A stretch of DNA of 64,000 nt from an uncultured Gammaproteobacteria bacterium. Lineage in GTDB: Bacteria > Pseudomonadota > Gammaproteobacteria > Xanthomonadales > SZUA-36. This document shows, piece after piece, positions 1 through 64,000 of this stretch. The position numbers were made by a program, and so were the translations under genes. Within the stretch, counting starts at the first letter, position 1. Each line of letters opens with the position of its first letter. The notes below the pieces were generated by a model. The model saw only the letters and a program-made list of their open reading frames with translations, did not search any database and was not told where the DNA came from. Location: NCBI GenBank assembly GCA_963704855.1, contig CAVPHY010000017.1:123292-187291 (forward strand), in the 5' to 3' direction.

Positions 1-1309
1 TCGTCAATTGACCGGCCGGGGCATCCTTGGTTACCGTGCTGCCTGCACCGATGTCAGCGCCTGCGCCAACGGTGACCGGTGCAACCAACTGTGTATCAGA
101 GCCAATAAAGGCATCATCACCAATTACGGTGCGATGTTTGTTGGCGCCGTCGTAGTTGCAGGTAATCGTGCCGGCGCCGATATTGACGCGTTCACCAATA
201 CTGCTGTCACCCAGGTAACTCAGGTGGCTGGCCTTGCTGTTTTTACCGAGCGTTGTGTTTTTAATCTCGACAAAATTGCCTACCTTGCTGCCTTCCATCA
301 GCTCCGTTCCGGGCCGTACCCGGGCAAATGGCCCGATTTCGCAGGCACCCAGGCTACGCATTCCTTCCAGCACCGAGTAAGCGTGAACCCGTGTTCCGGC
401 GGCCAGCTGGCAGTTCTTCAGCACACAACCCGGACCGATATGGACACCGTCACCAAGGTTGATTTCGCCCTCCAGCACGACATTGACATCGATATATACA
501 TCGCTGCCCGCATCCACCGTACCCCGTATATCGATACGCTGCGGATCGGCCAGCTGCACACCTGCATTCATCAGTTCCAGGGATTTTTTCATTTGATACC
601 GCCGCTCCAGTTCCGCCAGCTGAACCCGGTCATTCGCGCCCTCCAGGTCCAATGGAGCCGGTGCGACAACTGCACTGCTGTGTATGCCTTTTTCATATGC
701 GATGGAAAATACATCGGTCAGATAATACTCGCTTTGAGAGTTTTCGCTGGTCATATTTTCGAGACAGGACATCAGTACCGGCCACGGCGCCATGATGATA
801 CCGGTGTTGACCTCGGTAATGGCCCGTTGCGCCGGCGTGGCATCGCGCTCTTCAACGATGCCTTTAACACGTTCATGTTTGTCGCGAATGATGCGTCCGT
901 AACCGCGTGGTTCGGGGATATCCATCGTCAGTACTTTTACCCCTTCTGACGGGGATTCAACCAGGGTTTTCAATACACCGGCTTCAAGTAAGGGTATATC
1001 GCCATAAAGCACCAACACGTCGGCATCCTGTGGAATACCCGGCATGGCCTGCTGTACCGCGTGGCCCGTTCCCAGTTGTTCTGCCTGTGCCGCCCAGGTG
1101 ATGTCAAATGCGGCGCAGGCGTCCATCACCTCCGGCGCTCGCGGGTTGAAAACTACGTGAATACCCGCCGGCTGAAGTTGCAATGCGGTGTCCAATACGT
1201 GAATAATCATCGGCCGGCCGCCGACCGTTTGCAGTACTTTCGGCACCTTTGATTTCATGCGGGTGCCTGCACCGGCAGCAAGAATTATGATATGAAGGGG
1301 TTTGCGCAT
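1..1309 (-). CDS. glmU: Bifunctional GlcNAc-1-P uridyltransferase / GlcN-1-P acetyltransferase GlmU; the C-terminus runs off the window start
   Basis: Not in the ORF track because there is no stop in the window. Reverse-complement from the ATG at 1309-1307 reads MRKPLHIIILAAGAGTRMKSKVPKVLQTVGGRPMIIHVLD..QLGTGHAV, the LAAGxGTRM nucleotidyltransferase motif. This is followed by left-handed beta-helix hexapeptide repeats (..GANKHRTVIGDDAFIGSDTQLVAPVTVG..). Confidence 0.9.
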   Translation of the reverse strand, partial: MRKPLHIIILAAGAGTRMKSKVPKVLQTVGGRPMIIHVLDTALQLQPAGIHVVFNPRAPEVMDACAAFDITWAAQAEQLGTGHAVQQAMPGIPQDADVLVLYGDIPLLEAGVLKTLVESPSEGVKVLTMDIPEPRGYGRIIRDKHERVKGIVEERDATPAQRAITEVNTGIIMAPWPVLMSCLENMTSENSQSEYYLTDVFSIAYEKGIHSSAVVAPAPLDLEGANDRVQLAELERRYQMKKSLELMNAGVQLADPQRIDIRGTVDAGSDVYIDVNVVLEGEINLGDGVHIGPGCVLKNCQLAAGTRVHAYSVLEGMRSLGACEIGPFARVRPGTELMEGSKVGNFVEIKNTTLGKNSKASHLSYLGDSSIGERVNIGAGTITCNYDGANKHRTVIGDDAFIGSDTQLVAPVTVGAGADIGAGSTVTKDAPAGQLT

Positions 1310-1438
1310 AGTATTCAGTAGCTGGGATGATCGAAGATTATACCGGTAACACTATGCAAAGAAACAGTTGGAATTATGTTTAACCGGGGGCCTTGGGGTC
1401 TGGCCCGGTTACCTGAATCGAAACTTTAAGGATTATCA

Positions 1439-3409
1439 ATGCGTACACTGTTAACCGGTCTGTTATTGCTGCTGCTGTCGAGCACGGGCTCAACTGCACA
1501 AGTGCAGCGCTGGACGGCCAATGACGGTCAACTGGTGCTGGAGGGAATCCCGCAAATACCCGAATCCCTGCCGCCGATACTTAGCCGTTACCAGAATATA
1601 CGGTCCGCCAGTTTCACCAGCTGGTCAAAAGACAGCAAGAGCATTTTCATCAAGACCCGCTTAGGGCCCGTCGCCCAACTGCACCGGGTAGACGCGCCGG
1701 GTGGTGCCCGCTACCAGGTGACCTTCGGTGATGAACCGGTCGGCGAAGTACAGCTTAAGCCCGACAGCCACCTGCTGGCACTGACCCTGGACAAGGGAGG
1801 CGATGAGTTCGACCAGGTCTACCTGTTCAACCCCAGGGATGGCCTGAAGCGTTTGTTGTCGGACGGGGAAGCATTGAATAACCGCATGGCATGGGACCGG
1901 CAGGGCCAAAAGCTGGCGTATCGCTCCACGCGCAGGAACGGTCGCTCGAATGATATCTGGATACAGGATGCAGCATCTTCTGACGAGGCGACCCTGTTGC
2001 TCGCTACAGAAGATGGCACGCTATGGAAGCCCGTTGATTTCAGCCGTGATGGGAAAACAGTTCTGATCCAGCAATTTGTCAGCGTGGCCGATTCCAGGGT
2101 TTACATCAAGGATTTGCCCGATGGGGAACTGCAGTTGCTGGCAGGAGACCCGGAAAACCCGTCCAGTAATATCGCCACCGGTTTCAGCCGGAACGACGAC
2201 AGCGTCTTTTTTGTAACCAACCAGCATGGAGGCGCAGCCGAGCTTGCACAAGCCAGGCTGAGTGAACCGCCCGTCATGACTTTTGTTCCCAGCACCTCCA
2301 ACTGGGATATCACCCAGTTTGTTTTAAGCCCCGATCGTAGGCGCGGTGCTTTTGTTGCCAACGAGAGTGGCATCAGCCGTCTTTACCTGTTTGACCCTGA
2401 ACGGCTGAATTACCGGCGTGTCGAGAAAGTACCACTGGGCCTGGTAACCGATTTGAGCTTCAGCCCCGATAGCAGGAAACTGGGGATGACCCTCAATTCG
2501 GCGCGTAACCCGAACGAGGCTTTTGTACTTGAGCTTGCCCGCAAACCGCTGTCGGCGGGCAAATTGACCCGCTGGACCTATAGCGAGGTTGGCGGCTTGA
2601 ATACGTCAGAGTTCTCAGAGCCTATTGCGTTTTCATTTCTTTCGCCTGTTGAAGGCCTGGAGAAGCCACTGCCCATTCCCGCCTTTGCCTATCTGCCACC
2701 TGGCGAGGGCCCGTTCCCGGTTATCATTCACGTCCATGGCGGCCCGGAAAACCAGTTTCGGCCACGCTTTAACAGCGACTTCCAGATGTGGATAGACCAG
2801 TTGGGTGCTGCTGTCATCGCCCCGAATATTCGCGGCTCACTGGGTTATGGTTCCTATTACATCACGATGGACGATGGTTATAACCGCGAGGCCTCGGTGA
2901 AAGATATCGGCGCCCTGCTCGATTGGATAGCGCAGCAACCGCAACTGGACCAGGACCGCGTGGCGATCATGGGGGCCAGTTATGGCGGTTATGTTGCTCT
3001 GGCCGCGGCCGTCCATTACAGCGACCGTTTACGGGCGGCGGTAGACCGCGTGGGCATCAGCAACTTTGTCACCTTCCTGGAAAACACGCAGGACTACCGG
3101 CGTGAATTGCGCCGCGTGGAGTACGGCGACGAGCGCGACCCTGAAATGCGCGCATTCCTGGAACGCATCAGCCCTCTGAACAATGTCGACAAGATAAAAA
3201 TTCCGCTTTTTGTCCAACAGGGCAGCAATGACCCGATCGTGCCGAAATCGGAGTCGGATCAAATGGTTGCAGCCCTGCGTGAGCAAGGCCAGACGGTGTG
3301 GTACATGAATGCCCTGAACGAGGGCCATGGCTATGCGAAGAGGGAAAACCGTGACCTGTTTGAACAGGCCACGTTTCTGTTTCTGCAGAGATACCTGCTG
3401 GGTGATTAA
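1439..3409 (+). CDS. S9 family serine peptidase (prolyl oligopeptidase / acylaminoacyl-peptidase type) with an N-terminal beta-propeller; secreted
   Basis: Signal peptide MRTLLTGLLLLLLSSTGSTAQ. GxSxGG nucleophile elbow (IMGASYGGYVA). Downstream acid and His motifs (QGSNDPIV, NEGHGY). 656 aa is typical of the family. Confidence 0.85.
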   Translation: MRTLLTGLLLLLLSSTGSTAQVQRWTANDGQLVLEGIPQIPESLPPILSRYQNIRSASFTSWSKDSKSIFIKTRLGPVAQLHRVDAPGGARYQVTFGDEPVGEVQLKPDSHLLALTLDKGGDEFDQVYLFNPRDGLKRLLSDGEALNNRMAWDRQGQKLAYRSTRRNGRSNDIWIQDAASSDEATLLLATEDGTLWKPVDFSRDGKTVLIQQFVSVADSRVYIKDLPDGELQLLAGDPENPSSNIATGFSRNDDSVFFVTNQHGGAAELAQARLSEPPVMTFVPSTSNWDITQFVLSPDRRRGAFVANESGISRLYLFDPERLNYRRVEKVPLGLVTDLSFSPDSRKLGMTLNSARNPNEAFVLELARKPLSAGKLTRWTYSEVGGLNTSEFSEPIAFSFLSPVEGLEKPLPIPAFAYLPPGEGPFPVIIHVHGGPENQFRPRFNSDFQMWIDQLGAAVIAPNIRGSLGYGSYYITMDDGYNREASVKDIGALLDWIAQQPQLDQDRVAIMGASYGGYVALAAAVHYSDRLRAAVDRVGISNFVTFLENTQDYRRELRRVEYGDERDPEMRAFLERISPLNNVDKIKIPLFVQQGSNDPIVPKSESDQMVAALREQGQTVWYMNALNEGHGYAKRENRDLFEQATFLFLQRYLLGD

Positions 3410-3424
3410 ACCCGCTATACCATA

Positions 3425-3442
3425 CCCCGCTATTGAGCGGGG
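3425..3442. terminator. Short GC hairpin between convergent genes (candidate bidirectional terminator)
   Basis: ccccgc-tattga-gcgggg, followed by ttggttct. It lies between the stop of the S9 peptidase (3409) and the stop of the minus-strand gene (3453). Confidence 0.5.
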
Positions 3443-3452
3443 TTGGTTCTGA

Positions 3453-3833
3453 CTATTTGGCTAAGCCGGCCTTGTATGCACGCAAGGCTTCATTGAACAT
3501 TTCGGCAACACGCTCTTCCATGCCCACAGAATAATCATGTGCATTTGATATCGCCATCAGGTTGCCCTGGGTCAGTTCTCCGCTTTCGGCATCCTTATTG
3601 ATGCAGGTGCGATAGGCCTCCATATCCGCCTGGAACTGCTTGACGTTTTTTTGCGCCTCTATCAGTTGTTCCTTTTCCGCGGGTTCCGGAATCGGTGGTG
3701 GTGCGGAAGGCAGGTTGCATGCCTGGGCTTCCAGCGGCAATACGACCTTGCTGCCGTCCTGCATTACGTCCTGTGCCAATGCTGCCATTGACGTCATCAA
3801 AATCAGCCCTGCAAATATTACTTTTTTCATCAT
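3453..3833 (-). CDS. Small secreted/periplasmic hypothetical protein
   Basis: The ORF-track start at 3848 is a TTG. ATG ATG at 3833/3830 is preceded by aggtga. Signal peptide MKKVIFAGLILMTSMAALAQ. Two Cys residues and a Pro-rich linker. No recognisable family. Confidence 0.6.
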   Translation of the reverse strand: MMKKVIFAGLILMTSMAALAQDVMQDGSKVVLPLEAQACNLPSAPPPIPEPAEKEQLIEAQKNVKQFQADMEAYRTCINKDAESGELTQGNLMAISNAHDYSVGMEERVAEMFNEALRAYKAGLAK

Positions 3834-4064
3834 GTCACCTGTTTTCAATCGTGTTGTATATGGAGTGGCCGTGCACTAGCGTCTTATCCGCCACCAGGTT
3901 TATTCACCTTCCCAATATTCAGCCATTCCTGCCTGATTGCGTATGATATAGCGCATCACTATTGGTTTTCCATCACCTTGGTCAGATTGGGCGGAAAATT
4001 CTGCCAATCCACCCGCCCTGCCCGGAACAGGGTGCTAAGCGATCTCTTTATTCACATTGAAGTT

Positions 4065-4709
4065 TCAGTTAATGGCCTGACCCATACAGTCAAATGCCCG
4101 GTAAGCCACATCCGAAGCCGGGCTTGCAGGGTAATCTTCGGCGAAAAGGCTCCACACCATCAGGTCACGGGATTGGCCTTCTGTATCCAGCGCACGTTTC
4201 TTCAGGGTGGCCTCGTGGGTGAAGCCCAGCCTGGCGGGTATGGATGCGCTGGCCCGGTTTTCCGGGGCGCACATGATCTCAACCCGTTTTACCTTTTCAA
4301 TTTCGAACGCCACACGGATCAGGGCAGCGGTGGTTTCCGTCGCGAAACCATTGCCAATGGCATCCTTATGAGTCCAGTAGCCGATTTCAAGACCACCGGG
4401 ACCCACACGTGCCAGCAACATATTTTCGCCAAGCAGGTTTTGCTCATCGGCATCAAAAACCGCATAGCGGTACATCTGCCCCAGATCGAAGGCAGCGCGG
4501 TGACCCCTCAGCCACTGGGCTGTTTGCTGCAGGTTGCGTGGTTCATCTTTCATGAACGGGATCATCGGCCGCAGGTGTGCATCACAGGCATCCAGCGCTG
4601 CCCTTAAAACCGGCGCATCGGCGGGCGACCAGCACCTGAGCACCAGGCGGTCTGTTTCCACGCGATAGGCCGTACGTACTTCGGGTTCATTGCCTGCCAT
4701 CAGAGCCAT
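4065..4709 (-). CDS. GNAT family N-acetyltransferase (RimJ/RimL-like)
   Basis: RLVLRCWSPADAP..EIGYWTHKDAIGNGFATE..ARLGFTHEATLKKR is typical of Acetyltransf_3-type GNATs. An alternative start at 4700 overlaps the upstream stop (TGATG coupling). Confidence 0.8.
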   Translation of the reverse strand: MALMAGNEPEVRTAYRVETDRLVLRCWSPADAPVLRAALDACDAHLRPMIPFMKDEPRNLQQTAQWLRGHRAAFDLGQMYRYAVFDADEQNLLGENMLLARVGPGGLEIGYWTHKDAIGNGFATETTAALIRVAFEIEKVKRVEIMCAPENRASASIPARLGFTHEATLKKRALDTEGQSRDLMVWSLFAEDYPASPASDVAYRAFDCMGQAIN

Positions 4710-5152
4710 CGCCTCACGGTTGATTTGTAGTCCAGGTATTGCTGGCCAAAGCTTGCTTCCAGGAAGCGTTCTTCACCCAGCACAAAATTGTTGTGTATGA
4801 TCAGTATAAAAAACACCACCGGTAACAATGCACCGATACTCCCCGTAAGAAAAGCTACACCGGACAGCATCACGAACATACCCAGGTACATCGGGTTTCG
4901 TGAGTAGCGGTAAAACCCGGTTTTGACCAGGGTGGTCGCTGCGTCGAAAGGTATGAGTCCGGTTCCCACACGTTTAAACGAGCCCGCTGATACTGCTGCG
5001 ATTGTTATACCAAGCAATACTATGATGACACCCGCATAAGCCAGCGGTACCCGGATGTACTGATAGACTGGAACGAAATAGTGCATCAGGAACATCAACA
5101 ACAGGGTCACCAGCAAATACACCGCCGGAAGAATTTTGCGCTTTTTCTCCAT
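4700..5152 (-). CDS. Isoprenylcysteine carboxyl / phospholipid methyltransferase family membrane protein
   Basis: Four predicted TM segments and the motif YRYSRNPMYLGMFVMLSG, characteristic of the ICMT/PEMT family. Confidence 0.75.
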   Translation of the reverse strand: MEKKRKILPAVYLLVTLLLMFLMHYFVPVYQYIRVPLAYAGVIIVLLGITIAAVSAGSFKRVGTGLIPFDAATTLVKTGFYRYSRNPMYLGMFVMLSGVAFLTGSIGALLPVVFFILIIHNNFVLGEERFLEASFGQQYLDYKSTVRRWL

Positions 5153-5171
5153 CGGAACTATGGGCGATTCC

Positions 5172-5609
5172 TCAACTCGTCCAGCGGTTTGTCTTGGCCT
5201 TGGCAGCCAACATCACCAGGTAGATCGAGATAATAATCACCAACACCGGCATCACCATACCGCCTGGCCCGAAAACCTCGAAGGAGTTGCTCATGAAGAA
5301 AGCATGGAACATCTGTACCAGCACGCCGGCCAGTGACAACTGCAAAAACAGTCCGGCAAGACTTCTTCTCAACAGCAACAGGACACAGCCAAGAGCACCG
5401 AAATTAACCGCTACCGCGAAGGCCGCCGTTGCCCAGGCGGGTGTGGTTTCGTAAAGCTGGCGTTGATCATCCGGCAGTGCCGCAATCGTTTCCGGGCTCA
5501 TCATGACCTGCATGACATAGGCCATCACACCCAACAGGTTCCAAACCAGCAATACCCCTGAAACGATCATGAACCATTTGGGGGCATTATTTTTTGATAC
5601 TTCAGACAT
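5172..5609 (-). CDS. Hypothetical integral membrane protein (4 TM)
   Basis: 145 aa and strongly hydrophobic. Co-directional with its neighbours. No family recognised. Confidence 0.55.
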   Translation of the reverse strand: MSEVSKNNAPKWFMIVSGVLLVWNLLGVMAYVMQVMMSPETIAALPDDQRQLYETTPAWATAAFAVAVNFGALGCVLLLLRRSLAGLFLQLSLAGVLVQMFHAFFMSNSFEVFGPGGMVMPVLVIIISIYLVMLAAKAKTNRWTS

Positions 5610-5809
5610 GCTTTCCTCCGGGGATGGTTGATACTAATACTGAGTATAGACGCTAAAAAACCACAAGCCACCCCATGACCGACTTGCTCAGGGCGACCGA
5701 ACCCATATACACAAAGATGATGAGACCGGCGAATGATAATGCGGCACATGCAACATGGATGGTTTTCAGGGTTTCCATAATCTACAGGCTATGTCCGTGG
5801 GCGCTGGGC

Positions 5810-6097
5810 TTATCGTTTTCTGATTATTTCACAGATTTCAATACTGACAGAACGGTACCACTTGTCCCGGCCCTTGCGCTGTGCAAGCCGGTGCTCCGGG
5901 TCATTTTTCCACTCGCGTATCTGCTGTTCGGTTTGCCAGTACGAAATTGCAATTTCCTCGTCACCCTCGGTAACAGCAACGAAATCCAGGCAACCATACT
6001 TTTCAAAGGCCAGTTCCCTCAGCCGTTGGGCCATTTGCTGATACTCATCATCCAAGCCGGCCACACTTGCCCTGAATATGACTGCGTACATATCCAA
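5810..6097 (-). CDS. Antibiotic-biosynthesis-monooxygenase (ABM) domain protein
   Basis: ~95 aa ferredoxin-like fold pattern: YAVIFRA..GCLDFVAV..EIAISYWQTEQQIREWKNDPEH. Confidence 0.7.
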   Translation of the reverse strand: MDMYAVIFRASVAGLDDEYQQMAQRLRELAFEKYGCLDFVAVTEGDEEIAISYWQTEQQIREWKNDPEHRLAQRKGRDKWYRSVSIEICEIIRKR

Positions 6098-6100
6098 TCC

Positions 6101-6853
6101 TCAGGTGGCGGCTGCTGTGGGTACTTCAAACCAGGTCGCATAACCCACGGCGCAGCAGGAACCCGACTCACCAAACAGCGCCGTGCCGGTGTAATGCTTG
6201 CGGCCCTGGTGGCTGATCTCCCAGCCGATCAGGACGCACTTCTCACCGGCCGATACGTGCGCCTTGATGGAAACGGCAAGCTCACCCAGCAGGATTGCGC
6301 CGTTTTTCGGTTCCGGGAATGCGTAGGCGCCCGGGCAATCAAGGGCGGCCCAGATGTACTCGGGCGCTACAAAGCCCGATTCATCAATGAGTGTTTCATC
6401 GGGTATCCAGGTGGCCGCCACCATACCTTCGGGGCCTGAACCCGGCTCAAGCGGTCCGGCAAATATCCTCAGCCCGTCACCGGGCTCGCGCTGCGGGCCA
6501 CAGACAAAACATCCCGGGTAAAAGTGTGCAACAAAGCCACGATAGCGGGCGGATGCCGCCTGTGCCCGGGCAAAGCCGGGTGGCTCTGGAATATCAAGGT
6601 CCAGCGTTGCAGGCCGGCCGGACGCGACCAGTTCATCGCCCGTTTCACTCCTGTGATAAAGCTCAACCTGGCCATCTCTCCGACGCACCTCCAGGGGTGT
6701 ATCGAGCGGCGGAGGAATGCGCAGGCGTACAGCCGCCGGGCCATCGATGAAGCGACCGACCATCGCGCACGAATAACCACCGTTACCCGACGCCGGTGGC
6801 CCATGGAAACGCTTGTCAATGATGACCGGGTGAATCATTCCGGAAGAACGCAC
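6101..6853 (-). CDS. Hotdog-fold (PaaI-type thioesterase-like) protein
   Basis: KRFHGPPASGNGGY..CFVCGP..ALDCPG pattern, as in hotdog family proteins. Likely start is MIHPV at 6838. Lies 38-53 nt downstream of Anbu on the same strand. Confidence 0.55.
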   Translation of the reverse strand: MRSSGMIHPVIIDKRFHGPPASGNGGYSCAMVGRFIDGPAAVRLRIPPPLDTPLEVRRRDGQVELYHRSETGDELVASGRPATLDLDIPEPPGFARAQAASARYRGFVAHFYPGCFVCGPQREPGDGLRIFAGPLEPGSGPEGMVAATWIPDETLIDESGFVAPEYIWAALDCPGAYAFPEPKNGAILLGELAVSIKAHVSAGEKCVLIGWEISHQGRKHYTGTALFGESGSCCAVGYATWFEVPTAAAT

Positions 6854-6891
6854 TGATGTTTACCCCTGTCCAGGCTGCTGATCGCTTTGGG

Positions 6892-7623
6892 TCAGAACGA
6901 AAAATCCGGTAGCGAACCCAATGCGGCCCGCATCGCTTCGCTCCAGCCTTTTGAAATATCCTGGAAATAGGGATCGCTGCGCTCAAAACGGCGCTCATGG
7001 CTAACCCTGTATTCATCGACCGCATGCACTTGCAGGTCGATGGGCAAATCCACGCTTAAATTTGCGCGGATAGTGGAATCGAACGACACGCACAGCAATT
7101 TGACCGCTTCTTCAAAACTCATGTCCGGGTGCAGCGCGCGCACCAGTATCGGCCGGCCATATTTGGTCTCACCGGTCTGGAAAAAAGAATTGTCAGGGCT
7201 GGACTCGATAAAGTTACCCTCGGGGTACACCAGGAACAGACGTGGCGCGCTGCCCTTGATCTGGCCACCAAGAATAAGCGTAGCGCTGAACAGGGACTCC
7301 GATACAGGCCCGGATGGCTGGTAATTTTTAACAACGTCGCGCAAGGTTTCGCCAAAAATCGAAGCAACCTGGAACATCGAAGGAGCCTTGAGGATCGATG
7401 GATTGCGCTCTTCCGGGGCCTTGGTGCGTTCATCGACGAGGCTTACAACGGCTTGTGTCGTGGCAAGGTTACCGGCGGATAGCAAGGTAATAACACGTTC
7501 GCCGGGAACAACCCAGCTATTCATTTTCCGGGCCTGGGAAATATCATCAACACCGGCATTGGTGCGTGTATCGGACATGAAAACCAGTCCCTTGTTGAGC
7601 TGAAGCCCTACGCAATATGTCAT
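6892..7623 (-). CDS. Anbu (ancestral beta subunit) proteasome-type peptidase
   Basis: N-terminus MTYCVGLQLNKGLVFMSDTRTNAG, with Thr2 as the Ntn nucleophile. 243 aa. Last gene of the canonical ATP-grasp/alpha-E/transglutaminase/Anbu operon. Confidence 0.85.
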   Translation of the reverse strand: MTYCVGLQLNKGLVFMSDTRTNAGVDDISQARKMNSWVVPGERVITLLSAGNLATTQAVVSLVDERTKAPEERNPSILKAPSMFQVASIFGETLRDVVKNYQPSGPVSESLFSATLILGGQIKGSAPRLFLVYPEGNFIESSPDNSFFQTGETKYGRPILVRALHPDMSFEEAVKLLCVSFDSTIRANLSVDLPIDLQVHAVDEYRVSHERRFERSDPYFQDISKGWSEAMRAALGSLPDFSF

Positions 7624-7657
7624 GCAAAACCCGTCCTGTCGCTATCGGCAGCACAGC

Positions 7658-8458
7658 TTATTGCTGCACCTGTAGTTGAACAATCATGCTTTCCCGGGTC
7701 GGTCCATAGCGCATACCCGACACCGGAGAGGCATCATTATAATCGAGACCGGTGGCTACGCGGATATAGCGTTCATCGGGGGAATACCCGTTCGACACGT
7801 CAAAACCGACCCAACCGATGCTCTCAAACCAGGCCTCAGCCCAGGCATGTGTTGCATCTTGCTCGGCCCGGTCGTTCATCATCAGGTAGCCGGAGACATA
7901 ACGCGCCGGGTGACCGAGCAGGCGCATCACGGTGATGAAGATATGGGCATGATCCTGACAGACCCCGGCGCCATGACCAACCGCCTGCTCAGCACCGGTA
8001 TCCGCATCGGTCTTGCCAATCGCATACGGTACATGCCTGATGATCAGCCTGGAAAGGGCGTGCGCACGCGCGATGTCATTTTCAAACTCGCTACCCAGTT
8101 CTTTCAGAAGTGTTCGGATTTTCGGCCCCGGGGTTGTCAGCAAAGTGGGGCGCTGGAATATCCAAAGTGGCAAAAAACCGCGATGTGGTCCGATGACGCC
8201 GGACATGTCCGAGGTTTCAACTTCACCCCTGACATGGATATCAACCCGCTCTCCACCCCGGTCAATACTGATCAGCTCGACATGATTGGTGTGTTGATCG
8301 GTGAAGTGCAATTCCCTGGACCCACCCTCAATCGCAATTTCCCAATGCAGGATTTTCTGACCTTCCCGTTGCTTGGGTGTCAACCGCACCTGCTGCAGTC
8401 CGTATTCGACGGGGGCATCATAGAGATAGCTCGTGCTGTGGTTGACTTTTAGACGCAT
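7658..8458 (-). CDS. Transglutaminase-like cysteine protease family protein
   Basis: Motifs GAGVCQDHAHIF (Cys nucleophile), ..HAWAE.. and ..GFDVSNG (His/Asp). I moved the start to MRLKVNHSTSY (ATG 8458), which removes an 89-nt overlap with the alpha-E gene. Confidence 0.85.
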   Translation of the reverse strand: MRLKVNHSTSYLYDAPVEYGLQQVRLTPKQREGQKILHWEIAIEGGSRELHFTDQHTNHVELISIDRGGERVDIHVRGEVETSDMSGVIGPHRGFLPLWIFQRPTLLTTPGPKIRTLLKELGSEFENDIARAHALSRLIIRHVPYAIGKTDADTGAEQAVGHGAGVCQDHAHIFITVMRLLGHPARYVSGYLMMNDRAEQDATHAWAEAWFESIGWVGFDVSNGYSPDERYIRVATGLDYNDASPVSGMRYGPTRESMIVQLQVQQ

Positions 8459-8465
8459 CGTTTTC

Positions 8466-9401
8466 CTAAAACCTGTAATCGTGTTGGATCTGCGAAGCGA
8501 GCGCGCTGTTATCGATGAGAAAACCCCCGACGAATTCATGCAGACCCTGTTCAAAAATGCTGTCGATGTTACTGTCCTTCAGCTTCTGGTAATGTGCCTT
8601 AACCATCCGGCATGATTGGTTTTCGACACCATACTCCAGTTCGAGATGGGCCAGGTTGTTCCTGATTTTCTGCAAGCAAAACGCCAGCGATCGCGGCATT
8701 TGCGGGTGCAGGATCAGGAACTCCGCGACATTCATCGGGTTGATGTCCGTGCCATACAGCCAACGGTAGGCCCGCCGCGCCGACACCGAGCGCAGGATCG
8801 TCTCCCATTGCACCTGGTCCAGGGAAGAGCCGATCTGCGCGAACGACGGCAACAGCAAATAGTACTTCACATCCAGTATCCGCGAGGTGTTGTCCGCCCG
8901 TTCCAGGAACATGCCCAGCCGTGCGAAATTATACCCATCGTTACGCAACATCGTGCCTGCCATGGCGCCACGCACCACGGCCATTTGCTGGCGGATAACA
9001 CCCAGCGCATCGGGCAAATCCCGCTGCCTGACCTGTTTTGCCAGCAGGGCCTCCAGGGTTATCCACGCCTCGTTGGTTGCCTCCCAGACCTCCCGGGTCA
9101 GAGCAGTACGCACCAATCGGGCGTTATCCCGCGCTGCTTTCATATTACTGATCACGCTGGCCGGATTGCCCTTGTCACGCAGCAGGAAGCTGATCACCGT
9201 GTCTGAGTCATAATCGTCATGCCCCGCGTCATAATCGGCAAGCGCACCCGAGGTTGCCAGGATCGATTTCCATTCGGCCGAGGCTGTTGCCGAGCGTGTC
9301 AGGGCAATGCGAAAGCCGGCCTCCAGGAGCCGCGCACCATTTTCCCCGCGTTCAAGATAGCGGAACATCCAGAACAGGCCGGCTGCTGTTTTTCCTAGCA
9401 T
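8466..9401 (-). CDS. Alpha-E domain protein
   Basis: LFWMFRYLERGENGARLLEA is the typical N-terminus of alpha-E domain proteins. The operon position matches. Confidence 0.8.
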   Translation of the reverse strand: MLGKTAAGLFWMFRYLERGENGARLLEAGFRIALTRSATASAEWKSILATSGALADYDAGHDDYDSDTVISFLLRDKGNPASVISNMKAARDNARLVRTALTREVWEATNEAWITLEALLAKQVRQRDLPDALGVIRQQMAVVRGAMAGTMLRNDGYNFARLGMFLERADNTSRILDVKYYLLLPSFAQIGSSLDQVQWETILRSVSARRAYRWLYGTDINPMNVAEFLILHPQMPRSLAFCLQKIRNNLAHLELEYGVENQSCRMVKAHYQKLKDSNIDSIFEQGLHEFVGGFLIDNSALASQIQHDYRF

Positions 9402-9405
9402 CGCA

Positions 9406-10839
9406 TCACTCCTCCAGCACCCAGGTATCCTTGGTGCCGCCGCCCTGGCTGGAATTGACCACCAGGGATCCCCTGGTCATCGCAACGCGTGTCAGGCCAC
9501 CCGGTGTAATCTCGATACGGTCCGGTGACATCAGCACAAAAGGCCGCAAATCGACATGACGGGGTGACAGGCCTTTTTTGGTAAAAATTGGCACCGTGGA
9601 AAGCGCCAGTGTCGGCTGCGCAATATAATTGGCAGGCCGCGCCTTGAGTTTCTCCCGAAATGCATTGACCTCTTTCTTGCTCGCCGCCGGCCCGACCAGC
9701 ATTCCATAACCGCCGGAACCATGGACTTCCTTTACCACCAGTTCAGCCAGGTTATCGAGCACGTATTGCAACTGGTCCGCTTCCGAACATCGCCAGGTTG
9801 GCACGTTGTTCAACAGCGGCTTCTCACCGGTGTAAAACTCGATGATATCGGGCATATACGAATACAGCGCCTTGTCATCGGCAATCCCGGTTCCGGGCGC
9901 GTTCGCGATGGTGATCCCACCGGCACGGTACACATCGAATATTCCGGGCACCCCGAGCATCGACTCGTGTTTGAAGTTCAGTGGGTCAAGGTAATCATCA
10001 TCGACGCGCCGGTACAGCACATCAATGGCTGTATAGCCCTGGGTCGTGCGCATCGCAACACGGCCATCGACAACCCGTAAATCGTGCCCTTCAACCAGTT
10101 CCGCCCCCATTTGATCGGCAAGAAAGCTATGCTCGAAGTAGGCCGAATTATGGATGCCCGGTGTCAGCACAGCGACCACGGGTTTGCCATTGCAGGCAGG
10201 CGGTGCGCAGGCCGAAAGTGAGCGGCTGAGATTGGCCGGGTAACTGCTCACCTCGCGCACGGGTATTTGCGAAAACAACTCGGGGAACATGTGCAACATC
10301 GTCTCCCGGTTTTCAAGCATGTACGAAACACCCGAAGGCGTGCGGGCATTATCCTCGAGCACGAAAAAATCATCCGGACCCGTGCGGACAATGTCGGTGC
10401 CGATGATATGCGTGTATATCCTGCCAGGTGGATCAACACCCACCATCTGCGGCAGGAAGGCCACATTATTTGCAATCAGTTCAACCGGTATACGGCCCGC
10501 GCGCAAGATCTCCTGCCGGTGATAAATATCGTGGAGGAAAGCATTCAGCGCACGCACACGTTGCTCAATCCCGCGTGACAGTTTGCGCCATTCGCCTGCG
10601 GATATGATCCGCGGCACCACGTCAAATGGTATCAAGCGCTCATCGGCATCCTGGCTACCGTAGACATTGAAGGTAATTCCGGTCTTGCGAAAAAAGGCTT
10701 CGGCCTGTGCCGCCTTCAGATGAATCCGACGCGGATCCTCCCCCTCGAACCAGCGGCCATAATCGTCATAAGGGCCACGCATTTTAACTGCATCGCCAGA
10801 ACCTGCCGGGTCCAGCATCTCATCGAAAAAGTCGGTCAT
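9406..10839 (-). CDS. Circularly permuted type-2 ATP-grasp protein
   Basis: 477 aa, with ..VLEDNARTPSGVSYMLENR.. and ..VVKEVHGSGGYGMLVGP.. typical of the family. First gene of the Anbu operon. Confidence 0.85.
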   Translation of the reverse strand: MTDFFDEMLDPAGSGDAVKMRGPYDDYGRWFEGEDPRRIHLKAAQAEAFFRKTGITFNVYGSQDADERLIPFDVVPRIISAGEWRKLSRGIEQRVRALNAFLHDIYHRQEILRAGRIPVELIANNVAFLPQMVGVDPPGRIYTHIIGTDIVRTGPDDFFVLEDNARTPSGVSYMLENRETMLHMFPELFSQIPVREVSSYPANLSRSLSACAPPACNGKPVVAVLTPGIHNSAYFEHSFLADQMGAELVEGHDLRVVDGRVAMRTTQGYTAIDVLYRRVDDDYLDPLNFKHESMLGVPGIFDVYRAGGITIANAPGTGIADDKALYSYMPDIIEFYTGEKPLLNNVPTWRCSEADQLQYVLDNLAELVVKEVHGSGGYGMLVGPAASKKEVNAFREKLKARPANYIAQPTLALSTVPIFTKKGLSPRHVDLRPFVLMSPDRIEITPGGLTRVAMTRGSLVVNSSQGGGTKDTWVLEE

Positions 10840-10915
10840 TTATCTCCTGCTCTGATATTCCTTACTGCCATCATACCGTGTTCAGTCCATTGGATGGCAG
10901 CGCGGGTGGTCTTTC

Positions 10916-12997
10916 CTACAGGTATAGCGCACAAGCCATGGATCGCGATGCCAGGCTCCATACCCGGGCATCCGCCTGTGGCGGCGCAAGCTCTGCGCTG
11001 TGAAACGCCAGGCGCCAGGCGCCCGGCTGCGTTAGTTCAGGCAGGGAAAAATTGCGGGGTTCCGCCGATGCGTTCAGCATGATGGCGACCGCCACCAGCC
11101 CATTACCGACATGCTCTTGACCATCGGGCCTGGCACCTTCCATCTCGGGAAAGAAGAGCGTCATGGCAAACTCACTATGCCACTGTTCCGTCTGCATGCG
11201 TCTGCCACCGGGATGCAGCCATTCGATATCGCGCAGGCCATCACCATCATGGTCGGAACCATGTGGGTAGCGGGTCCGTTTTGCATGCGGCATCTGGCGA
11301 CGCAGATTGATAAGGGCCCGCACCTGGAGCAAAAATTCCGGGTCATCATCCACACCGCTCCAATCCAGCCAGCCTGTCTCATTATCCTGTGCGTAGGCGT
11401 TATTGTTGCCGGCCTGGGAGTTGCCGAACTCATCACCTGCCAGCAGCATCGGTGTACCTTTTGATAACAACAGGGTGCCCAACAGGTTCAAACGCTGCCG
11501 GCGTCTTAACTGCTGAACTTCAGGGTCGCGGGTCTCACCTTCGACACCGTGGTTGCAACTGTAGTTGTGCGCATGGCCGTCGCGGTTGTCTTCGCCATTG
11601 GCATGGTTGTTCCGTGTTTCGTAACTGACCAGGTCGCGCAAGGTGTAGCCGTCGTGGGACGTCACAAAATTGATACTCGCCTGTGGCGGCCGGTCACTGG
11701 ATTCAAAAATATCGGCTGAACCGTGCAGACGCTTTGCAAGGCTACTCAACTGGTCATCTTCACCACACCAGAACAATCGAACGCTATCGCGATAGCGGTC
11801 ATTCCACTCCGCCCAGCGTGATGGGAACTTACCCAGCTGGTAACCACCCGGGCCCGGGTCCCACGGCTCTGCAATGAGCTTGGCGTTGGACAGTTCCGGA
11901 TCATCGTTGATCAGCCGCAACAGATCGTGGGACGGATTAAAACCCTGCGGGGATCTGCCCAGCACCGGGGCAAGATCAAACCTGAACCCATCCACACCCA
12001 TGCTTCTGTGCCAGTAAACCAGGCTGTCCCTGATCATGGCCTGTACGCGCGGGTGATCCGCGTTGATGGTATTGCCACAACCGGTATCGTTGATATAAAC
12101 CCCGGGGTCTTTGGAATCGGTTCTGTAATAGGCCAGGTTATCGATACCGCGGAAGCTGATTGAAGGCCCCCTGGAGCCACCCTCACCGGTGTGGTTGTAG
12201 ACCACGTCCAGTATGACCTCGATACCGGCTTCATGAATGGCGTTCACCATGTCGCGGAACTCACCAACCGCATCCCGGTGGGCATACCGCGCTTCCGGGG
12301 TGAAGAAATTGATGCTGTTGTACCCCCAGAAATTCTTCAGCCCGCGACCGACCAGGAAACTCTCATCGATCATCGTGTGTACCGGCATCAGCTCCAGCGA
12401 GGTGATACCCAGGGCCTTGAGGTAGGCGAGAATTTCTCCATTGCGCATACCCTGGAATTTACCACGCTCGCTCTCCGGAATATCCGGGTGCCGCATGGTA
12501 TAACCACGCACATTGGCTTCGTAAATGATGGTCTCTGACCAGGGAATACGCACACGCGCGGCCCGGGGCGCCGTATCAGGCCCCATAACAATAGACTTGG
12601 GTATGAAGGCCGCACTATCGGTGCGGTTGGGCTGCATCGACTTGCCGGTGGTTGAGTGATCATAGTCATAAACTGCACCGGCCCACTGGAACGAACCGTC
12701 CAGTGCTTGCGCATACGGGTCGATCAACAGCTTGGACGGGTTGTAACGCAGACCGCTGTCGGGCGCCCACGGGCCGTGGGCGCGGTAACCATAACGCTGG
12801 CCGGGTTCACAACCCGGCAGATAACCGGACCAGACACCATCCTGGTTGCCGGGCAATCTGAAGCACTTTACCTGTTGACCCGAGGCATCGAACAGGCAAA
12901 GTTCAATCGCTTCAGCGCCTGACGAGTACAGGGCAAAATTCACACCCTGTCCGTCCCAGCTCGCCCCGAGCTGTTCCCCACGACCTGCCTGGATCAT
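10916..12997 (-). CDS. glgX: Glycogen debranching enzyme GlgX (GH13)
   Basis: N-terminal GASWDGQGVNFALYS. GH13 motifs VILDVVYNHT, GFRFDLAPVLGR, LIAEPWD, FVTSHD. Confidence 0.9.
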   Translation of the reverse strand: MIQAGRGEQLGASWDGQGVNFALYSSGAEAIELCLFDASGQQVKCFRLPGNQDGVWSGYLPGCEPGQRYGYRAHGPWAPDSGLRYNPSKLLIDPYAQALDGSFQWAGAVYDYDHSTTGKSMQPNRTDSAAFIPKSIVMGPDTAPRAARVRIPWSETIIYEANVRGYTMRHPDIPESERGKFQGMRNGEILAYLKALGITSLELMPVHTMIDESFLVGRGLKNFWGYNSINFFTPEARYAHRDAVGEFRDMVNAIHEAGIEVILDVVYNHTGEGGSRGPSISFRGIDNLAYYRTDSKDPGVYINDTGCGNTINADHPRVQAMIRDSLVYWHRSMGVDGFRFDLAPVLGRSPQGFNPSHDLLRLINDDPELSNAKLIAEPWDPGPGGYQLGKFPSRWAEWNDRYRDSVRLFWCGEDDQLSSLAKRLHGSADIFESSDRPPQASINFVTSHDGYTLRDLVSYETRNNHANGEDNRDGHAHNYSCNHGVEGETRDPEVQQLRRRQRLNLLGTLLLSKGTPMLLAGDEFGNSQAGNNNAYAQDNETGWLDWSGVDDDPEFLLQVRALINLRRQMPHAKRTRYPHGSDHDGDGLRDIEWLHPGGRRMQTEQWHSEFAMTLFFPEMEGARPDGQEHVGNGLVAVAIMLNASAEPRNFSLPELTQPGAWRLAFHSAELAPPQADARVWSLASRSMACALYL

Positions 12998-15498
12998 GAG
13001 TCGCCGGAAGTGATGCTTTCGAGGTGCCAGATATCCCGGTTGTAATCACGCATGGTGCGATCGGTCGAAAACCGCCCTGAATTGGCACTGTTCAGGATGC
13101 TCATACGGGTCCAGCGCTGCGGGTCCTGGTAAGCCATTCCGGCCGCCTCCTGGGTATCGATGTAGCTGCGGAAATCTGCAGCCGTCATCCAGGGATCACG
13201 GGGGTTGCGTACCGAGGCGATCACGTTATCGAGTATACCGGGCTCAAACTGGTTGAAGTGGCCGTTGTCGAGCAAACGCATGACGCGTCTGAAATCCCGG
13301 TCGCCATCTATGATTGACTGTGGGTTGTAATTATCCCTGATGGCGGGAATCTCATCCACGGTCAGGCCGAACAGGAAGAAGTTTTCCTCACCGACCGCTT
13401 CGAGAATCTCCACGTTGGCGCCGTCCAGCGTACCGATGGTGACGGCGCCATTCATCATGAACTTCATATTGCCGGTGCCGGAAGCCTCCTTGCCGGCCGT
13501 AGATATCTGCTCCGATAAATCGGCGGCCGGACAGATCACTTCCATCGCCGAAACGTTGTAATCCGGATAGAACACCAGTTGCAAGCGTCCCCGCATGGCG
13601 GGATCCGTATTGATCACCGCGGCCACGTTATTGATCAGCTTGATCTGGTTCTTGGCCATTTCGTAGCCTGGAGCGGCCTTGCCGCCAATGATGATGACCC
13701 GGGGTGTTAACTGATCACCATCGCCACGCTGGATCCGGTCATACAGGTGGATGGCATGCAACACGTTCAGTAACTGTCGCTTGTACTCATGGATACGTTT
13801 GACCTGTACGTCGAACATCATGGCGGGATCGACCACCAGCCGGGTCTTGTCCTTTATTTTTTCCGCGAGCCGGACCTTGTTAGACTGCTTGACGGCCCTC
13901 CACGCCTCCTGGAAAGCGGTATCCTCAGCTAACGGCGCGAGCTTCTCCAGTTGCTCGAGATCGGTCACCCAGTCCTCACCGATATGTTCATTGACCAGGT
14001 CAGCCAGCCCGGTATTACAGGCCGCCAGCCAGCGGCGCTGGGTTACGCCATTGGTCTTGTTGTTGAATTTTTGCGGCCAGAGTTCTGCGAAATCTCTGAA
14101 CAGACCCTGCTTGAGCAACTTCGAGTGAAGTTCAGCAACACCATTCACCGAAAAGCTGCCGACGATGGCGAGGTAGGCCATGCGTATTTTTTTCTCGGCA
14201 CCCTCCTGGATCAATGACATGCGTCCCAGGATATGGGTATCGCCCGGCCAGCGCCGGCTGACTTCGGTGAGGAAGCGCACATTGATCTCGTAGATGATCT
14301 CCAGCAGACGTGGTAACAATTGTTCAAACATGAAAACCGGCCATGTTTCCAGGGCCTCGGGCAATAGCGTGTGGTTGGTATAGGCCATCGTCGAAGTGGT
14401 GATTTTCCAGGCTGCATCCCACGAGAGGCCGTGATCATCCATTAACAGGCGCATCAGTTCCGGTACCGCGATGGCCGGATGCGTATCGTTCAACTGGAAA
14501 CAGTGCTTGTCGGCGAACCCGCTGAAATTACTCCCGTTCGATTTAACCCAGCTTTGCAATATGTCCTGTAAACTGGCAGAGGCCAAAAAGTACTGCTGAC
14601 GCAGACGCAATTCCCGCCCGTTTTCGGTTTCTGCGTTTGGATACAACACCATGGTGATGTTTTCGGCCTCATTCTTGGCCGCCACCGCATCCGAATAATC
14701 GCCGGCATTGAATTCTTCAAGATCAAATTCGTCGGTGGCTCCCGCCGACCACAAACGCAAGGTATTGACCATCTCGTTCCGGTAACCGGGGATGGGTATG
14801 TCATAGGGGATCGCCAGTACATCACGTGTATCGACCCAGTCGGTCCGGGTTTTACCCAGTGAATCCTTGAAACGCGTAACACGACCGCCGAACTTGATGG
14901 TCTGCGCGCGCTCACTTCGTTCAATCTCCCAGGGATAGCCATCTCTGAGCCAGGCATCGGGCTCTTCCACCTGGCGACCGTTTTCCAGGCGTTGGTGAAA
15001 CATGCCGTAACGGTAGCGAATCCCGTAACCGGTGACCGGCAATGCGAGGGTGGCACAGCTATCGAGGAAACAGGCAGCCAGGCGCCCCAGGCCACCATTA
15101 CCCAGCCCGGCATCAAGCTCCTGGCCATGCAGGTCTTCCAGTTCAACACCAAGACGGTGCAGGGCTTCATCAGTTTGCTCGGTGATACCCAGGTTTAAAA
15201 GCGCATTCCTCAGCAATCGCCCCATAAGAAATTCCAGGGACAGGTAGCAGGCCCGCTTCCCTTTGCTTCTTTCCATATTGGTGCGGGTATTGATCCAGCG
15301 CTCCACGATCCGTTCCCTCGTCGCATAAACCAGCGCCTGGTAAAGGAAGGTCTCATGCTTGCGCAATGAGCGTCTGCACAGCATACGGCTGTGATAATGT
15401 ATGGTATCGGCAAGGATGGCATCTGCATCCATGGCCAGCGCGGGCAGGTTCAGTAATTCAATATCACCTACGCCGTCAGTTTCTAACTGATCTATCAT
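12994..15498 (-). CDS. glgP: Glycogen/maltodextrin phosphorylase (GT35)
   Basis: 834 aa. PLP-lysine motif EASGTGNMKFMMNGA. GLGNGGLGRLAACFLDS. Confidence 0.92.
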   Translation of the reverse strand: MIDQLETDGVGDIELLNLPALAMDADAILADTIHYHSRMLCRRSLRKHETFLYQALVYATRERIVERWINTRTNMERSKGKRACYLSLEFLMGRLLRNALLNLGITEQTDEALHRLGVELEDLHGQELDAGLGNGGLGRLAACFLDSCATLALPVTGYGIRYRYGMFHQRLENGRQVEEPDAWLRDGYPWEIERSERAQTIKFGGRVTRFKDSLGKTRTDWVDTRDVLAIPYDIPIPGYRNEMVNTLRLWSAGATDEFDLEEFNAGDYSDAVAAKNEAENITMVLYPNAETENGRELRLRQQYFLASASLQDILQSWVKSNGSNFSGFADKHCFQLNDTHPAIAVPELMRLLMDDHGLSWDAAWKITTSTMAYTNHTLLPEALETWPVFMFEQLLPRLLEIIYEINVRFLTEVSRRWPGDTHILGRMSLIQEGAEKKIRMAYLAIVGSFSVNGVAELHSKLLKQGLFRDFAELWPQKFNNKTNGVTQRRWLAACNTGLADLVNEHIGEDWVTDLEQLEKLAPLAEDTAFQEAWRAVKQSNKVRLAEKIKDKTRLVVDPAMMFDVQVKRIHEYKRQLLNVLHAIHLYDRIQRGDGDQLTPRVIIIGGKAAPGYEMAKNQIKLINNVAAVINTDPAMRGRLQLVFYPDYNVSAMEVICPAADLSEQISTAGKEASGTGNMKFMMNGAVTIGTLDGANVEILEAVGEENFFLFGLTVDEIPAIRDNYNPQSIIDGDRDFRRVMRLLDNGHFNQFEPGILDNVIASVRNPRDPWMTAADFRSYIDTQEAAGMAYQDPQRWTRMSILNSANSGRFSTDRTMRDYNRDIWHLESITSGDS

Positions 15499-15522
15499 TA
15501 TGTTGTTCTCCGAAATTCTTTT

Positions 15523-15685
15523 AAGGAGTCTCTGATTTATTCTGAGCGAAGTAGATTGTGATTCAAAATGTCCAGATTCAAGGCGTAGATCGCACGTAAT
15601 AGCTGGCTATTGCGAAGATTTACAACGCAGAAGCTGGATTTTTTGGTCACAAGATACGAGTTCATGAATAGATCAGAGGTTCCTT
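15523..15685. repeat. ~163-bp imperfect palindrome (two ~80-nt arms, tiny loop) filling the glgB-glgP intergenic spacer
   Basis: Left arm 15523-15603 pairs with right arm 15606-15685. Examples: aaggagtctctgatttattc vs aaggaacctctgatctattc (rc); ttgtga/ttgtga; tccag/tccag; gcgt/gcgt; aatagc/aatagc. Roughly 60 of 80 positions pair in my hand alignment. Confidence 0.7.
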
Positions 15686-17861
15686 AACCAGGGTTTGTTA
15701 TTTTTAACATCAATGTCGCCAGCGGCGGCAGGTCTATCTGCAAGGAATGCTCACGCCCGTGCGCCGCAACATTTTCTGTCTGAAGTTCACCAGGCACCCC
15801 TACACCACTGCCACCGTAGATACTGGAATCGGTGTTGAGCAACTCCGAATACTTACCAGCCTGCGGCACACCGATACGATAACCTGATCGGACCAGTGGT
15901 GTGAAGTTGCTGATGCATACCACAAAGGCGCCGTCAGACGCGCGGCGCAACCAGCTCAACACGCTGCTGTCTGCATCCTGCCAGTCGATCCATTCAAAAC
16001 CTTCGTGGCTGAAATCCAGTTCATGCAGCGCGGGTGTTTCCCGGTAGACCCGGTTGAGATCCCTTACCAGGTCCTGTACGCCTTTGTGCAAAGGTTGCTC
16101 CAATAGATACCAGTCGAGGGACTGGTCGTGATTCCACTCCCTTTGCTGGGCAATTTCAGCCCCCATAAACAGCAATTTTTTGCCCGGGTGAGCATACATG
16201 AAACCGTAGTATGCGCGCAGGTTGGCAAACCGTTGCCATTCGTCCCCCGGCATACGGCCCAACAATGAGCGCTTACCATGCACGACTTCATCATGCGACA
16301 GCGGCAGCACAAAATTCTCATCAAACGCATACACCAGGCCAAAGGTCATCTTGTCGTGATGATACTTGCGGTGCACCGGGTCCTCGCACATATATGACAG
16401 GGTGTCGTTCATCCAGCCCATGTTCCACTTGTAGGTGAAACCAAGCCCACCTGAACTGGTGGGTCGCGATACACCGGGCCAGGCGGTGGACTCCTCCGCA
16501 TAACTGGTGGCCTTGTAGTCGTGGATAATCTCATTGAACTGGCGCAGGAACTCCACCGCCTCGAGGTGTTGATTACCGCCAAACTCATTTGGCAACCACT
16601 CACCCTCCTTGCGGGAGTAATCCAGGTAAAGCATCGAAGCCACGGCATCGACACGCAGGGCATCGATGTGGAAACTATCAATCCAGCAAAGCGCACTGCC
16701 CATCAGGTAGTTGATCACTTCGCGGCGGCCGTAGTTGAATATCAATGTCCCCCAGTCCGAGTGCTCGCCCTTGCGTGGGTCTTCGTGTTCATACAGGGCG
16801 GTTCCATCGAGACGCCGTAGCCCGTGCTCGTCTTTTGGAAAATGGGCGGGTACCCAGTCCATGATCACGGCAATACCCGCCCGGTGAAAACGGTCCACCA
16901 GGTAACGGAAATCATCCGGCTCACCAAAACGTTGAGTCGGTGCATACAAACCGATCGGCTGATAACCCCAGGAGCCATCGAACGGGTGTTCCGTTACCGG
17001 CAACAGTTCTACGTGTGTGAAGTTCATCTGCCGGACATAGGCCACGAGCTCATTGGCCAGTTCGCGATAGCTCAGGAAGCGGTTATTCTCGCCACGTTGC
17101 CATGAGCCGAGGTGTACCTCGTAAATGCTGATGGCCTCGCTCATTACGGGAACCTGTGATCTGCCCGAGGTCCACTCGTTGTCCCGCCAGTGGTAGTTGC
17201 TCTGGTACACCCTCGACGCGTTACCCGGCGGCGCCTCGTGAAACTGCCCCGTGGGGTCGGACTTGAACGGCAGCAATTCACCCTGCCTGTCCAGCAGTTC
17301 AAATTTGTAGTACGAACCCTGTCCGACACCGGGTATAAAGATTTCCCACAGGCCGTTGCCAGGGTGCAGACGCATCACGTGACAACGGCCGTCCCAGTTA
17401 TTGAATTCGCCAACCACGCTGACACGCGAGGCATTGGGTGCCCAGATCGCGAAAAAAGTACCGGCAACCCCGAGTGAACGGGTGGGGTGTGCACCCAGCT
17501 TCTTGGCGATGTCCCGGTGTGACCCCTGCCCGATCAGGTAGAGATCAAGCTCACCCAGCATGGGTGGAAAACGATAAGCGTCCTCCACCTCCCAGCTGAT
17601 GCCATCGGCGCGTGTGATTCGCAGCCGATAATGGCGTTTACGCGGGGGAAATTCGACCTCGAATATGCCATCCGGGTGAACCCTTTGCATCGGTAATGGA
17701 CCACTGTCGCCATCGAGCAACAGTTCCACCGTCTCTGCCTGGGGCTGAATCGTCCTGACGATACGCTGGCCATTCTCACGCTGTATTCCATAAACGGAGA
17801 AGGGACCGCCGTGCCGGCCACCGGCCAAAGCGTTCAGCGTTGCTCTATTTAAGCCGGACAT
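15684..17861 (-). CDS. glgB: 1,4-alpha-glucan branching enzyme
   Basis: 725 aa. GH13 motifs DWVPAHF, ALRVDAVASML, YAEESTAWP, LPLSHDEV. Confidence 0.92.
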   Translation of the reverse strand: MSGLNRATLNALAGGRHGGPFSVYGIQRENGQRIVRTIQPQAETVELLLDGDSGPLPMQRVHPDGIFEVEFPPRKRHYRLRITRADGISWEVEDAYRFPPMLGELDLYLIGQGSHRDIAKKLGAHPTRSLGVAGTFFAIWAPNASRVSVVGEFNNWDGRCHVMRLHPGNGLWEIFIPGVGQGSYYKFELLDRQGELLPFKSDPTGQFHEAPPGNASRVYQSNYHWRDNEWTSGRSQVPVMSEAISIYEVHLGSWQRGENNRFLSYRELANELVAYVRQMNFTHVELLPVTEHPFDGSWGYQPIGLYAPTQRFGEPDDFRYLVDRFHRAGIAVIMDWVPAHFPKDEHGLRRLDGTALYEHEDPRKGEHSDWGTLIFNYGRREVINYLMGSALCWIDSFHIDALRVDAVASMLYLDYSRKEGEWLPNEFGGNQHLEAVEFLRQFNEIIHDYKATSYAEESTAWPGVSRPTSSGGLGFTYKWNMGWMNDTLSYMCEDPVHRKYHHDKMTFGLVYAFDENFVLPLSHDEVVHGKRSLLGRMPGDEWQRFANLRAYYGFMYAHPGKKLLFMGAEIAQQREWNHDQSLDWYLLEQPLHKGVQDLVRDLNRVYRETPALHELDFSHEGFEWIDWQDADSSVLSWLRRASDGAFVVCISNFTPLVRSGYRIGVPQAGKYSELLNTDSSIYGGSGVGVPGELQTENVAAHGREHSLQIDLPPLATLMLKITNPG

Positions 17862-17882
17862 AAAAACCTGGAATCATTATTG

Positions 17883-19166
17883 TTAACGTGTCTGGTGCAA
17901 AGTCTGTTCAAGCATGCCAGGTGTCACCAGGGTATGACCACCCTCGGTGACGCGAAACCCCCTCGCGCGATCATCATCGTGGTTCACGCCAATTTGCATC
18001 CCCTCCGGGACCACGCAGCCACGATCTATGATCGCCCCGTGAATGGTGCATCCATCCAGGATCTCGCACTCCGGGAGGATCAATGAATCGACGATACGGC
18101 TGTACGAATGTATTTTACAGTTGGAGAAAATCAGCGACCTTTTGACACTCGCGCCGGAAATGATACAGCCACCGGACACCATAGACTCCACCGCCTCGCC
18201 CCGCCTGTCGTGATGATCGAAAACAAACTTCGCGGGAGGGGCCTGCAACACGTCGGTCAGGATTGGCCAGTCCCGGTCGTACAGGTCAAGTTGGGGCACC
18301 ACCGAAACCAGCTCCATATTGGCCTCCCAATAGGCATCCAGCGTACCCACGTCCCGCCAGTAGGCCTGTTCGCCCGTTTTCGGATCACGAAACGGGTAAG
18401 CATAGACATGGTATTTGTCAATAATTGATGGAATGATATCTTTTCCGAAATCATGATCAGACCCGGGTGTATCGGCATCCCTGATCACCTGCTCATAGAG
18501 AAACTCGGTATTGAAAACGTAGTTGCCCATGGACGCCAGGCAAATACCTTCCCTACCGGGTATCGACGCGGGCTTCTTCGGTTTTTCATCAAACCCGATC
18601 ACACGACCGGTTTCATCCACCGTCATCACGCCAAACTGGCCTGCGGCTTCCTCCACGGGTACTTCTATGCAGCAAACCGTCATATCCGCTTCCTTTTCCG
18701 AGTGGAATGCGAGGAAGTTGCCATAATCCATCTTGTAGACGTGATCCCCTGCCAGGATCAGCACAAACCGCGGCCGATGCGTACGCAGGATATCGAGGTT
18801 CTGGAACACCGCGTCAGCGGTACCCAGGTACCAGTCATCTCCAGTACGTTGTGAGGCGGGTAATATTTCAACGAACTCGCGCTCCGGTGAACGGAAACCT
18901 GTCCAGCCATGCACCAGGTGCCGAATCAACGAGTGTGCCTTGTACTGGGTGGCCACACCAATGCGCCGCACCCCGGAATTGATACAGTTGGACAAGGGGA
19001 AATCGATGATTCGCAGTTTCCCACCGAAATAGACGGCCGGCTTTGCACGCCAGTTGGTTAATTCATACAAACGGGAACCACGACCGCCGGCGAGGATCAG
19101 GGCCACGGTGTCACGGGTTAACCGGCTTACATAACGACCCTGGTCCTTATTGGTTTTAGTGCTCAT
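17883..19166 (-). CDS. glgC: Glucose-1-phosphate adenylyltransferase
   Basis: [40 protein letters not shown] is the canonical GlgC N-terminus. There is a C-terminal beta-helix. Confidence 0.92.
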
Positions 19167-19350
19167 CAGGTTTGTCCTGTTACTCTGAAGTTGTCAGGTA
19201 AAGTGTATCGTGAAATGGCATGGAACGGGCGGATTCCTAGGTTAAATTGGAGATAGATCAGCTAAAACGGCAAAATTTTTTTCAAAAATCACTCTGGCGG
19301 ATTTTAATCCCGGCTGGCCTCAAAATCTCGCATTGTTCATAATTCGCTTC

Positions 19351-20373
19351 ATGAGAATACTGTTTACCAGCTGCCTGTGTATCAAGATGGCCTTCGTTTG
19401 TCCATCGGCAGTGGCGGCTGATAAGGAACAGGAATCCTCATTCCGTATGGGTGGCCTGTTGTTCGGTGATTCGTATTTTATCCCCAGCCACCATCTCGAC
19501 ACGGGTGAGGATGCCGTTGGCCTGGTGCTTCGGCGCGGCTACCTGACTTTCAATGCGGACATGTCAGAAAAATCGTTCGGTCGCTTGCGTTTTGAGCTCA
19601 ACCAGTCCGGTGAATTTGAAACCTATACCTATCGGTCAGCCGTTAAGGACCTCTACCTTGGATGGAACCTCGGTCGGCACCAATTGATCGCCGGTCTGAC
19701 TTCCACGATCACCTATGACCTGGTTGAGTCGATCTGGGGCGCCCGCTACCTGGCACGTACACCGATGGATTTGCAGGGTGTCGCCAGCCGTGACACCGGC
19801 GTCTCATTGCGGGGCCCGCTGAATGCCACCGGCAGTGTCAGCTATCGCTTCATGCTGGGTTCCGGACTGGAGTTTGGCGCCGATTCATCAAACAGCGCCA
19901 AGTGGATGGCGGCACTGACGTGGAAACCCTCACCCGGCTGGACAGTGGACCTGTATACCGATTTTGAGGACCTGCACGGTCCGGATCACCGCCTGACATT
20001 GCAGGCCTTTGTTGCCTATCAAACAGAAACTTTTCGATGGGGGCTGCAATACTCGAACCAGGACCGTCAGGACAGCCCGCCCATCGAACTGGCCTCAGCC
20101 TTCGTGGTGAAAACCCTGGCTGCAAAAACAGAATTTATTGGCAGGATTGACCGGCTGTTTGAGCCCAGCCCCAGGGGAAACGACATCGCGTACCTGCCGA
20201 TGGATCCGTCGGCGCGGGCCACCCTGATTTTCACCGGCTTGAAGGTCCAAATGGGGCCGCACTGGTCGCTGACCCCCAATACGGTGTTCACACTTTACGA
20301 TCGCAATGACCAGGGGGTTCGCCCAAAAAAGGATGTATACCTGCGCCTGACGCTATTCGTTGATTTCGAGTAG
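19351..20373 (+). CDS. Putative outer-membrane beta-barrel protein / porin
   Basis: Signal peptide MRILFTSCLCIKMAFVCPSAVAA. Alternating amphipathic beta-strand pattern. LRRGYLTF.. resembles phosphate-porin-like families. The ORF-track start is 19333. Confidence 0.5.
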   Translation: MRILFTSCLCIKMAFVCPSAVAADKEQESSFRMGGLLFGDSYFIPSHHLDTGEDAVGLVLRRGYLTFNADMSEKSFGRLRFELNQSGEFETYTYRSAVKDLYLGWNLGRHQLIAGLTSTITYDLVESIWGARYLARTPMDLQGVASRDTGVSLRGPLNATGSVSYRFMLGSGLEFGADSSNSAKWMAALTWKPSPGWTVDLYTDFEDLHGPDHRLTLQAFVAYQTETFRWGLQYSNQDRQDSPPIELASAFVVKTLAAKTEFIGRIDRLFEPSPRGNDIAYLPMDPSARATLIFTGLKVQMGPHWSLTPNTVFTLYDRNDQGVRPKKDVYLRLTLFVDFE

Positions 20374-20407
20374 GTGCCGGTATAACACGAAGTTCTCACA
20401 GAGATCT

Positions 20408-21859
20408 TCAGCCACGTTCGGTAACACGCTGTTTGTCTTCGCGGACAAAGCTCCAGGCGAGGGTGGACAGCGCAAGGCTGGCGGCCGAAATTGCAAAAAT
20501 AATGCCCTTATCCGGAGCCCGGCTGATCATTAATGCAACACCCAGGCTGACCACGAGTTGTGGCAAAACAACTGAAAGATTGAACAGACCCATGTACAAA
20601 CCCATGCGTGCTTCGCTGACTTTCTGTGAAACAATCGCAAACGGCAGACTGACAATCGCCGCCCAGCCAATACCCAGCACCGCCATCAGCATATAAATTT
20701 GCAGCGGACTGCTTGCAGACAAATAAAGACCTGCATAACCGGCCGTCATAAACGCCATGCAAACAACATGGGTTTTGATACGGCCAATACGTTTAGCCAA
20801 GGGCATCAGAACAAGCGCTGGTAGCAATGCCCCCACGGCGTTTAGCACCAGGAAGCTCATCGAACCGACCCTCCCCATCTCGATATCTGATAACTGCGGC
20901 ATCTTTTGCTGCAAAAATGCGAACAGGAAAACAAAGGTTGTCTGAATGCCGACCCAGCTGAATGAGTGTGCTGCAATCACCTTGCGGAAGGCAGCGAGAC
21001 CGTCAGCTTTGCTTCCATTTTTCTCCAGAATTGCCTGGATGACAAGGATGGCGGTAATCACGCCACAGGCAATTTCAGCGTAATAATCAGCAGATTCGAC
21101 GCCCGCCAGCCTGCGCCCCATTGCATAGATGTCATAGGCCAGAAACCCCCACAACGGGCGGATTGCTATCAACATGTTGATCAGCGAATCCTCACTACCC
21201 CGACTCCCCGTTTCCAAGGCATTGTCACCGAGTGATTCACTCTTTATATCCTTGGGCTCGGTAATAAACAGCGTTGGAATTATCGAGAAAACCAGCACTA
21301 TGACCGCCCCTCCATAGATCAGTATGTAATTATTGAAAACAGCACCGATCGCATAGGCAAGCACACCAAATGTACCGGAGATGCTTTGCATCCAGGTGTA
21401 ACCCTTGGTCCGCTCGTCACCCGGGTCAGTGACATCCGCTATCAGGGAACGGGTAGGATTGAAACTGACGTTGATCGAAAGGTCGAGGGTCAGGGCCACG
21501 GCAATTGCCACCCCAAGAATACCGCCAACACCAAGACTGGCTGAAATAACATGCAAATTGGGAAGTGCCAACAAACTCAGCGAAGCAAGCACGCCACCGA
21601 TCAGGATGAAGGGTCGTCGCCGACCATTCCAGAACCAGACCTTGTCACTGATAATACCGATGATGACCTGCCCGAGAATACCGGCAAGGGGTCCGGCCGC
21701 CCAGACCAGGCCTACGTCATGAATATCAAGCTTGTATTGGGTAGTAAGAATCCAGCTCAGGGCAGAGATCTGAATCGACAACGCAAAACCCATCGCCGTT
21801 GAGGGCAGGCTGAGGAGTGCAAAAAATACATTGCTGCGATTTTTCTGAAAGGTACGCAT
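20408..21859 (-). CDS. MFS sugar:cation symporter (SLC45/GPH-like), paralogue 1
   Basis: 12-TM profile and the RxGRR-type motif WNGRRRPFILIGG. The likely start is MRTFQKNRSNVFFALL (21859) rather than the ORF-track start at 21946. Confidence 0.8.
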   Translation of the reverse strand: MRTFQKNRSNVFFALLSLPSTAMGFALSIQISALSWILTTQYKLDIHDVGLVWAAGPLAGILGQVIIGIISDKVWFWNGRRRPFILIGGVLASLSLLALPNLHVISASLGVGGILGVAIAVALTLDLSINVSFNPTRSLIADVTDPGDERTKGYTWMQSISGTFGVLAYAIGAVFNNYILIYGGAVIVLVFSIIPTLFITEPKDIKSESLGDNALETGSRGSEDSLINMLIAIRPLWGFLAYDIYAMGRRLAGVESADYYAEIACGVITAILVIQAILEKNGSKADGLAAFRKVIAAHSFSWVGIQTTFVFLFAFLQQKMPQLSDIEMGRVGSMSFLVLNAVGALLPALVLMPLAKRIGRIKTHVVCMAFMTAGYAGLYLSASSPLQIYMLMAVLGIGWAAIVSLPFAIVSQKVSEARMGLYMGLFNLSVVLPQLVVSLGVALMISRAPDKGIIFAISAASLALSTLAWSFVREDKQRVTERG

Positions 21860-21909
21860 GAAGATAAGACGATAACCGTTTTTCTCGGGGAGTGCGCGCT
21901 CTGCTTGAT

Positions 21910-21923
21910 TGAATACGAATACA
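21910..21923. promoter_or_regulatory. Degenerate copy of the candidate LacI-family operator, upstream of MFS paralogue 1
   Basis: tgaatacgaataca matches tgaatacgtttgca at 11 of 14 positions, with the left half identical. Confidence 0.35.
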
Positions 21924-21975
21924 GCAAGCACCGGACTATGAACCATTCGTTGACTGGCGGCGTTTCTGAATCAGG

Positions 21976-23028
21976 CTATTTCGGTGTGTTCAGTGCACGG
22001 CCTCCACAAGAACCTCTAATGACCAGTGACATGGGCAGCAAACACGACTCGACCTTTCCGCCATTGATCATGACAATGAGGTTTTCGACCAGCACTTTTG
22101 CAGCGATCCTTGTATCCTGGCGAACCGTGGTCAGGGACGGCCCGGAATAAGAGGCAGCCGGAATATCATCAAAACCCACAACTGAAACCTGCTGAGGCAT
22201 TGCAATGCCGGCCTTGCGCATACATTTCATGGCACCGATGGCGATAAGGTCACTGGCGGCGAAGACCGCATCGAAGGTCTCTCCGCTTTCCAGCAGTTTT
22301 GACATGGCATTGAATCCGGAGGTCTCATGGTTCTCCGCATCCAAATGAAGGTCCGAACGAAAGGGCATCCCGGTCGATTCGAGCGTCTTTCGAAAGCCGT
22401 TGTATCGTTGCTGAAACTCTGGCGCATCACTGCTGACCTCACCCAAAAAGGCAATTTGTTTCCGCCCCAGGCTCAACAGGTGCCGGGTCGCCATTTCACC
22501 ACCTTGCTCGTTCATGCTACCGACTGCATGCCCTTCCAACTCCGGTGTCGTGGCACCCCAGATGATGAAATGCGCGTCTTCGTCATGTAAACGCTTCAGC
22601 TTGTCGGAGATACTGCCGTAATCACCGTAACCCAACAGTATAATGCCATCGGCCCGGTTACTGGCCTGGTAGTCGGAGACCCAGTCATCACTTAAATGCT
22701 GAAATGAAACCAGCACATCGAACTTACTGGCGACGGCGCTCCGGGTGATGTTACCCAGCATGGAGAGAAAAAACGGGTTGATTTGCGAATCGTCAGATGT
22801 CGGGTCTTCAAACAGTAATAATGCAATGGTATTACTACGCTGCGAACGAAGACCGGCGGCACGGCGATCTACGTGGTAGTTCATTTCACGGGCAATTTTC
22901 TGCACGTGTATTCGTGTTTCGTGGTTAACCAAGGGGCTGTTGCGTAACGCCCTTGAAACCGTGGCCTGTGACACACCGGCCCGGTGCGCTATGTCAAATG
23001 AAGTTGTCTTACCTGAACCCATGACCAA
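21976..23028 (-). CDS. LacI family transcriptional regulator
   Basis: N-terminal HTH TSFDIAHRAGVSQATVSRALRN, followed by a periplasmic-binding-protein-like sugar-binding core. Confidence 0.9.
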   Translation of the reverse strand: MVMGSGKTTSFDIAHRAGVSQATVSRALRNSPLVNHETRIHVQKIAREMNYHVDRRAAGLRSQRSNTIALLLFEDPTSDDSQINPFFLSMLGNITRSAVASKFDVLVSFQHLSDDWVSDYQASNRADGIILLGYGDYGSISDKLKRLHDEDAHFIIWGATTPELEGHAVGSMNEQGGEMATRHLLSLGRKQIAFLGEVSSDAPEFQQRYNGFRKTLESTGMPFRSDLHLDAENHETSGFNAMSKLLESGETFDAVFAASDLIAIGAMKCMRKAGIAMPQQVSVVGFDDIPAASYSGPSLTTVRQDTRIAAKVLVENLIVMINGGKVESCLLPMSLVIRGSCGGRALNTPK

Positions 23029-23281
23029 TCAACATGGTTATCTATATCTCCGCTTATAGCAAATTAGATAATCCGAACTGCGGGAAAACTCAAAACAAAT
23101 AATATCAGGCTTTGCCACATATATTATCTTTTTTTAAACTTGCAGGGTGTTCCATGACCTTCAGAAACCTGCAAAAACCATGCATTTTCTTGTGCAATAC
23201 CCACTTTGAAGAAACCGCAAGACGCCAGATTCTCGCGGTTAAGTACTGATTTTTCTGCAGTCCCGGCAAATTCAATTGTAC

Positions 23282-23295
23282 TGAATACGTTTGCA
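23282..23295. promoter_or_regulatory. Candidate LacI-family operator upstream of the TBDR gene
   Basis: tgaatacgtttgca fits the generic LacI-family pattern TGnnAnCGnTnnCA apart from T at position 5. A 15-nt identical copy (ctgaatacgtttgca) occurs inverted at 29864-29878. Confidence 0.55.
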
Positions 23296-23392
23296 TAGTG
23301 TTGTTACATGTGGCTGCAAAAATGTAAGGTGTACGCTATTTTGTCAGAAATGTGTCAGGCACAATCAGAAATAATCGGAACCCATTACAATT

Positions 23393-26293
23393 ATGAAAAC
23401 GAGCAAATCAAGCAAAATCATTCGCCGCACAGAGCTCTCAGCCGCCATTTCACTGGTACTGGCGGCCAGCCCTGTCGCGTACGTATACGCCCAGGACGCT
23501 GAAGTTGACAGTGTCAACGATCAAAACGAAGAAATGGTGATGGAAGAAGTTGTCGTCACTGGCACGTTCCGTGCAAGTCTCATCAACCAGATTGAAACCA
23601 AGCGGGACAACACCTCCATCGTGGACGCAATTTCAGCAGAGGACATCGGTAAACTGCCCGATTCCAGTGTTGCCGAGTCTCTTGCACGTCTTCCCGGTGT
23701 ATCAGGTGAGCGTCGCAATGGCCGCGTGAGCGGTATATCCGTTCGTGGTTTCAAAGAAGACTACGTAGGCACCACGCTCAACGGACGTGAATTGTTGGGT
23801 ATGGGTGATAATCGTGGTGTGGAGTACGACCTTTATCCGTCAGAAATTGTCAGCGGTATGGTCGTTTACAAAACACCTGATGCGACACAAATGGTGCAGG
23901 GCATCGGTGGTATCGTCGATATCCGTACAAACCGTCCGCTGGACAGCAGCCGTTATTTCTCAATAAACGGAACCTACGAACAGAACGGCATGGATTCCGC
24001 CAATCCCGATTTCGATGACAATGGCCACCGCCTGGCCTTGAGTTTTTCCGATGTCTTTGCCGATGATACCCTGGGTTTTTCATTTGCAGCTGCAACCACA
24101 AAGTCTCCGAGCCAGGAAGAGCAGTTCCGCGGCTGGGGTTACCCGGGCGCCAATGTAAACAACGCCGGACCTGGTGTCAGCATGACCGGTGACGAGACCA
24201 TCCTTGGTGGTCACGACTCCTTTGTCCGTTCTGCAGAGCTTCAGCGCGATACAATTTCAGGTGTATTGCAGTGGGCGCCGAACGACGATGTAACCGTGAC
24301 CCTGGATGCCATTTATATCGATTTCCAGGAAGACAAAGTCTTTCGTGGCCTCGAAGAAGGTGGGGCTGAATGGGGTACAGGCGATTACACTGTAACCGGT
24401 GTTGAAAACGGCCTTGTAACCTCCGGCAACCTGGATGGCGGCTTCAAGTCTGTGATTCGCAACGATGGTGAACGCAAAGAAGCCAAGCTGAAGACCTTTG
24501 GCCTTAACCTCGAATGGAACCTGAATGATGACTGGACCATGGAATTCGACGGTGCCTACAGTGATGTTAAAAAGACTATCACCAACATCGAGAGTTACTC
24601 CGGTGTAGGTCGTGCCGGATTGGCCTCACAGGGCCCGGCCAGCGCGCGTTCGTGGATGATGACACCCACCGGTGTCATGTACAGCCCGCATCCGACGATC
24701 CCACCGGTTGATCTCACCGATTTCGACATGATCCGTCTCGCCGGCCCACAGGCCTGGGGTGGTGCAATGGCGCCGATCCAACAGTTTGCCGATGTAACAC
24801 TGCCTGACGGTTCGGTTATCGGACCACCGCAGGCACAGGATGGATTTGTCAATACGCCCGAATTTGATGAAGACCTGACAACTTTACGTCTCGATTTTGA
24901 CCGCGCTCTCGACTGGTCAATTTTCAGGGAAGTCACCTTCGGTGTGAATTACTCCGATCGTTCCAAGACCAAGGACAACCGCGGTTTTTACCTGACTTCA
25001 CCAACCTGGCCATATGATGGCGCGATTCCGGAAGAATACCGCGTGGGTATTGCTGACATGAGGTTCATCGGTATCGATGGTGTGGTCGCGTATGATGGCC
25101 TGGGGATGTTCCTGGATAACTACTACATTGCCTCCGATGCACAGCAGCTTGAAACCGCCCGTCTTGGCGACAGCTACACGGTCAAGGAAAAGCTGACAAC
25201 TTTTTATGCCAAGCTGGACTTTGATTACGAGGTAGGCCCAGGCATGTTCCTGGGTAATGTTGGTTTGCAGTACCTGGATGTAGACCAGAGCTCTACGGGT
25301 TATGGCACCTACACCGGCCCAGATCTTTACGTTCTCGCAACGCCTATTGAAGGTGGTGACGATTATGGCGAGTGGCTACCGAGCATGAACCTGACCTATG
25401 ATTTCGGTAATGGCCACCTCGTCAGAGCGGCAGCATCAAAAACTGTCAGCCGTCCGCGCATGGATGACATGCGGCCAAACCAGCAGGTGTCGTTTGGTTT
25501 CAACCTGTCCAGTATCAGCTCAACCGATCCGCGCAACAGCGCCTGGAGCGGCAGCGCGGGTAACCCGGAGTTACGTCCTCTGGAAGCCAACCAGTTTGAC
25601 CTGGCGTGGGACTGGTATTTTGCAGATGACGGTCTGTTCTCGGCGGCATTCTTCTACAAGGACCTGGTCAACTGGCACCGTGCCGGCCAGTTTGTGGCTG
25701 ATTTCAGCGAATTTTACATTCCCGGTTATCACCAGGTGGATGATGAGAACGGCGACCCGGTTACACCGGCGACCTTTGAGGGCCTGGTCAGCTATCGTGA
25801 AGATGGTCTGACAGGTGATGTAAAGGGCCTGGAGTTACAGACCATACTCCCGTTCCGCATCATGTGGGACAAACTTGAGGGACTCGGCCTGATCGCCACC
25901 GCCACATTTATTGATGGCGAGCTGGATGACGGTTCCGCTGTCCCGGGCTTGTCTGACGAGAACTACTCCCTGACCTTGTACTACGAAATCGGTGGTTTCG
26001 AAGCACGCGTTGGCTGGACCAAGCGCTCCGAATTCACAACCGAAACCCGTGGTTTGAGCCTTGCATTGACCCCGACTGTAGACCAGGGCGGAGAATTGCT
26101 AGATGCGCAGATCGGTTATGATTTTGGCCTGGCTGGGCATGATGGCTGGCTGGGTGGTCTGTCAATCGCCCTGCAGGGTCAGAACCTGACAAACGAAGAC
26201 ACCATCCAGACCAATGATGATCCTCGCGAGGTAACCCAGTACCAGAGTTTTGGTGCCAACTACCTGCTGACGGCTATTTATAAATTCTGGTAA
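23393..26293 (+). CDS. TonB-dependent receptor (maltodextrin/alpha-glucan type inferred from context)
   Basis: 966 aa. Signal peptide, plug region EEVVVTGTFRAS..DNTSIVDAISAEDIGKLPD, and C-terminal aromatic residue (..IYKFW). Confidence 0.9.
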   Translation: MKTSKSSKIIRRTELSAAISLVLAASPVAYVYAQDAEVDSVNDQNEEMVMEEVVVTGTFRASLINQIETKRDNTSIVDAISAEDIGKLPDSSVAESLARLPGVSGERRNGRVSGISVRGFKEDYVGTTLNGRELLGMGDNRGVEYDLYPSEIVSGMVVYKTPDATQMVQGIGGIVDIRTNRPLDSSRYFSINGTYEQNGMDSANPDFDDNGHRLALSFSDVFADDTLGFSFAAATTKSPSQEEQFRGWGYPGANVNNAGPGVSMTGDETILGGHDSFVRSAELQRDTISGVLQWAPNDDVTVTLDAIYIDFQEDKVFRGLEEGGAEWGTGDYTVTGVENGLVTSGNLDGGFKSVIRNDGERKEAKLKTFGLNLEWNLNDDWTMEFDGAYSDVKKTITNIESYSGVGRAGLASQGPASARSWMMTPTGVMYSPHPTIPPVDLTDFDMIRLAGPQAWGGAMAPIQQFADVTLPDGSVIGPPQAQDGFVNTPEFDEDLTTLRLDFDRALDWSIFREVTFGVNYSDRSKTKDNRGFYLTSPTWPYDGAIPEEYRVGIADMRFIGIDGVVAYDGLGMFLDNYYIASDAQQLETARLGDSYTVKEKLTTFYAKLDFDYEVGPGMFLGNVGLQYLDVDQSSTGYGTYTGPDLYVLATPIEGGDDYGEWLPSMNLTYDFGNGHLVRAAASKTVSRPRMDDMRPNQQVSFGFNLSSISSTDPRNSAWSGSAGNPELRPLEANQFDLAWDWYFADDGLFSAAFFYKDLVNWHRAGQFVADFSEFYIPGYHQVDDENGDPVTPATFEGLVSYREDGLTGDVKGLELQTILPFRIMWDKLEGLGLIATATFIDGELDDGSAVPGLSDENYSLTLYYEIGGFEARVGWTKRSEFTTETRGLSLALTPTVDQGGELLDAQIGYDFGLAGHDGWLGGLSIALQGQNLTNEDTIQTNDDPREVTQYQSFGANYLLTAIYKFW

Positions 26294-26312
26294 CAGCGTT
26301 TGGTTTCTACCT

Positions 26313-26386
26313 AAAGCCCTGCTGGTGTAGTGTAACTTCTGAAACATAGTTTCTAACCGTTACAATACACCAGCAGGGCTTTTTTT
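26313..26386 (+). terminator. Rho-independent terminator after the TBDR gene
   Basis: Perfect 17-bp stem aaagccctgctggtgta / tacaccagcagggcttt. Inner stems tgtaac/gttaca and gaaac/gtttc. Followed by a T7 run. Confidence 0.8.
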
Positions 26387-26403
26387 ATGAAAGGTAAAAA
26401 TTC

Positions 26404-27897
26404 ATGAGCACAAACATCAATAAAGTCGTGATCATCGGTGGTGGAACCGCCGGCTGGATGTCAGCAGCGCTGATCAAACGGGTGCTGGGTGATCGTACCG
26501 AAGTCGAATTGGTTGAGTCAGAAACGATTGGCATTGTCGGTGTAGGTGAGGCCACGATTCCGCCAATTCAGCATGTCAACAGCGTTCTTGGTCTTGATGA
26601 AGCCGAGTTTGTGCGTGAGACCAAGTCGACCATGAAACTGGCTATCCGTTTTGAGAACTGGCGGGTAAAAGGGGAGAAGTACTACCACACGTTTGGGGCG
26701 CCCGGTAAAAGCCAGGCATTTTGTCATTTTCATCATTTCTGGACACGCGCTCAGCAGGCTGGTTTCAAAACCAACCTGTGGGATTATGATCTGAATTACC
26801 TGTGCGCCGAGGCCGGCAAGTTTGTCAAATTGCAGGTTCAGGATAACATGTGGGACTTGCCCTATGCCTATCATTTTGATGCCTCCCTCTATGGCGCGTT
26901 CCTGCGCAAATATAGTGAAAAGCGTGGTGTAAAACGTACTGAGGGCCTGGTCGAACAGGTCAAAATCAATACCGAGAACGGTCATGTTGAATCGCTGGTT
27001 TTACAAAGCGGCAAGGTAGTTGAGGGTGATCTTTTTATCGACTGCTCGGGTATCCGGGGCTTGTTGATACACCAGAAACTTGGGACCGGATATGAAGACT
27101 GGGGTCACTGGCTGCCCTGTGACCGGGCCATGGCAGTGCCGTCAGAGCGCTTTGAGGAAACCGTACCTTATACGCGTTCTATCGCCCATTCGGCCGGCTG
27201 GCAATGGCGAATTCCACTGCAACACCGCAATGGCAATGGGCTGGTCTACAGCAGCAACCATTACAGCGATGATGAAGCCGCCGACATTCTTCTGAATAAC
27301 CTGGAATCAAAAGCCATCGCTGATCCCAAGATCATCCCGTTCAGACCAGGGCGTACCCGCAAGCAGTGGAACCGAAACGTCGTCGCGGTTGGACTTTCCA
27401 GCGGCTTCCTCGAGCCACTTGAATCGACCAGCATCTACCTGATCCAGTCGGCGATCGTGCGTTTGTTGCACCTGTTTCCACATGCCGGTGTGACACCTGA
27501 ACTGGTGGATGAATACAACCGGCAATCGAAACGGGAATACGAGTTGATCCGTGACTTTATCATCCTGCACTACTATCTCAACGAACGCGATGACAGCCAG
27601 TTCTGGCGTGACGCACGCAATATGGACGTGCCCGGGCGTCTGACGGAAAAAATTGCACTGTTCCGGGCCAATGGCAGCCTGGTACAGGACCAGTTGGATG
27701 TTTTCCTCGAGCCCTCGTGGTTGCAGGTGATGCTGGGGCAGGGCGTGATGCCACAGGATTATCATCCGATTGCCGGCAGCCTGAGTGATGCACAACTCAA
27801 GGATAAGCTGGTTAAAACGATGCAGCTCAAAAAGGAACCATTACCCAAGATTCCATCTCACGATGAGTTCCTGAAAATTTTTTGCAATAAAAGTTGA
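26404..27897 (+). CDS. Flavin-dependent tryptophan-halogenase family protein
   Basis: GxGxxG (IIGGGTAGWMSA). Conserved Lys context (TMKLAIRF). WxWxIP motif (GWQWRIPL). GFLEPLESTSI motif. Confidence 0.85.
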   Translation: MSTNINKVVIIGGGTAGWMSAALIKRVLGDRTEVELVESETIGIVGVGEATIPPIQHVNSVLGLDEAEFVRETKSTMKLAIRFENWRVKGEKYYHTFGAPGKSQAFCHFHHFWTRAQQAGFKTNLWDYDLNYLCAEAGKFVKLQVQDNMWDLPYAYHFDASLYGAFLRKYSEKRGVKRTEGLVEQVKINTENGHVESLVLQSGKVVEGDLFIDCSGIRGLLIHQKLGTGYEDWGHWLPCDRAMAVPSERFEETVPYTRSIAHSAGWQWRIPLQHRNGNGLVYSSNHYSDDEAADILLNNLESKAIADPKIIPFRPGRTRKQWNRNVVAVGLSSGFLEPLESTSIYLIQSAIVRLLHLFPHAGVTPELVDEYNRQSKREYELIRDFIILHYYLNERDDSQFWRDARNMDVPGRLTEKIALFRANGSLVQDQLDVFLEPSWLQVMLGQGVMPQDYHPIAGSLSDAQLKDKLVKTMQLKKEPLPKIPSHDEFLKIFCNKS

Positions 27898-27937
27898 GGC
27901 TTAGGCACGCGGGCAGACGAGCAATGCGCACTGCCTG

Positions 27938-29842
27938 TTATCTGCCAAGTTCCAGCACCATGACGGAACGCGCAGGCAGGGTTATGCTGGTTTCAAGCTT
28001 CAGTTCTTCACCACTGATTATATCCAATGCCGATCGGTAACCCTGTAAACGCTCGCTAAAGCGAGAAAGCTCGAGCCGGGTGTCCTCGGCGTTCTTGTTC
28101 AGAACCACCATTACGCTGTCATTGGCATCATACCGGAAATAGACATAGGTTCCTTTCTCGGGTCTGAAGTGCGTCAGCCGGCCTGTATGGATCACCGTTT
28201 TGTCACGTCGCCAGGTTAACAGGTTTTTCAGAAAAGCCTGCGCCTGAAGTTCATGTTCGGTCAGGCCCTTACCGGTAAATCCGTTCTTGCGGTCAGCTTT
28301 CCAACCACCCGGAAAATCACTGCGGATGATGCCGTGGTCTTCGACACCCGGGTTGGACATCAGGATCTCGGTGCCATAATAGATTTGCGGTACACCACGC
28401 ATGGTGAGCACATAGGCCAGCGCCATGCGGAACAGCTCATCATCTTCACCCAGTTGTGTATAAATACGACTCATATCGTGGTTATCCGGGAAGACCACCA
28501 GCGAGGCCGGGGCCGGATAGACAAAGTCGTTGGCCAGCGCGCGGTAAAGGCCAAGCAGGCCGAGTTGACGTAAATCTTCTGTTTGGCTTCCCTCTTCGGA
28601 GACCAGACCCCAACGCAATGCGTTCTGCAATGGAAAATCCATCAGCGTTGGCAGGTGGGAAACATAGCCGTCGCGATTATCGTTACCAGCCTGCCAGTAA
28701 GCGATACCCGAGGGGTTGTCCGTCCATTCTTCACCAACGACGTTGAAGCCGGGGTATTCGAGCATTACACGCCGCGACCATTCGGTCAGGTAAGTCTTGT
28801 CCGGGTAAGGGTAGGTATCCATGCGAATACCGGCCAGGCCCAGGTATTCAACCCACCACAATGCATTCTGGGTCAGGTAATCGGCCAGTAGTGGATTACG
28901 CTGGTTGAGGTCGGGCATGGTTTCAACAAACCAGCCGTCAGAAAACGAACGCCTGTCAGAATCGGCAGCATAAGGGTCCTGTTCGCTGATATGTTCATGC
29001 GAGGTTACCTGCCATTCGTCCTGGTGGTTCAGCCAGTCATCGGTGGGCAGGTCCTGCATCCACCAGTGGGAACTGCCAATATGATTGATGATCATGTCCA
29101 TGATGACACCGATACCCATCGAGCGCGCACTTTGGACCAGTTCGCGATACTCCCCGTTACTGCCATAGCGCTGGTCAACACGGTAAAAGTCGGTAGTTGA
29201 ATAGCCATGATAGGAGTAACTTGGCATCTTGTTTTCGAGCAGCGGGTTCAGCCAGATAGCGGTAAACCCAAGCTCTGAAATGTAATCAAGCCGATTTGCA
29301 ATCCCCTGTATATCACCGCCATGTCGGCCACCAGGGTTTGAACGGTCAACCGTGTCACCCATACCCTCGACATTATCGTTATCCGGATTTCCATTGGCGA
29401 AACGGTCGGGTGTGATCAGGTAAATATTATCTGCAGATGAAAACCCTTTGGTATGTGCTGGATCAGGGTTTTTCTTCAGCAGTTGGTATCGATGGGTTAT
29501 GGCCTTCCCGTCATGCGAGAAAGTGATATCGAATGCGCCAGGTTTTGCTTCAGATCCTATATCAAGATACACGAACAGGTAGTTCGGGCTTTTTACCCGT
29601 GTGACACGCTCGACTCTGACACCGGGATAATTTAGCGCAACATCATACTTCGCGATATTCTCGCCATGCACCATCAATTGCAAGCCGGCTTCCTTGAAGC
29701 CGGTCCACCAGTTTGGTGGCTCAACCCGCAGCGTTGAACCCTCGCCGGACCATGCATGGGTCGACATCAACAAGACAGAAAGGAAACACCAGGTGACAAA
29801 TCGGGGGTAAGCTATTTTGATCATGGATATGATTCTAAACAC
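27938..29842 (-). CDS. GH13 alpha-amylase family enzyme (cyclomaltodextrinase/neopullulanase-like architecture); secreted
   Basis: Signal peptide. GH13 regions GVIMDMIINHIG, GIRMDTYPY, VVGEEW, FPDNHD. Confidence 0.85.
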   Translation of the reverse strand: MFRIISMIKIAYPRFVTWCFLSVLLMSTHAWSGEGSTLRVEPPNWWTGFKEAGLQLMVHGENIAKYDVALNYPGVRVERVTRVKSPNYLFVYLDIGSEAKPGAFDITFSHDGKAITHRYQLLKKNPDPAHTKGFSSADNIYLITPDRFANGNPDNDNVEGMGDTVDRSNPGGRHGGDIQGIANRLDYISELGFTAIWLNPLLENKMPSYSYHGYSTTDFYRVDQRYGSNGEYRELVQSARSMGIGVIMDMIINHIGSSHWWMQDLPTDDWLNHQDEWQVTSHEHISEQDPYAADSDRRSFSDGWFVETMPDLNQRNPLLADYLTQNALWWVEYLGLAGIRMDTYPYPDKTYLTEWSRRVMLEYPGFNVVGEEWTDNPSGIAYWQAGNDNRDGYVSHLPTLMDFPLQNALRWGLVSEEGSQTEDLRQLGLLGLYRALANDFVYPAPASLVVFPDNHDMSRIYTQLGEDDELFRMALAYVLTMRGVPQIYYGTEILMSNPGVEDHGIIRSDFPGGWKADRKNGFTGKGLTEHELQAQAFLKNLLTWRRDKTVIHTGRLTHFRPEKGTYVYFRYDANDSVMVVLNKNAEDTRLELSRFSERLQGYRSALDIISGEELKLETSITLPARSVMVLELGR

Positions 29843-29864
29843 TTATACGTGTGTTTTTGTATTT

Positions 29865-29878
29865 TGCAAACGTATTCA
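29865..29878. promoter_or_regulatory. Candidate LacI-family operator in the divergent GH13/GH97 promoter region
   Basis: tgcaaacgtattca is the reverse complement of the 23282-23295 site. Confidence 0.55.
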
Positions 29879-29964
29879 GGTCGTGATGGGTGGATTAGAC
29901 AGCCCCGCTACTCTACTGTCATCAGCCTATGTCAATTTCCCGGACTCTGCTTTCAGACCAGCCT

Positions 29965-32001
29965 ATGACTTTTATACGCACACTCATCTTCAGTCTGATC
30001 ATGTTGATATTCAGCCAGTCGCTAATGGCACTGGAGTCCGTTTCCTCACCTGACGGCACTATCGTATTCTCCGTTTCAAGCAACGACAAGAACTGGCTGG
30101 TCTACACGGTGACCTTTCATGGTGAAGTGGCAATTGCCGAGTCGCGCCTGGGTTTGCGTTTCAGAGAACAAAAAGGTCTTGATGAGAATTTCGTCATACA
30201 AAAGACGGAAAGGCATATTGTTGACGATACATGGGAGCAACCCTGGGGTGAGCGTCGCCGGGTACGCGATCATCACAGTGAAATGTTCATCCAGCTAATG
30301 GATGACACCGAAAGGCGTCTCGATCTGCGGGTTCGTGTTTTCAATGATGGTGTTGGCTTTCGTTACGAGGTCCCGACCCAGACCGGTTTGGACAAAGTTG
30401 AAATCGTGGAAGAACTGACCGAGTTTCACCTGCCAAAAGAAGCCACGGCATGGTGGATACCCGGACGTGCATACAACCGTTATGAATACCTGTATAGGCA
30501 GACCGGTCTTGATGCCATACAACTGGCGCATACACCAATGACTGTGAGAACACCCACCGGTATGCACCTCAGTCTCCATGAGGCTGCACTGGTCGATTAT
30601 GCCGGTTATGTGCTCGATCACCGTCGTGAAAACGTGTTCCAGACCAATCTCACACCCTGGTCTGATGGAACCAGGGTTAAAACCAGCACCCCATTCAATA
30701 CACCCTGGCGCACCGTGCAGATTTCAAAAGATGCCGTTGGTTTGTTAAATTCCAACCTGATTCTGAATCTCAATGAACCCAATAAGCTTGGAGATGTGTC
30801 ATGGGTTAAACCGGGCAAGTATGTGGGCATCTGGTGGGCCATGCATATACGTGACCGGACCTGGGGCAGTGGGCCTATTCATGGCGCCACTACTGCCGAG
30901 ACCAAGCGCTACATGGATTTTGCCGCAAAATACGGTTTTGACGGTGTACTGGTTGAAGGCTGGAACCTGGGCTGGGACGGCGACTGGTTTTTCAATGGTG
31001 ACCTTTTCAGCTTTACCAAGAGTTATGAAGACTTCAATATTGCTGAAGTATCCGCCTATGGAAAATCCAAAGGTGTGCGTCTGATCGGGCATCATGAGAC
31101 TTCCGGCAATGTCACCAATTATGCGAAGCAGATGACTCCGGCACTGGATTTGTACGAGGAAAACGGTGTCCGCCAGGTCAAGACAGGTTATGTGGCCGAT
31201 GCCTCTGACATCAAGCGTGTCGATGAAAACGGCATCGCACATTATGAGTGGCACGATGGTCAGTTCATGGCAGAACAGTACCTCTTGTCGGTTACAGAAG
31301 CAGCCAAGCGGAAGATCAGTATCATCACGCATGAGCCGATCAAGGATACCGGCCTGCGTCGCACCTACCCCAACTGGATAAGCCGTGAAGGCGCACGTGG
31401 CCAGGAATTCAACGCCTGGGGTGATCCACCCAACCCACCTGAGCACACCGCCATATTGCCCTATACCAGGATGTTGTCCGGGCCAATGGATTTCACACCG
31501 GGAATTTTCAACCTGACATTTCAGGGTATGGATTCGGATCAACGTGTGCAAACGACATTGGCAAAACAATTGGCGCTGTACGTGACCCTTTACAGCCCCG
31601 TTCAGATGGCGGCCGATTTGCCAAAAAACTATGAGGCACGGCCGGATGCATTCCAGTTTATTGTCGATGTTCCGACCGATTGGGAGGAAAGCATTGCGCT
31701 GGCAGGAGAGGTCGGTGACTTTGTCGTATTCGGTCGTAAGGATCGAAACTCGAATGACTGGTATATTGGCGCTGTCACGGATGAACAGGCCAGGAAGGTA
31801 GAGCTGTCTCTGGACTTCCTGGATAAGAATCTAAACTACACGGCCCGGATTTACCGTGATGGGGTCGATGCCCACTGGAAAACAAACCCCTACTCAATTG
31901 CAATTGAGGAAATCAGGGTAAGCAGTGAAAGCACTATCAAGTTAATGTTGGCAGCGGGTGGCGGAGCAGCCATACGTATAAAGGCGGGAGAATCCAGGTG
32001 A
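29965..32001 (+). CDS. GH97 alpha-glucosidase (SusB-like); secreted
   Basis: Likely start is MTFIRTLIFSLIMLIFSQSLMA (signal peptide). SPDG..V..V.., RLGLRF and WWIPG.. are typical GH97 N-terminal patterns. ~680 aa. Confidence 0.8.
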   Translation: MTFIRTLIFSLIMLIFSQSLMALESVSSPDGTIVFSVSSNDKNWLVYTVTFHGEVAIAESRLGLRFREQKGLDENFVIQKTERHIVDDTWEQPWGERRRVRDHHSEMFIQLMDDTERRLDLRVRVFNDGVGFRYEVPTQTGLDKVEIVEELTEFHLPKEATAWWIPGRAYNRYEYLYRQTGLDAIQLAHTPMTVRTPTGMHLSLHEAALVDYAGYVLDHRRENVFQTNLTPWSDGTRVKTSTPFNTPWRTVQISKDAVGLLNSNLILNLNEPNKLGDVSWVKPGKYVGIWWAMHIRDRTWGSGPIHGATTAETKRYMDFAAKYGFDGVLVEGWNLGWDGDWFFNGDLFSFTKSYEDFNIAEVSAYGKSKGVRLIGHHETSGNVTNYAKQMTPALDLYEENGVRQVKTGYVADASDIKRVDENGIAHYEWHDGQFMAEQYLLSVTEAAKRKISIITHEPIKDTGLRRTYPNWISREGARGQEFNAWGDPPNPPEHTAILPYTRMLSGPMDFTPGIFNLTFQGMDSDQRVQTTLAKQLALYVTLYSPVQMAADLPKNYEARPDAFQFIVDVPTDWEESIALAGEVGDFVVFGRKDRNSNDWYIGAVTDEQARKVELSLDFLDKNLNYTARIYRDGVDAHWKTNPYSIAIEEIRVSSESTIKLMLAAGGGAAIRIKAGESR

Positions 32002-33491
32002 GACAAAAACCACAACTTGGCTTCTGGCAGATCTGGAACATGTGTTTTGGGTTCCTTGGTATACAGTTTGGATTTGCCCTGCAAAATGCCAACGTCAGCC
32101 GAATTTTCCAGACCCTGGGTGCGGAGATCGATGAGCTGCCAATACTTTGGGTGGCCGCGCCCTTGACCGGACTGATCGTGCAGCCGATCGTCGGTTATTT
32201 CAGCGATCGCACCTGGAATCGACTCGGCCGTCGTCGCCCCTATTTTCTGGGCGGCGCTATCGTCGCCTCGCTGGCATTGCTGGTTATGCCCAACTCACCT
32301 TACCTCTGGGTTGCGGCCGGCATGCTCTGGATCATGGATGCCAGTATCAACATCTCGATGGAACCGTTTCGCGCATTTGTCGGTGACAACCTGCCCAAAA
32401 GTCAGCGTACACTGGGTTTTGCCATGCAGAGCTTTTTCATCGGCACCGGCGCCATCGTGGCCTCTGCACTGCCCTGGATCCTGGCCAACTGGTTTGATGT
32501 CAGTAATACGGCGGCTGCCGGCCAGATCCCGGACAGCGTCAAATGGTCATTTTATGCTGGCGGCGCAGTTTTTATGCTGGCTGTCAGCTACACCGTGTTT
32601 TCCAGCAAGGAGTACTCACCCGATGAAATTGCAGCGTTTGAAGAAGCCGAGGAAAAGACCGGAGACCCGGATTCGAATAAGCCGCGCGCCGCTGGACAAT
32701 ATCACAAGGGTGGTATCGGCTGGCTGATAGCCGGCGCTGCCTTGTGTAGTTGGATAATCGCACAGGGCCTGGATAAACAACTGTATATCCTGGCCATTGG
32801 TGCGATGGTATTTGGTGTTATCCAGGTTGTGGCTGGAAGGATGCAATCGAAACAGAATGTGGACAATGGCCTTTACCATATTGTCGATGACCTGTTTCAC
32901 ATGCCGCGGGTCATGAAACAACTGGCGCTGGTACAACTGTTTTCCTGGTTTGCCCTGTTTGCGATGTGGATTTACACGACGGCGGCAGTGACCAGTTACC
33001 ACTTTGGTTCCACTGATGTCACCAGCCAGGCCTACAATGATGGCGCCAACTGGGTGGGTGTGTTGTTTGCATCCTACAATGGCTTTGCCGCTATCGCGGC
33101 GTTGTTCATTCCGCTGCTGGCACGCCGTCTGGGCTGCCGACTGAGTCACCTGGTTAACTTATCCGTCGGTGGTATCAGCCTGATCAGCTTTATGCTGATC
33201 AAGGATCCGGACTGGTTGATTCTGCCGATGATCGGTGTCGGCATCGCATGGGCCTCCATTCTGTCCCTGCCCTATGCCCTGTTATCTGATGTGCTGCCAA
33301 CGGCGAAAATGGGTGTTTACATGGGCATCTTCAATTTCTTTATCGTCATACCACAGTTGATCGCTGCCTCTGTGCTTGGCCTGTTGCTGCGGGAGTTTTT
33401 CAACGGCCAGGGAATTTATGGCCTGGTTATAGGTGGTGTGATGATGATACTGGCCGGATTTGTCTACCTTGTTGGTAGACAAACACGCTGA
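31998..33491 (+). CDS. MFS sugar:cation symporter (SLC45/GPH-like), paralogue 2
   Basis: The GTG start overlaps the GH97 stop (GTGA). LGFWQIWNMCFGFLGIQFGFALQNANVSRIF. RLGRRRPYFLGG. 12 TM. Confidence 0.85.
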   Translation: MRQKPQLGFWQIWNMCFGFLGIQFGFALQNANVSRIFQTLGAEIDELPILWVAAPLTGLIVQPIVGYFSDRTWNRLGRRRPYFLGGAIVASLALLVMPNSPYLWVAAGMLWIMDASINISMEPFRAFVGDNLPKSQRTLGFAMQSFFIGTGAIVASALPWILANWFDVSNTAAAGQIPDSVKWSFYAGGAVFMLAVSYTVFSSKEYSPDEIAAFEEAEEKTGDPDSNKPRAAGQYHKGGIGWLIAGAALCSWIIAQGLDKQLYILAIGAMVFGVIQVVAGRMQSKQNVDNGLYHIVDDLFHMPRVMKQLALVQLFSWFALFAMWIYTTAAVTSYHFGSTDVTSQAYNDGANWVGVLFASYNGFAAIAALFIPLLARRLGCRLSHLVNLSVGGISLISFMLIKDPDWLILPMIGVGIAWASILSLPYALLSDVLPTAKMGVYMGIFNFFIVIPQLIAASVLGLLLREFFNGQGIYGLVIGGVMMILAGFVYLVGRQTR

Positions 33492-33519
33492 ACCCGACCT
33501 GGCAAATTAGGAGAATTGC

Positions 33520-34899
33520 GTGATCAATCAATTTTCAAAACTCACAATAACCTGGCTGTTGCTCACATCCCTTTTCGGCATGAAGGCATATTCAGAAGAG
33601 GTTCTTATGCCTGTGCCCTATATTCAAATAAATCACCCCGAATGGAGTCGCAACGCGGTTATTTACCAGATCAACACACGCCAGTTCACAGCCGAAGGCT
33701 CCTTCGAGGCCGCCACTGGCCAGTTACCGCGGTTGAAGAAGCTGGGTGTCGATATCCTGTGGTTAATGCCGATACAGGAAATCGGCAAAAAGAACCGCAA
33801 GGGCAAGCTTGGCAGCCCGTATTCCATTCGTGATTACTACAGTGTCAACAGTGAGTTTGGTGACCTGGACAGCCTCAGGAAGTTTATCGACAGCGCCCAT
33901 GAACTGGGTATGTATGTGATCCTCGATTGGGTGGCCAATCACACCGCCTGGGATAACCCGATGCTGGAGTCACACCCCGAGTGGTACCAGCGCGATTGGA
34001 AAGGCGATTTTCACTCACCACGATGGACGGACTGGTCTGATGTGATCACGCTTGATTACAGGCAACCTGGTTTACGCCGTTACATGACCGATGCCATGAA
34101 ATACTGGGTGGAAGAAGTGGGAATGGATGGTTTTCGTTGCGATGTGGCAGGGTTTGTACCGGTTGATTTCTGGAATACTGTACGTGCTGAGCTGGATGCC
34201 ATTCGCCCTGTATTCATGCTGGCTGAGTGGGAGAGCCGCGATCTTCATGCCCACGCATTTGATGCAAGCTATGCCTGGAGTTGGCACGACACGATTCACG
34301 ATATTGCAAGAGGCAAATCGGATGCCGGCGCCTTGAACGGGTTTCACTATACCGATGAAAATGCCTGGCCCAAAGACGCCATGCGGTTGCTGTTTACCAG
34401 CAATCATGACAAGAACGCCTGGGAAGGAACACAATTTGAAACGTTTGGTCCGGCACTGGAGAACGCCATCGTGTTGTCATTTGTCAGCCGTGGAATTCCG
34501 ATGATCTACAACGGCCAGGAGGCCGGCAACGGCAAACGCCTGGCGTTTTTTGACAAGGACCCCATCGAATGGCAACCCCATCCATTGTCAGACCTGTTCC
34601 AGAAGCTGATCAAACTCCGAAAAGGCAACAATGCACTCTGGAATGGTCGCTGGGGTGCGGACATGGTCCAGGTGGTCAATAGTTCGCCTGCGGAAATTTT
34701 CAGTTTTGTCCGCGCCAATGACAGGGACAAGGTATTTGCCGTGTTCAATTTCTCCAATAACAAACATAGCGTGTCGTTCTCAGGCACGTTGTACCACGAT
34801 GAATACCGGGACTTTTCCAGCGGGCAAGAACTGTTGCTGGGTGCTGACAGCAGACTTGAACTGGAGCCCTGGAGCTACCGGGTTTTCACTCGACAATAA
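33520..34899 (+). CDS. GH13 alpha-amylase; secreted
   Basis: GTG start and signal peptide. VILDWVANHTA, GFRCDVAGFVP, MLAEWE, FTSNHD. Confidence 0.85.
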   Translation: MINQFSKLTITWLLLTSLFGMKAYSEEVLMPVPYIQINHPEWSRNAVIYQINTRQFTAEGSFEAATGQLPRLKKLGVDILWLMPIQEIGKKNRKGKLGSPYSIRDYYSVNSEFGDLDSLRKFIDSAHELGMYVILDWVANHTAWDNPMLESHPEWYQRDWKGDFHSPRWTDWSDVITLDYRQPGLRRYMTDAMKYWVEEVGMDGFRCDVAGFVPVDFWNTVRAELDAIRPVFMLAEWESRDLHAHAFDASYAWSWHDTIHDIARGKSDAGALNGFHYTDENAWPKDAMRLLFTSNHDKNAWEGTQFETFGPALENAIVLSFVSRGIPMIYNGQEAGNGKRLAFFDKDPIEWQPHPLSDLFQKLIKLRKGNNALWNGRWGADMVQVVNSSPAEIFSFVRANDRDKVFAVFNFSNNKHSVSFSGTLYHDEYRDFSSGQELLLGADSRLELEPWSYRVFTRQ

Positions 34900-34959
34900 G
34901 ACCAAAACACATGAACGATGCGATCCGGTCTTTGGCCGGACCAGGGAAAGAACAACCAA

Positions 34960-36519
34960 ATGAATGACACCATGAAAGTAAACCGGGATTCATACCTCCA
35001 GAAAATGGGACGCCAGGCCGGTGTCTCAATGCATATCACTTCCCTTCCCGGGCCACATGGCATTGGCGACATCGCAGATTGTGCGACAGTGTTTCTTGAT
35101 CAACTGGTGCAGATGGACCTGGGTGTCTGGCAGATATTGCCTTCAGGCCCGACCGCCTATGGAGACTCACCTTATCAGCCATTGTCAGCGTTTGCCGGAA
35201 ATCCGATGTTTATCGGTCTTGACCCCCTGGTTCGTGCCGGATTGCTGAAGCGTTCCGAGCTCGCACCAATCGAAGCATTACCGCGTGACCATGTCGATTA
35301 TGGACATTTAATACCTGTCAAACAGGGTTTACTGGATATGGCAGCTGAACGGTTTGCAAGCAAGCCGGGGGCGGGTATGGCCACAAGCTTCACCGAATTC
35401 AAGCAACGTTATGGTAAGCGCTGGCTGGATGACTATGCCATGTTCCGGGTTCTGAAGACTCAACATGGCGAACGTCCATGGCCCGAGTGGGATGCGGCGT
35501 TTGTACACAGGGAGGCGACGGCGTTAGACAGGCTGAGGCAGGACCATCAGGCAGACCTGGAAAAAATCAAGATTATACAGTTCCTGTTCGACCACCAATG
35601 GAACCAGTTCAAGACGCGTGCACAGGATCGTGGAATCTGCCTGTTTGGCGATATGCCAATCTATATTGCCCTTGACAGTTCAGACGCCTGGGCACACCCA
35701 CAGCGTCTGTTATTGAACGAAGACGGCCAGCCATCATCTGTCGCAGGTGTTCCACCGGACTATTTCAGCGAGGACGGCCAGCTATGGGGCAACCCGCTGT
35801 ATGACTGGGATTACCACAGGCAGACCGGTTATCGTTGGTGGATTGAACGTATCCAGCACGCGACCAACCAGACACCATTGGTTCGTATAGACCACTTCAG
35901 GGGCTTTGAATCTTACTGGTCTATACCCTATGGCGCAGCAACCGCACGTGATGGCCAGTGGGAGAAAGGGCCCGGTGACGGTCTGTTTGATGCAATGCGC
36001 GGGGTAATGGGTGATCTGCCTATTGTTGCCGAGGACCTCGGTGTCATCACACCGGCGGTTGATCAGCTACGCGAGAATCATAATCTCCCCGGCATGGTGG
36101 TTTTACAGTTCGAGGTTGGCAATCCCGATTTCGATATAAGCACCGTTGAAGAAAACAGCGTCTGTTATACCGGCACACACGACAACGACACAACGCTGGG
36201 CTGGTTCATTGGCAACGGTGACGACACACGTTCTGAAGAGGAAATCCACACCCAGCAGAGCAACACCCTCAAACAGACGGGCGGCTCAGCTGAAACCCTT
36301 GCGAATGACATGATTGGCCTGGCATTCTCCAGTCGAGCCACGCTTGCAGTCGCGCCAATGCAGGACTACCTGGGATTAGGTTCAAAAGCCCGTCTGAACA
36401 CGCCGGGCACCACGCAGAACAACTGGCGCTGGCGTGCACTTGCAGAGCAGCTGGACATCAATTTGACGGAGTCGGTTCAAAAGCTGGTGCAAGAGGCAAA
36501 ACGCAGCAAGCGTGGATAG
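34960..36519 (+). CDS. malQ: 4-alpha-glucanotransferase (amylomaltase, GH77)
   Basis: AGVSMHITSLPGPHGIGDI, GDMPIYIALDSSDAW, RIDHFRGF, VCYTGTHDN. The ORF-track start is 34918; the internal ATG at 34960 is more plausible. Confidence 0.9.
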   Translation: MNDTMKVNRDSYLQKMGRQAGVSMHITSLPGPHGIGDIADCATVFLDQLVQMDLGVWQILPSGPTAYGDSPYQPLSAFAGNPMFIGLDPLVRAGLLKRSELAPIEALPRDHVDYGHLIPVKQGLLDMAAERFASKPGAGMATSFTEFKQRYGKRWLDDYAMFRVLKTQHGERPWPEWDAAFVHREATALDRLRQDHQADLEKIKIIQFLFDHQWNQFKTRAQDRGICLFGDMPIYIALDSSDAWAHPQRLLLNEDGQPSSVAGVPPDYFSEDGQLWGNPLYDWDYHRQTGYRWWIERIQHATNQTPLVRIDHFRGFESYWSIPYGAATARDGQWEKGPGDGLFDAMRGVMGDLPIVAEDLGVITPAVDQLRENHNLPGMVVLQFEVGNPDFDISTVEENSVCYTGTHDNDTTLGWFIGNGDDTRSEEEIHTQQSNTLKQTGGSAETLANDMIGLAFSSRATLAVAPMQDYLGLGSKARLNTPGTTQNNWRWRALAEQLDINLTESVQKLVQEAKRSKRG

Positions 36520-36532
36520 ATTAAAGCCGGCC

Positions 36533-36554
36533 AGGGTGGTGATATGACCACCTT
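36533..36554. terminator. Weak hairpin between convergent malQ and glk
   Basis: agggtggt-gatatg-accacctt, followed by tgtt. The stem includes one G-U pair. Confidence 0.35.
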
Positions 36555-36619
36555 TGTTAAACCGGATAGCGGTATGAAATTTGCCGGTCCTGGTTCTCTT
36601 TACTCCAATGGGTCGTCCA

Positions 36620-37618
36620 TTAATCAGCCAATTCGACAGCTGGCTTCAGGAAGAGCTCACGGGCGCAATAGCTGGCGCCCAGCAGACCGGGTTGCGGATG
36701 CTGGATCAGTAATGTGGGAACCTTTTCCATCAGGGTGCGATGGCGCCCTTTGTTTTCAAACCCGGCGCGGAAATCGCTGGCATTGAGCAGGTCCGGATAA
36801 CGTTTTACGATGCCACCAGCCAGGTAGACACCATCATAGGCGCCCAGCGCCAGCGCGAGGTTGCCGGCGATCTGCCCGAGCACCTCGAAAAACAGGGCAG
36901 TTGCCTCCACCGCAATCGCATCCTCTTTGGCCAGTACACGTGAAAATATTTCGGCGGCACTGATCGTCTCGGTAGATTCACCGCGAATACTGCACAAGGC
37001 CCAGTAGATGTTTTCAAGCCCGGGACCGGATATCAGCCGCTCGTTCGAAACACGGTCAAATCGCGCACGTAGGTGCTCCAATACCTTCATCTGCATGCGC
37101 GTTTCCGGTGCGAAACCTGCGTGGCTGCCTTCGCCTACGACCGGGTAAATACCGCTCTCGCGAACCAGCAATCCACCGGCACCCAGGCCGGTGCCCGGGC
37201 CCAGCACAGCGAATGTGGCCTGTCTTTTCTCAACCGGCTTTGCGGGTAGAAGTCCGATGCTGGAAACATCATTTTCAGCGAGCAACGGAATGGAAAAGGC
37301 GATCGATTCAAAATCATTCAGTAAACGAACGGCGGGTGTGCGAAATTTTTCCCGCAGTAGCCGGCCGTCAATTACCCAATGATTGTTGCTGAAGCGCACA
37401 CGCTCATCCACAACCGGTCCGGCTGCGGCCAGGCAAATGAGGTAGGGCTTGCCGCTTCCACTGCGCCCGAGGTAATCCTCGACTCCCTGTTCCGCTGTTT
37501 CGTAATCGGCGCAGGCCAGTGTCATTTCGTTGTAGAAACCGGGCTCATCGGGTCTGGCCAAAGCGAAACGCGCGTTGGTACCACCGATGTCACCGATCAG
37601 CAGGCAGGGCTCAGTCAT
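36620..37618 (-). CDS. glk: Glucokinase
   Basis: LLIGDIGGTNARFALA N-terminus. 332 aa. ROK-unrelated Glk family pattern GPGTGLG. Confidence 0.88.
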   Translation of the reverse strand: MTEPCLLIGDIGGTNARFALARPDEPGFYNEMTLACADYETAEQGVEDYLGRSGSGKPYLICLAAAGPVVDERVRFSNNHWVIDGRLLREKFRTPAVRLLNDFESIAFSIPLLAENDVSSIGLLPAKPVEKRQATFAVLGPGTGLGAGGLLVRESGIYPVVGEGSHAGFAPETRMQMKVLEHLRARFDRVSNERLISGPGLENIYWALCSIRGESTETISAAEIFSRVLAKEDAIAVEATALFFEVLGQIAGNLALALGAYDGVYLAGGIVKRYPDLLNASDFRAGFENKGRHRTLMEKVPTLLIQHPQPGLLGASYCARELFLKPAVELAD

Positions 37619-37655
37619 CCATGTTCACCATTTGTACAGTAGCCGATGAAAATCG

Positions 37656-38816
37656 CTATTCAAGCCATTCGCGCAACTGCGCGTATACTTCCCCACGCCC
37701 CAGCATATCGATATGACCGGTTTCAAACCCGAGCCACTGGCGGTCTTCAGGAAACTGTAATTTACGTGTCAAATCCTGGTTGCGGCCGAGCGCGCTGTCG
37801 ACCGGTACAAGGCCGTCTCCGATCAGGCGCTCATGAATACGGGTCGGCTTTTTAGCCAGTGTTGCGGCCATCGCGTAACATTTAACGCTGTCAGGAAGCG
37901 GCACAAATTCCCGGTCTATATCGGTAATGGTGCCGTGCCTCAGATCGGCAATACCTGCACTGCGTTTTTTCCCAAGCCTTGTAAACGGTGCGGAATAGGG
38001 GCTCAGGTCCATCGCATAATCAAGCCAGTTTCCCCCACGCTCGAGCGGCGCACCGTGATGCGGGGAGCCGAGGCAAAACAGCTTATTGAGATACGCCATC
38101 CAGCCGTGCCCCGCCTGGCTACCATGGTGAATCGCACTTCTCGCAACCAGGCCACCCATACTGTGGCCGACAATCGCAAGTTCACTGATCGGACAGGGCC
38201 AGGTGTGCTGCAGGGTTTCCAGCATCGAGGCTAGTTCGCGGCCGTTTGCCGCGATCGGCAAACCGGTGTTGTAGCGCAGGTAAAGCGGCGTGTATCCCAG
38301 GTCGGTGGCGAGTGCTTCGCCGTGGTTGATACCGTCACGGGTCCAGTGTCCATCATTGAGACACAGGCCATGCACGAACAACAGTACTTTGCCGCTGGCA
38401 CCGGTAAGCGCTTCCGGTTGCTCCGGATTCAGCTGTTTACCCTGGTAGCGAAAACACATTTTGACTGCGAGCGGATTATCCGTTTCCAGCAGGTGATCTC
38501 CATACGCGCCGTTGATCACCGCGACGAAAGAATCGCGGGTGGCGTTAGAAGCCTCCTCCGGCAGCATTGCCATGACCGGGGCCATGCCTGCATCGAGCCC
38601 ACGGCCGACCAAACGGGTTGTGCCACGTACGCTGCGGTAGACGAAACCGGTGATGCCGCTCGTAGTGCCGGCCCGTGATGCACCCACGGGTGATTGCCTG
38701 AGCTGGATGGTGTGATGCAGCTTTTCGACCACATCGGTTACACCGACAGTCGCATCCACGGCCAGGCGCACCATGCCGCGAATATCGGAGAGCGACCCCC
38801 GGTTAATCAGGCCCAT
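37656..38816 (-). CDS. Alpha/beta-hydrolase (lipase/esterase-like); no obvious signal peptide
   Basis: Nucleophile elbow IVGHSMGGLVA. LFVHGLC.. oxyanion region. 386 aa. Confidence 0.75.
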   Translation of the reverse strand: MGLINRGSLSDIRGMVRLAVDATVGVTDVVEKLHHTIQLRQSPVGASRAGTTSGITGFVYRSVRGTTRLVGRGLDAGMAPVMAMLPEEASNATRDSFVAVINGAYGDHLLETDNPLAVKMCFRYQGKQLNPEQPEALTGASGKVLLFVHGLCLNDGHWTRDGINHGEALATDLGYTPLYLRYNTGLPIAANGRELASMLETLQHTWPCPISELAIVGHSMGGLVARSAIHHGSQAGHGWMAYLNKLFCLGSPHHGAPLERGGNWLDYAMDLSPYSAPFTRLGKKRSAGIADLRHGTITDIDREFVPLPDSVKCYAMAATLAKKPTRIHERLIGDGLVPVDSALGRNQDLTRKLQFPEDRQWLGFETGHIDMLGRGEVYAQLREWLE

Positions 38817-38825
38817 GTGCTTGTT

Positions 38826-41336
38826 TCAACCTTCCGTAATATCGACCGTGTCGACCACGGTTTCCCGGTTACGCATCATCAGCCAGCGCACCAGCGCAGG
38901 CAGAAGAACGATGGCACCCACCATGTTGGCCAGGAAGATGAACGACAGGAGAATACCCATATCCGCTTGCAGTTGCAGGCTTGAGAACGCCCAGGTACCG
39001 ACACCGGCGCCCAATGTCAGGCCGGTAAAAATTACCGCCTTACCCGTGAGCCTGAGTGTTCTGTAATAGGCATCGCGTAATGGGTAACCGGCCTTTAAAA
39101 GTATATCCAGGCGGTTATAAATATAGATGCCGTAGTCCACACCGATACCAACGCCCAGCGCGACCACCGGCAGCGTATTGACCTTCAACCCGATGCCATA
39201 CACAGCCATCAGGGCTTCTGCCAGGGTTGAAACAACCACCAGTGGCAGAACGATACACAGGGTTCCAAGGAACGACCGGTAGGTGACCATGCAAAGAACA
39301 ATTATGGAGGCAAACACCAGTGCCAGCATGGGCTTTTCAGCTGCTGCGATATCTTCATTGGTCGCTGCCATCACACCCACATTGCCGGTGGCGAGGCGGA
39401 AACGCAGCTTTTCAGGCGTGACTTCGTCTTCGCTTGCCAGGTCTTCCAGAGTTTCGTTCTCCAGCCTTAATGTGAGGTCTTCCACATCCAGTTCCTCGCG
39501 CAGCTCTTTCACGCGTTGCACGATACGGGCGATGGTTTCAGCCTTGTGATCGGTCGTAAACACCATGATCGGCATGGCGCTGCAGTCCACGTTCAGCAGA
39601 CCGGTGGCCGTGTCGATACCACTCAGGGCCTGGCGCAGTACATAATTATCCCTGGGCAGGATACGCCACTTGATATTGCCTTCGTTCCAGCCCGAGTTGA
39701 CCACCTTGGCCACCATCGGCAAGGTGATTACCTTTTGCACACCCTCTACATTGGCCAGGTTCCAGGCAAAGCGGTCCATGGTCTCCATGACCTGGTAATT
39801 TTCTGTGCAGGCATTGGCATTGGTTTCCGCCACGACAGTCAGCACATCCACGCCGAGCGAGAACCGATCGGAGATCAACATTGCATCGCGGTTATAACGT
39901 GCTTCCGGACGAAGCTCCGGCACACCGACCTCAGAATCACCGATTTTCATATCCAGGGCCAGCCAGAACCCTACGACGAAAAGCCCAATGGATACGGCGA
40001 TCGCCCAGGCGGCGCGTTTGGGCTCGGTGAAATCGGCCAGGAAATCAAAGAACGGAGATTTCTTGGCAGCGTTGCGCATCATGCGGGTGCGATACCTGTC
40101 CGGGTTCTTTAACTTTACCCAGGACAATAGAACAGGCAACAGAAGCAGATTGGTCAGGATGATAACCGCGACACCGATACTGGCGGTGATCGCAAGCTCC
40201 TGGATAATGCGGATACTAATAAACAGGATGGTCAGGAACCCGATGGTGTCGGAAACCAGCGCAATGACACCAGGCGCCAACAGCTTCTTGATCGTCTCGC
40301 GTGAACCATGCATCGGAGAACGCCGCGGAACATCTTCAAGGGTTTTAACCCCGCGCGCCAACCAGTAATCCGGGGTATGGCCGCCAAATTCTTTCTCCAC
40401 CCGCCAGGCACTGATCTTCTGCACACCATGGCTGACGCCGATCGCAAAAATCAGGAACGGGGTCAGTATGTTCATCGGATCAAGGCTATAGCCCAACAGG
40501 CTGAGCGTCCCCATTTGCCAGATGACAGCAACCAGTGAACAGGTCAGCGGCAGCACCGTTAACCAGACTGATCTCGAATAGATGTATAACAATATGGCAG
40601 TGATCACCAGGGCGATCAGGAAGAACCAGACAACCGAACGGGCGCCATCCGAGATATCGCCAACGATCTTGGCAAAGCCGATGATGTGCACCGTGAAATC
40701 ATCACCCTCAAACTTGGTACGTATCGCCTCGAGTTGTGAAGCAACTTCGCGGTAGTCCAGTTTTTCCCCGGTCTGCGGGTTCTCCTCGAGCAGGTTGGCC
40801 CACACCATGGCGCCGGAAAAATCTGCGGAAACCAGGCGGCCCACCTCACCGGATTTGACAATATTTGAGCGTACCTGCTCAAACATTTCCTCCGAGGGCG
40901 CGTAATCCGATGGGATGACGTTGCCGCCGGCAAAGCCATCTTCCACGATTTCGACAAAGCGGACGTTGGGTGTAAATATCGAGCGCACACTGGCACGGTC
41001 GACACCCGGAATAAAGAATACCTGGTCGGTAATGGTTTCGAAGGCTTCGAAGAACTCCGGTGTGAACATGTTGCCATCGCGCGCCACCAGGGCCACCAGA
41101 ACGCGGTTGGCTCCGCCAAACTCCTTTTCGTACTGCAGGAAGGTTTGCATGTACTCGTGTTTGAGCGGCAACTGTTTTTTAAACCCGGTTTCGATTCGCA
41201 GGTTTGACATCGCGAACATCATGCCGATGGTGATAATAAAGAAAAGACCGACGATACCGTAGCGGTTGTTAATCAGGAAGGTGGCAATCTTGTGAAGACG
41301 GGTGTTATCCGGATCGTTCAGCATCGGATCATTCAT
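38826..41336 (-). CDS. RND superfamily transporter of the MMPL / HpnN-like type
   Basis: 836 aa. Two 6-TM bundles, each preceded by a large periplasmic loop. Its start overlaps the stop of the upstream BNR gene by 8 nt. Confidence 0.8.
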   Translation of the reverse strand: MNDPMLNDPDNTRLHKIATFLINNRYGIVGLFFIITIGMMFAMSNLRIETGFKKQLPLKHEYMQTFLQYEKEFGGANRVLVALVARDGNMFTPEFFEAFETITDQVFFIPGVDRASVRSIFTPNVRFVEIVEDGFAGGNVIPSDYAPSEEMFEQVRSNIVKSGEVGRLVSADFSGAMVWANLLEENPQTGEKLDYREVASQLEAIRTKFEGDDFTVHIIGFAKIVGDISDGARSVVWFFLIALVITAILLYIYSRSVWLTVLPLTCSLVAVIWQMGTLSLLGYSLDPMNILTPFLIFAIGVSHGVQKISAWRVEKEFGGHTPDYWLARGVKTLEDVPRRSPMHGSRETIKKLLAPGVIALVSDTIGFLTILFISIRIIQELAITASIGVAVIILTNLLLLPVLLSWVKLKNPDRYRTRMMRNAAKKSPFFDFLADFTEPKRAAWAIAVSIGLFVVGFWLALDMKIGDSEVGVPELRPEARYNRDAMLISDRFSLGVDVLTVVAETNANACTENYQVMETMDRFAWNLANVEGVQKVITLPMVAKVVNSGWNEGNIKWRILPRDNYVLRQALSGIDTATGLLNVDCSAMPIMVFTTDHKAETIARIVQRVKELREELDVEDLTLRLENETLEDLASEDEVTPEKLRFRLATGNVGVMAATNEDIAAAEKPMLALVFASIIVLCMVTYRSFLGTLCIVLPLVVVSTLAEALMAVYGIGLKVNTLPVVALGVGIGVDYGIYIYNRLDILLKAGYPLRDAYYRTLRLTGKAVIFTGLTLGAGVGTWAFSSLQLQADMGILLSFIFLANMVGAIVLLPALVRWLMMRNRETVVDTVDITEG

Positions 41337-42306
41337 CGCCGTCTCCTTGTCCGACTAATTCAGGGTAGCGGTGCACACCATCCTCTCCCACCAGCAGAAA
41401 ATTACCGTCTCCAAGCGATATTACAGACGCAAAATCCACCCCGCTGGAGTGGTGATAAACACGGAAGCCGCTGGAATCATCCCTGACCAGGAGAATTCCA
41501 CTATTGGCGCCCAGCAGGACAAGGTCTTCATATTCTGCGGCGCCCGAAATACTGGATTCCGAACCGGTTTCAATCTCGTTCCAGCTTGAACCAAAATCGC
41601 AACTCTCGATAACGTGGCCGCGAAGACCGTAGAACAGTACACACTCCTCATTTGTTTTCAACGCACCCCACATCGAACCCAGGTAAGGTAAATCGATGCC
41701 TTCCCATGTTTCGCCGTTATCAAAACTCCGGTAGGAAAGCCCGGCCTCGCCGGCTATCAGCCATCGGCCATCACCGAAATACAGCAGGCTGTTGAGATGG
41801 TAGTCGCTCTCCTCGTCAACCGTGTTTTCGTCCCAGGTTTTGCCACCGTCGCTGGTATAAAGGAACAAACCATAAGAACCAACTGCCACGCCGTTGCTCT
41901 CATCGGTAAAGTAGATATCCATCACGGCCTGGTTACGCTCAGGTTCAAAATGCAGTCGGGTCCAGTTTCTGCCCTTATCCGCACTGGTGATAATGACCGC
42001 ATCATGCCCGCCGGCCCAAACCCGGTCACCGATACTGAAAACCGTGGTCAGTGTTGAACGGGTGGGTACATGCTCGGCCTGGGTCCAGGTTTCGCCATCG
42101 GCAGAGGTCACAACATGTCCACGCTCACCGACCGCCACGAGGTTTTTTCCGGAACGGGTAACATCGAGCAACATGGATTTTGTAGCCAGCGGCATTTGTT
42201 CCGCATACTCAACATCGAAGTGGTGATCCGCCTGGACAGACGTAACCAGCCATGCTGCAACAAGGAAAGTACAAAAGATCGAAAGAAGTCTGTTTGATCG
42301 GGTCAT
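41329..42306 (-). CDS. BNR/Asp-box repeat beta-propeller protein (YCF48 / PSII-assembly-factor-like); secreted
   Basis: Signal peptide. Repeated SxDxGxxW boxes: SADGETWTQ, SADKGRNWTR, TSDGGKTWDE, SFDNGETWEG, SCDFGSSWNE. Confidence 0.8.
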   Translation of the reverse strand: MTRSNRLLSIFCTFLVAAWLVTSVQADHHFDVEYAEQMPLATKSMLLDVTRSGKNLVAVGERGHVVTSADGETWTQAEHVPTRSTLTTVFSIGDRVWAGGHDAVIITSADKGRNWTRLHFEPERNQAVMDIYFTDESNGVAVGSYGLFLYTSDGGKTWDENTVDEESDYHLNSLLYFGDGRWLIAGEAGLSYRSFDNGETWEGIDLPYLGSMWGALKTNEECVLFYGLRGHVIESCDFGSSWNEIETGSESSISGAAEYEDLVLLGANSGILLVRDDSSGFRVYHHSSGVDFASVISLGDGNFLLVGEDGVHRYPELVGQGDGDE

Positions 42307-42366
42307 CAGATGATTATGTTACCTGCCAAATGAAAAGGCCAGCGATCGCTGGCCTTTTCAAATCAC

Positions 42367-43731
42367 TTAACGATGACCACGGGTGCGCAGCGCCTGCGGG
42401 GTGAACTGTGTCGGTTGTAGCTCGACATTGAACGTATTGACCGCAGAGGTGTTATCAAAACCCTGTGCCACATACCTGCCGGACTGGAGGTCGTAATGGG
42501 TTTCGATGGTGGACCAGGTGGTCGGTACATCGTAATAGTTGATCGAATGGCATTCGGAGGCACGCCACAATTGCTCGCGGCCGTCGTAATGGTCGATCAG
42601 CACGATCTGGTAGCTGTCTTCATCCAGGTAGAAGGTGCGTCTTGCATTGATATGCCGCATACCATCTTTGAGCCTGGCATCGATCACCCAGACACGATGC
42701 AATTCATAACGCATCAGCTCCGGATTCAGGTGGCCCGGACGAACAAACTGCTCGTAGGTTACGCCTTCGGCGTGTGCCCCATAGGAATTGTAGGGAATGT
42801 ACATTTCCTTCTTGCCAACCACCGTCCAGTCAAAGCGGTCCATGGCGCCGTTGAACATGTCGGTCATGTCATTGGTGCGCAAACCGTCAGACGCGGTACC
42901 TGGATTGTCATAGGCGACGTTAGGTGCACGCCGTACCCTGCGTTGACCTGGATTGTATATCCAGGCCTGGCGGGGTGTTACCTGCTGGTTGAGGGTTTCA
43001 TGCACCAGCAGGATGTTACCTGCCAGACGTGCGGGTGATTCCACTTCCTGGAAGAAATACAGCAGGATGTTGTCGATCTCTTCGATGGTGACACCGCGTT
43101 TGTAGTACAGGCCCAGCAGTTCTTCACGGATTACGGTCACCGAGAAATCACCGCCAGCGGTAGGTGCAATCTGCGTGTTGTAGCGAACCCCGCCGGTACC
43201 CTTGTACTTGAGCTTGTGATTCCACATCAGTTCATAGGCGTTCTCCGGGAATGGGAACGGGAAGCCTTCCGCGGCATCCAGTACACCCTCACCATTTTCA
43301 CCAAGCCTTGCAGTTTCGGCATTCTTGGCGGTCATCTCATAGATATGTTCCGGGAACGACGCGCTACGCCGGCTCGGATAAACATCCATGTAATAGGTAT
43401 CGGGGTATTTTGCAAAAGTGGATTTTTGGCCGACGCTCAGCTGATCGCCATATTCCTGGTAGTTTGCACCGGTGATACGGAACAACGGTTGGTCATCCTT
43501 GAATGGATCCTGGTGATGATCACCCGGCTTGTACTCCGCTGGCGGGGATGTAATACCGCCCGTCCACGCGGGGATCGTGCCCGCCGCGTTGCCGGCCCGT
43601 TCGGAACCCATCGGGGTCAGCTCCTCGCTCAGGCGATGAACCTGGTCAGGTTTGGCTCCTGCAACTGCCTGTCCAATTCCAATGGCCAGACCAATGCAGA
43701 TTGAAAGTGTATATTTTGTAAAAGTTCGCAT
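42367..43731 (-). CDS. DUF1329 family (LolA-like fold) periplasmic/outer-membrane-associated protein
   Basis: Signal peptide. ELTPMGSERAGNAAGTIPAWTGG.. N-terminal signature typical of DUF1329. 454 aa. Confidence 0.8.
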   Translation of the reverse strand: MRTFTKYTLSICIGLAIGIGQAVAGAKPDQVHRLSEELTPMGSERAGNAAGTIPAWTGGITSPPAEYKPGDHHQDPFKDDQPLFRITGANYQEYGDQLSVGQKSTFAKYPDTYYMDVYPSRRSASFPEHIYEMTAKNAETARLGENGEGVLDAAEGFPFPFPENAYELMWNHKLKYKGTGGVRYNTQIAPTAGGDFSVTVIREELLGLYYKRGVTIEEIDNILLYFFQEVESPARLAGNILLVHETLNQQVTPRQAWIYNPGQRRVRRAPNVAYDNPGTASDGLRTNDMTDMFNGAMDRFDWTVVGKKEMYIPYNSYGAHAEGVTYEQFVRPGHLNPELMRYELHRVWVIDARLKDGMRHINARRTFYLDEDSYQIVLIDHYDGREQLWRASECHSINYYDVPTTWSTIETHYDLQSGRYVAQGFDNTSAVNTFNVELQPTQFTPQALRTRGHR

Positions 43732-43746
43732 AAGTTTCTCCGGCGA

Positions 43747-45673
43747 TCAGAATGAGTAACGGACACTGGCGGAAAAGAAATCCCGGTCCTGAACCAGGTT
43801 GTATATACCACCGCCCATGTAACTGGTGTAGGAAAGGTCAAAAATCCACTCGTTCAGGTAATTGAACTCCACGCCCAGTGTGAGTGCTTTAGTGCCATCG
43901 ATGAAAGAACCACCGGGGCCGGGTGTTGTACCACTGACATCCTGAGCCCAGGCAATTCTCGGCGAGACGGTCGTAGGTCCTAGTGCATCGTTGTAATCAG
44001 CCTTCACCAGCAGTCGGTAGCCCCAGCTGAAAGCATCCGCGAAAGCACCCGCAGGCTCGGTGATGGGGTTGCGTAAATCACCGGTCAGGTAATCATAACC
44101 GCCACCGGTATCGGTGCCCGGACCGTTAATTCTCAGGTCATCCTTATCCGGCATATCAGATACGTAATTCATACCAACCTCGGCAACAAACGCTATCTGG
44201 TTCGCCTTGAGGAAATTACCCGGACCAAACAGTTTTGTCGTCGTGAGTCTGACCCTGCCAGGAATTGTATTCGTCATAGCCCGTGATCAACTCACCCGCC
44301 TCAAAATCACCCAGCTGGCTGTGGAACTCGAGCGCGTGGGACGGCATCAGGACATTCAGCGGTGTCAGGGCAGCAAACAACAGCTCAATGTCATCAAGCT
44401 GCAATGGCAAATTTGGACGATAGCTGACTTCACCCGACAATGACCAGGTACCAATATTCGAGTTAAAACTGGCACCCCAAAGATGAATATCTTCCGGATA
44501 TTCGGTGAAGTAACGAGCGGTAGTGGCTCCACTACCTGTTACGGCCAAACCACTGTTCAAAGGCAAACGACTATGGTAGTTAAGGTAATAAAAACCAAAT
44601 TCCGTGCCATTCAGCTGCTCAGCAAAATAGCGTAAAGCTAAACCCCATTGACCACTGTCACTGGGATCAATGGTATCTGTCCGTGGGACCGCGGCACTAC
44701 AACCGGCAGCGACCAGCGAGGGCGGTAATTGCGAGTCGGATTGATCATAGTTGCCCTGCATACAGACCGTGTCAAACAGATCAGGGTTGATCACCGGTTG
44801 GTCCGGGGCACCGAAACCCAACATGACATACTTACCACCCGGTGTACCAAAGTCATTGGTGGAAAAATAGGCGCCGTCAGGATCAGGAATAATTTCCCGG
44901 TATTCGAACATATAGAGCGCTTCCAGCGACAGGCTTGGTGTCAGGTCAATCGAGCCCGTAATCATATTGACCCCTTCAAAAGCCTCTTTTAGCTCGGCAC
45001 CCGCTACCCTGAGCCTGGATACATCCACGGGATTGATCACATTGATACCACCCTGAATAAAGGTGGATTCACCCCAACTGACCACCTGGCGACCCAAGCG
45101 CCAGTTCAGGAAACGGTCACCAATCTCGTTTTCACCCCAAATATACAAATCAAGTAATCGAATATCCTTACCTACACGCTCGATAGCGTCTTCGGAGAGA
45201 AAATCCTTGTTGTGATTCTCGAAATCGTAGAACCCCATAAAACGGGTGAAAGCGCCATAATTCTTATAGCGCACATCAAGCTCCGATGTGAACTTGATGG
45301 TATTGGCAACCAGGTCACCGCTATTCGGGTAGTTTCGATTGCCGTCATCCGTGTTAACTGACCAACGACCCGGCGCCAGGCGTTTCGTGGCGTTGTCTGC
45401 CGCCACTATGAGCGGGTTGAGATAAGCCTTACCGACATAATCCTCATCCAGATCGCCGGCCCGCCAGATCGCCCCATAACTTATCGTTGTATCGAAGCTT
45501 CCGGACCATTCACCTTCTGAAAATTCGATGGCGTTGGCACTGGTGGCGCTCAAAGCCAATAATGAGACGGCGAGCGCTCCAGGGAGGAGTTTCCGTTTCC
45601 AGCGTTTATCTGCCGTTTGAGCGGAAACTGGTGCATGTGTATTCAAGAGCCGTGTTGCTGTTGTCATTTTCAT
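43747..45673 (-). pseudogene. DUF1302 family predicted outer-membrane beta-barrel, split into two overlapping frames by a +1 frameshift
   Basis: ORF 44216..45673 (485 aa, signal peptide, ..SFDTTISYGAIWR..) and ORF 43747..44277 (176 aa, ends ..SASVRYSF) overlap by 62 nt in different frames. Together they total ~640-660 aa, the usual DUF1302 length. Confidence 0.7.
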
Positions 45674-45683
45674 CTCCCACTCC

Positions 45684-48020
45684 TTACTCTAACCTGTCCG
45701 GTTGGTCATAATTCTTGACCTGCTCAAGCCTGCTTACCGATCCTCTTCTTGTCACGGGTGCGGGTTTGCCCTTGTATTTTGAAGATTGTGAAGCCTTCTT
45801 TTCGGTCAGGTCGACGACCGCCTGGGGCACCACCGGCACCACCGGTACCATGGTGTCCGGGTTACTGACAACGACCGCACCACCGAATGAGCCGATGAAG
45901 GTTGCCGCTTGCCCCTGCATTTCAAAAAATGCGGCCGGGGACGTTGACGGGTCTAACCATGAACCATGTGATGCGGGTGGTATAAACCGGCCCGCCGCGC
46001 GTAACCCCTCGGCACTCTGCTGTGTGCTGCTGTAGGCCTTGAGCCCCATGATCTTGATCAATGGTTCCGTACCTGCCAGCGGTGAAGTGGCCACGAAATT
46101 GGGTATCACCTGGTCGTTGATAACCTCGTGCAACAGGATCGGTGTATTCGTCGCAGCTGCCGCAGCCCAGTTGATCGGATCAGCTGAATCGAGGACGGTC
46201 TGCCAAACGAGGAAGAAAGACTCGTAATCCGCTGTTCCTGGATAGACACCCTTGCTGGCAAGACCTGCACGAATAATTGGTCCGAAACTGGCTGAAGCTT
46301 CCGCAAAACGCGCGATGCCGCCGCCAGGTACCGAAAGGAATGAACGTGTCACGAGCGGCTCAATGGCGGTGAAGACCGTACCATGTATACCGCCCCATGA
46401 CTGGCCGGCGTATGCAATATTGGTGGCGTCGGTATCCGGTGACTGGTCACCATCAAAATCCATCGATGCGATCGAAACCGCCAGTACCGACAAATCGGTT
46501 TCACCCTGCCGGATAAGATCACGCCCGACCAGCATGTTGGAGAGACCTGCAGAGACCGCGTGCGAACCCGAGGCATCAATCAGGCCATCCGGCCCGGGTG
46601 CACCGGTTGCGTTATTAATGTAGTCCACGTCAAAAGTACGTTCGTTGGCAATGGGTCCAAAAGGCGTATTCTCTACCCACAGGGACGCATACTGAGGTGT
46701 TGCATCCGGGCTGATGCCATGCATCGGAAAGTCCATGGCGATTACCGCGTAGCCCGCTGCAGCGAAACCATCGGCAGCGCCCAGTACATCCAGGCGGCTG
46801 CGCGTTATACCATGACCGAATATCACGACCGGCCAGCCATTGGCCGGTTTGGCCGTTCTCGGTATCGTTATCAGCAACGGCACAGTTTGCATACCCGTCA
46901 GGACCGGTAGCGGATTCGCGATCGTAATGTTGGTCGAGGTTGGGTCCAGACCAAACTGATCAAAAGGCGGCACATACGCACCGGGGGCCGCTTTCCAGAA
47001 TGTGTTCAGCGGTGCGACGGGGTTTTGGGCGGAAGGTATACCCGCGTAGTAAGGTATCGTGATGATGCCCATATATATATCGGCCGCGCCAGGTGAACCT
47101 GGCACCAGGTCGCTGGTGTTATAACCCGTCGGTGCGATGGTTGTCGGCGCCGGCTGGGCAAAGGCACGCAGTGTTTTCAGGGTACGTGTAACGGATTGTG
47201 TCTGCGCAGTCCAGGCGAGAACGATATCGGCTGGGTTGATACCGACCGAGGCCGCGTTCAGCTCCATGCTCCGTATAACCTGCCTGATCAATTCAAGCCG
47301 TGCTGCATCTGAATTACTGAAAAGGGAATTGGTGCTATTGCCGTTTGCATCCACCCAGGGAACCGAGGTTTTGCCTAAGTAGTAGGTTCTGTCCGGTGTC
47401 GCATCATTGCCGGCGGTATCACGAATGTCATTGGTCAATACCGCCATGTAGGAGGTAAATTCCTTAAGCGGTTTCAACGGTAAAATCGCGACCTGGCTGG
47501 CCGAGGCCGGAACGGCCACGTAATCCACCCCGGGGGTCAACTCCCTGACGATGCTGGTCACAAAAAGATACTGCGACATGGTGACTTCAAACATCCTGAC
47601 GGATTGACCGGTTTTAACCGTCGCCGGATTGATCGAGCCTGGTACCGCGTTGGTATAAGCACCGGTGTCGTTATTGGCAAAACTGGCGATCCACTTTTCC
47701 GTTGTGCTGTATCCATCCAGTGCATTGAGCGCCACCCTCGGGTTCGAATAATCGTTGGGGTCTGGCACCGGGGTATTCAGTGTCAAATCAGCAGGACCCA
47801 TCAGGTTGCCGGCCGAGTCAAGTGCGAAAAACCCAAGGTTGGAAGGAAATGGCGCTGCCACCGCAACACCAGGTTGAGGAAACGGATTAAAGCTGGCCGT
47901 CAGGACACCCGTAATAATACTGCCATCCTTATTCGTTGCAGGTCCGTGATGTGCGTAGACATTGATTGCAGTGAGTGAGAAAAACAGAGAGAGAATTAGA
48001 AGAGCTAAACGCGTTTTCAT
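45684..48020 (-). CDS. Secreted lipase with a bacterial lipase N-terminal domain (VolA-like) plus an alpha/beta-hydrolase domain
   Basis: The true start is probably MKTRLALLILSLFFSLTAINVYA (ATG 48020), not 48206. GHGITRSR.. oxyanion region. GQSWGG nucleophile elbow. Confidence 0.7.
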   Translation of the reverse strand: MKTRLALLILSLFFSLTAINVYAHHGPATNKDGSIITGVLTASFNPFPQPGVAVAAPFPSNLGFFALDSAGNLMGPADLTLNTPVPDPNDYSNPRVALNALDGYSTTEKWIASFANNDTGAYTNAVPGSINPATVKTGQSVRMFEVTMSQYLFVTSIVRELTPGVDYVAVPASASQVAILPLKPLKEFTSYMAVLTNDIRDTAGNDATPDRTYYLGKTSVPWVDANGNSTNSLFSNSDAARLELIRQVIRSMELNAASVGINPADIVLAWTAQTQSVTRTLKTLRAFAQPAPTTIAPTGYNTSDLVPGSPGAADIYMGIITIPYYAGIPSAQNPVAPLNTFWKAAPGAYVPPFDQFGLDPTSTNITIANPLPVLTGMQTVPLLITIPRTAKPANGWPVVIFGHGITRSRLDVLGAADGFAAAGYAVIAMDFPMHGISPDATPQYASLWVENTPFGPIANERTFDVDYINNATGAPGPDGLIDASGSHAVSAGLSNMLVGRDLIRQGETDLSVLAVSIASMDFDGDQSPDTDATNIAYAGQSWGGIHGTVFTAIEPLVTRSFLSVPGGGIARFAEASASFGPIIRAGLASKGVYPGTADYESFFLVWQTVLDSADPINWAAAAATNTPILLHEVINDQVIPNFVATSPLAGTEPLIKIMGLKAYSSTQQSAEGLRAAGRFIPPASHGSWLDPSTSPAAFFEMQGQAATFIGSFGGAVVVSNPDTMVPVVPVVPQAVVDLTEKKASQSSKYKGKPAPVTRRGSVSRLEQVKNYDQPDRLE

Positions 48021-48353
48021 TATCAGTTCCCCATAGTAAGTACAGAGTACAAATCGCTTTCCGAAAATTCGGCAGAAACAATAACCGGCTGCGGGCGAGA
48101 CTGAAATGTATACCTGAATAGAGCCAGGTTCACTTAAATTCAGAGCAGAGTCGAACCCCAAGCACTTGGTTTTCTGATCATCATACGGCACAGTTAACAA
48201 AAACAAAACGTTTCAATCATAGTATTTGATCTAGGTCAATTTGCCAGGCTCAAAATTTTCATGGAACAAGTCGATTCGGAGGAAGCTTTTCTAATGTTTG
48301 GCAATCCGGATCACATGCTTGCTAAACTGCCGCAACCCGCAGGAGGTTAAAAC

Positions 48354-48650
48354 GTGTCAACCATCGACATTCACGCGTTTCACAAACTCAGCCACGAAGA
48401 TGCGCTGAATGCCGCGGACGCATTATCCATCGATCTTGCTGAGAAGTTCGGTATTGATTATGGCTGGGATGACGAGGTGATCCACTTCGAGCGCCCCGGG
48501 GTCAATGGGCAAATCGAGGTCAGGGAAAATGAACTCAGGATCCAGGCCAACCTGGGTTTCATGCTCATGTTGTTAAAACGGCCCATTGAAGATGAAATCG
48601 TGCGTTACCTCAAACAGCATTTCGGCTGCAGTTTCGATCAGTTGGCCTAG
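48354..48650 (+). CDS. Polyhydroxyalkanoic-acid-system family small protein (PHA_gran_rgn-like)
   Basis: GTG start preceded by aggagg. 98 aa. ..FGIDYGWDDEVIHFERPGVNGQIEV..LRI.A.LGFML.. matches my memory of this family. Confidence 0.6.
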   Translation: MSTIDIHAFHKLSHEDALNAADALSIDLAEKFGIDYGWDDEVIHFERPGVNGQIEVRENELRIQANLGFMLMLLKRPIEDEIVRYLKQHFGCSFDQLA

Positions 48651-48673
48651 GAGCCTGTCGGATCTAACATTAT

Positions 48674-49375
48674 CTACTGCGAAAAAGGATTTGCATCACC
48701 GGCAAATAAGCGCTGCATGATTTTGTCCTCGTTGTTCCAGATGGTTTCGATAAATTCAGTACCATCACCCATAATCTGAAACGCCCTCAAACCCTGCTCC
48801 AGGAATGTCTGCAACAAACCGAAACCGGCCGCCCGGGCCGGGCCCCTCAATGTACGTATCAGGAACATGACCAGGCGGTGGTGAACCAGTTCGTTCAGCT
48901 CGAGACCGAGGTGGCCGATCAATTCAATCTGTCTTTCACGTTCTAACCGCCGTCCGCAGATACGGTAAATTTCACCGTAACGGTGGGTGTTCAACGCATC
49001 CCATCCGGATTGCTTCAATGCGGCCGTCATATCCATATCGAGGCTCAGGCTCAATGCCTGGAGTTCAAAGGCTTCGGCCAGCGCCAACAGCATATCTTCC
49101 CGCAACATTCTGACCATCACCGGCAGGACACGCTCCATCTGCTGGTCCCGTTCGCGGAAATTCAAACCGCCATAGAGTTCGGCCAGGAAAAAGTCGCCGG
49201 CTGCGGCATAACGTTCCTGGCTTATCAGGTCATGGTAACTGTTGGCGAGACGGCGGCGTTGCCATTGCTGTAAAACCTCCAGCTCTGCGTGCGGGAAGCC
49301 GGGCGCATCTAAGCGCTCTGCCAATTCATGGCTGTCGCTCAGGGCCTGCCTGAGATGATCCGCATATCGCTTCAC
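48674..49375 (-). CDS. Conserved hypothetical protein with an FFLAELYG motif
   Basis: 233 aa helical protein, divergent from the patatin gene. No enzymatic motif recognised. Confidence 0.5.
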   Translation of the reverse strand: MKRYADHLRQALSDSHELAERLDAPGFPHAELEVLQQWQRRRLANSYHDLISQERYAAAGDFFLAELYGGLNFRERDQQMERVLPVMVRMLREDMLLALAEAFELQALSLSLDMDMTAALKQSGWDALNTHRYGEIYRICGRRLERERQIELIGHLGLELNELVHHRLVMFLIRTLRGPARAAGFGLLQTFLEQGLRAFQIMGDGTEFIETIWNNEDKIMQRLFAGDANPFSQ

Positions 49376-49514
49376 TGCAATCTTCTCCTTTCCCCGCTGA
49401 CATGGCGTGAGCCGCCTGTATGTCCACGGTGTAAACCACTTATTAATATGGCGTCACACTGGTTATTCGCAAGCCGCATCGGTAAAATCGGTGCCATCCA
49501 CGGAGGCTGACAAC

Positions 49515-50756
49515 ATGCTAACGATACATCAGGCCCGGACACCGAACCAGCAACAAGTCCCGGCCAAAACCGGTCTTGCAATCGGGGGCGGAGGACCGGT
49601 GGGTGCGATTTATGAGCTGGGCTCGCTGCGTGCGCTGGATGAAAGCATCAATGGTGTGAAGCTGCATGAACTGGATGTCTATGTGGGTGTCAGTTCGGGC
49701 GCGCTGATCGCGGCCAGCCTGGCCAACGGTATTACAACAATCGAACTTTGTCGCATATTCATGGGCCAGGAGTACGCCAGCGTCCGCTTCGATCCTGAAC
49801 ACCTGATGCGGCCTGCTTTCAAGGAATACCTGGATCGTGCCTCCATGCTGCCCGCGGTATTGTCCAAAGCGTTGATGAAAATGATCCGTAATCCCGGTAC
49901 GACCAATATTACGCAGCTTGTCAGCCAACTCGGCAAGGTGATTCCCAGTGGTGTCTTTGACAACGAAGCCATCCATGATTTTTTGGAAAATGCCTTCAGG
50001 GTCTCCGGAAGCAGCAATGATTTCAATGAACTGAAATGCGCCCTGTACATTGTCGCGGTTGACCTGGACAGTGGCGCCGCCGTGCGCTTTGGCAGTAACG
50101 GGCGTCGCAACGTCAGCATTGCACGTGCGGTGCAGGCCAGCGCAGCGCTGCCAGGTCTCTACCCGCCGGTAAAGATTGACGGCCACTATTATGTAGACGG
50201 CGCATTGCGTCGGACCCTGCATGCATCGGTTGCACTGGACGAGGGCGTGGATCTGCTCATAGGCGTTAACCCGCTGGTACCTTTTGATTCGGGTGAAAAG
50301 GGGCAAAACGCCGGTGTTTCCGATCAAAGACTGAACCGCGGCGGATTACCAATGATTCTGTCGCAAACATTTCGAGCACTGATCCAGTCACGGATGGAAG
50401 CCGGCTTCAGAAAGTATTACAGCAGTCACCCTTTTGCCGACCTGGTCCTGCTGGAGCCGCATCGCCAGGATGAGAAGATTTTCTTTACCAATATCTTCAG
50501 CTACAACAGCCGTCACGCGCTTTGCGAACATTCCTACCAGGTCACCCGCAAAGACCTGTTGGCCAGGCATAAGGAAATCAGCGCGATACTGGAAAAACGC
50601 GGTATGTCACTCAACATGGAATTTCTCGCAGACCCGCACCGCACGCTCGGCGACAGCATTGGCGAGGGCCGTTCAAGCCATGCACCGGTGGCCCGCGACC
50701 TGACCCGGATACTTGATAACCTCGACGAACTGCTGGAAGAACGCAAGGCCAGTTAA
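49515..50756 (+). CDS. Patatin-like phospholipase
   Basis: Start at the ATG at 49515, preceded by ggagg. Oxyanion loop GLAIGGGGPVG. GxSxG (GVSSG). Catalytic Asp (YVDGAL). Confidence 0.85.
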   Translation: MLTIHQARTPNQQQVPAKTGLAIGGGGPVGAIYELGSLRALDESINGVKLHELDVYVGVSSGALIAASLANGITTIELCRIFMGQEYASVRFDPEHLMRPAFKEYLDRASMLPAVLSKALMKMIRNPGTTNITQLVSQLGKVIPSGVFDNEAIHDFLENAFRVSGSSNDFNELKCALYIVAVDLDSGAAVRFGSNGRRNVSIARAVQASAALPGLYPPVKIDGHYYVDGALRRTLHASVALDEGVDLLIGVNPLVPFDSGEKGQNAGVSDQRLNRGGLPMILSQTFRALIQSRMEAGFRKYYSSHPFADLVLLEPHRQDEKIFFTNIFSYNSRHALCEHSYQVTRKDLLARHKEISAILEKRGMSLNMEFLADPHRTLGDSIGEGRSSHAPVARDLTRILDNLDELLEERKAS

Positions 50757-50783
50757 GCCCCACAACCAAGCCGGTATTAAAAA

Positions 50784-52238
50784 ATGAAGAAAAACCCGTC
50801 CGCTCAAAGCGTTTCCGCATCCCTGTTCTGCCTCTGCCTGTTATTGCAGACCGTTACCGCATCCGCACTGGAGCGTGCAGAAACACAGACCCAGAACACA
50901 CCCTCAAGGCAGGCAGTTGACCTGCTAATCAAAGGTGACCATATCGTCAGCATGGACGCTGACGGTACCGTTTATAAGGATGCGGCTGTAGCGGTGGACC
51001 AGGGGCTGATCATCGCCATCGGCCCTGCCGACGAAATACTTTCAAAGTACCATTCGGACCAGCTGCTGGAAGGTGGCAACCGCATCGTCATGCCGGGTCT
51101 TATCAACGGACACTCGCATGCGGCGATGACCCTGTTACGCGGTATAGCGGAAGACATGGCCCTGCTGGAATGGCTTACCCAGTACATTTTTCCTGCCGAG
51201 GTCGAATTTGTAGACGCTGAATTCGTGCGTATCGGCACCGAACTGGCCTGTTGGGAAATGATACGTGGCGGCACCACCACCTTCGTGGATATGTATTACT
51301 ACCCCGATGTGATTGCCGAGGTGGTCGAATCCTGCGGTATGCGGGCGCTGGTATCCGCCACCGTGATCGAGCGACCAAGCCCGGGCGCCGCCAACGCGGC
51401 GGATTCAATCGATATCGGCAATGCATTTATCAAGCGCTGGAAGGACAGGAATTCACGCATCACACCGCTATTCGGTCCGCATGCCAATTACACGCTGGAT
51501 GAAGCGCAGCTGCGTGCGGTACGTGATGCAGCGAAAACCGCTGGCGTGGGTATCGCCATCCACATGTCCGAATCCCGGTACGAGCTTGAATACTCAGAAG
51601 CCAACTACGGGAAGACCAGTATCGAGTTGTTTGAGTCGATCGGTTTATTGGAGATTCCCACCATCGGGGCGCATGTCGTATGGCCGACCGATGCCGAGAT
51701 TCCGATCCTGGCTGAACGCAAGGTAGGTGTCATTCACAATCCAACCTCGAATATGAAAACCGCCGCCGGCATCTCACCGGTAACAAAAATGCTCGCCGCC
51801 GGTGTCCGGGTCGGGCTGGGTACGGATGGCGCCGCCAGTAACAACGACCTGGACATGTGGGAGGAAATACGCCTGGCCGCCCTGTTGCAAAAGGTGGACC
51901 AGATGAACCCCGAAGTCATGCCGGCCAACACCGTGCTGACCATGGCCACACGTGGCGGCGCGGAGGCCATTGGCCTGGGCAGCAGTATCGGCTCCCTGGA
52001 GGTTGGCAAACGTGCCGATATCATCCAGGTGTCATTCGACGACGTGCACTTTGTACCCACCTACGATGTGATACCGCACCTCGTTTATGTTACCGATGAG
52101 CAGGACGTCACCAGCGTCGTGGTTGATGGCAAGATACTGATGAAGGATAAGGAGATACTGACCATCGATACGGCGCGCGTCGCCTCACAAGCTGCAGAGC
52201 TGGCCCGTCGGATTAATCAGACGCTTAATAACCGCTAG
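50784..52238 (+). CDS. Amidohydrolase (TRZ/ATZ - MtaD/SsnA-like deaminase/chlorohydrolase family) with a signal peptide
   Basis: HxH metal motif PGLINGHSHAAM. ..GTDGAASNN... N-terminal hydrophobic leader SLFCLCLLLQTVTASA. Confidence 0.8.
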   Translation: MKKNPSAQSVSASLFCLCLLLQTVTASALERAETQTQNTPSRQAVDLLIKGDHIVSMDADGTVYKDAAVAVDQGLIIAIGPADEILSKYHSDQLLEGGNRIVMPGLINGHSHAAMTLLRGIAEDMALLEWLTQYIFPAEVEFVDAEFVRIGTELACWEMIRGGTTTFVDMYYYPDVIAEVVESCGMRALVSATVIERPSPGAANAADSIDIGNAFIKRWKDRNSRITPLFGPHANYTLDEAQLRAVRDAAKTAGVGIAIHMSESRYELEYSEANYGKTSIELFESIGLLEIPTIGAHVVWPTDAEIPILAERKVGVIHNPTSNMKTAAGISPVTKMLAAGVRVGLGTDGAASNNDLDMWEEIRLAALLQKVDQMNPEVMPANTVLTMATRGGAEAIGLGSSIGSLEVGKRADIIQVSFDDVHFVPTYDVIPHLVYVTDEQDVTSVVVDGKILMKDKEILTIDTARVASQAAELARRINQTLNNR

Positions 52239-52271
52239 TTGATCCGAAACCGTTTCCGGAATGTTTAATGA

Positions 52272-53285
52272 TCACGGATGGCAGTTTTTCTCGAACGAGC
52301 TGATGAGCTTGACCTCGTCTTCGGCCTGCACAAAAAACTGGTCGAGGTAATCAAGCTGTCTGGCTTTTTGTTTTTCCGTCAGCACAGGCAGGTCGTTTAT
52401 CACACCCATCACCTCATCCTTTTTTGAGGTGATGGTATGCAGCGCGTTGCGCAACACCCCGGTGTCTGTACAAAAACCGCGATAATGACGTGACCGGACG
52501 GATCTGATCTTCAACGTTTTATCGGGAAAGGCATAGCTCGCGTTCACTAAACCCGCGAGGTCGAAGTCATAGGGAACGGGCCAGAGCTTCGGGCCGATCC
52601 TGAAGAGATCGACATTGTGGCAGCAGTGCTCATCATTCTCCGCAGCGATAAATGACCAGTCCGTATTGGCAACAAGATATTGGAATACGTATAAAAGCGC
52701 GGCCTGGTTTTGATCGAGTTGCCCGAGTGAAATCGCGGAAGTTCCGGCCATAGTACCCGCCACCCTTTCAGCCAGTTGCTCTGGCGTTTCGAGCAGGAAC
52801 CCAAAGCTATGTGCGTATTTTTCTTTCAGGCGGCCATCGCTGTCGTCGTACGTGACGTGCACAAGACGTGTCCGGTAACTGACATCTGAGAACAGGCCGA
52901 ATACCTGGTAAACCGCGTACTCTTCCAGGACATCCGCTTCCGAGCTGGAACTTTTTTTACAGCGGGTCACCAGCTTCAGCTTATCCTGCCCTTCGAACGG
53001 GGTTCCAGCGGTATCATTGCCATTGAAATTGAACCTCAACGGAGGAAAGTCACAGACACGCATCCGGCTGTTACCCCTGGCCCTGATTTGCAAGTCAAAC
53101 TCATGCGCTTGTGTGCGTAAACGAAACGGCCACTCATTACGCTCCTGCTTGTCGTCAATCAGGGACGACAACGGGCCTTCCAGTACCATTTCCATAATTG
53201 AGTCTTCTTCGAACAATGGCGAAGCCTGCAGCGAGGAAACAAAGCCCAACACACAGAAGACCAATACTGATACCCGATATTTCAT
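52272..53285 (-). CDS. Secreted hypothetical protein (possible distant CotH-like fold)
   Basis: Signal peptide MKYRVSVLVFCVLGFVSSLQA. ..HCCHNVDLF..WPVPYDFDLAGLV.. loosely recalls the CotH NxxL / WDxDxxFG region. By-eye similarity only. Confidence 0.45.
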   Translation of the reverse strand: MKYRVSVLVFCVLGFVSSLQASPLFEEDSIMEMVLEGPLSSLIDDKQERNEWPFRLRTQAHEFDLQIRARGNSRMRVCDFPPLRFNFNGNDTAGTPFEGQDKLKLVTRCKKSSSSEADVLEEYAVYQVFGLFSDVSYRTRLVHVTYDDSDGRLKEKYAHSFGFLLETPEQLAERVAGTMAGTSAISLGQLDQNQAALLYVFQYLVANTDWSFIAAENDEHCCHNVDLFRIGPKLWPVPYDFDLAGLVNASYAFPDKTLKIRSVRSRHYRGFCTDTGVLRNALHTITSKKDEVMGVINDLPVLTEKQKARQLDYLDQFFVQAEDEVKLISSFEKNCHP

Positions 53286-53295
53286 TCAAGCCTGG

Positions 53296-55434
53296 CTATG
53301 CCAGCGCCGCCTTCACCCGTTTGGGTGTCATCGGTAATTCGAAGAGTCGCACGCCAATGGCATCAAACACCGCGTTGGCGATAACGGCGCCCATGTTGAT
53401 GATGGCGGGTTCACCCCCGCCGTGCGGCGCGGGGTCCGCCGAATCAATCAGGATCGTCTCGATCTCTGGCAGTGTCGAGAAAAGCGGCAATTCATAGCTG
53501 TGGAAATTGAGGTCCAGGATCTCACCGCCACGGAAACGCTGCGCCTCCATCAGGGCATAGCCCAGCCCCATCGTTATACAGCCTTCCATCTGTATGGTGG
53601 CGCCCGCCGGATTCACGACCTGGCCCATATCCTGTGCGCAAACCACGCGTTTCACCCTGATTTGCCCACTGTCCCGGTTGACCTCCACCTCGGCCATTGA
53701 GGCCACAACAGTACCGGCGTCGATACCGCAGGCAACACCCACACCGCGACCGCTCGGCCCGGCCGCCGATTTCCAGCCGAACCTGTCAGCCGCTGCTTTC
53801 AAGCAACCGATATACTTCGGATCGCTGCAATTGCGCAGACGGAATTCAAGCGGGTCGATAGCGGCCTTCGCGGCCATGATATCGATCTGCTGCTCGCGCG
53901 CAAAAACATTGCTGCTGGCCCCGGGAGCACGCCATGCTCCGGTTGCAAAAGGATGTGATCCGGGCGGGCCATTCCAGCCACGGCTGTGTGCCACCGTGCG
54001 GTGGTGCGGTATATCGTAGGGTTGTTCGCAGCCGCGCGCACCGGCAAAGTAAACGCGGTAATCCCAGAATGCCGGCTTACCGTTTTCGGTTAAGCCGGAG
54101 CGGATTTTGACGATGGATGCTGGCCGGTACTGGTCCCAGAAGAACTCATCTTCACGGGTCCAGAAAACCTGTACGGGACGGCCGGTGATCCTGGACAAGC
54201 GTGCCGCCTGTACACCCTGCGGGCTGCTGCCCTTGCCGCCAAATCCGCCACCCACAAATGGCGTGAGCACCCGCACTTTGTCTTCTGCGAGACCCAGTAT
54301 CGATACCAGTTGGCGTTTCAGACCAAACGGGCTCTGTGTTGACGCCCACACCGTCATCTTGCCATTTTCCCAGCTCGCCAGTGCAGCATGCGGTTCCATC
54401 GGGGCATGCGCAACATAGGCGTCCAGGTAGGTATGCTCAATGACATCAACCGCCAGTCGTTCGCCTTCTGCGATATCGCCACCATCTTCAATGGGAACAC
54501 CTTCAGGCGCCATACTCATCAGGTGCGCGTGAATATTGTCTTCGGTAATCGTGGACTCTGGAACGCTGTAGTCTGGCTTGAGTAGTGACAACGCGCGGTC
54601 GGCCACATGGCGTTTTTCGTGCAACACTGCAACCAGGTCACCATCCTGCACCACGCGCACGCCTTCGATGGCTTCCGCGGCCGAGGTATCGAGCCCCTTG
54701 AGGCTTGCGCCATGTGCAGACGGTCTCAGCAGGCGCGCTATCAACATGCCGGGTAAGCGAATGTCGGCCGTGAACTCAGCCTTGCCGGTCACCTTTTCAA
54801 CGGCATCGCGGCGGCTGAATGATTGACCCATCACCTTGTATTCCGCTGCCGATTTGACCGGCGCGGGTAATTTCATATCACTTGCAATGGCCTGACCTTT
54901 GGTCAATGCGGCATAAGAAATTTGACGGGATTGATCGGAGCGGTCAAACACCACACCGTCTTTGACATCCAGTTGTTCGACCGATACGGCCAGCTTTTTG
55001 CTGGCCAGATCCAGCAATATGCCACGTGCCTGCGCACCGGCAGCCCTTAATTCCGGCCCGAATACCCGCGTTGTGAGTGAGCCCCAGGTGCCCTGGTCAA
55101 ACGGGCAGCGGTCGGTATCACCCATGATCATGTCGATCATTTCAACAGCGACATCGAGTTCATCTGCCAGCATCTGCGGCAGCGACGTGACGATACCCTG
55201 CCCCATTTCTATCTTGCCGGTAAAGCAGGTCACCCGCCCGTCTTCGCCGATGCGGAGATAGGCATTGAAACTGTCTGCGGCGCCTGCTGAAACACTGTGT
55301 GACTCTTCGGCCAGGGCAAAGCGCGGTGGCGTTGTAAACAGGACGACAACACCCCCGCCAACACTTTTCAGAAAACTGCGGCGGCTGAAGGCAGGAGAGG
55401 ATTTCATCTCTTGGTTCGGATCATTCTTGGACAT
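53296..55434 (-). CDS. Molybdopterin-binding large subunit of a xanthine-dehydrogenase-family oxidoreductase (IorB / membrane-bound aldehyde dehydrogenase type); TAT-exported
   Basis: Twin-arginine leader SRRSFLKSVGGG. 712 aa. Aldehyde-oxidase a/b hammerhead-like segments. Confidence 0.85.
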   Translation of the reverse strand: MSKNDPNQEMKSSPAFSRRSFLKSVGGGVVVLFTTPPRFALAEESHSVSAGAADSFNAYLRIGEDGRVTCFTGKIEMGQGIVTSLPQMLADELDVAVEMIDMIMGDTDRCPFDQGTWGSLTTRVFGPELRAAGAQARGILLDLASKKLAVSVEQLDVKDGVVFDRSDQSRQISYAALTKGQAIASDMKLPAPVKSAAEYKVMGQSFSRRDAVEKVTGKAEFTADIRLPGMLIARLLRPSAHGASLKGLDTSAAEAIEGVRVVQDGDLVAVLHEKRHVADRALSLLKPDYSVPESTITEDNIHAHLMSMAPEGVPIEDGGDIAEGERLAVDVIEHTYLDAYVAHAPMEPHAALASWENGKMTVWASTQSPFGLKRQLVSILGLAEDKVRVLTPFVGGGFGGKGSSPQGVQAARLSRITGRPVQVFWTREDEFFWDQYRPASIVKIRSGLTENGKPAFWDYRVYFAGARGCEQPYDIPHHRTVAHSRGWNGPPGSHPFATGAWRAPGASSNVFAREQQIDIMAAKAAIDPLEFRLRNCSDPKYIGCLKAAADRFGWKSAAGPSGRGVGVACGIDAGTVVASMAEVEVNRDSGQIRVKRVVCAQDMGQVVNPAGATIQMEGCITMGLGYALMEAQRFRGGEILDLNFHSYELPLFSTLPEIETILIDSADPAPHGGGEPAIINMGAVIANAVFDAIGVRLFELPMTPKRVKAALA

Positions 55435-55446
55435 GATTCCCTCCGC

Positions 55447-55917
55447 TCAGGTTTTGGGGTTAAGCGTTACGGAGCGTACCGCTTCAACAATACGTTTGTG
55501 GGCGCCGCAGCGGCACAAATTTTCATCCATACCGCCCATGACTTCGGACTCACTGGCTTTCGGGTTCCCTGTGAGCAGGCTGACAACCGAGAGGATCATT
55601 CCGGGTGTGCAATAACCACACTGCAGCGCGTCATGCTCGACAAAGGCCTGCTGGACGGGGTGCAACTTATCGCCTTCGGCCAGGCCTTCGATGGTGGTCA
55701 CCTTTTTGTCGGCAACGGATTGGACGTCGAGCAGGCAGGCACGTTGGGCAGTGCCGTTGACCAGCACGGTGCACGCGCCGCAAAGACCTTCACCACAACC
55801 GTACTTGGTGCCCGTCAGCTGCATATCGTCGCGTAAAAACCAGAGCAGGGACTGATCAGTCTCCGTATCCAGTTGCACCGGATTGCCGTTGAGTGTGAAA
55901 TGAACCCGTTTCTTCAT
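55447..55917 (-). CDS. (2Fe-2S)-binding small subunit (IorA-like)
   Basis: Two cluster motifs: CGEGLCGACTV and CGYCTPGMI..C.C. Confidence 0.9.
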   Translation of the reverse strand: MKKRVHFTLNGNPVQLDTETDQSLLWFLRDDMQLTGTKYGCGEGLCGACTVLVNGTAQRACLLDVQSVADKKVTTIEGLAEGDKLHPVQQAFVEHDALQCGYCTPGMILSVVSLLTGNPKASESEVMGGMDENLCRCGAHKRIVEAVRSVTLNPKT

Positions 55918-56366
55918 GATGATCCCTCTGTTAGATCGTTGTGTTTGTCTCTAATAAGTCCGTTACCCGGACTTTTGCAACGAAGCAGCGACTCGAGATA
56001 ATAATAGTCCGCATAGTTGAGTGCCGCATCCGGGGCGAGTTGCAGCAGCTTACGATACCAGCTGGCATCACGCCGGTAACCGGGCTGCGAATCAGTGGGA
56101 TCAGTGGCATTCCAGGTATGCGGCAGATCGACCCTGATCGAGCCATCCCTGCGATCCAGTGCTGACGGGTCCCGCAACGCAGTTGCGTAATAGTCCCAAC
56201 CCTCGTTCAACAGCAAGTCACTGTCTTCGGTTGCTATCCACTGAATGGGCGAATCGCTGACTTCGGTCGTCGAGTCACTCGCCAGCAATGCAGTAAGCGA
56301 GCAGCACAGGACCATAAAGGCGACCAGGAAAACCGAAACAGGATGATTCATCTTTATTTTCACCAT
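55914..56366 (-). CDS. Small secreted ORF that looks like a fusion remnant of two glycoside-hydrolase genes
   Basis: Signal peptide. NEGWDYY..VDLPHTWNATDP..YRRDASWYRK matches the GH2 N-terminal sugar-binding-domain pattern. It then joins directly to ..NYADYYYLESLLR, a GH88/GH105 C-terminal-type motif. Confidence 0.45.
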   Translation of the reverse strand: MVKIKMNHPVSVFLVAFMVLCCSLTALLASDSTTEVSDSPIQWIATEDSDLLLNEGWDYYATALRDPSALDRRDGSIRVDLPHTWNATDPTDSQPGYRRDASWYRKLLQLAPDAALNYADYYYLESLLRCKSPGNGLIRDKHNDLTEGSS

Positions 56367-56596
56367 TTACACAAGGCGCCATCAATGAATGGGTCTTCTC
56401 CGAACATTAAACACTGGGTATGGAGTTGGTCTGGAGTTATTCCATTTTCAAGTAAACTCACCAGGCTCTTGATGCTGATTTCTTCACGCTTCTCAAGCGC
56501 CTCTTTTAAGGAATCATATGCACCAACTGCATAGCGTTCACCCTCATCCGAGTAGTGATAATTGTCATCGACAAAGACTTTATACTTTTCGCTCAT
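56360..56596 (-). CDS. Hypothetical small protein (78 aa)
   Basis: Overlaps both neighbours by a few nt (operon-style coupling). Lies in a ~38-40% GC patch. No family recognised. Confidence 0.4.
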   Translation of the reverse strand: MSEKYKVFVDDNYHYSDEGERYAVGAYDSLKEALEKREEISIKSLVSLLENGITPDQLHTQCLMFGEDPFIDGALCKW

Positions 56597-57716
56597 GTGA
56601 CTTAAAACCCAACTTTTGAAGTTCTACCATAATGTCTGCTTCAATATTCCTGGCCCTGACCGAATAGGAGCCAAATTCTCTCCTGACAGGGTAATCACCC
56701 CTCAGTTGCTCAAACAGAGGGGTGTTGTCCCGTAACGCCCTGTCGTCATTTTCAATTTCATAGGTCGCTAGAATGGCCTCGGCCAGGATCTGTTCTTTGC
56801 GCTTGCCACTGCCATCCAGTTCGATCACCGGGTTTGCAGGGGGCTCAATGCCAGGGGGTTCCCATGCATCGATTCCCAGGCCGAAAAACCGGCTGATGGC
56901 CCGCACGCTTGTCTTTGTTCCGTTGGCTTTTCCATCTCTTGAATAGCCAGCGATGTGGGGTGTAGCGAAATCAACCCGGTTCAACAAATCCAGGTCAATT
57001 ACAGGTTCGTTTTCCCAGCAGTCAATAATCATTCCTGAAAGCACGCCTGAAAGTTTCGCTTTGTAAACCGCGGATGTGTCGAAAACCTCACCCCGGCAGG
57101 TATTGATAATGAGCGCCTTGTTTTTCAAACCCCTTAGAAACCGCTCATCCACCATGTGATAAGTGCGGTCGATGCCGTCCATATTCAGTGGAACGTGAAA
57201 CGTGATGATATCCGCCTGTTGCTGGATCGTCTGCAGTGAAACAAACTGTGAGGAACCCTCCTCCCGCTCCCTGGGCGGGTCGTTTAACAGGACTTTCATT
57301 CCCAGGATTTCACAGGTTTTCGCCACCCGGGAACCCACCTGTCCGACACCTACTATGCCAATGGTTTTACCCCTTAATGAAAACCCTTTCCGTTTTGAAT
57401 ACGAAAACAGGGCAGATGAAATGTACTGGTTGACACTTTCCGCGTTGCAACCCGGCGAGTTGGTCCACTCGATACCCGCCGACTCGCAGTAAGCCGTATC
57501 AATATGGTCGAAACCAATGGTCGCGGTTGCGATCAGTTTGACCCTGGAACCTTCCAGTACTTCCCTGCTGCAGATGGTGCGGGTCCGGGTGACCAGCGCA
57601 TCGGTGTCTTTCACCGCATCGCGCGTGGTTAAATTTCCAGGCAGGTAGACCACCTCTGCAAACGGTTCCAGAGCGCCTTTGATGTAAGGAATTTTATTGT
57701 CGATAATGATCTTCAT
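56580..57716 (-). CDS. pdxB: 4-phosphoerythronate dehydrogenase
   Basis: 378 aa and collinear with E. coli PdxB as I remember it: MKI.VD...PY.., TIGIVGVGQVGSRV NAD motif, ..HIAGYS..GK.., and a C-terminal dimerisation domain. Confidence 0.75.
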   Translation of the reverse strand: MKIIIDNKIPYIKGALEPFAEVVYLPGNLTTRDAVKDTDALVTRTRTICSREVLEGSRVKLIATATIGFDHIDTAYCESAGIEWTNSPGCNAESVNQYISSALFSYSKRKGFSLRGKTIGIVGVGQVGSRVAKTCEILGMKVLLNDPPREREEGSSQFVSLQTIQQQADIITFHVPLNMDGIDRTYHMVDERFLRGLKNKALIINTCRGEVFDTSAVYKAKLSGVLSGMIIDCWENEPVIDLDLLNRVDFATPHIAGYSRDGKANGTKTSVRAISRFFGLGIDAWEPPGIEPPANPVIELDGSGKRKEQILAEAILATYEIENDDRALRDNTPLFEQLRGDYPVRREFGSYSVRARNIEADIMVELQKLGFKSHERKV

Positions 57717-57729
57717 GGTTCGACTGGGT

Positions 57730-59022
57730 CTACCTCAATAATTCAAAACGGTCTCTATGGGCCCATAAGCCCAACGCGGGATTGGAAATATAAAACACCT
57801 CTTCACCATCGGGCAGGGTGTTATAGCCTTCCTTTAAGGTTTCTGGGTTATAGCGGGCCGTTACCTCGTCGTAATCCGCCCACTGAAAGCCGACGCTTTC
57901 GATTTCCTGCTGGGTGAGGTTGTCCGCGCCTTTGCCGGGGCAATAGGTGATACTGAAACGGCCTTCGGAAGAGCCATGAATCAAATGGGCCGCAGCCGCC
58001 AGGTTACTGGCCAGGTCCTCGTTCTCCGCGACCTTTTTCAGCGTGTGAGGCGTTCCGAAATAACCGTATTTCCTGATCTGCGCATCGATCTGCTTGTCTT
58101 CTCCAAACTCGACCAGCGCCGGCGCCAGCACGATCAGTTCACCACCATCCGCCAGGGCCATACGCGTGCGGTAGACACTCTTGTTACCCAGCCACGTGCT
58201 CTTGAACTCGGTCGGGTCAAGCCAGACGACGACCTTTTTCAGGGGCTTTTCGAGCATTTCAAAATTGACCTGCAGCGACAGTTTTGCCGCTTTATTGAAC
58301 ACGCTGAAATCGTCGCCGATAAACAAACCATAGGTTTGCAATTCACCTTGCTTGTTCAATCCCACAACGGTCTGAACGTAAACAATCGGCAGGTGCTTTG
58401 CAAAGTGTTCGGACGCGTAGTTGAAGATCTTACGCACGGGCGTATCGGCGTGGCCCATCATTCTTTCCATTCCATAGACGGCCCCGATGTAGTGGCTCTT
58501 GTGTATCCCTTCCGTACCACCCGTGCCGACAAAAATGTTCTTGTTGTAATTGGCCATACCCACCACTTCGTGGGGCACCACCTGGCCGATGGACAGGATT
58601 AAATCAAAATCTCCTTCCACCAGTAATTTATTGACCTGAGCCGGCCAGGTAAAATCACAGGCGCCTTGCGAGACTTCTTTTACAAACTCGGCGGGCACCG
58701 TACCGAGCGTGATCACATCGTTGCGCCAGTCGTGGACCCTGAACAGGTCCTTGGGTGTCTGGCCGAACATATGACTGATCTGCGCATCGGTCATCGGAGT
58801 ATGCGTACCCAGGGCGGGCAAAATATCCGTCAGCCGGTCCCCCAGGTGCTCCCAGCAATACTCTGTCAGTTCACCGGAACGCGATGGCAGGCGGGTGTAA
58901 TCGGGTGGCACCACCAGCACTTTTTGTCTCTCTCCGATTTTCTTCAGGGCCGTCACCATGCCCTTTTTCAAATCATCTGCTGAGAGAGAGGTTTCGGGTG
59001 AACCCGTTTCGTAATAAATCAT
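57730..59022 (-). CDS. LarA-like (lactate racemase domain / DUF2088) nickel-pincer-dependent hydroxyacid epimerase homologue
   Basis: 430 aa. ..VVPPDYTRLPS.., ..LPALGTHTPMT.., ..GQVVPHEVVGMANYNK.. resemble LarA N-terminal-domain signatures. Confidence 0.7.
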   Translation of the reverse strand: MIYYETGSPETSLSADDLKKGMVTALKKIGERQKVLVVPPDYTRLPSRSGELTEYCWEHLGDRLTDILPALGTHTPMTDAQISHMFGQTPKDLFRVHDWRNDVITLGTVPAEFVKEVSQGACDFTWPAQVNKLLVEGDFDLILSIGQVVPHEVVGMANYNKNIFVGTGGTEGIHKSHYIGAVYGMERMMGHADTPVRKIFNYASEHFAKHLPIVYVQTVVGLNKQGELQTYGLFIGDDFSVFNKAAKLSLQVNFEMLEKPLKKVVVWLDPTEFKSTWLGNKSVYRTRMALADGGELIVLAPALVEFGEDKQIDAQIRKYGYFGTPHTLKKVAENEDLASNLAAAAHLIHGSSEGRFSITYCPGKGADNLTQQEIESVGFQWADYDEVTARYNPETLKEGYNTLPDGEEVFYISNPALGLWAHRDRFELLR

Positions 59023-59094
59023 GTTGGCTGCCTGTTGGTGTTGTCAGTCTCCACCGCCATTGTACCTGCGTTACACTTTTATGTAATATTTTAT

Positions 59095-59108
59095 TGCCAC
59101 CGGTGGCA
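59095..59108. promoter_or_regulatory. Perfect 14-bp palindrome in the divergent LarA-like / SDR promoter region (candidate operator)
   Basis: tgccaccggtggca fits TGnnAnCGnTnnCA, the generic LacI-family operator architecture. Confidence 0.5.
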
Positions 59109-59180
59109 TTCGGCACTATCCTTACACAGGAGAATGTCGGTAACCTATAAGCCATTCACACACTGGATACCAGGGAACGT

Positions 59181-59957
59181 ATGTCCTATTTAGACGATTT
59201 ATTTTCACTTCGCGGAAAAACCGCTGTTGTTATCGGCGGTACCGGCGAACTATGCGGGACAATGGCCGTGTCACTTGCCGGCGCCGGCGCCGAGGTCGTA
59301 CTGGTCGGCCGCGACAAGGAAAAGGCTGCGAACCGGCTCTCACAGATCAGCGCTGCGGGCAGCAAGGGTTATTTCATAGCCGCTGATATCACGACGCGTG
59401 CAGGGCTCGAGCAACTGCTAGCGGAAGTTGTCGACAGATCAGGGCAATGCGACATACTCATCAATGGCGCCGGTATCAATGCAGCGACGCCATTCCTCGA
59501 AATCCCCGAGGACGAATACGACCGCATTTTCGCCACCAACACCAAGGCCGTGTTCCTCGCCTGCCAGGTGTTTGGAAAATATTTCCTCGACAATGGCATT
59601 TCCGCCTCGATCATCAATGTGGGTTCGATGTCAGGTGTGATTCCATTGTCGCGGGTATTCACCTATTCCATGACCAAGGCTGCCGTGCATAACCTGTCAC
59701 GGAACCTCGCCCGTGAATGGGCCATGCAAGGCATACGTGTCAACACGCTGGTGCCCGGTTTCTTCCCGGCTGAACAGAACCGCAAGGTCCTGACCCCGGA
59801 ACGGGTGGATCAGATCATGGGGCACACACCCATGAAACGTTTTGGAAAGGCGGAGGAACTCTGCGGTGCAACCTTGCTGTTGGCCTCCAATGCCGGCTCA
59901 TTTATTACCGGCGAGGAGATCATCGTCGACGGCGGCTACGCTGCAATGACCATCTAA
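59181..59957 (+). CDS. SDR family oxidoreductase (fructuronate/mannonate or gluconate-5-dehydrogenase-like)
   Basis: Gly-rich NAD motif [10 protein letters not shown]. Catalytic YSMTKAAV (YxxxK). Confidence 0.85.
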
Positions 59958-59975
59958 TTCAGTACAGGACATTTC

Positions 59976-61217
59976 ATGAAACTCGAAAAATTCAGTTTTG
60001 GCATGGGTGACCGATTCCTTCACCAGGGTGTGGCCCAGTTGCAGGCCATCATCAATGCCAGGGATGCAGGTATCGACATCACACCGGTGTGGAACAAGTC
60101 CAACCGCGAGCATCAGATTGTCGGCACTGAGCCGCTCAGTTTGCGCAAGGAAGCCGATGATGCGGTCAAGGTTCTTGGATGGCAGGGCAGTTACCGGGTC
60201 GACGCTGACCATATCAACCTTGAAACGGTTGACCGGTTTTTGCATTGCAGTGATTTTTTCACCCTCGATGTCGGTGATGCGATAGGCGAACCCGCCAGCA
60301 AGGCAGACATCACGACATTTATCGGGAAACACGCCAAGTACATCGGCAAGCTGACCATTCCGGGCGCAGGAACCTATGAAGTGAAGTATGCGACCCTCGA
60401 AGCGGTTGCCAAAACATTCCTGAAGGCCGTGCAGACAGCCGGCGTTATCTACCGTCATATCGTTGCTCAGCGTGGTTCCGGCTTCATCCCCGAGGTTTCG
60501 ATGGATGAAACGGCAAACCCGCAGACACCGCTGGAATTGTTTTTTATCCTCGCAGCGATTGCCGATGAAGGTATCCCTGCGCAGACCATTGCACCGAAAT
60601 TCACCGGCCGGTTCAACAAGGGCGTTGACTACGTTGGTGACCTTGCGCAGTTCGAAAAGGAATTCAACGACGACCTGGCCACCATCGCCTTTGCCATTTC
60701 GGAATTTGGCCTGCCGGATAACCTGAAACTGAGCATCCACTCCGGCTCCGACAAGTTTTCAATTTACAAACCCATCCGTGATGCGTTGAAACGCACCGGT
60801 GCGGGCGTGCACGTTAAAACTGCAGGCACCACCTGGCTCGAAGAACTGATCGGGTTGGCCGAGGCCGGTGGCGAAGGGCTGGAAATTGCCAGGGAAGTGT
60901 ACGCCAGCTCACTTGAACACATGGATGCACTGTGCAAACCTTACGCCACGGTTATCGATATCGATGCTGACAAGCTGCCATCTGCGTTGGAGGTCAACAG
61001 CTGGAGTGGTGAAGAATATGCCCGTGCCCTGCGTCACAACCAGGCCGATCCGCTTTACAATCTGCACCTGCGGCAATTGCTGCACGTTGGCTACAAGGTG
61101 GCCGCACAGATGGGCGACCGCTATTACGACGCACTGAAAAAATTTGAATCCGATGTTGCCCGCAACGTGACCGAAAACCTCTGGGAACGTCACATAAAGA
61201 TCCTGTTTATGGACTAA
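59976..61217 (+). CDS. Tagaturonate/fructuronate epimerase family protein (UxaE-like)
   Basis: [31 protein letters not shown].. is the pattern I associate with the UxaE family. 413 aa. Confidence 0.65.
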
Positions 61218-61228
61218 CGAATACTGGA

Positions 61229-62701
61229 ATGACTATGAATGCTACAGACAGAAAATGTGATATCGGCCTGATCGGCCTCGCCGTTATGGGCGAAAACCTT
61301 GTCCTTAATATGGCAAGCCATGATTTCAAAGTGGCGGTATTCAATCGCACCACCAGCAAGGTTGATGACTTCATGGCTGGCCGCGCCAAGGGTAAAAACA
61401 TCGTCGGATGCCACAGTGTTGAAGCGCTTATCGCCAACCTGGAGCGCCCCCGCAAGGTATTTTTACTGGTAAAGGCCGGCGCGGCGGTCGATGCCCTGGT
61501 CGAATCGATTATCCCGCATCTCGAGCCGGGCGATATCATCATCGATGGCGGTAACTCGCACTTCCCCGACACCATCCGGCGCACGGCCTACGTGGAAAGC
61601 AAGGGTCTTTTATTCGTCGGAACAGGTGTATCCGGTGGTGAAGAGGGTGCGCTCATGGGTCCTTCGATCATGCCGGGCGGATCGGCTGCGGCATGGCCCC
61701 ACGTCAAGGAAATATTCCAGTCCATCGCGGCCAAGGTCGACGATGGCTCGCCCTGTTGCGAGTGGATTGGCAACGATGGCGCCGGCCATTTTGTGAAGAT
61801 GGTGCACAACGGTATCGAGTACGGCGATATGCAGATGATCTGCGAAGCCTACGCCCTGATGCGTAATGTACTGGGAATGGCGCCTGCCGAGATATCAGCC
61901 GTATTCGGCAAGTGGAATGAAGGCGAGCTGGACAGTTACCTTATCGAAATCACCCGTGACATCCTGGCCAAGGTGGACGATGAAACCGGTAAGCCGATGG
62001 TCGATGTCATCATGGACAAGGCCGGTCAAAAAGGCACGGGCCGCTGGACTTCGCTTACCGCACTTGACCTGGGCGTACCGGCCCAGACGATCGTGGAGGC
62101 CGTTTTTGCCCGTGCTCTGAGTGCTATCAAGGATGAGCGGCTGATTGCCGCGAAGCAACTGACCGGCCCGGAGGCCATGTTCACAGGGGATAAAACAGCT
62201 TTCCTTGAGCAATTACGACAGGCGCTTTTTGCATCGAAGATCTGTTCCTACGCCCAGGGCTACCAGTTGATGCGGGCAGCTGCCAAAGAATACAACTGGG
62301 ATTTTAACTACGGCGAAATCGCGTTGATGTGGCGTGGTGGCTGCATCATTCGCGCGCAGTTCCTCGGTGACATCAAGAAGGCCTACGACAAACACCCCGG
62401 TCTGCAAAACCTGCTGCTGGATGTTTACTTCAAAAACGCGATCGAGAACAGTCAATCGGCATGGCGGCAAGTGATTGCCACCGCCGTGCTCAATGGTGTT
62501 CCCACGCCGACTTTCAGCTCGGCACTGGCCTATTACGATGGTTATCGCAGCGCGGTTCTGCCTGCAAGCCTGTTGCAGGCCCAGCGCGACTATTTCGGCG
62601 CCCACACCTATGAGCGCGTGGATAAGCCGGCCGGTGAGTATTTTCACACCAACTGGACCGGTACCGGCGGCGATACCGTTTCGACCACTTACAACGTTTG
62701 A
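61229..62701 (+). CDS. gnd: 6-phosphogluconate dehydrogenase, decarboxylating
   Basis: [17 protein letters not shown] Rossmann motif. [27 protein letters not shown]. 490 aa. Confidence 0.92.
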
Positions 62702-62714
62702 GCTGGATAAATAG

Positions 62715-63797
62715 ATGAGCCTATTGAATATACGCAAAGATAACTGCGAGCTGGATTTCCTGTCTCTCGGTTCCCTTGTTCACCGCCTCGATCCGGGTGT
62801 AATCCCTTTCCGTAAAGCCCGCTCAGTTGAAATCCACGTCTCCGGCGGCGAATACAATGTCGCTGCCGGTTTGGCCGATTGCTTCGGTCTGAACACCGGT
62901 ATCGTCAGCGCCATGGTCGATTACGGCATCGGTGAACTGGTTGAATCCCGCGTCAAGGAAATGGGTGTTAAACCCTTCTTCAAGCGTTTCGCCCACAACG
63001 GTGTCGATGGCCCCAATATCGCGGCCGTTTACAGTGACCGCGGTTATGGCGTACGCCCACCGGTGGTGTTCTATAACCGCGCCAACGAGGCGGGTGCCAT
63101 GCTCAAGGCCGGTGATTTTGACTGGGACGAGATCTTCGGGCGGGGTGTGCGCTGGTTCCATTCCGGCGGCATCTACGCCGCACTTTCCAAAACCACGTCG
63201 GGTTTGATTATCGAGGCCATGAAGGCGGCCAAGAAGCACGGCGCAATCACCTCTTTCGACCTGAATTACCGCCCGAAATTGTGGGCGCCCAACGGTGGTC
63301 TCGAGCAGGCCCAGAAAACCTTCCGCGCCATCGTCGAGCACGTCGATGTACTGCTCGGTAACGAGGAAGATTTGCAGCTGGGCCTGGGTATTGAAGGCCA
63401 GGATGTGGAATCATCATCGAAGCTCGACACACGCGCCTTTCTCGGTATGATCGAAAAGGTCAGGGCTGCATTTCCGAATATCCAGTCCGTCGCCACCACC
63501 TTGCGGGAAGTGGAATCCAGCAACCGCCACCAATGGGGTGCAGTGGTCTGGTGCCAGGGCGAGCAGGCTGTCAGCCCGGTGCGTGAACTGGGTGTAATCG
63601 ACCGGATCGGCGGCGGCGACGGTTTTGCCACCGGCCTGATCTACGGCTTTCTCAACGGTCGCAGCCTCGATGAAACCGTACGGCTGGGTTGGGCACATGG
63701 CGCCCTGCTGACAACTTTCCCCGGCGACACCACCATGGCCAAATTGTCCGAGGTGGAAGCATTCGCCAAGGGCGGCTCGGCCAGGGTACAAAGGTAG
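62715..63797 (+). CDS. PfkB-family sugar (acid) kinase, KdgK-like
   Basis: GGEYNVAAGLA N-terminal motif and the C-terminal DRIGGGDGFATG anion-hole motif. Confidence 0.8.
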   Translation: MSLLNIRKDNCELDFLSLGSLVHRLDPGVIPFRKARSVEIHVSGGEYNVAAGLADCFGLNTGIVSAMVDYGIGELVESRVKEMGVKPFFKRFAHNGVDGPNIAAVYSDRGYGVRPPVVFYNRANEAGAMLKAGDFDWDEIFGRGVRWFHSGGIYAALSKTTSGLIIEAMKAAKKHGAITSFDLNYRPKLWAPNGGLEQAQKTFRAIVEHVDVLLGNEEDLQLGLGIEGQDVESSSKLDTRAFLGMIEKVRAAFPNIQSVATTLREVESSNRHQWGAVVWCQGEQAVSPVRELGVIDRIGGGDGFATGLIYGFLNGRSLDETVRLGWAHGALLTTFPGDTTMAKLSEVEAFAKGGSARVQR

Positions 63798-63807
63798 GAG
63801 ACCGAAC

Positions 63808-64000
63808 ATGACAGCAGCACTGGCAAGCTTCAGCAAGTACAGAAACACATTCCTGATCGATGTGGCTTTGTTAACGACCCTGTACCTGCTACCCAGCCTC
63901 TCCCACGCCACCGCACTGCCCCTGTACATGTTCGAGCCAATGCGCATTGCGCTGATCATCGCGCTGCTGTTCACCAACCGCGCCAATGCCTACTTCATCG
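63808..64000 (+). CDS. Hypothetical membrane protein, N-terminal fragment (runs off window end)
   Basis: ATG at 63808 is preceded by aaggtaggag. It reads MTAALASFSKYRNTFLIDVALLTTLYLLPSLSHATALPLYMFEPMRIALIIALLF.., which is hydrophobic. It is absent from the ORF track because there is no stop in the window. Confidence 0.5.
   Translation, partial: MTAALASFSKYRNTFLIDVALLTTLYLLPSLSHATALPLYMFEPMRIALIIALLFTNRANAYFI

What the first reader, a model, noticed from the sequence alone, without database searches (positions are those of the whole stretch)
37656..48020. Six-gene cluster that could form an envelope-spanning lipid/ester capture-and-transport system
Six minus-strand genes are packed with gaps of 10, 15, 60, -8 and 9 nt. 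In order they are:
- a secreted VolA-like lipase (GQSWGG)
- a DUF1302 predicted outer-membrane barrel
- a DUF1329 LolA-like protein
- a secreted BNR/YCF48-like propeller
- an MMPL-type RND transporter
- an alpha/beta-hydrolase (GHSMGG)

glk follows 37 nt later. The parts list is an OM barrel, a periplasmic hydrophobic-ligand carrier fold, a periplasmic propeller and a PMF-driven inner-membrane RND. That is what a trans-envelope lipid conduit would need. It is bracketed by two serine hydrolases that could generate or process the cargo.

To my knowledge neither DUF1302 nor DUF1329 has a demonstrated biochemical function. No structure-function model exists for the four-protein core.
Basis: partly seen in the sequence, partly recalled or inferred. 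Interest (0 to 1): 0.8.

Follow-up and report, generated by a model that had tools for sequence, protein, structure and literature searches.

The report
Lipase-linked DUF1302/DUF1329/RND envelope lipid transporter operon
This is a real, tightly packed operon. It joins an already described but biochemically unsolved four-protein envelope machine (outer-membrane barrel, LolA-like carrier, propeller, RND pump) to a VolA-type lipase and a cytoplasmic esterase, which is a useful clue that the machine handles lipid esters; in this sequence the barrel gene carries a one-base frameshift.

Summary
The six minus-strand genes, their families and all stated gaps are confirmed. A 99.2%-identical contig has the gene intact.

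The four-gene core (DUF1302, DUF1329, BNR/YCF48 propeller, HAE3/MMPL RND) is not new:
- Price et al. described it as a cofitness module.
- It is AmeABCD in Castellaniella.
- It is required in Pseudomonas putida for growth on Tween 20 and butyl stearate.
- It has been modelled with AlphaFold-Multimer as a transport system (Foldy 2024, ECLIPSE 2026).

In 80 species-level genomes the core order is almost universal and its flanks are otherwise unrelated.

The accessory genes appear to be unreported:
- A VolA/Pla-1-like lipase sits immediately upstream in 18 of 20 close relatives. Most of these are predicted lipoproteins, as VolA is.
- A signal-less PGAP1-like esterase sits 9-32 nt downstream of the RND gene (9-10 nt in all but one) in every close relative examined through it.
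- glk is only a neighbour.

Best reading (about 0.45): a lipid-ester acquisition operon analogous to volA-fadL. The main rival (about 0.33) is efflux or envelope-lipid export.

Verdict: a new variant of a known kind, of moderate interest.

The parts
45684..48020 (-). VolA/Pla-1-like secreted serine lipase, 778 aa. It has an N-terminal beta-rich (Lipase_bact_N / Ig-like) half and a C-terminal alpha/beta-hydrolase half, followed by a disordered basic tail (residues 730-778). The signal peptide is SPase-I type, with no lipobox.
   Evidence: Pfam PF12262 at 1.2e-14. NCBIfam TIGR03502 scores 295 bits, below its cut-off of 383.9. S541 (in GQSWG) and H685 are invariant and D636 is near-invariant across 48 homologues. 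The AlphaFold2 model has pLDDT 86 and pTM 0.84. Only the hydrolase half matches esterases in the PDB.
43747..45673 (-). DUF1302 outer-membrane beta-barrel gene. As it stands in this window it is interrupted and reads as ORFs 44216-45673 (485 aa) and 43747-44277 (176 aa).
   Evidence: Pfam PF06980 at 3.7e-126 (profile positions 3-405) and 1.4e-39 (positions 405-541). It has a signal peptide ending ...ANA|IE and a C-terminal ...VRYSF. Intact homologues of 632-641 aa occur in L002, L084, L085 and L088. The family is reported as an 18-stranded barrel in PMC13499233.
44248..44249 (-). Site of the single-base insertion that frameshifts DUF1302. The extra base lies in GGTCA[G]ACTC and is not in a homopolymer run.
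   Evidence: blastn and tblastn against L001-L003 and against the 99.17%-identical contig L084, where this base is the only gap in 6731 nt.
42367..43731 (-). DUF1329 periplasmic LolA-like carrier, 454 aa, with an SPase-I type signal peptide.
   Evidence: Pfam PF07044 at 3.7e-144 and PF17131. The AlphaFold2 model has pLDDT 92 and pTM 0.90. Top Foldseek matches are 9tp6 LolA3 (target TM-score 0.86), 3bk5, 4z48 (a DUF1329 protein, 0.80) and 3buu. A profile search of PDB sequences hits 9tp6 and 4z48.
41329..42306 (-). Periplasmic BNR/YCF48-like beta-propeller, 325 aa. Its gene overlaps the RND start by 8 nt.
   Evidence: Pfam PSII_BNR at 5e-21 and Sortilin-Vps10. N-terminal signal peptide. It lies immediately upstream of the RND gene in nearly all loci.
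38826..41336 (-). Inner-membrane RND transporter of the HAE3/MMPL type, 836 aa.
   Evidence: Pfam MMPL at 1e-23 and Patched SSD. NCBIfam HAE3 TIGR00921 scores 158 bits, below its cut-off of 351.9. Hydropathy shows a TM segment at 28-46, a loop of about 180 aa, a TM cluster at 228-404, a TM segment at 443-461, a loop of about 230 aa and a TM cluster at 694-812. The nearest solved sequences are the MmpL4/5/3 exporters.
37656..38816 (-). PGAP1-like alpha/beta-hydrolase (GHSMGG), 386 aa. It has no signal peptide or TM segment and is predicted to be cytoplasmic.
   Evidence: Pfam PGAP1 scores 39 bits against a cut-off of 24.3. The maximum 19-aa hydropathy is 1.21, and the ORF cannot be extended upstream. 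It has weak similarity to the esterase BlEst2, 6wpx. Homologues lie 9-32 nt after the RND gene (9-10 nt in all but L002) in L002, L085, L087, L088 and L089.
48021..48353 (.). Intergenic region of 333 nt between the lipase start and the divergent PHA_gran_rgn gene. It is the presumed promoter region of the operon.
   Evidence: It is the only sizeable non-coding gap bordering the cluster. The consensus promoter scan found no minus-strand sigma-70 match there, and overall counts did not exceed shuffles. Promoter function is an inference.

Best explanation
The cluster is a single operon for acquiring exogenous lipid esters. A VolA/Pla-1-type serine lipase is exported by Sec. In most related operons it is lipid-anchored, like the surface lipoprotein VolA; here it carries a basic C-terminal tail instead. 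The lipase attacks lipid esters at or in the outer membrane. Its hydrophobic substrate or products then enter through the DUF1302 barrel encoded 10 nt downstream. The LolA-like DUF1329 protein shields them in the periplasm. They are handled at the inner membrane by the BNR-propeller/HAE3-RND pair, and remaining ester bonds are cleaved by the cytoplasmic PGAP1-like esterase.

Shown here: gene content, order, predicted folds and localisations, and the conservation of each linkage.
Shown by others: the four core genes are cofit and are needed for growth on fatty esters but not on free fatty acids.
Inferred: the substrates, the physical coupling of the lipase to the barrel, and above all the inward direction of transport.

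In this particular window the barrel gene carries a one-base frameshift. The system is therefore either inactive in this strain or the base is a sequence error.
For: 1. All intergenic gaps are 60 nt or less, with one 8-nt overlap, and terminator-like sites in the region do not exceed shuffled controls.
2. The lipase lies immediately upstream of DUF1302 in 18 of the 20 loci that have DUF1329 identity of at least 57% and enough upstream sequence. Lipase identity falls to 44% across these loci, and the gap is 11 nt or less, or an overlap, in the loci where an intact lipase ORF could be measured (two assemblies, L001 and L004, have a broken lipase gene).
3. Ten of the more distant operon-linked lipases have lipoprotein signal peptides (L-x-[AG]-C-G/S), as VolA does.
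4. volA is cotranscribed with an outer-membrane fatty-acid channel, fadL, across a 16-23 bp gap, and couples fatty-acid release to uptake (PMC3656444).
5. The PGAP1-like esterase has no signal peptide. It follows the RND gene by 9-10 nt in all four relatives fetched through hydrolase homologues (hydrolase identity 68-81%), and by about 32 nt in L002.
6. P. putida mutants in the four core genes have severe defects specific to Tween 20 and butyl stearate compared with laurate and myristate, in pooled assays where public goods give no phenotype (10.1101/2020.07.04.188060).
7. Fatty-acid-CoA-ligase-like genes follow the RND gene in 6 loci. Acyl-CoA ligases also neighbour PP_0765/6 orthologues in pseudomonads. 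plsB lies upstream in 4 loci.
8. AlphaFold-Multimer models in the literature place DUF1329 on the DUF1302 barrel (ipTM 0.84) and, in a separate complex, with the BNR and RND proteins (PMC13499233, PMC10866462).
Against: - Every bacterial RND transporter characterised so far moves cargo outwards. The nearest solved relatives here are the MmpL3/4/5 exporters and HpnN.
- Deleting ameABCD lowers monoterpene tolerance and raises Nile red accumulation, which points to efflux (PMC6394551).
- In Shewanella amazonensis and P. stutzeri the phenotypes are pleiotropic.
- In most taxa the core sits among housekeeping genes (pepN, gdhB, uvrA) with no lipase.
- The window's lipase falls below the VolA/Pla-1 family cut-off and has no lipobox.
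- The ester-specific fitness defect could reflect detergent or solvent toxicity rather than failed uptake.
- No enzyme activity, localisation or transcript has been measured for this locus.
Confidence: 0.45

Rival explanations
1. Outward transport. The four-protein core is a PMF-driven exporter that moves hydrophobic or amphiphilic molecules from the inner membrane or periplasm to the outer membrane or the medium. The cargo would be an envelope lipid, or toxic amphiphiles such as free fatty acids, lysolipids, detergents and terpenes. The lipase would be linked because its products must be cleared, or because it remodels envelope lipids.
For: - RND precedent: the closest families are HAE3 (HpnN) and the MmpL exporters.
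- The ameABCD deletion mutant is less terpene-tolerant and accumulates more Nile red (PMC6394551).
- Price et al. proposed export of a cell-wall component from pleiotropic cofit phenotypes.
- Suvorova and Gelfand place the four genes in phenol regulons as a solvent-stress response (PMC6449761).
- The genomic context of the core in most of the 80 loci is housekeeping genes.
- A Bcr/CflA efflux MFS gene follows the hydrolase in L085 and L089.
Against: - It does not explain why a cytoplasmic esterase is coupled to the RND gene by a gap of about 10 nt.
- It does not explain why fatty-acid-CoA ligase genes recur next to the core.
- It does not explain the volA-fadL-like pairing of a lipoprotein lipase with an outer-membrane barrel.
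- Butyl stearate is not a detergent, yet it gives the same mutant defect as Tween 20.
Confidence: 0.33
2. Lipoprotein display machine. The LolA-like DUF1329 and the DUF1302 barrel, energised by the RND/propeller pair, deliver the lipase to the cell surface. More generally they would deliver acylated proteins there, answering the open question of how VolA-type lipoproteins cross the outer membrane.
For: - DUF1329 has the LolA/LolB fold.
- Most operon-linked lipases are predicted lipoproteins.
- How VolA reaches the surface is unknown (PMC3656444).
- An ester-specific growth defect would follow if a cell-bound esterase were mislocalised.
Against: - The core is present without any adjacent lipase in about three quarters of the loci.
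- The window's own lipase has no lipid anchor.
- VolA is correctly surface-exposed in E. coli. From my own knowledge, not tested here, E. coli lacks DUF1302 and DUF1329.
- Lipoprotein extraction is normally done by an ABC transporter (LolCDE), not an RND.
- LolA3, the closest structure, does not pair with LolB.
Confidence: 0.07
3. Adjacency without shared function. The lipase and the PGAP1-like hydrolase are independent genes that happen to flank a housekeeping envelope operon in this lineage.
For: - Both accessory genes are confined to one clade, while the core is found across several phyla.
- L001, a close relative with 88% DUF1329 identity, lacks the hydrolase.
- The region also holds unrelated neighbours, namely glk and a starch-utilisation locus.
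Against: - The lipase-DUF1302 junction stays at 11 nt or less, or an overlap, while lipase identity falls to 44% across Wenzhouxiangellaceae, Marinicella, Tahibacter, Rudaea and others.
- The RND-hydrolase junction stays at 9-10 nt in four relatives and about 32 nt in L002, down to 68% hydrolase identity, while the genes after the hydrolase change.
- Published phenotypes already tie the core to ester use.
Confidence: 0.1

Closest known systems
DUF1302-DUF1329-BNR(COG4447)-RND(COG1033) cofitness module. Examples are Sama_1588-1591 in Shewanella amazonensis and PP_0765/PP_0766 plus PP_2018/PP_2019 in Pseudomonas putida (10.1101/072470; 10.1101/2020.07.04.188060; PMC10866462).
   Same: The same four families occur in the same order and orientation. 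DUF1329 is 50-52% identical to the Alteromonadales and Pseudomonas representatives. The predicted localisations match. The published phenotype, a need for these genes on Tween 20 and butyl stearate, fits a lipase-linked operon.
   Different: Here, and in one gammaproteobacterial clade, a VolA-like lipase is fused to the 5' end of the operon. In the closest subclade a cytoplasmic PGAP1-like esterase is fused to the 3' end. There is no LuxR-type regulator next to the cluster. The barrel gene is frameshifted in this window.
AmeABCD of Castellaniella defragrans (PMC6394551).
   Same: It has the same four-component composition: the outer-membrane DUF1302 protein AmeA, the periplasmic DUF1329 protein AmeB, the COG4447 protein AmeC and the HAE3 RND AmeD. 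The authors describe it as a distinct HAE3 lineage that is always encoded with these partners.
   Different: AmeABCD lies in a monoterpene catabolic island, is induced by terpenes and is interpreted as an efflux or tolerance system. It has no lipase or esterase partner. Sequence relatedness to the window proteins was not measured here.
VolA-FadL of Vibrio cholerae (PMC3656444).
   Same: A VolA/Pla-1-family lipase gene lies a few nucleotides from, and in the same operon as, an outer-membrane channel for hydrophobic molecules. Most operon-linked homologues are predicted outer-membrane lipoproteins. The logic is to release fatty acid at the surface and take it up at once.
   Different: The barrel is DUF1302 (18 strands, AlgE/Occ-like per PMC13499233), not FadL. 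The system adds a periplasmic carrier, a propeller and an RND. The window's lipase scores below the family cut-off and has lost the lipobox.
HAE3/MmpL lipid exporters: HpnN (hopanoids), MmpL3 (trehalose monomycolate) and MmpL4/5 (siderophores).
   Same: RND architecture with two periplasmic loops and MMPL-type transmembrane domains. The cargo is hydrophobic.
   Different: Similarity is low: all NCBIfam scores are far below their cut-offs, and only the C-terminal transmembrane bundle aligns to PDB sequences. Those systems have no DUF1302 barrel, and their direction is outward.
Lol pathway carriers LolA/LolB and the LolA-superfamily structures 9tp6, 3bk5, 4z48 and 3buu.
   Same: The C-terminal roughly 280 residues of DUF1329 adopt the LolA-like open beta-barrel with a hydrophobic groove (target TM-score 0.80-0.86).
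   Different: Sequence identity is 14% or less. An extra N-terminal domain of about 170 aa is not covered by the matches. The partners are an RND and a beta-barrel rather than LolCDE and LolB. The ligand is unknown.
NPC2-NPC1 (eukaryotic RND-superfamily sterol uptake). This is an analogy drawn from general knowledge.
   Same: A soluble lipid carrier hands a hydrophobic ligand to an RND-superfamily membrane protein that has a sterol-sensing-type domain. The window RND has a weak Patched SSD match.
   Different: No homology beyond the superfamily level. There is no evidence that any bacterial RND works in the inward direction.

Membership tests
DUF1302/DUF1329/BNR/HAE3-RND four-gene module (AmeABCD type) | An outer-membrane DUF1302 (PF06980) protein is present. 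| tested here: met
   PF06980 at 3.7e-126 and 1.4e-39 across the two frames. The caveat is the one-base frameshift in this window.
DUF1302/DUF1329/BNR/HAE3-RND four-gene module (AmeABCD type) | A periplasmic DUF1329 (PF07044) protein with a LolA-like fold. | tested here: met
   PF07044 at 3.7e-144. The AlphaFold2 model has pLDDT 92. Foldseek matches 4z48 and 9tp6 with target TM-scores of 0.80-0.86.
DUF1302/DUF1329/BNR/HAE3-RND four-gene module (AmeABCD type) | A secreted COG4447/YCF48-like BNR propeller is encoded directly before the RND gene. | tested here: met
   PSII_BNR at 5e-21, a signal peptide, and an 8-nt overlap with the RND gene.
DUF1302/DUF1329/BNR/HAE3-RND four-gene module (AmeABCD type) | An RND permease of the HAE3/COG1033 type with 12 TM segments and two periplasmic loops. 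| tested here: met
   MMPL at 1e-23. HAE3 is the best NCBIfam hit, though below its cut-off. The hydropathy layout is 1+5 / 1+5 with loops of about 180 and about 230 aa. The exact number of TM segments was not resolved.
DUF1302/DUF1329/BNR/HAE3-RND four-gene module (AmeABCD type) | Conserved gene order and co-orientation across taxa. | tested here: met
   The same order and strand occur in essentially every locus long enough to judge among the 80 species-level loci. Only three Pseudomonas loci lack the BNR and RND genes nearby.
DUF1302/DUF1329/BNR/HAE3-RND four-gene module (AmeABCD type) | Cofitness or co-expression of the four genes, and an ester or hydrophobe phenotype. | not testable with these tools
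   Known only for other organisms.
VolA/Pla-1 family phospholipase (TIGR03502) | Whole-protein score at or above the curated cut-off. | tested here: not met
   295.4 bits against a cut-off of 383.9, matched in three stretches.
VolA/Pla-1 family phospholipase (TIGR03502) | A Lipase_bact_N domain followed by an alpha/beta-hydrolase domain with a GxSxG nucleophile. | tested here: met
   PF12262 at 1.2e-14. GQSWG has an invariant S541, H685 is invariant and D636 is near-invariant. The fold is supported by the model and its Foldseek matches.
VolA/Pla-1 family phospholipase (TIGR03502) | An N-terminal lipobox, that is, an outer-membrane or surface lipoprotein. | tested here: not met
   The window protein and its close relatives have no Cys in the signal peptide. 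A lipobox is present in ten more distant operon-linked homologues.
VolA/Pla-1 family phospholipase (TIGR03502) | Lysophospholipase or phospholipase A activity. | not testable with these tools
HAE3 family RND (TIGR00921) | Score at or above the curated cut-off. | tested here: not met
   158.1 bits against a cut-off of 351.9. It is nevertheless the best-scoring family. Puentes-Cala and Harder place AmeD-type pumps in a separate HAE3 lineage.
PGAP1-like alpha/beta-hydrolase (PF07819) | Score at or above the gathering threshold, with a GxSxG nucleophile. | tested here: met
   39 bits against a threshold of 24.3, and GHSMGG is present. The substrate is unknown.

The most novel reading that the evidence does not exclude
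The DUF1302/DUF1329/BNR/RND machine is an inward-acting, PMF-coupled lipid uptake route. This would be the first bacterial RND system to import its cargo. A LolA-like carrier would hand esters or fatty acids released by a surface lipase to the RND, as NPC2 hands sterol to NPC1. The lipase-linked and esterase-linked operon in this clade would be its most complete natural form.
Probability: 0.2. Interest if true: 0.85.

Novelty: new variant of a known kind. Interest (0 to 1): 0.4.

Why it matters
The four-gene core is widespread. It occurs in Gamma- and Alphaproteobacteria, Desulfuromonadales, Opitutae, Binatia and Acidobacteriota, and PMC13499233 reports it in 629 of 635 P. aeruginosa strains. 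Mutants have clear phenotypes, yet the system still has no known substrate, transport direction or solved structure.

A conserved operon fusion to a VolA-type lipase and a cytoplasmic esterase names a concrete substrate class, lipid esters and their hydrolysis products. It also supplies the hydrolase that the P. putida work could not find. This turns a vague 'transport system' into specific experiments.

If transport is inward, it would overturn the rule that bacterial RND systems only export. If it is outward, the locus is simply another member of a known efflux or lipid-export module.

Tried and rejected
- Exact-sequence look-ups of the window's DUF1329 protein and of the 100%-identical hydrolase P0391 found no contig. 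The source record could therefore not be inspected.
- The promoter and terminator scan of 36000-49600 gave counts no higher than shuffled sequence. It says nothing for or against an operon.
- phmmer searches of the lipase and of DUF1329 against PDB sequences found nothing. Only a profile search and a fold search reached LolA-like structures.
- Foldseek with the lipase model matched only generic esterases over the C-terminal half. The N-terminal half has no solved relative.
- I considered whether the frameshift reflects an error-prone assembly. Two other overlapping ORF pairs (5675-6750 and 7658-9401) turned out to be distinct genes or to have no family match. No other split gene was seen among about 48 ORFs. 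Whether the base is an error or a real mutation remains undecided.
- I considered whether the MFS gene after the hydrolase in L085 and L089 is an LplT-like lysophospholipid flippase. This was rejected: it is a Bcr/CflA efflux-family member.
- I considered glk as part of the unit and rejected it.
- My first conclusion, from the 80 species-representative genomes, was that the PGAP1 hydrolase occurs only in the window and L002. I revised this after examining metagenomic relatives.
- Rfam and tRNA scans of the whole window found nothing.
- Literature searches for follow-up work (PP_0765/PP_2019; HAE3+LolA+BNR; COG4447/PF06980/AmeABCD) found nothing beyond the papers cited.

Full report
**1. The observation**

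ORF listing shows seven co-oriented minus-strand ORF units between 36620 and 48020.

Pfam confirms each family assignment:
- Lipase: Lipase_bact_N, plus a weak alpha/beta-hydrolase match below Pfam's cut-off.
- DUF1302.
- DUF1329, plus LolA_like.
- BNR: PSII_BNR (YCF48-like).
- RND: MMPL, plus a weak Patched SSD match.
- Hydrolase: PGAP1-like.
- Glucokinase.

The GQSWGG and GHSMGG motifs are present.

One thing was missed. DUF1302 is not a single ORF. It reads as 44216-45673 (485 aa, profile positions 3-405) and 43747-44277 (176 aa, profile positions 405-541) in different frames.

Alignment to three relatives shows a single extra base at about 44248-44249, in GGTCA[G]ACTC on the minus strand and not in a homopolymer. 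The same is seen against contig L084, which is 99.17% identical over 6731 nt with 55 mismatches. That base is the only gap in the L084 alignment, and L084 encodes an intact 641-aa protein. No other split gene is visible among the window's roughly 48 ORFs. The frameshift is therefore either a very recent inactivation or an isolated sequence error, and I cannot tell which.

**2. The proteins**

- *Lipase (778 aa).* It has an SPase-I type signal peptide (...NVYA|HH) with no lipobox. The N-terminal half is beta-rich and the C-terminal half is an alpha/beta-hydrolase. S541 (in GQSWG) and H685 are invariant and D636 is near-invariant across 48 homologues. Residues 730-778 form a disordered basic tail. 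The AlphaFold2 model has pLDDT 86. Only the hydrolase half resembles solved esterases. It hits the VolA/Pla-1 NCBIfam model at 295 bits, below the cut-off of 383.9.
- *DUF1302.* It has a signal peptide and ends in ...VRYSF, a typical outer-membrane-protein C-terminus. The family is reported as an 18-stranded barrel with no solved structure (PMC13499233; 10.64898/2026.03.07.710327).
- *DUF1329.* The model has pLDDT 92 and pTM 0.90. Its C-terminal roughly 280 residues superpose on LolA-superfamily structures: 9tp6 LolA3 (target TM-score 0.86), 3bk5, 4z48 (a DUF1329 protein, 0.80) and 3buu. An N-terminal domain of about 170 aa is extra.
- *BNR protein.* It is secreted, and its gene overlaps the RND start by 8 nt.
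- *RND.* It has the 1+5 / 1+5 transmembrane layout with two large loops. Its best family is HAE3, although below the cut-off. The nearest solved sequences are the MmpL4/5/3 exporters.
- *PGAP1-like hydrolase.* It has no signal peptide or hydrophobic segment, and its ORF cannot be extended upstream. I infer that it is cytoplasmic.

**3. Conservation**

The closest relatives are uncultured marine MAGs named Lysobacterales or Xanthomonadales, with DUF1329 identity of 82-91%.

I scanned one genome per GTDB species with a diverse DUF1329 alignment, which returned 80 loci. tblastn with the window's proteins gave the following:
- The order DUF1302-DUF1329-BNR-RND, all on one strand, holds in essentially every locus long enough to judge.
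- These loci span Lysobacterales, Wenzhouxiangellaceae, Marinicella, Colwellia and other Alteromonadales, Pseudomonas, Azospirillaceae and other Alphaproteobacteria, Desulfuromonadales, Opitutae, Binatia and Thermoanaerobaculia.
- Only three Pseudomonas loci lack the BNR and RND genes nearby, which matches the split arrangement known in P. putida and P. stutzeri.

Outside the core, the flanks are unrelated housekeeping genes. These include pepN, uvrA, nhaA and GGDEF-EAL genes upstream, and gdhB, an ornithine/aspartate carbamoyltransferase gene and gspL downstream. Two exceptions are suggestive. Fatty-acid-CoA-ligase-like genes follow the RND gene in six loci, and plsB lies upstream in four.

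The lipase is the most frequent functional neighbour of the core. It sits immediately upstream of DUF1302 in 18 of the 20 loci that have DUF1329 identity of at least 57% and enough upstream sequence. The gap is 11 nt or less, or an overlap, wherever an intact lipase ORF could be measured; two assemblies, L001 and L004, have a broken lipase gene. Lipase identity falls as low as 44%. The lipase is absent from all more distant loci.

The PGAP1-like hydrolase looked confined to the window and L002 among the species representatives. I then fetched four metagenomic loci through hydrolase homologues of 68-81% identity. In each the hydrolase lies 9-10 nt downstream of the RND gene: L085 (L086 is a shorter copy of the same locus), L087, L088 and L089. 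In L002 it follows the RND gene by about 32 nt. L001 lacks it.

In L085, L086 and L089, five to seven other genes separate the hydrolase from glk. glk therefore belongs to the adjacent starch/glycogen region, not to this unit.

**4. A detail about the lipase**

Ten of the more distant operon-linked lipases carry lipoprotein signal peptides (L-[AVSQ]-[GA]-C followed by G or S). They end about 10 residues after the last strand. The window's subfamily has no Cys but has gained a basic tail of 55-60 aa with a semi-conserved DLTEK...R(F/L)E end. This reads as an N-terminal lipid anchor swapped for a C-terminal tail. It suggests, as an inference, that cell association of the lipase matters.

**5. 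What is already known**

The four-gene core is not new.
- Price et al. found the four genes cofit in S. amazonensis (Sama_1588-1591), Kangiella, P. stutzeri and P. fluorescens. They proposed export of a cell-wall component (10.1101/072470).
- Puentes-Cala and Harder named the same cassette AmeABCD. They placed AmeD in a separate HAE3 lineage that is always encoded with these partners. Deletion lowered monoterpene tolerance and raised Nile red accumulation (PMC6394551).
- Thompson et al. showed that PP_0765/6 and PP_2018/9 have severe defects specific to Tween 20 and butyl stearate compared with laurate and myristate. They noted that no ester hydrolase had been identified (10.1101/2020.07.04.188060).
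- The Foldy paper used AlphaFold co-folding to propose a DUF1302-DUF1329 complex and a DUF1329-BNR-RND complex, described as a 'novel hypothesized substrate transport system' (PMC10866462).
- ECLIPSE reported an ipTM of 0.84 for DUF1302-DUF1329 (PMC13499233).
- Suvorova and Gelfand placed the four genes in phenol regulons as a putative solvent-stress response (PMC6449761).

The statement that no biochemical function has been demonstrated is still right. In the papers retrievable here I found no report of a lipase-linked or esterase-linked form.

**6. Mechanism**

I favour acquisition of lipid esters, with confidence of about 0.45. The reasons are these:
- The lipase-then-barrel arrangement mirrors volA-fadL. 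There, a surface lipoprotein lysophospholipase is cotranscribed with an outer-membrane fatty-acid channel, so that release and uptake are coupled (PMC3656444).
- The P. putida phenotypes are ester-specific. They appear in pooled cultures, where only private functions such as uptake or tolerance score.
- A cytoplasmic esterase tightly coupled to the RND gene, and the recurring acyl-CoA ligases, make sense downstream of import.

The main rival is export or efflux, at about 0.33. It rests on the uniform outward direction of characterised bacterial RNDs, on the AmeABCD data, on the pleiotropic phenotypes and on the housekeeping context of the core in most taxa.

Two minor rivals remain. One is a display route for the lipoprotein lipase, at about 0.07. 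The other is adjacency without functional linkage, at about 0.10.

Every step concerning substrate, direction and physical coupling is inferred. Nothing in this locus has been measured.

**7. Verdict**

The new content is the conserved addition of a VolA-type lipase and a cytoplasmic PGAP1-like esterase. This gives the unsolved machine a concrete candidate substrate class and a set of direct experiments. I rate it a new variant of a known kind, with interest 0.4.

Noticed in passing
window 45684-45840 (lipase C-terminal tail, residues about 730-778) and 47952-48020 (signal peptide); compare L006-L011, L015, L017, L019, L023: Apparent anchor swap. More distant operon-linked lipases have a lipobox and no tail. 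The window's subfamily has no lipobox but has a disordered basic C-terminal tail of 55-60 aa, with a semi-conserved DLTEK...R(F/L)E-COOH end. A few homologues (P0350, P0368, P0375) lack the tail. The function of the tail is unknown.
   Followed up: partly
window 23393-37618: A starch/maltodextrin utilisation region lies next to the cluster. It holds a TonB-dependent receptor, a tryptophan-halogenase-like protein, a cyclomaltodextrinase, a GH97, an MFS transporter, an alpha-amylase, malQ (GH77) and glk. glk belongs with these genes rather than with the lipid operon.
   Followed up: partly
window 48354-50756: Upstream of the lipase lie a divergent PHA_gran_rgn gene (98 aa), a DUF8198-like gene (233 aa, no Pfam hit in my scan) and a patatin-like phospholipase. 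The same trio is conserved in L001 and L002. PHA_gran_rgn alone, or together with DUF8198, is also seen at the cut edges of L084 and L085. This places a third lipid hydrolase in the neighbourhood.
   Followed up: no
L009 14813-15988 and L010 14818-15993 (Marinicella): A type II secretion gspL gene follows the RND gene by 4-5 nt. Surface lipoproteins such as pullulanase use type II secretion, which could be relevant to export of the lipoprotein lipase.
   Followed up: no
L026, L030, L033, L041, L046, L053 (downstream of the RND gene); L027, L031, L062, L082 (upstream of DUF1302): Fatty-acid-CoA-ligase-like genes follow the core in six loci. They are FadD11-like but score below the cut-off. plsB (glycerol-3-phosphate acyltransferase) precedes the core in four loci.
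   Followed up: partly
L015 15233-16594: A second DUF1329 paralogue (453 aa, Pfam 4.9e-154) lies directly after the RND gene in a Lysobacteraceae MAG.
   Followed up: no
proteins P0164, P0203, P0214, P0222, P0227, P0232, P0234, P0255 (840-885 aa) and P0204 (1198 aa): Some DUF1329 representatives are about twice the normal length or longer, with the DUF1329 match confined to the C-terminal part. They may be tandem DUF1329 proteins or fusions with DUF1302. This was not examined.
   Followed up: no
L001 5764-9985: A close relative (DUF1329 88% identical, ENA ERZ25039508) has a fragmented lipase gene and a DUF1302 gene split at a different position, into 115 and 515 aa. These are probably assembly errors, and they show that split genes occur in public assemblies of this clade.
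   Followed up: no
L085 11154-12350 and L089 6166-7368: In two relatives a Bcr/CflA-family efflux MFS gene follows the PGAP1-like hydrolase by about 20 nt.
   Followed up: partly
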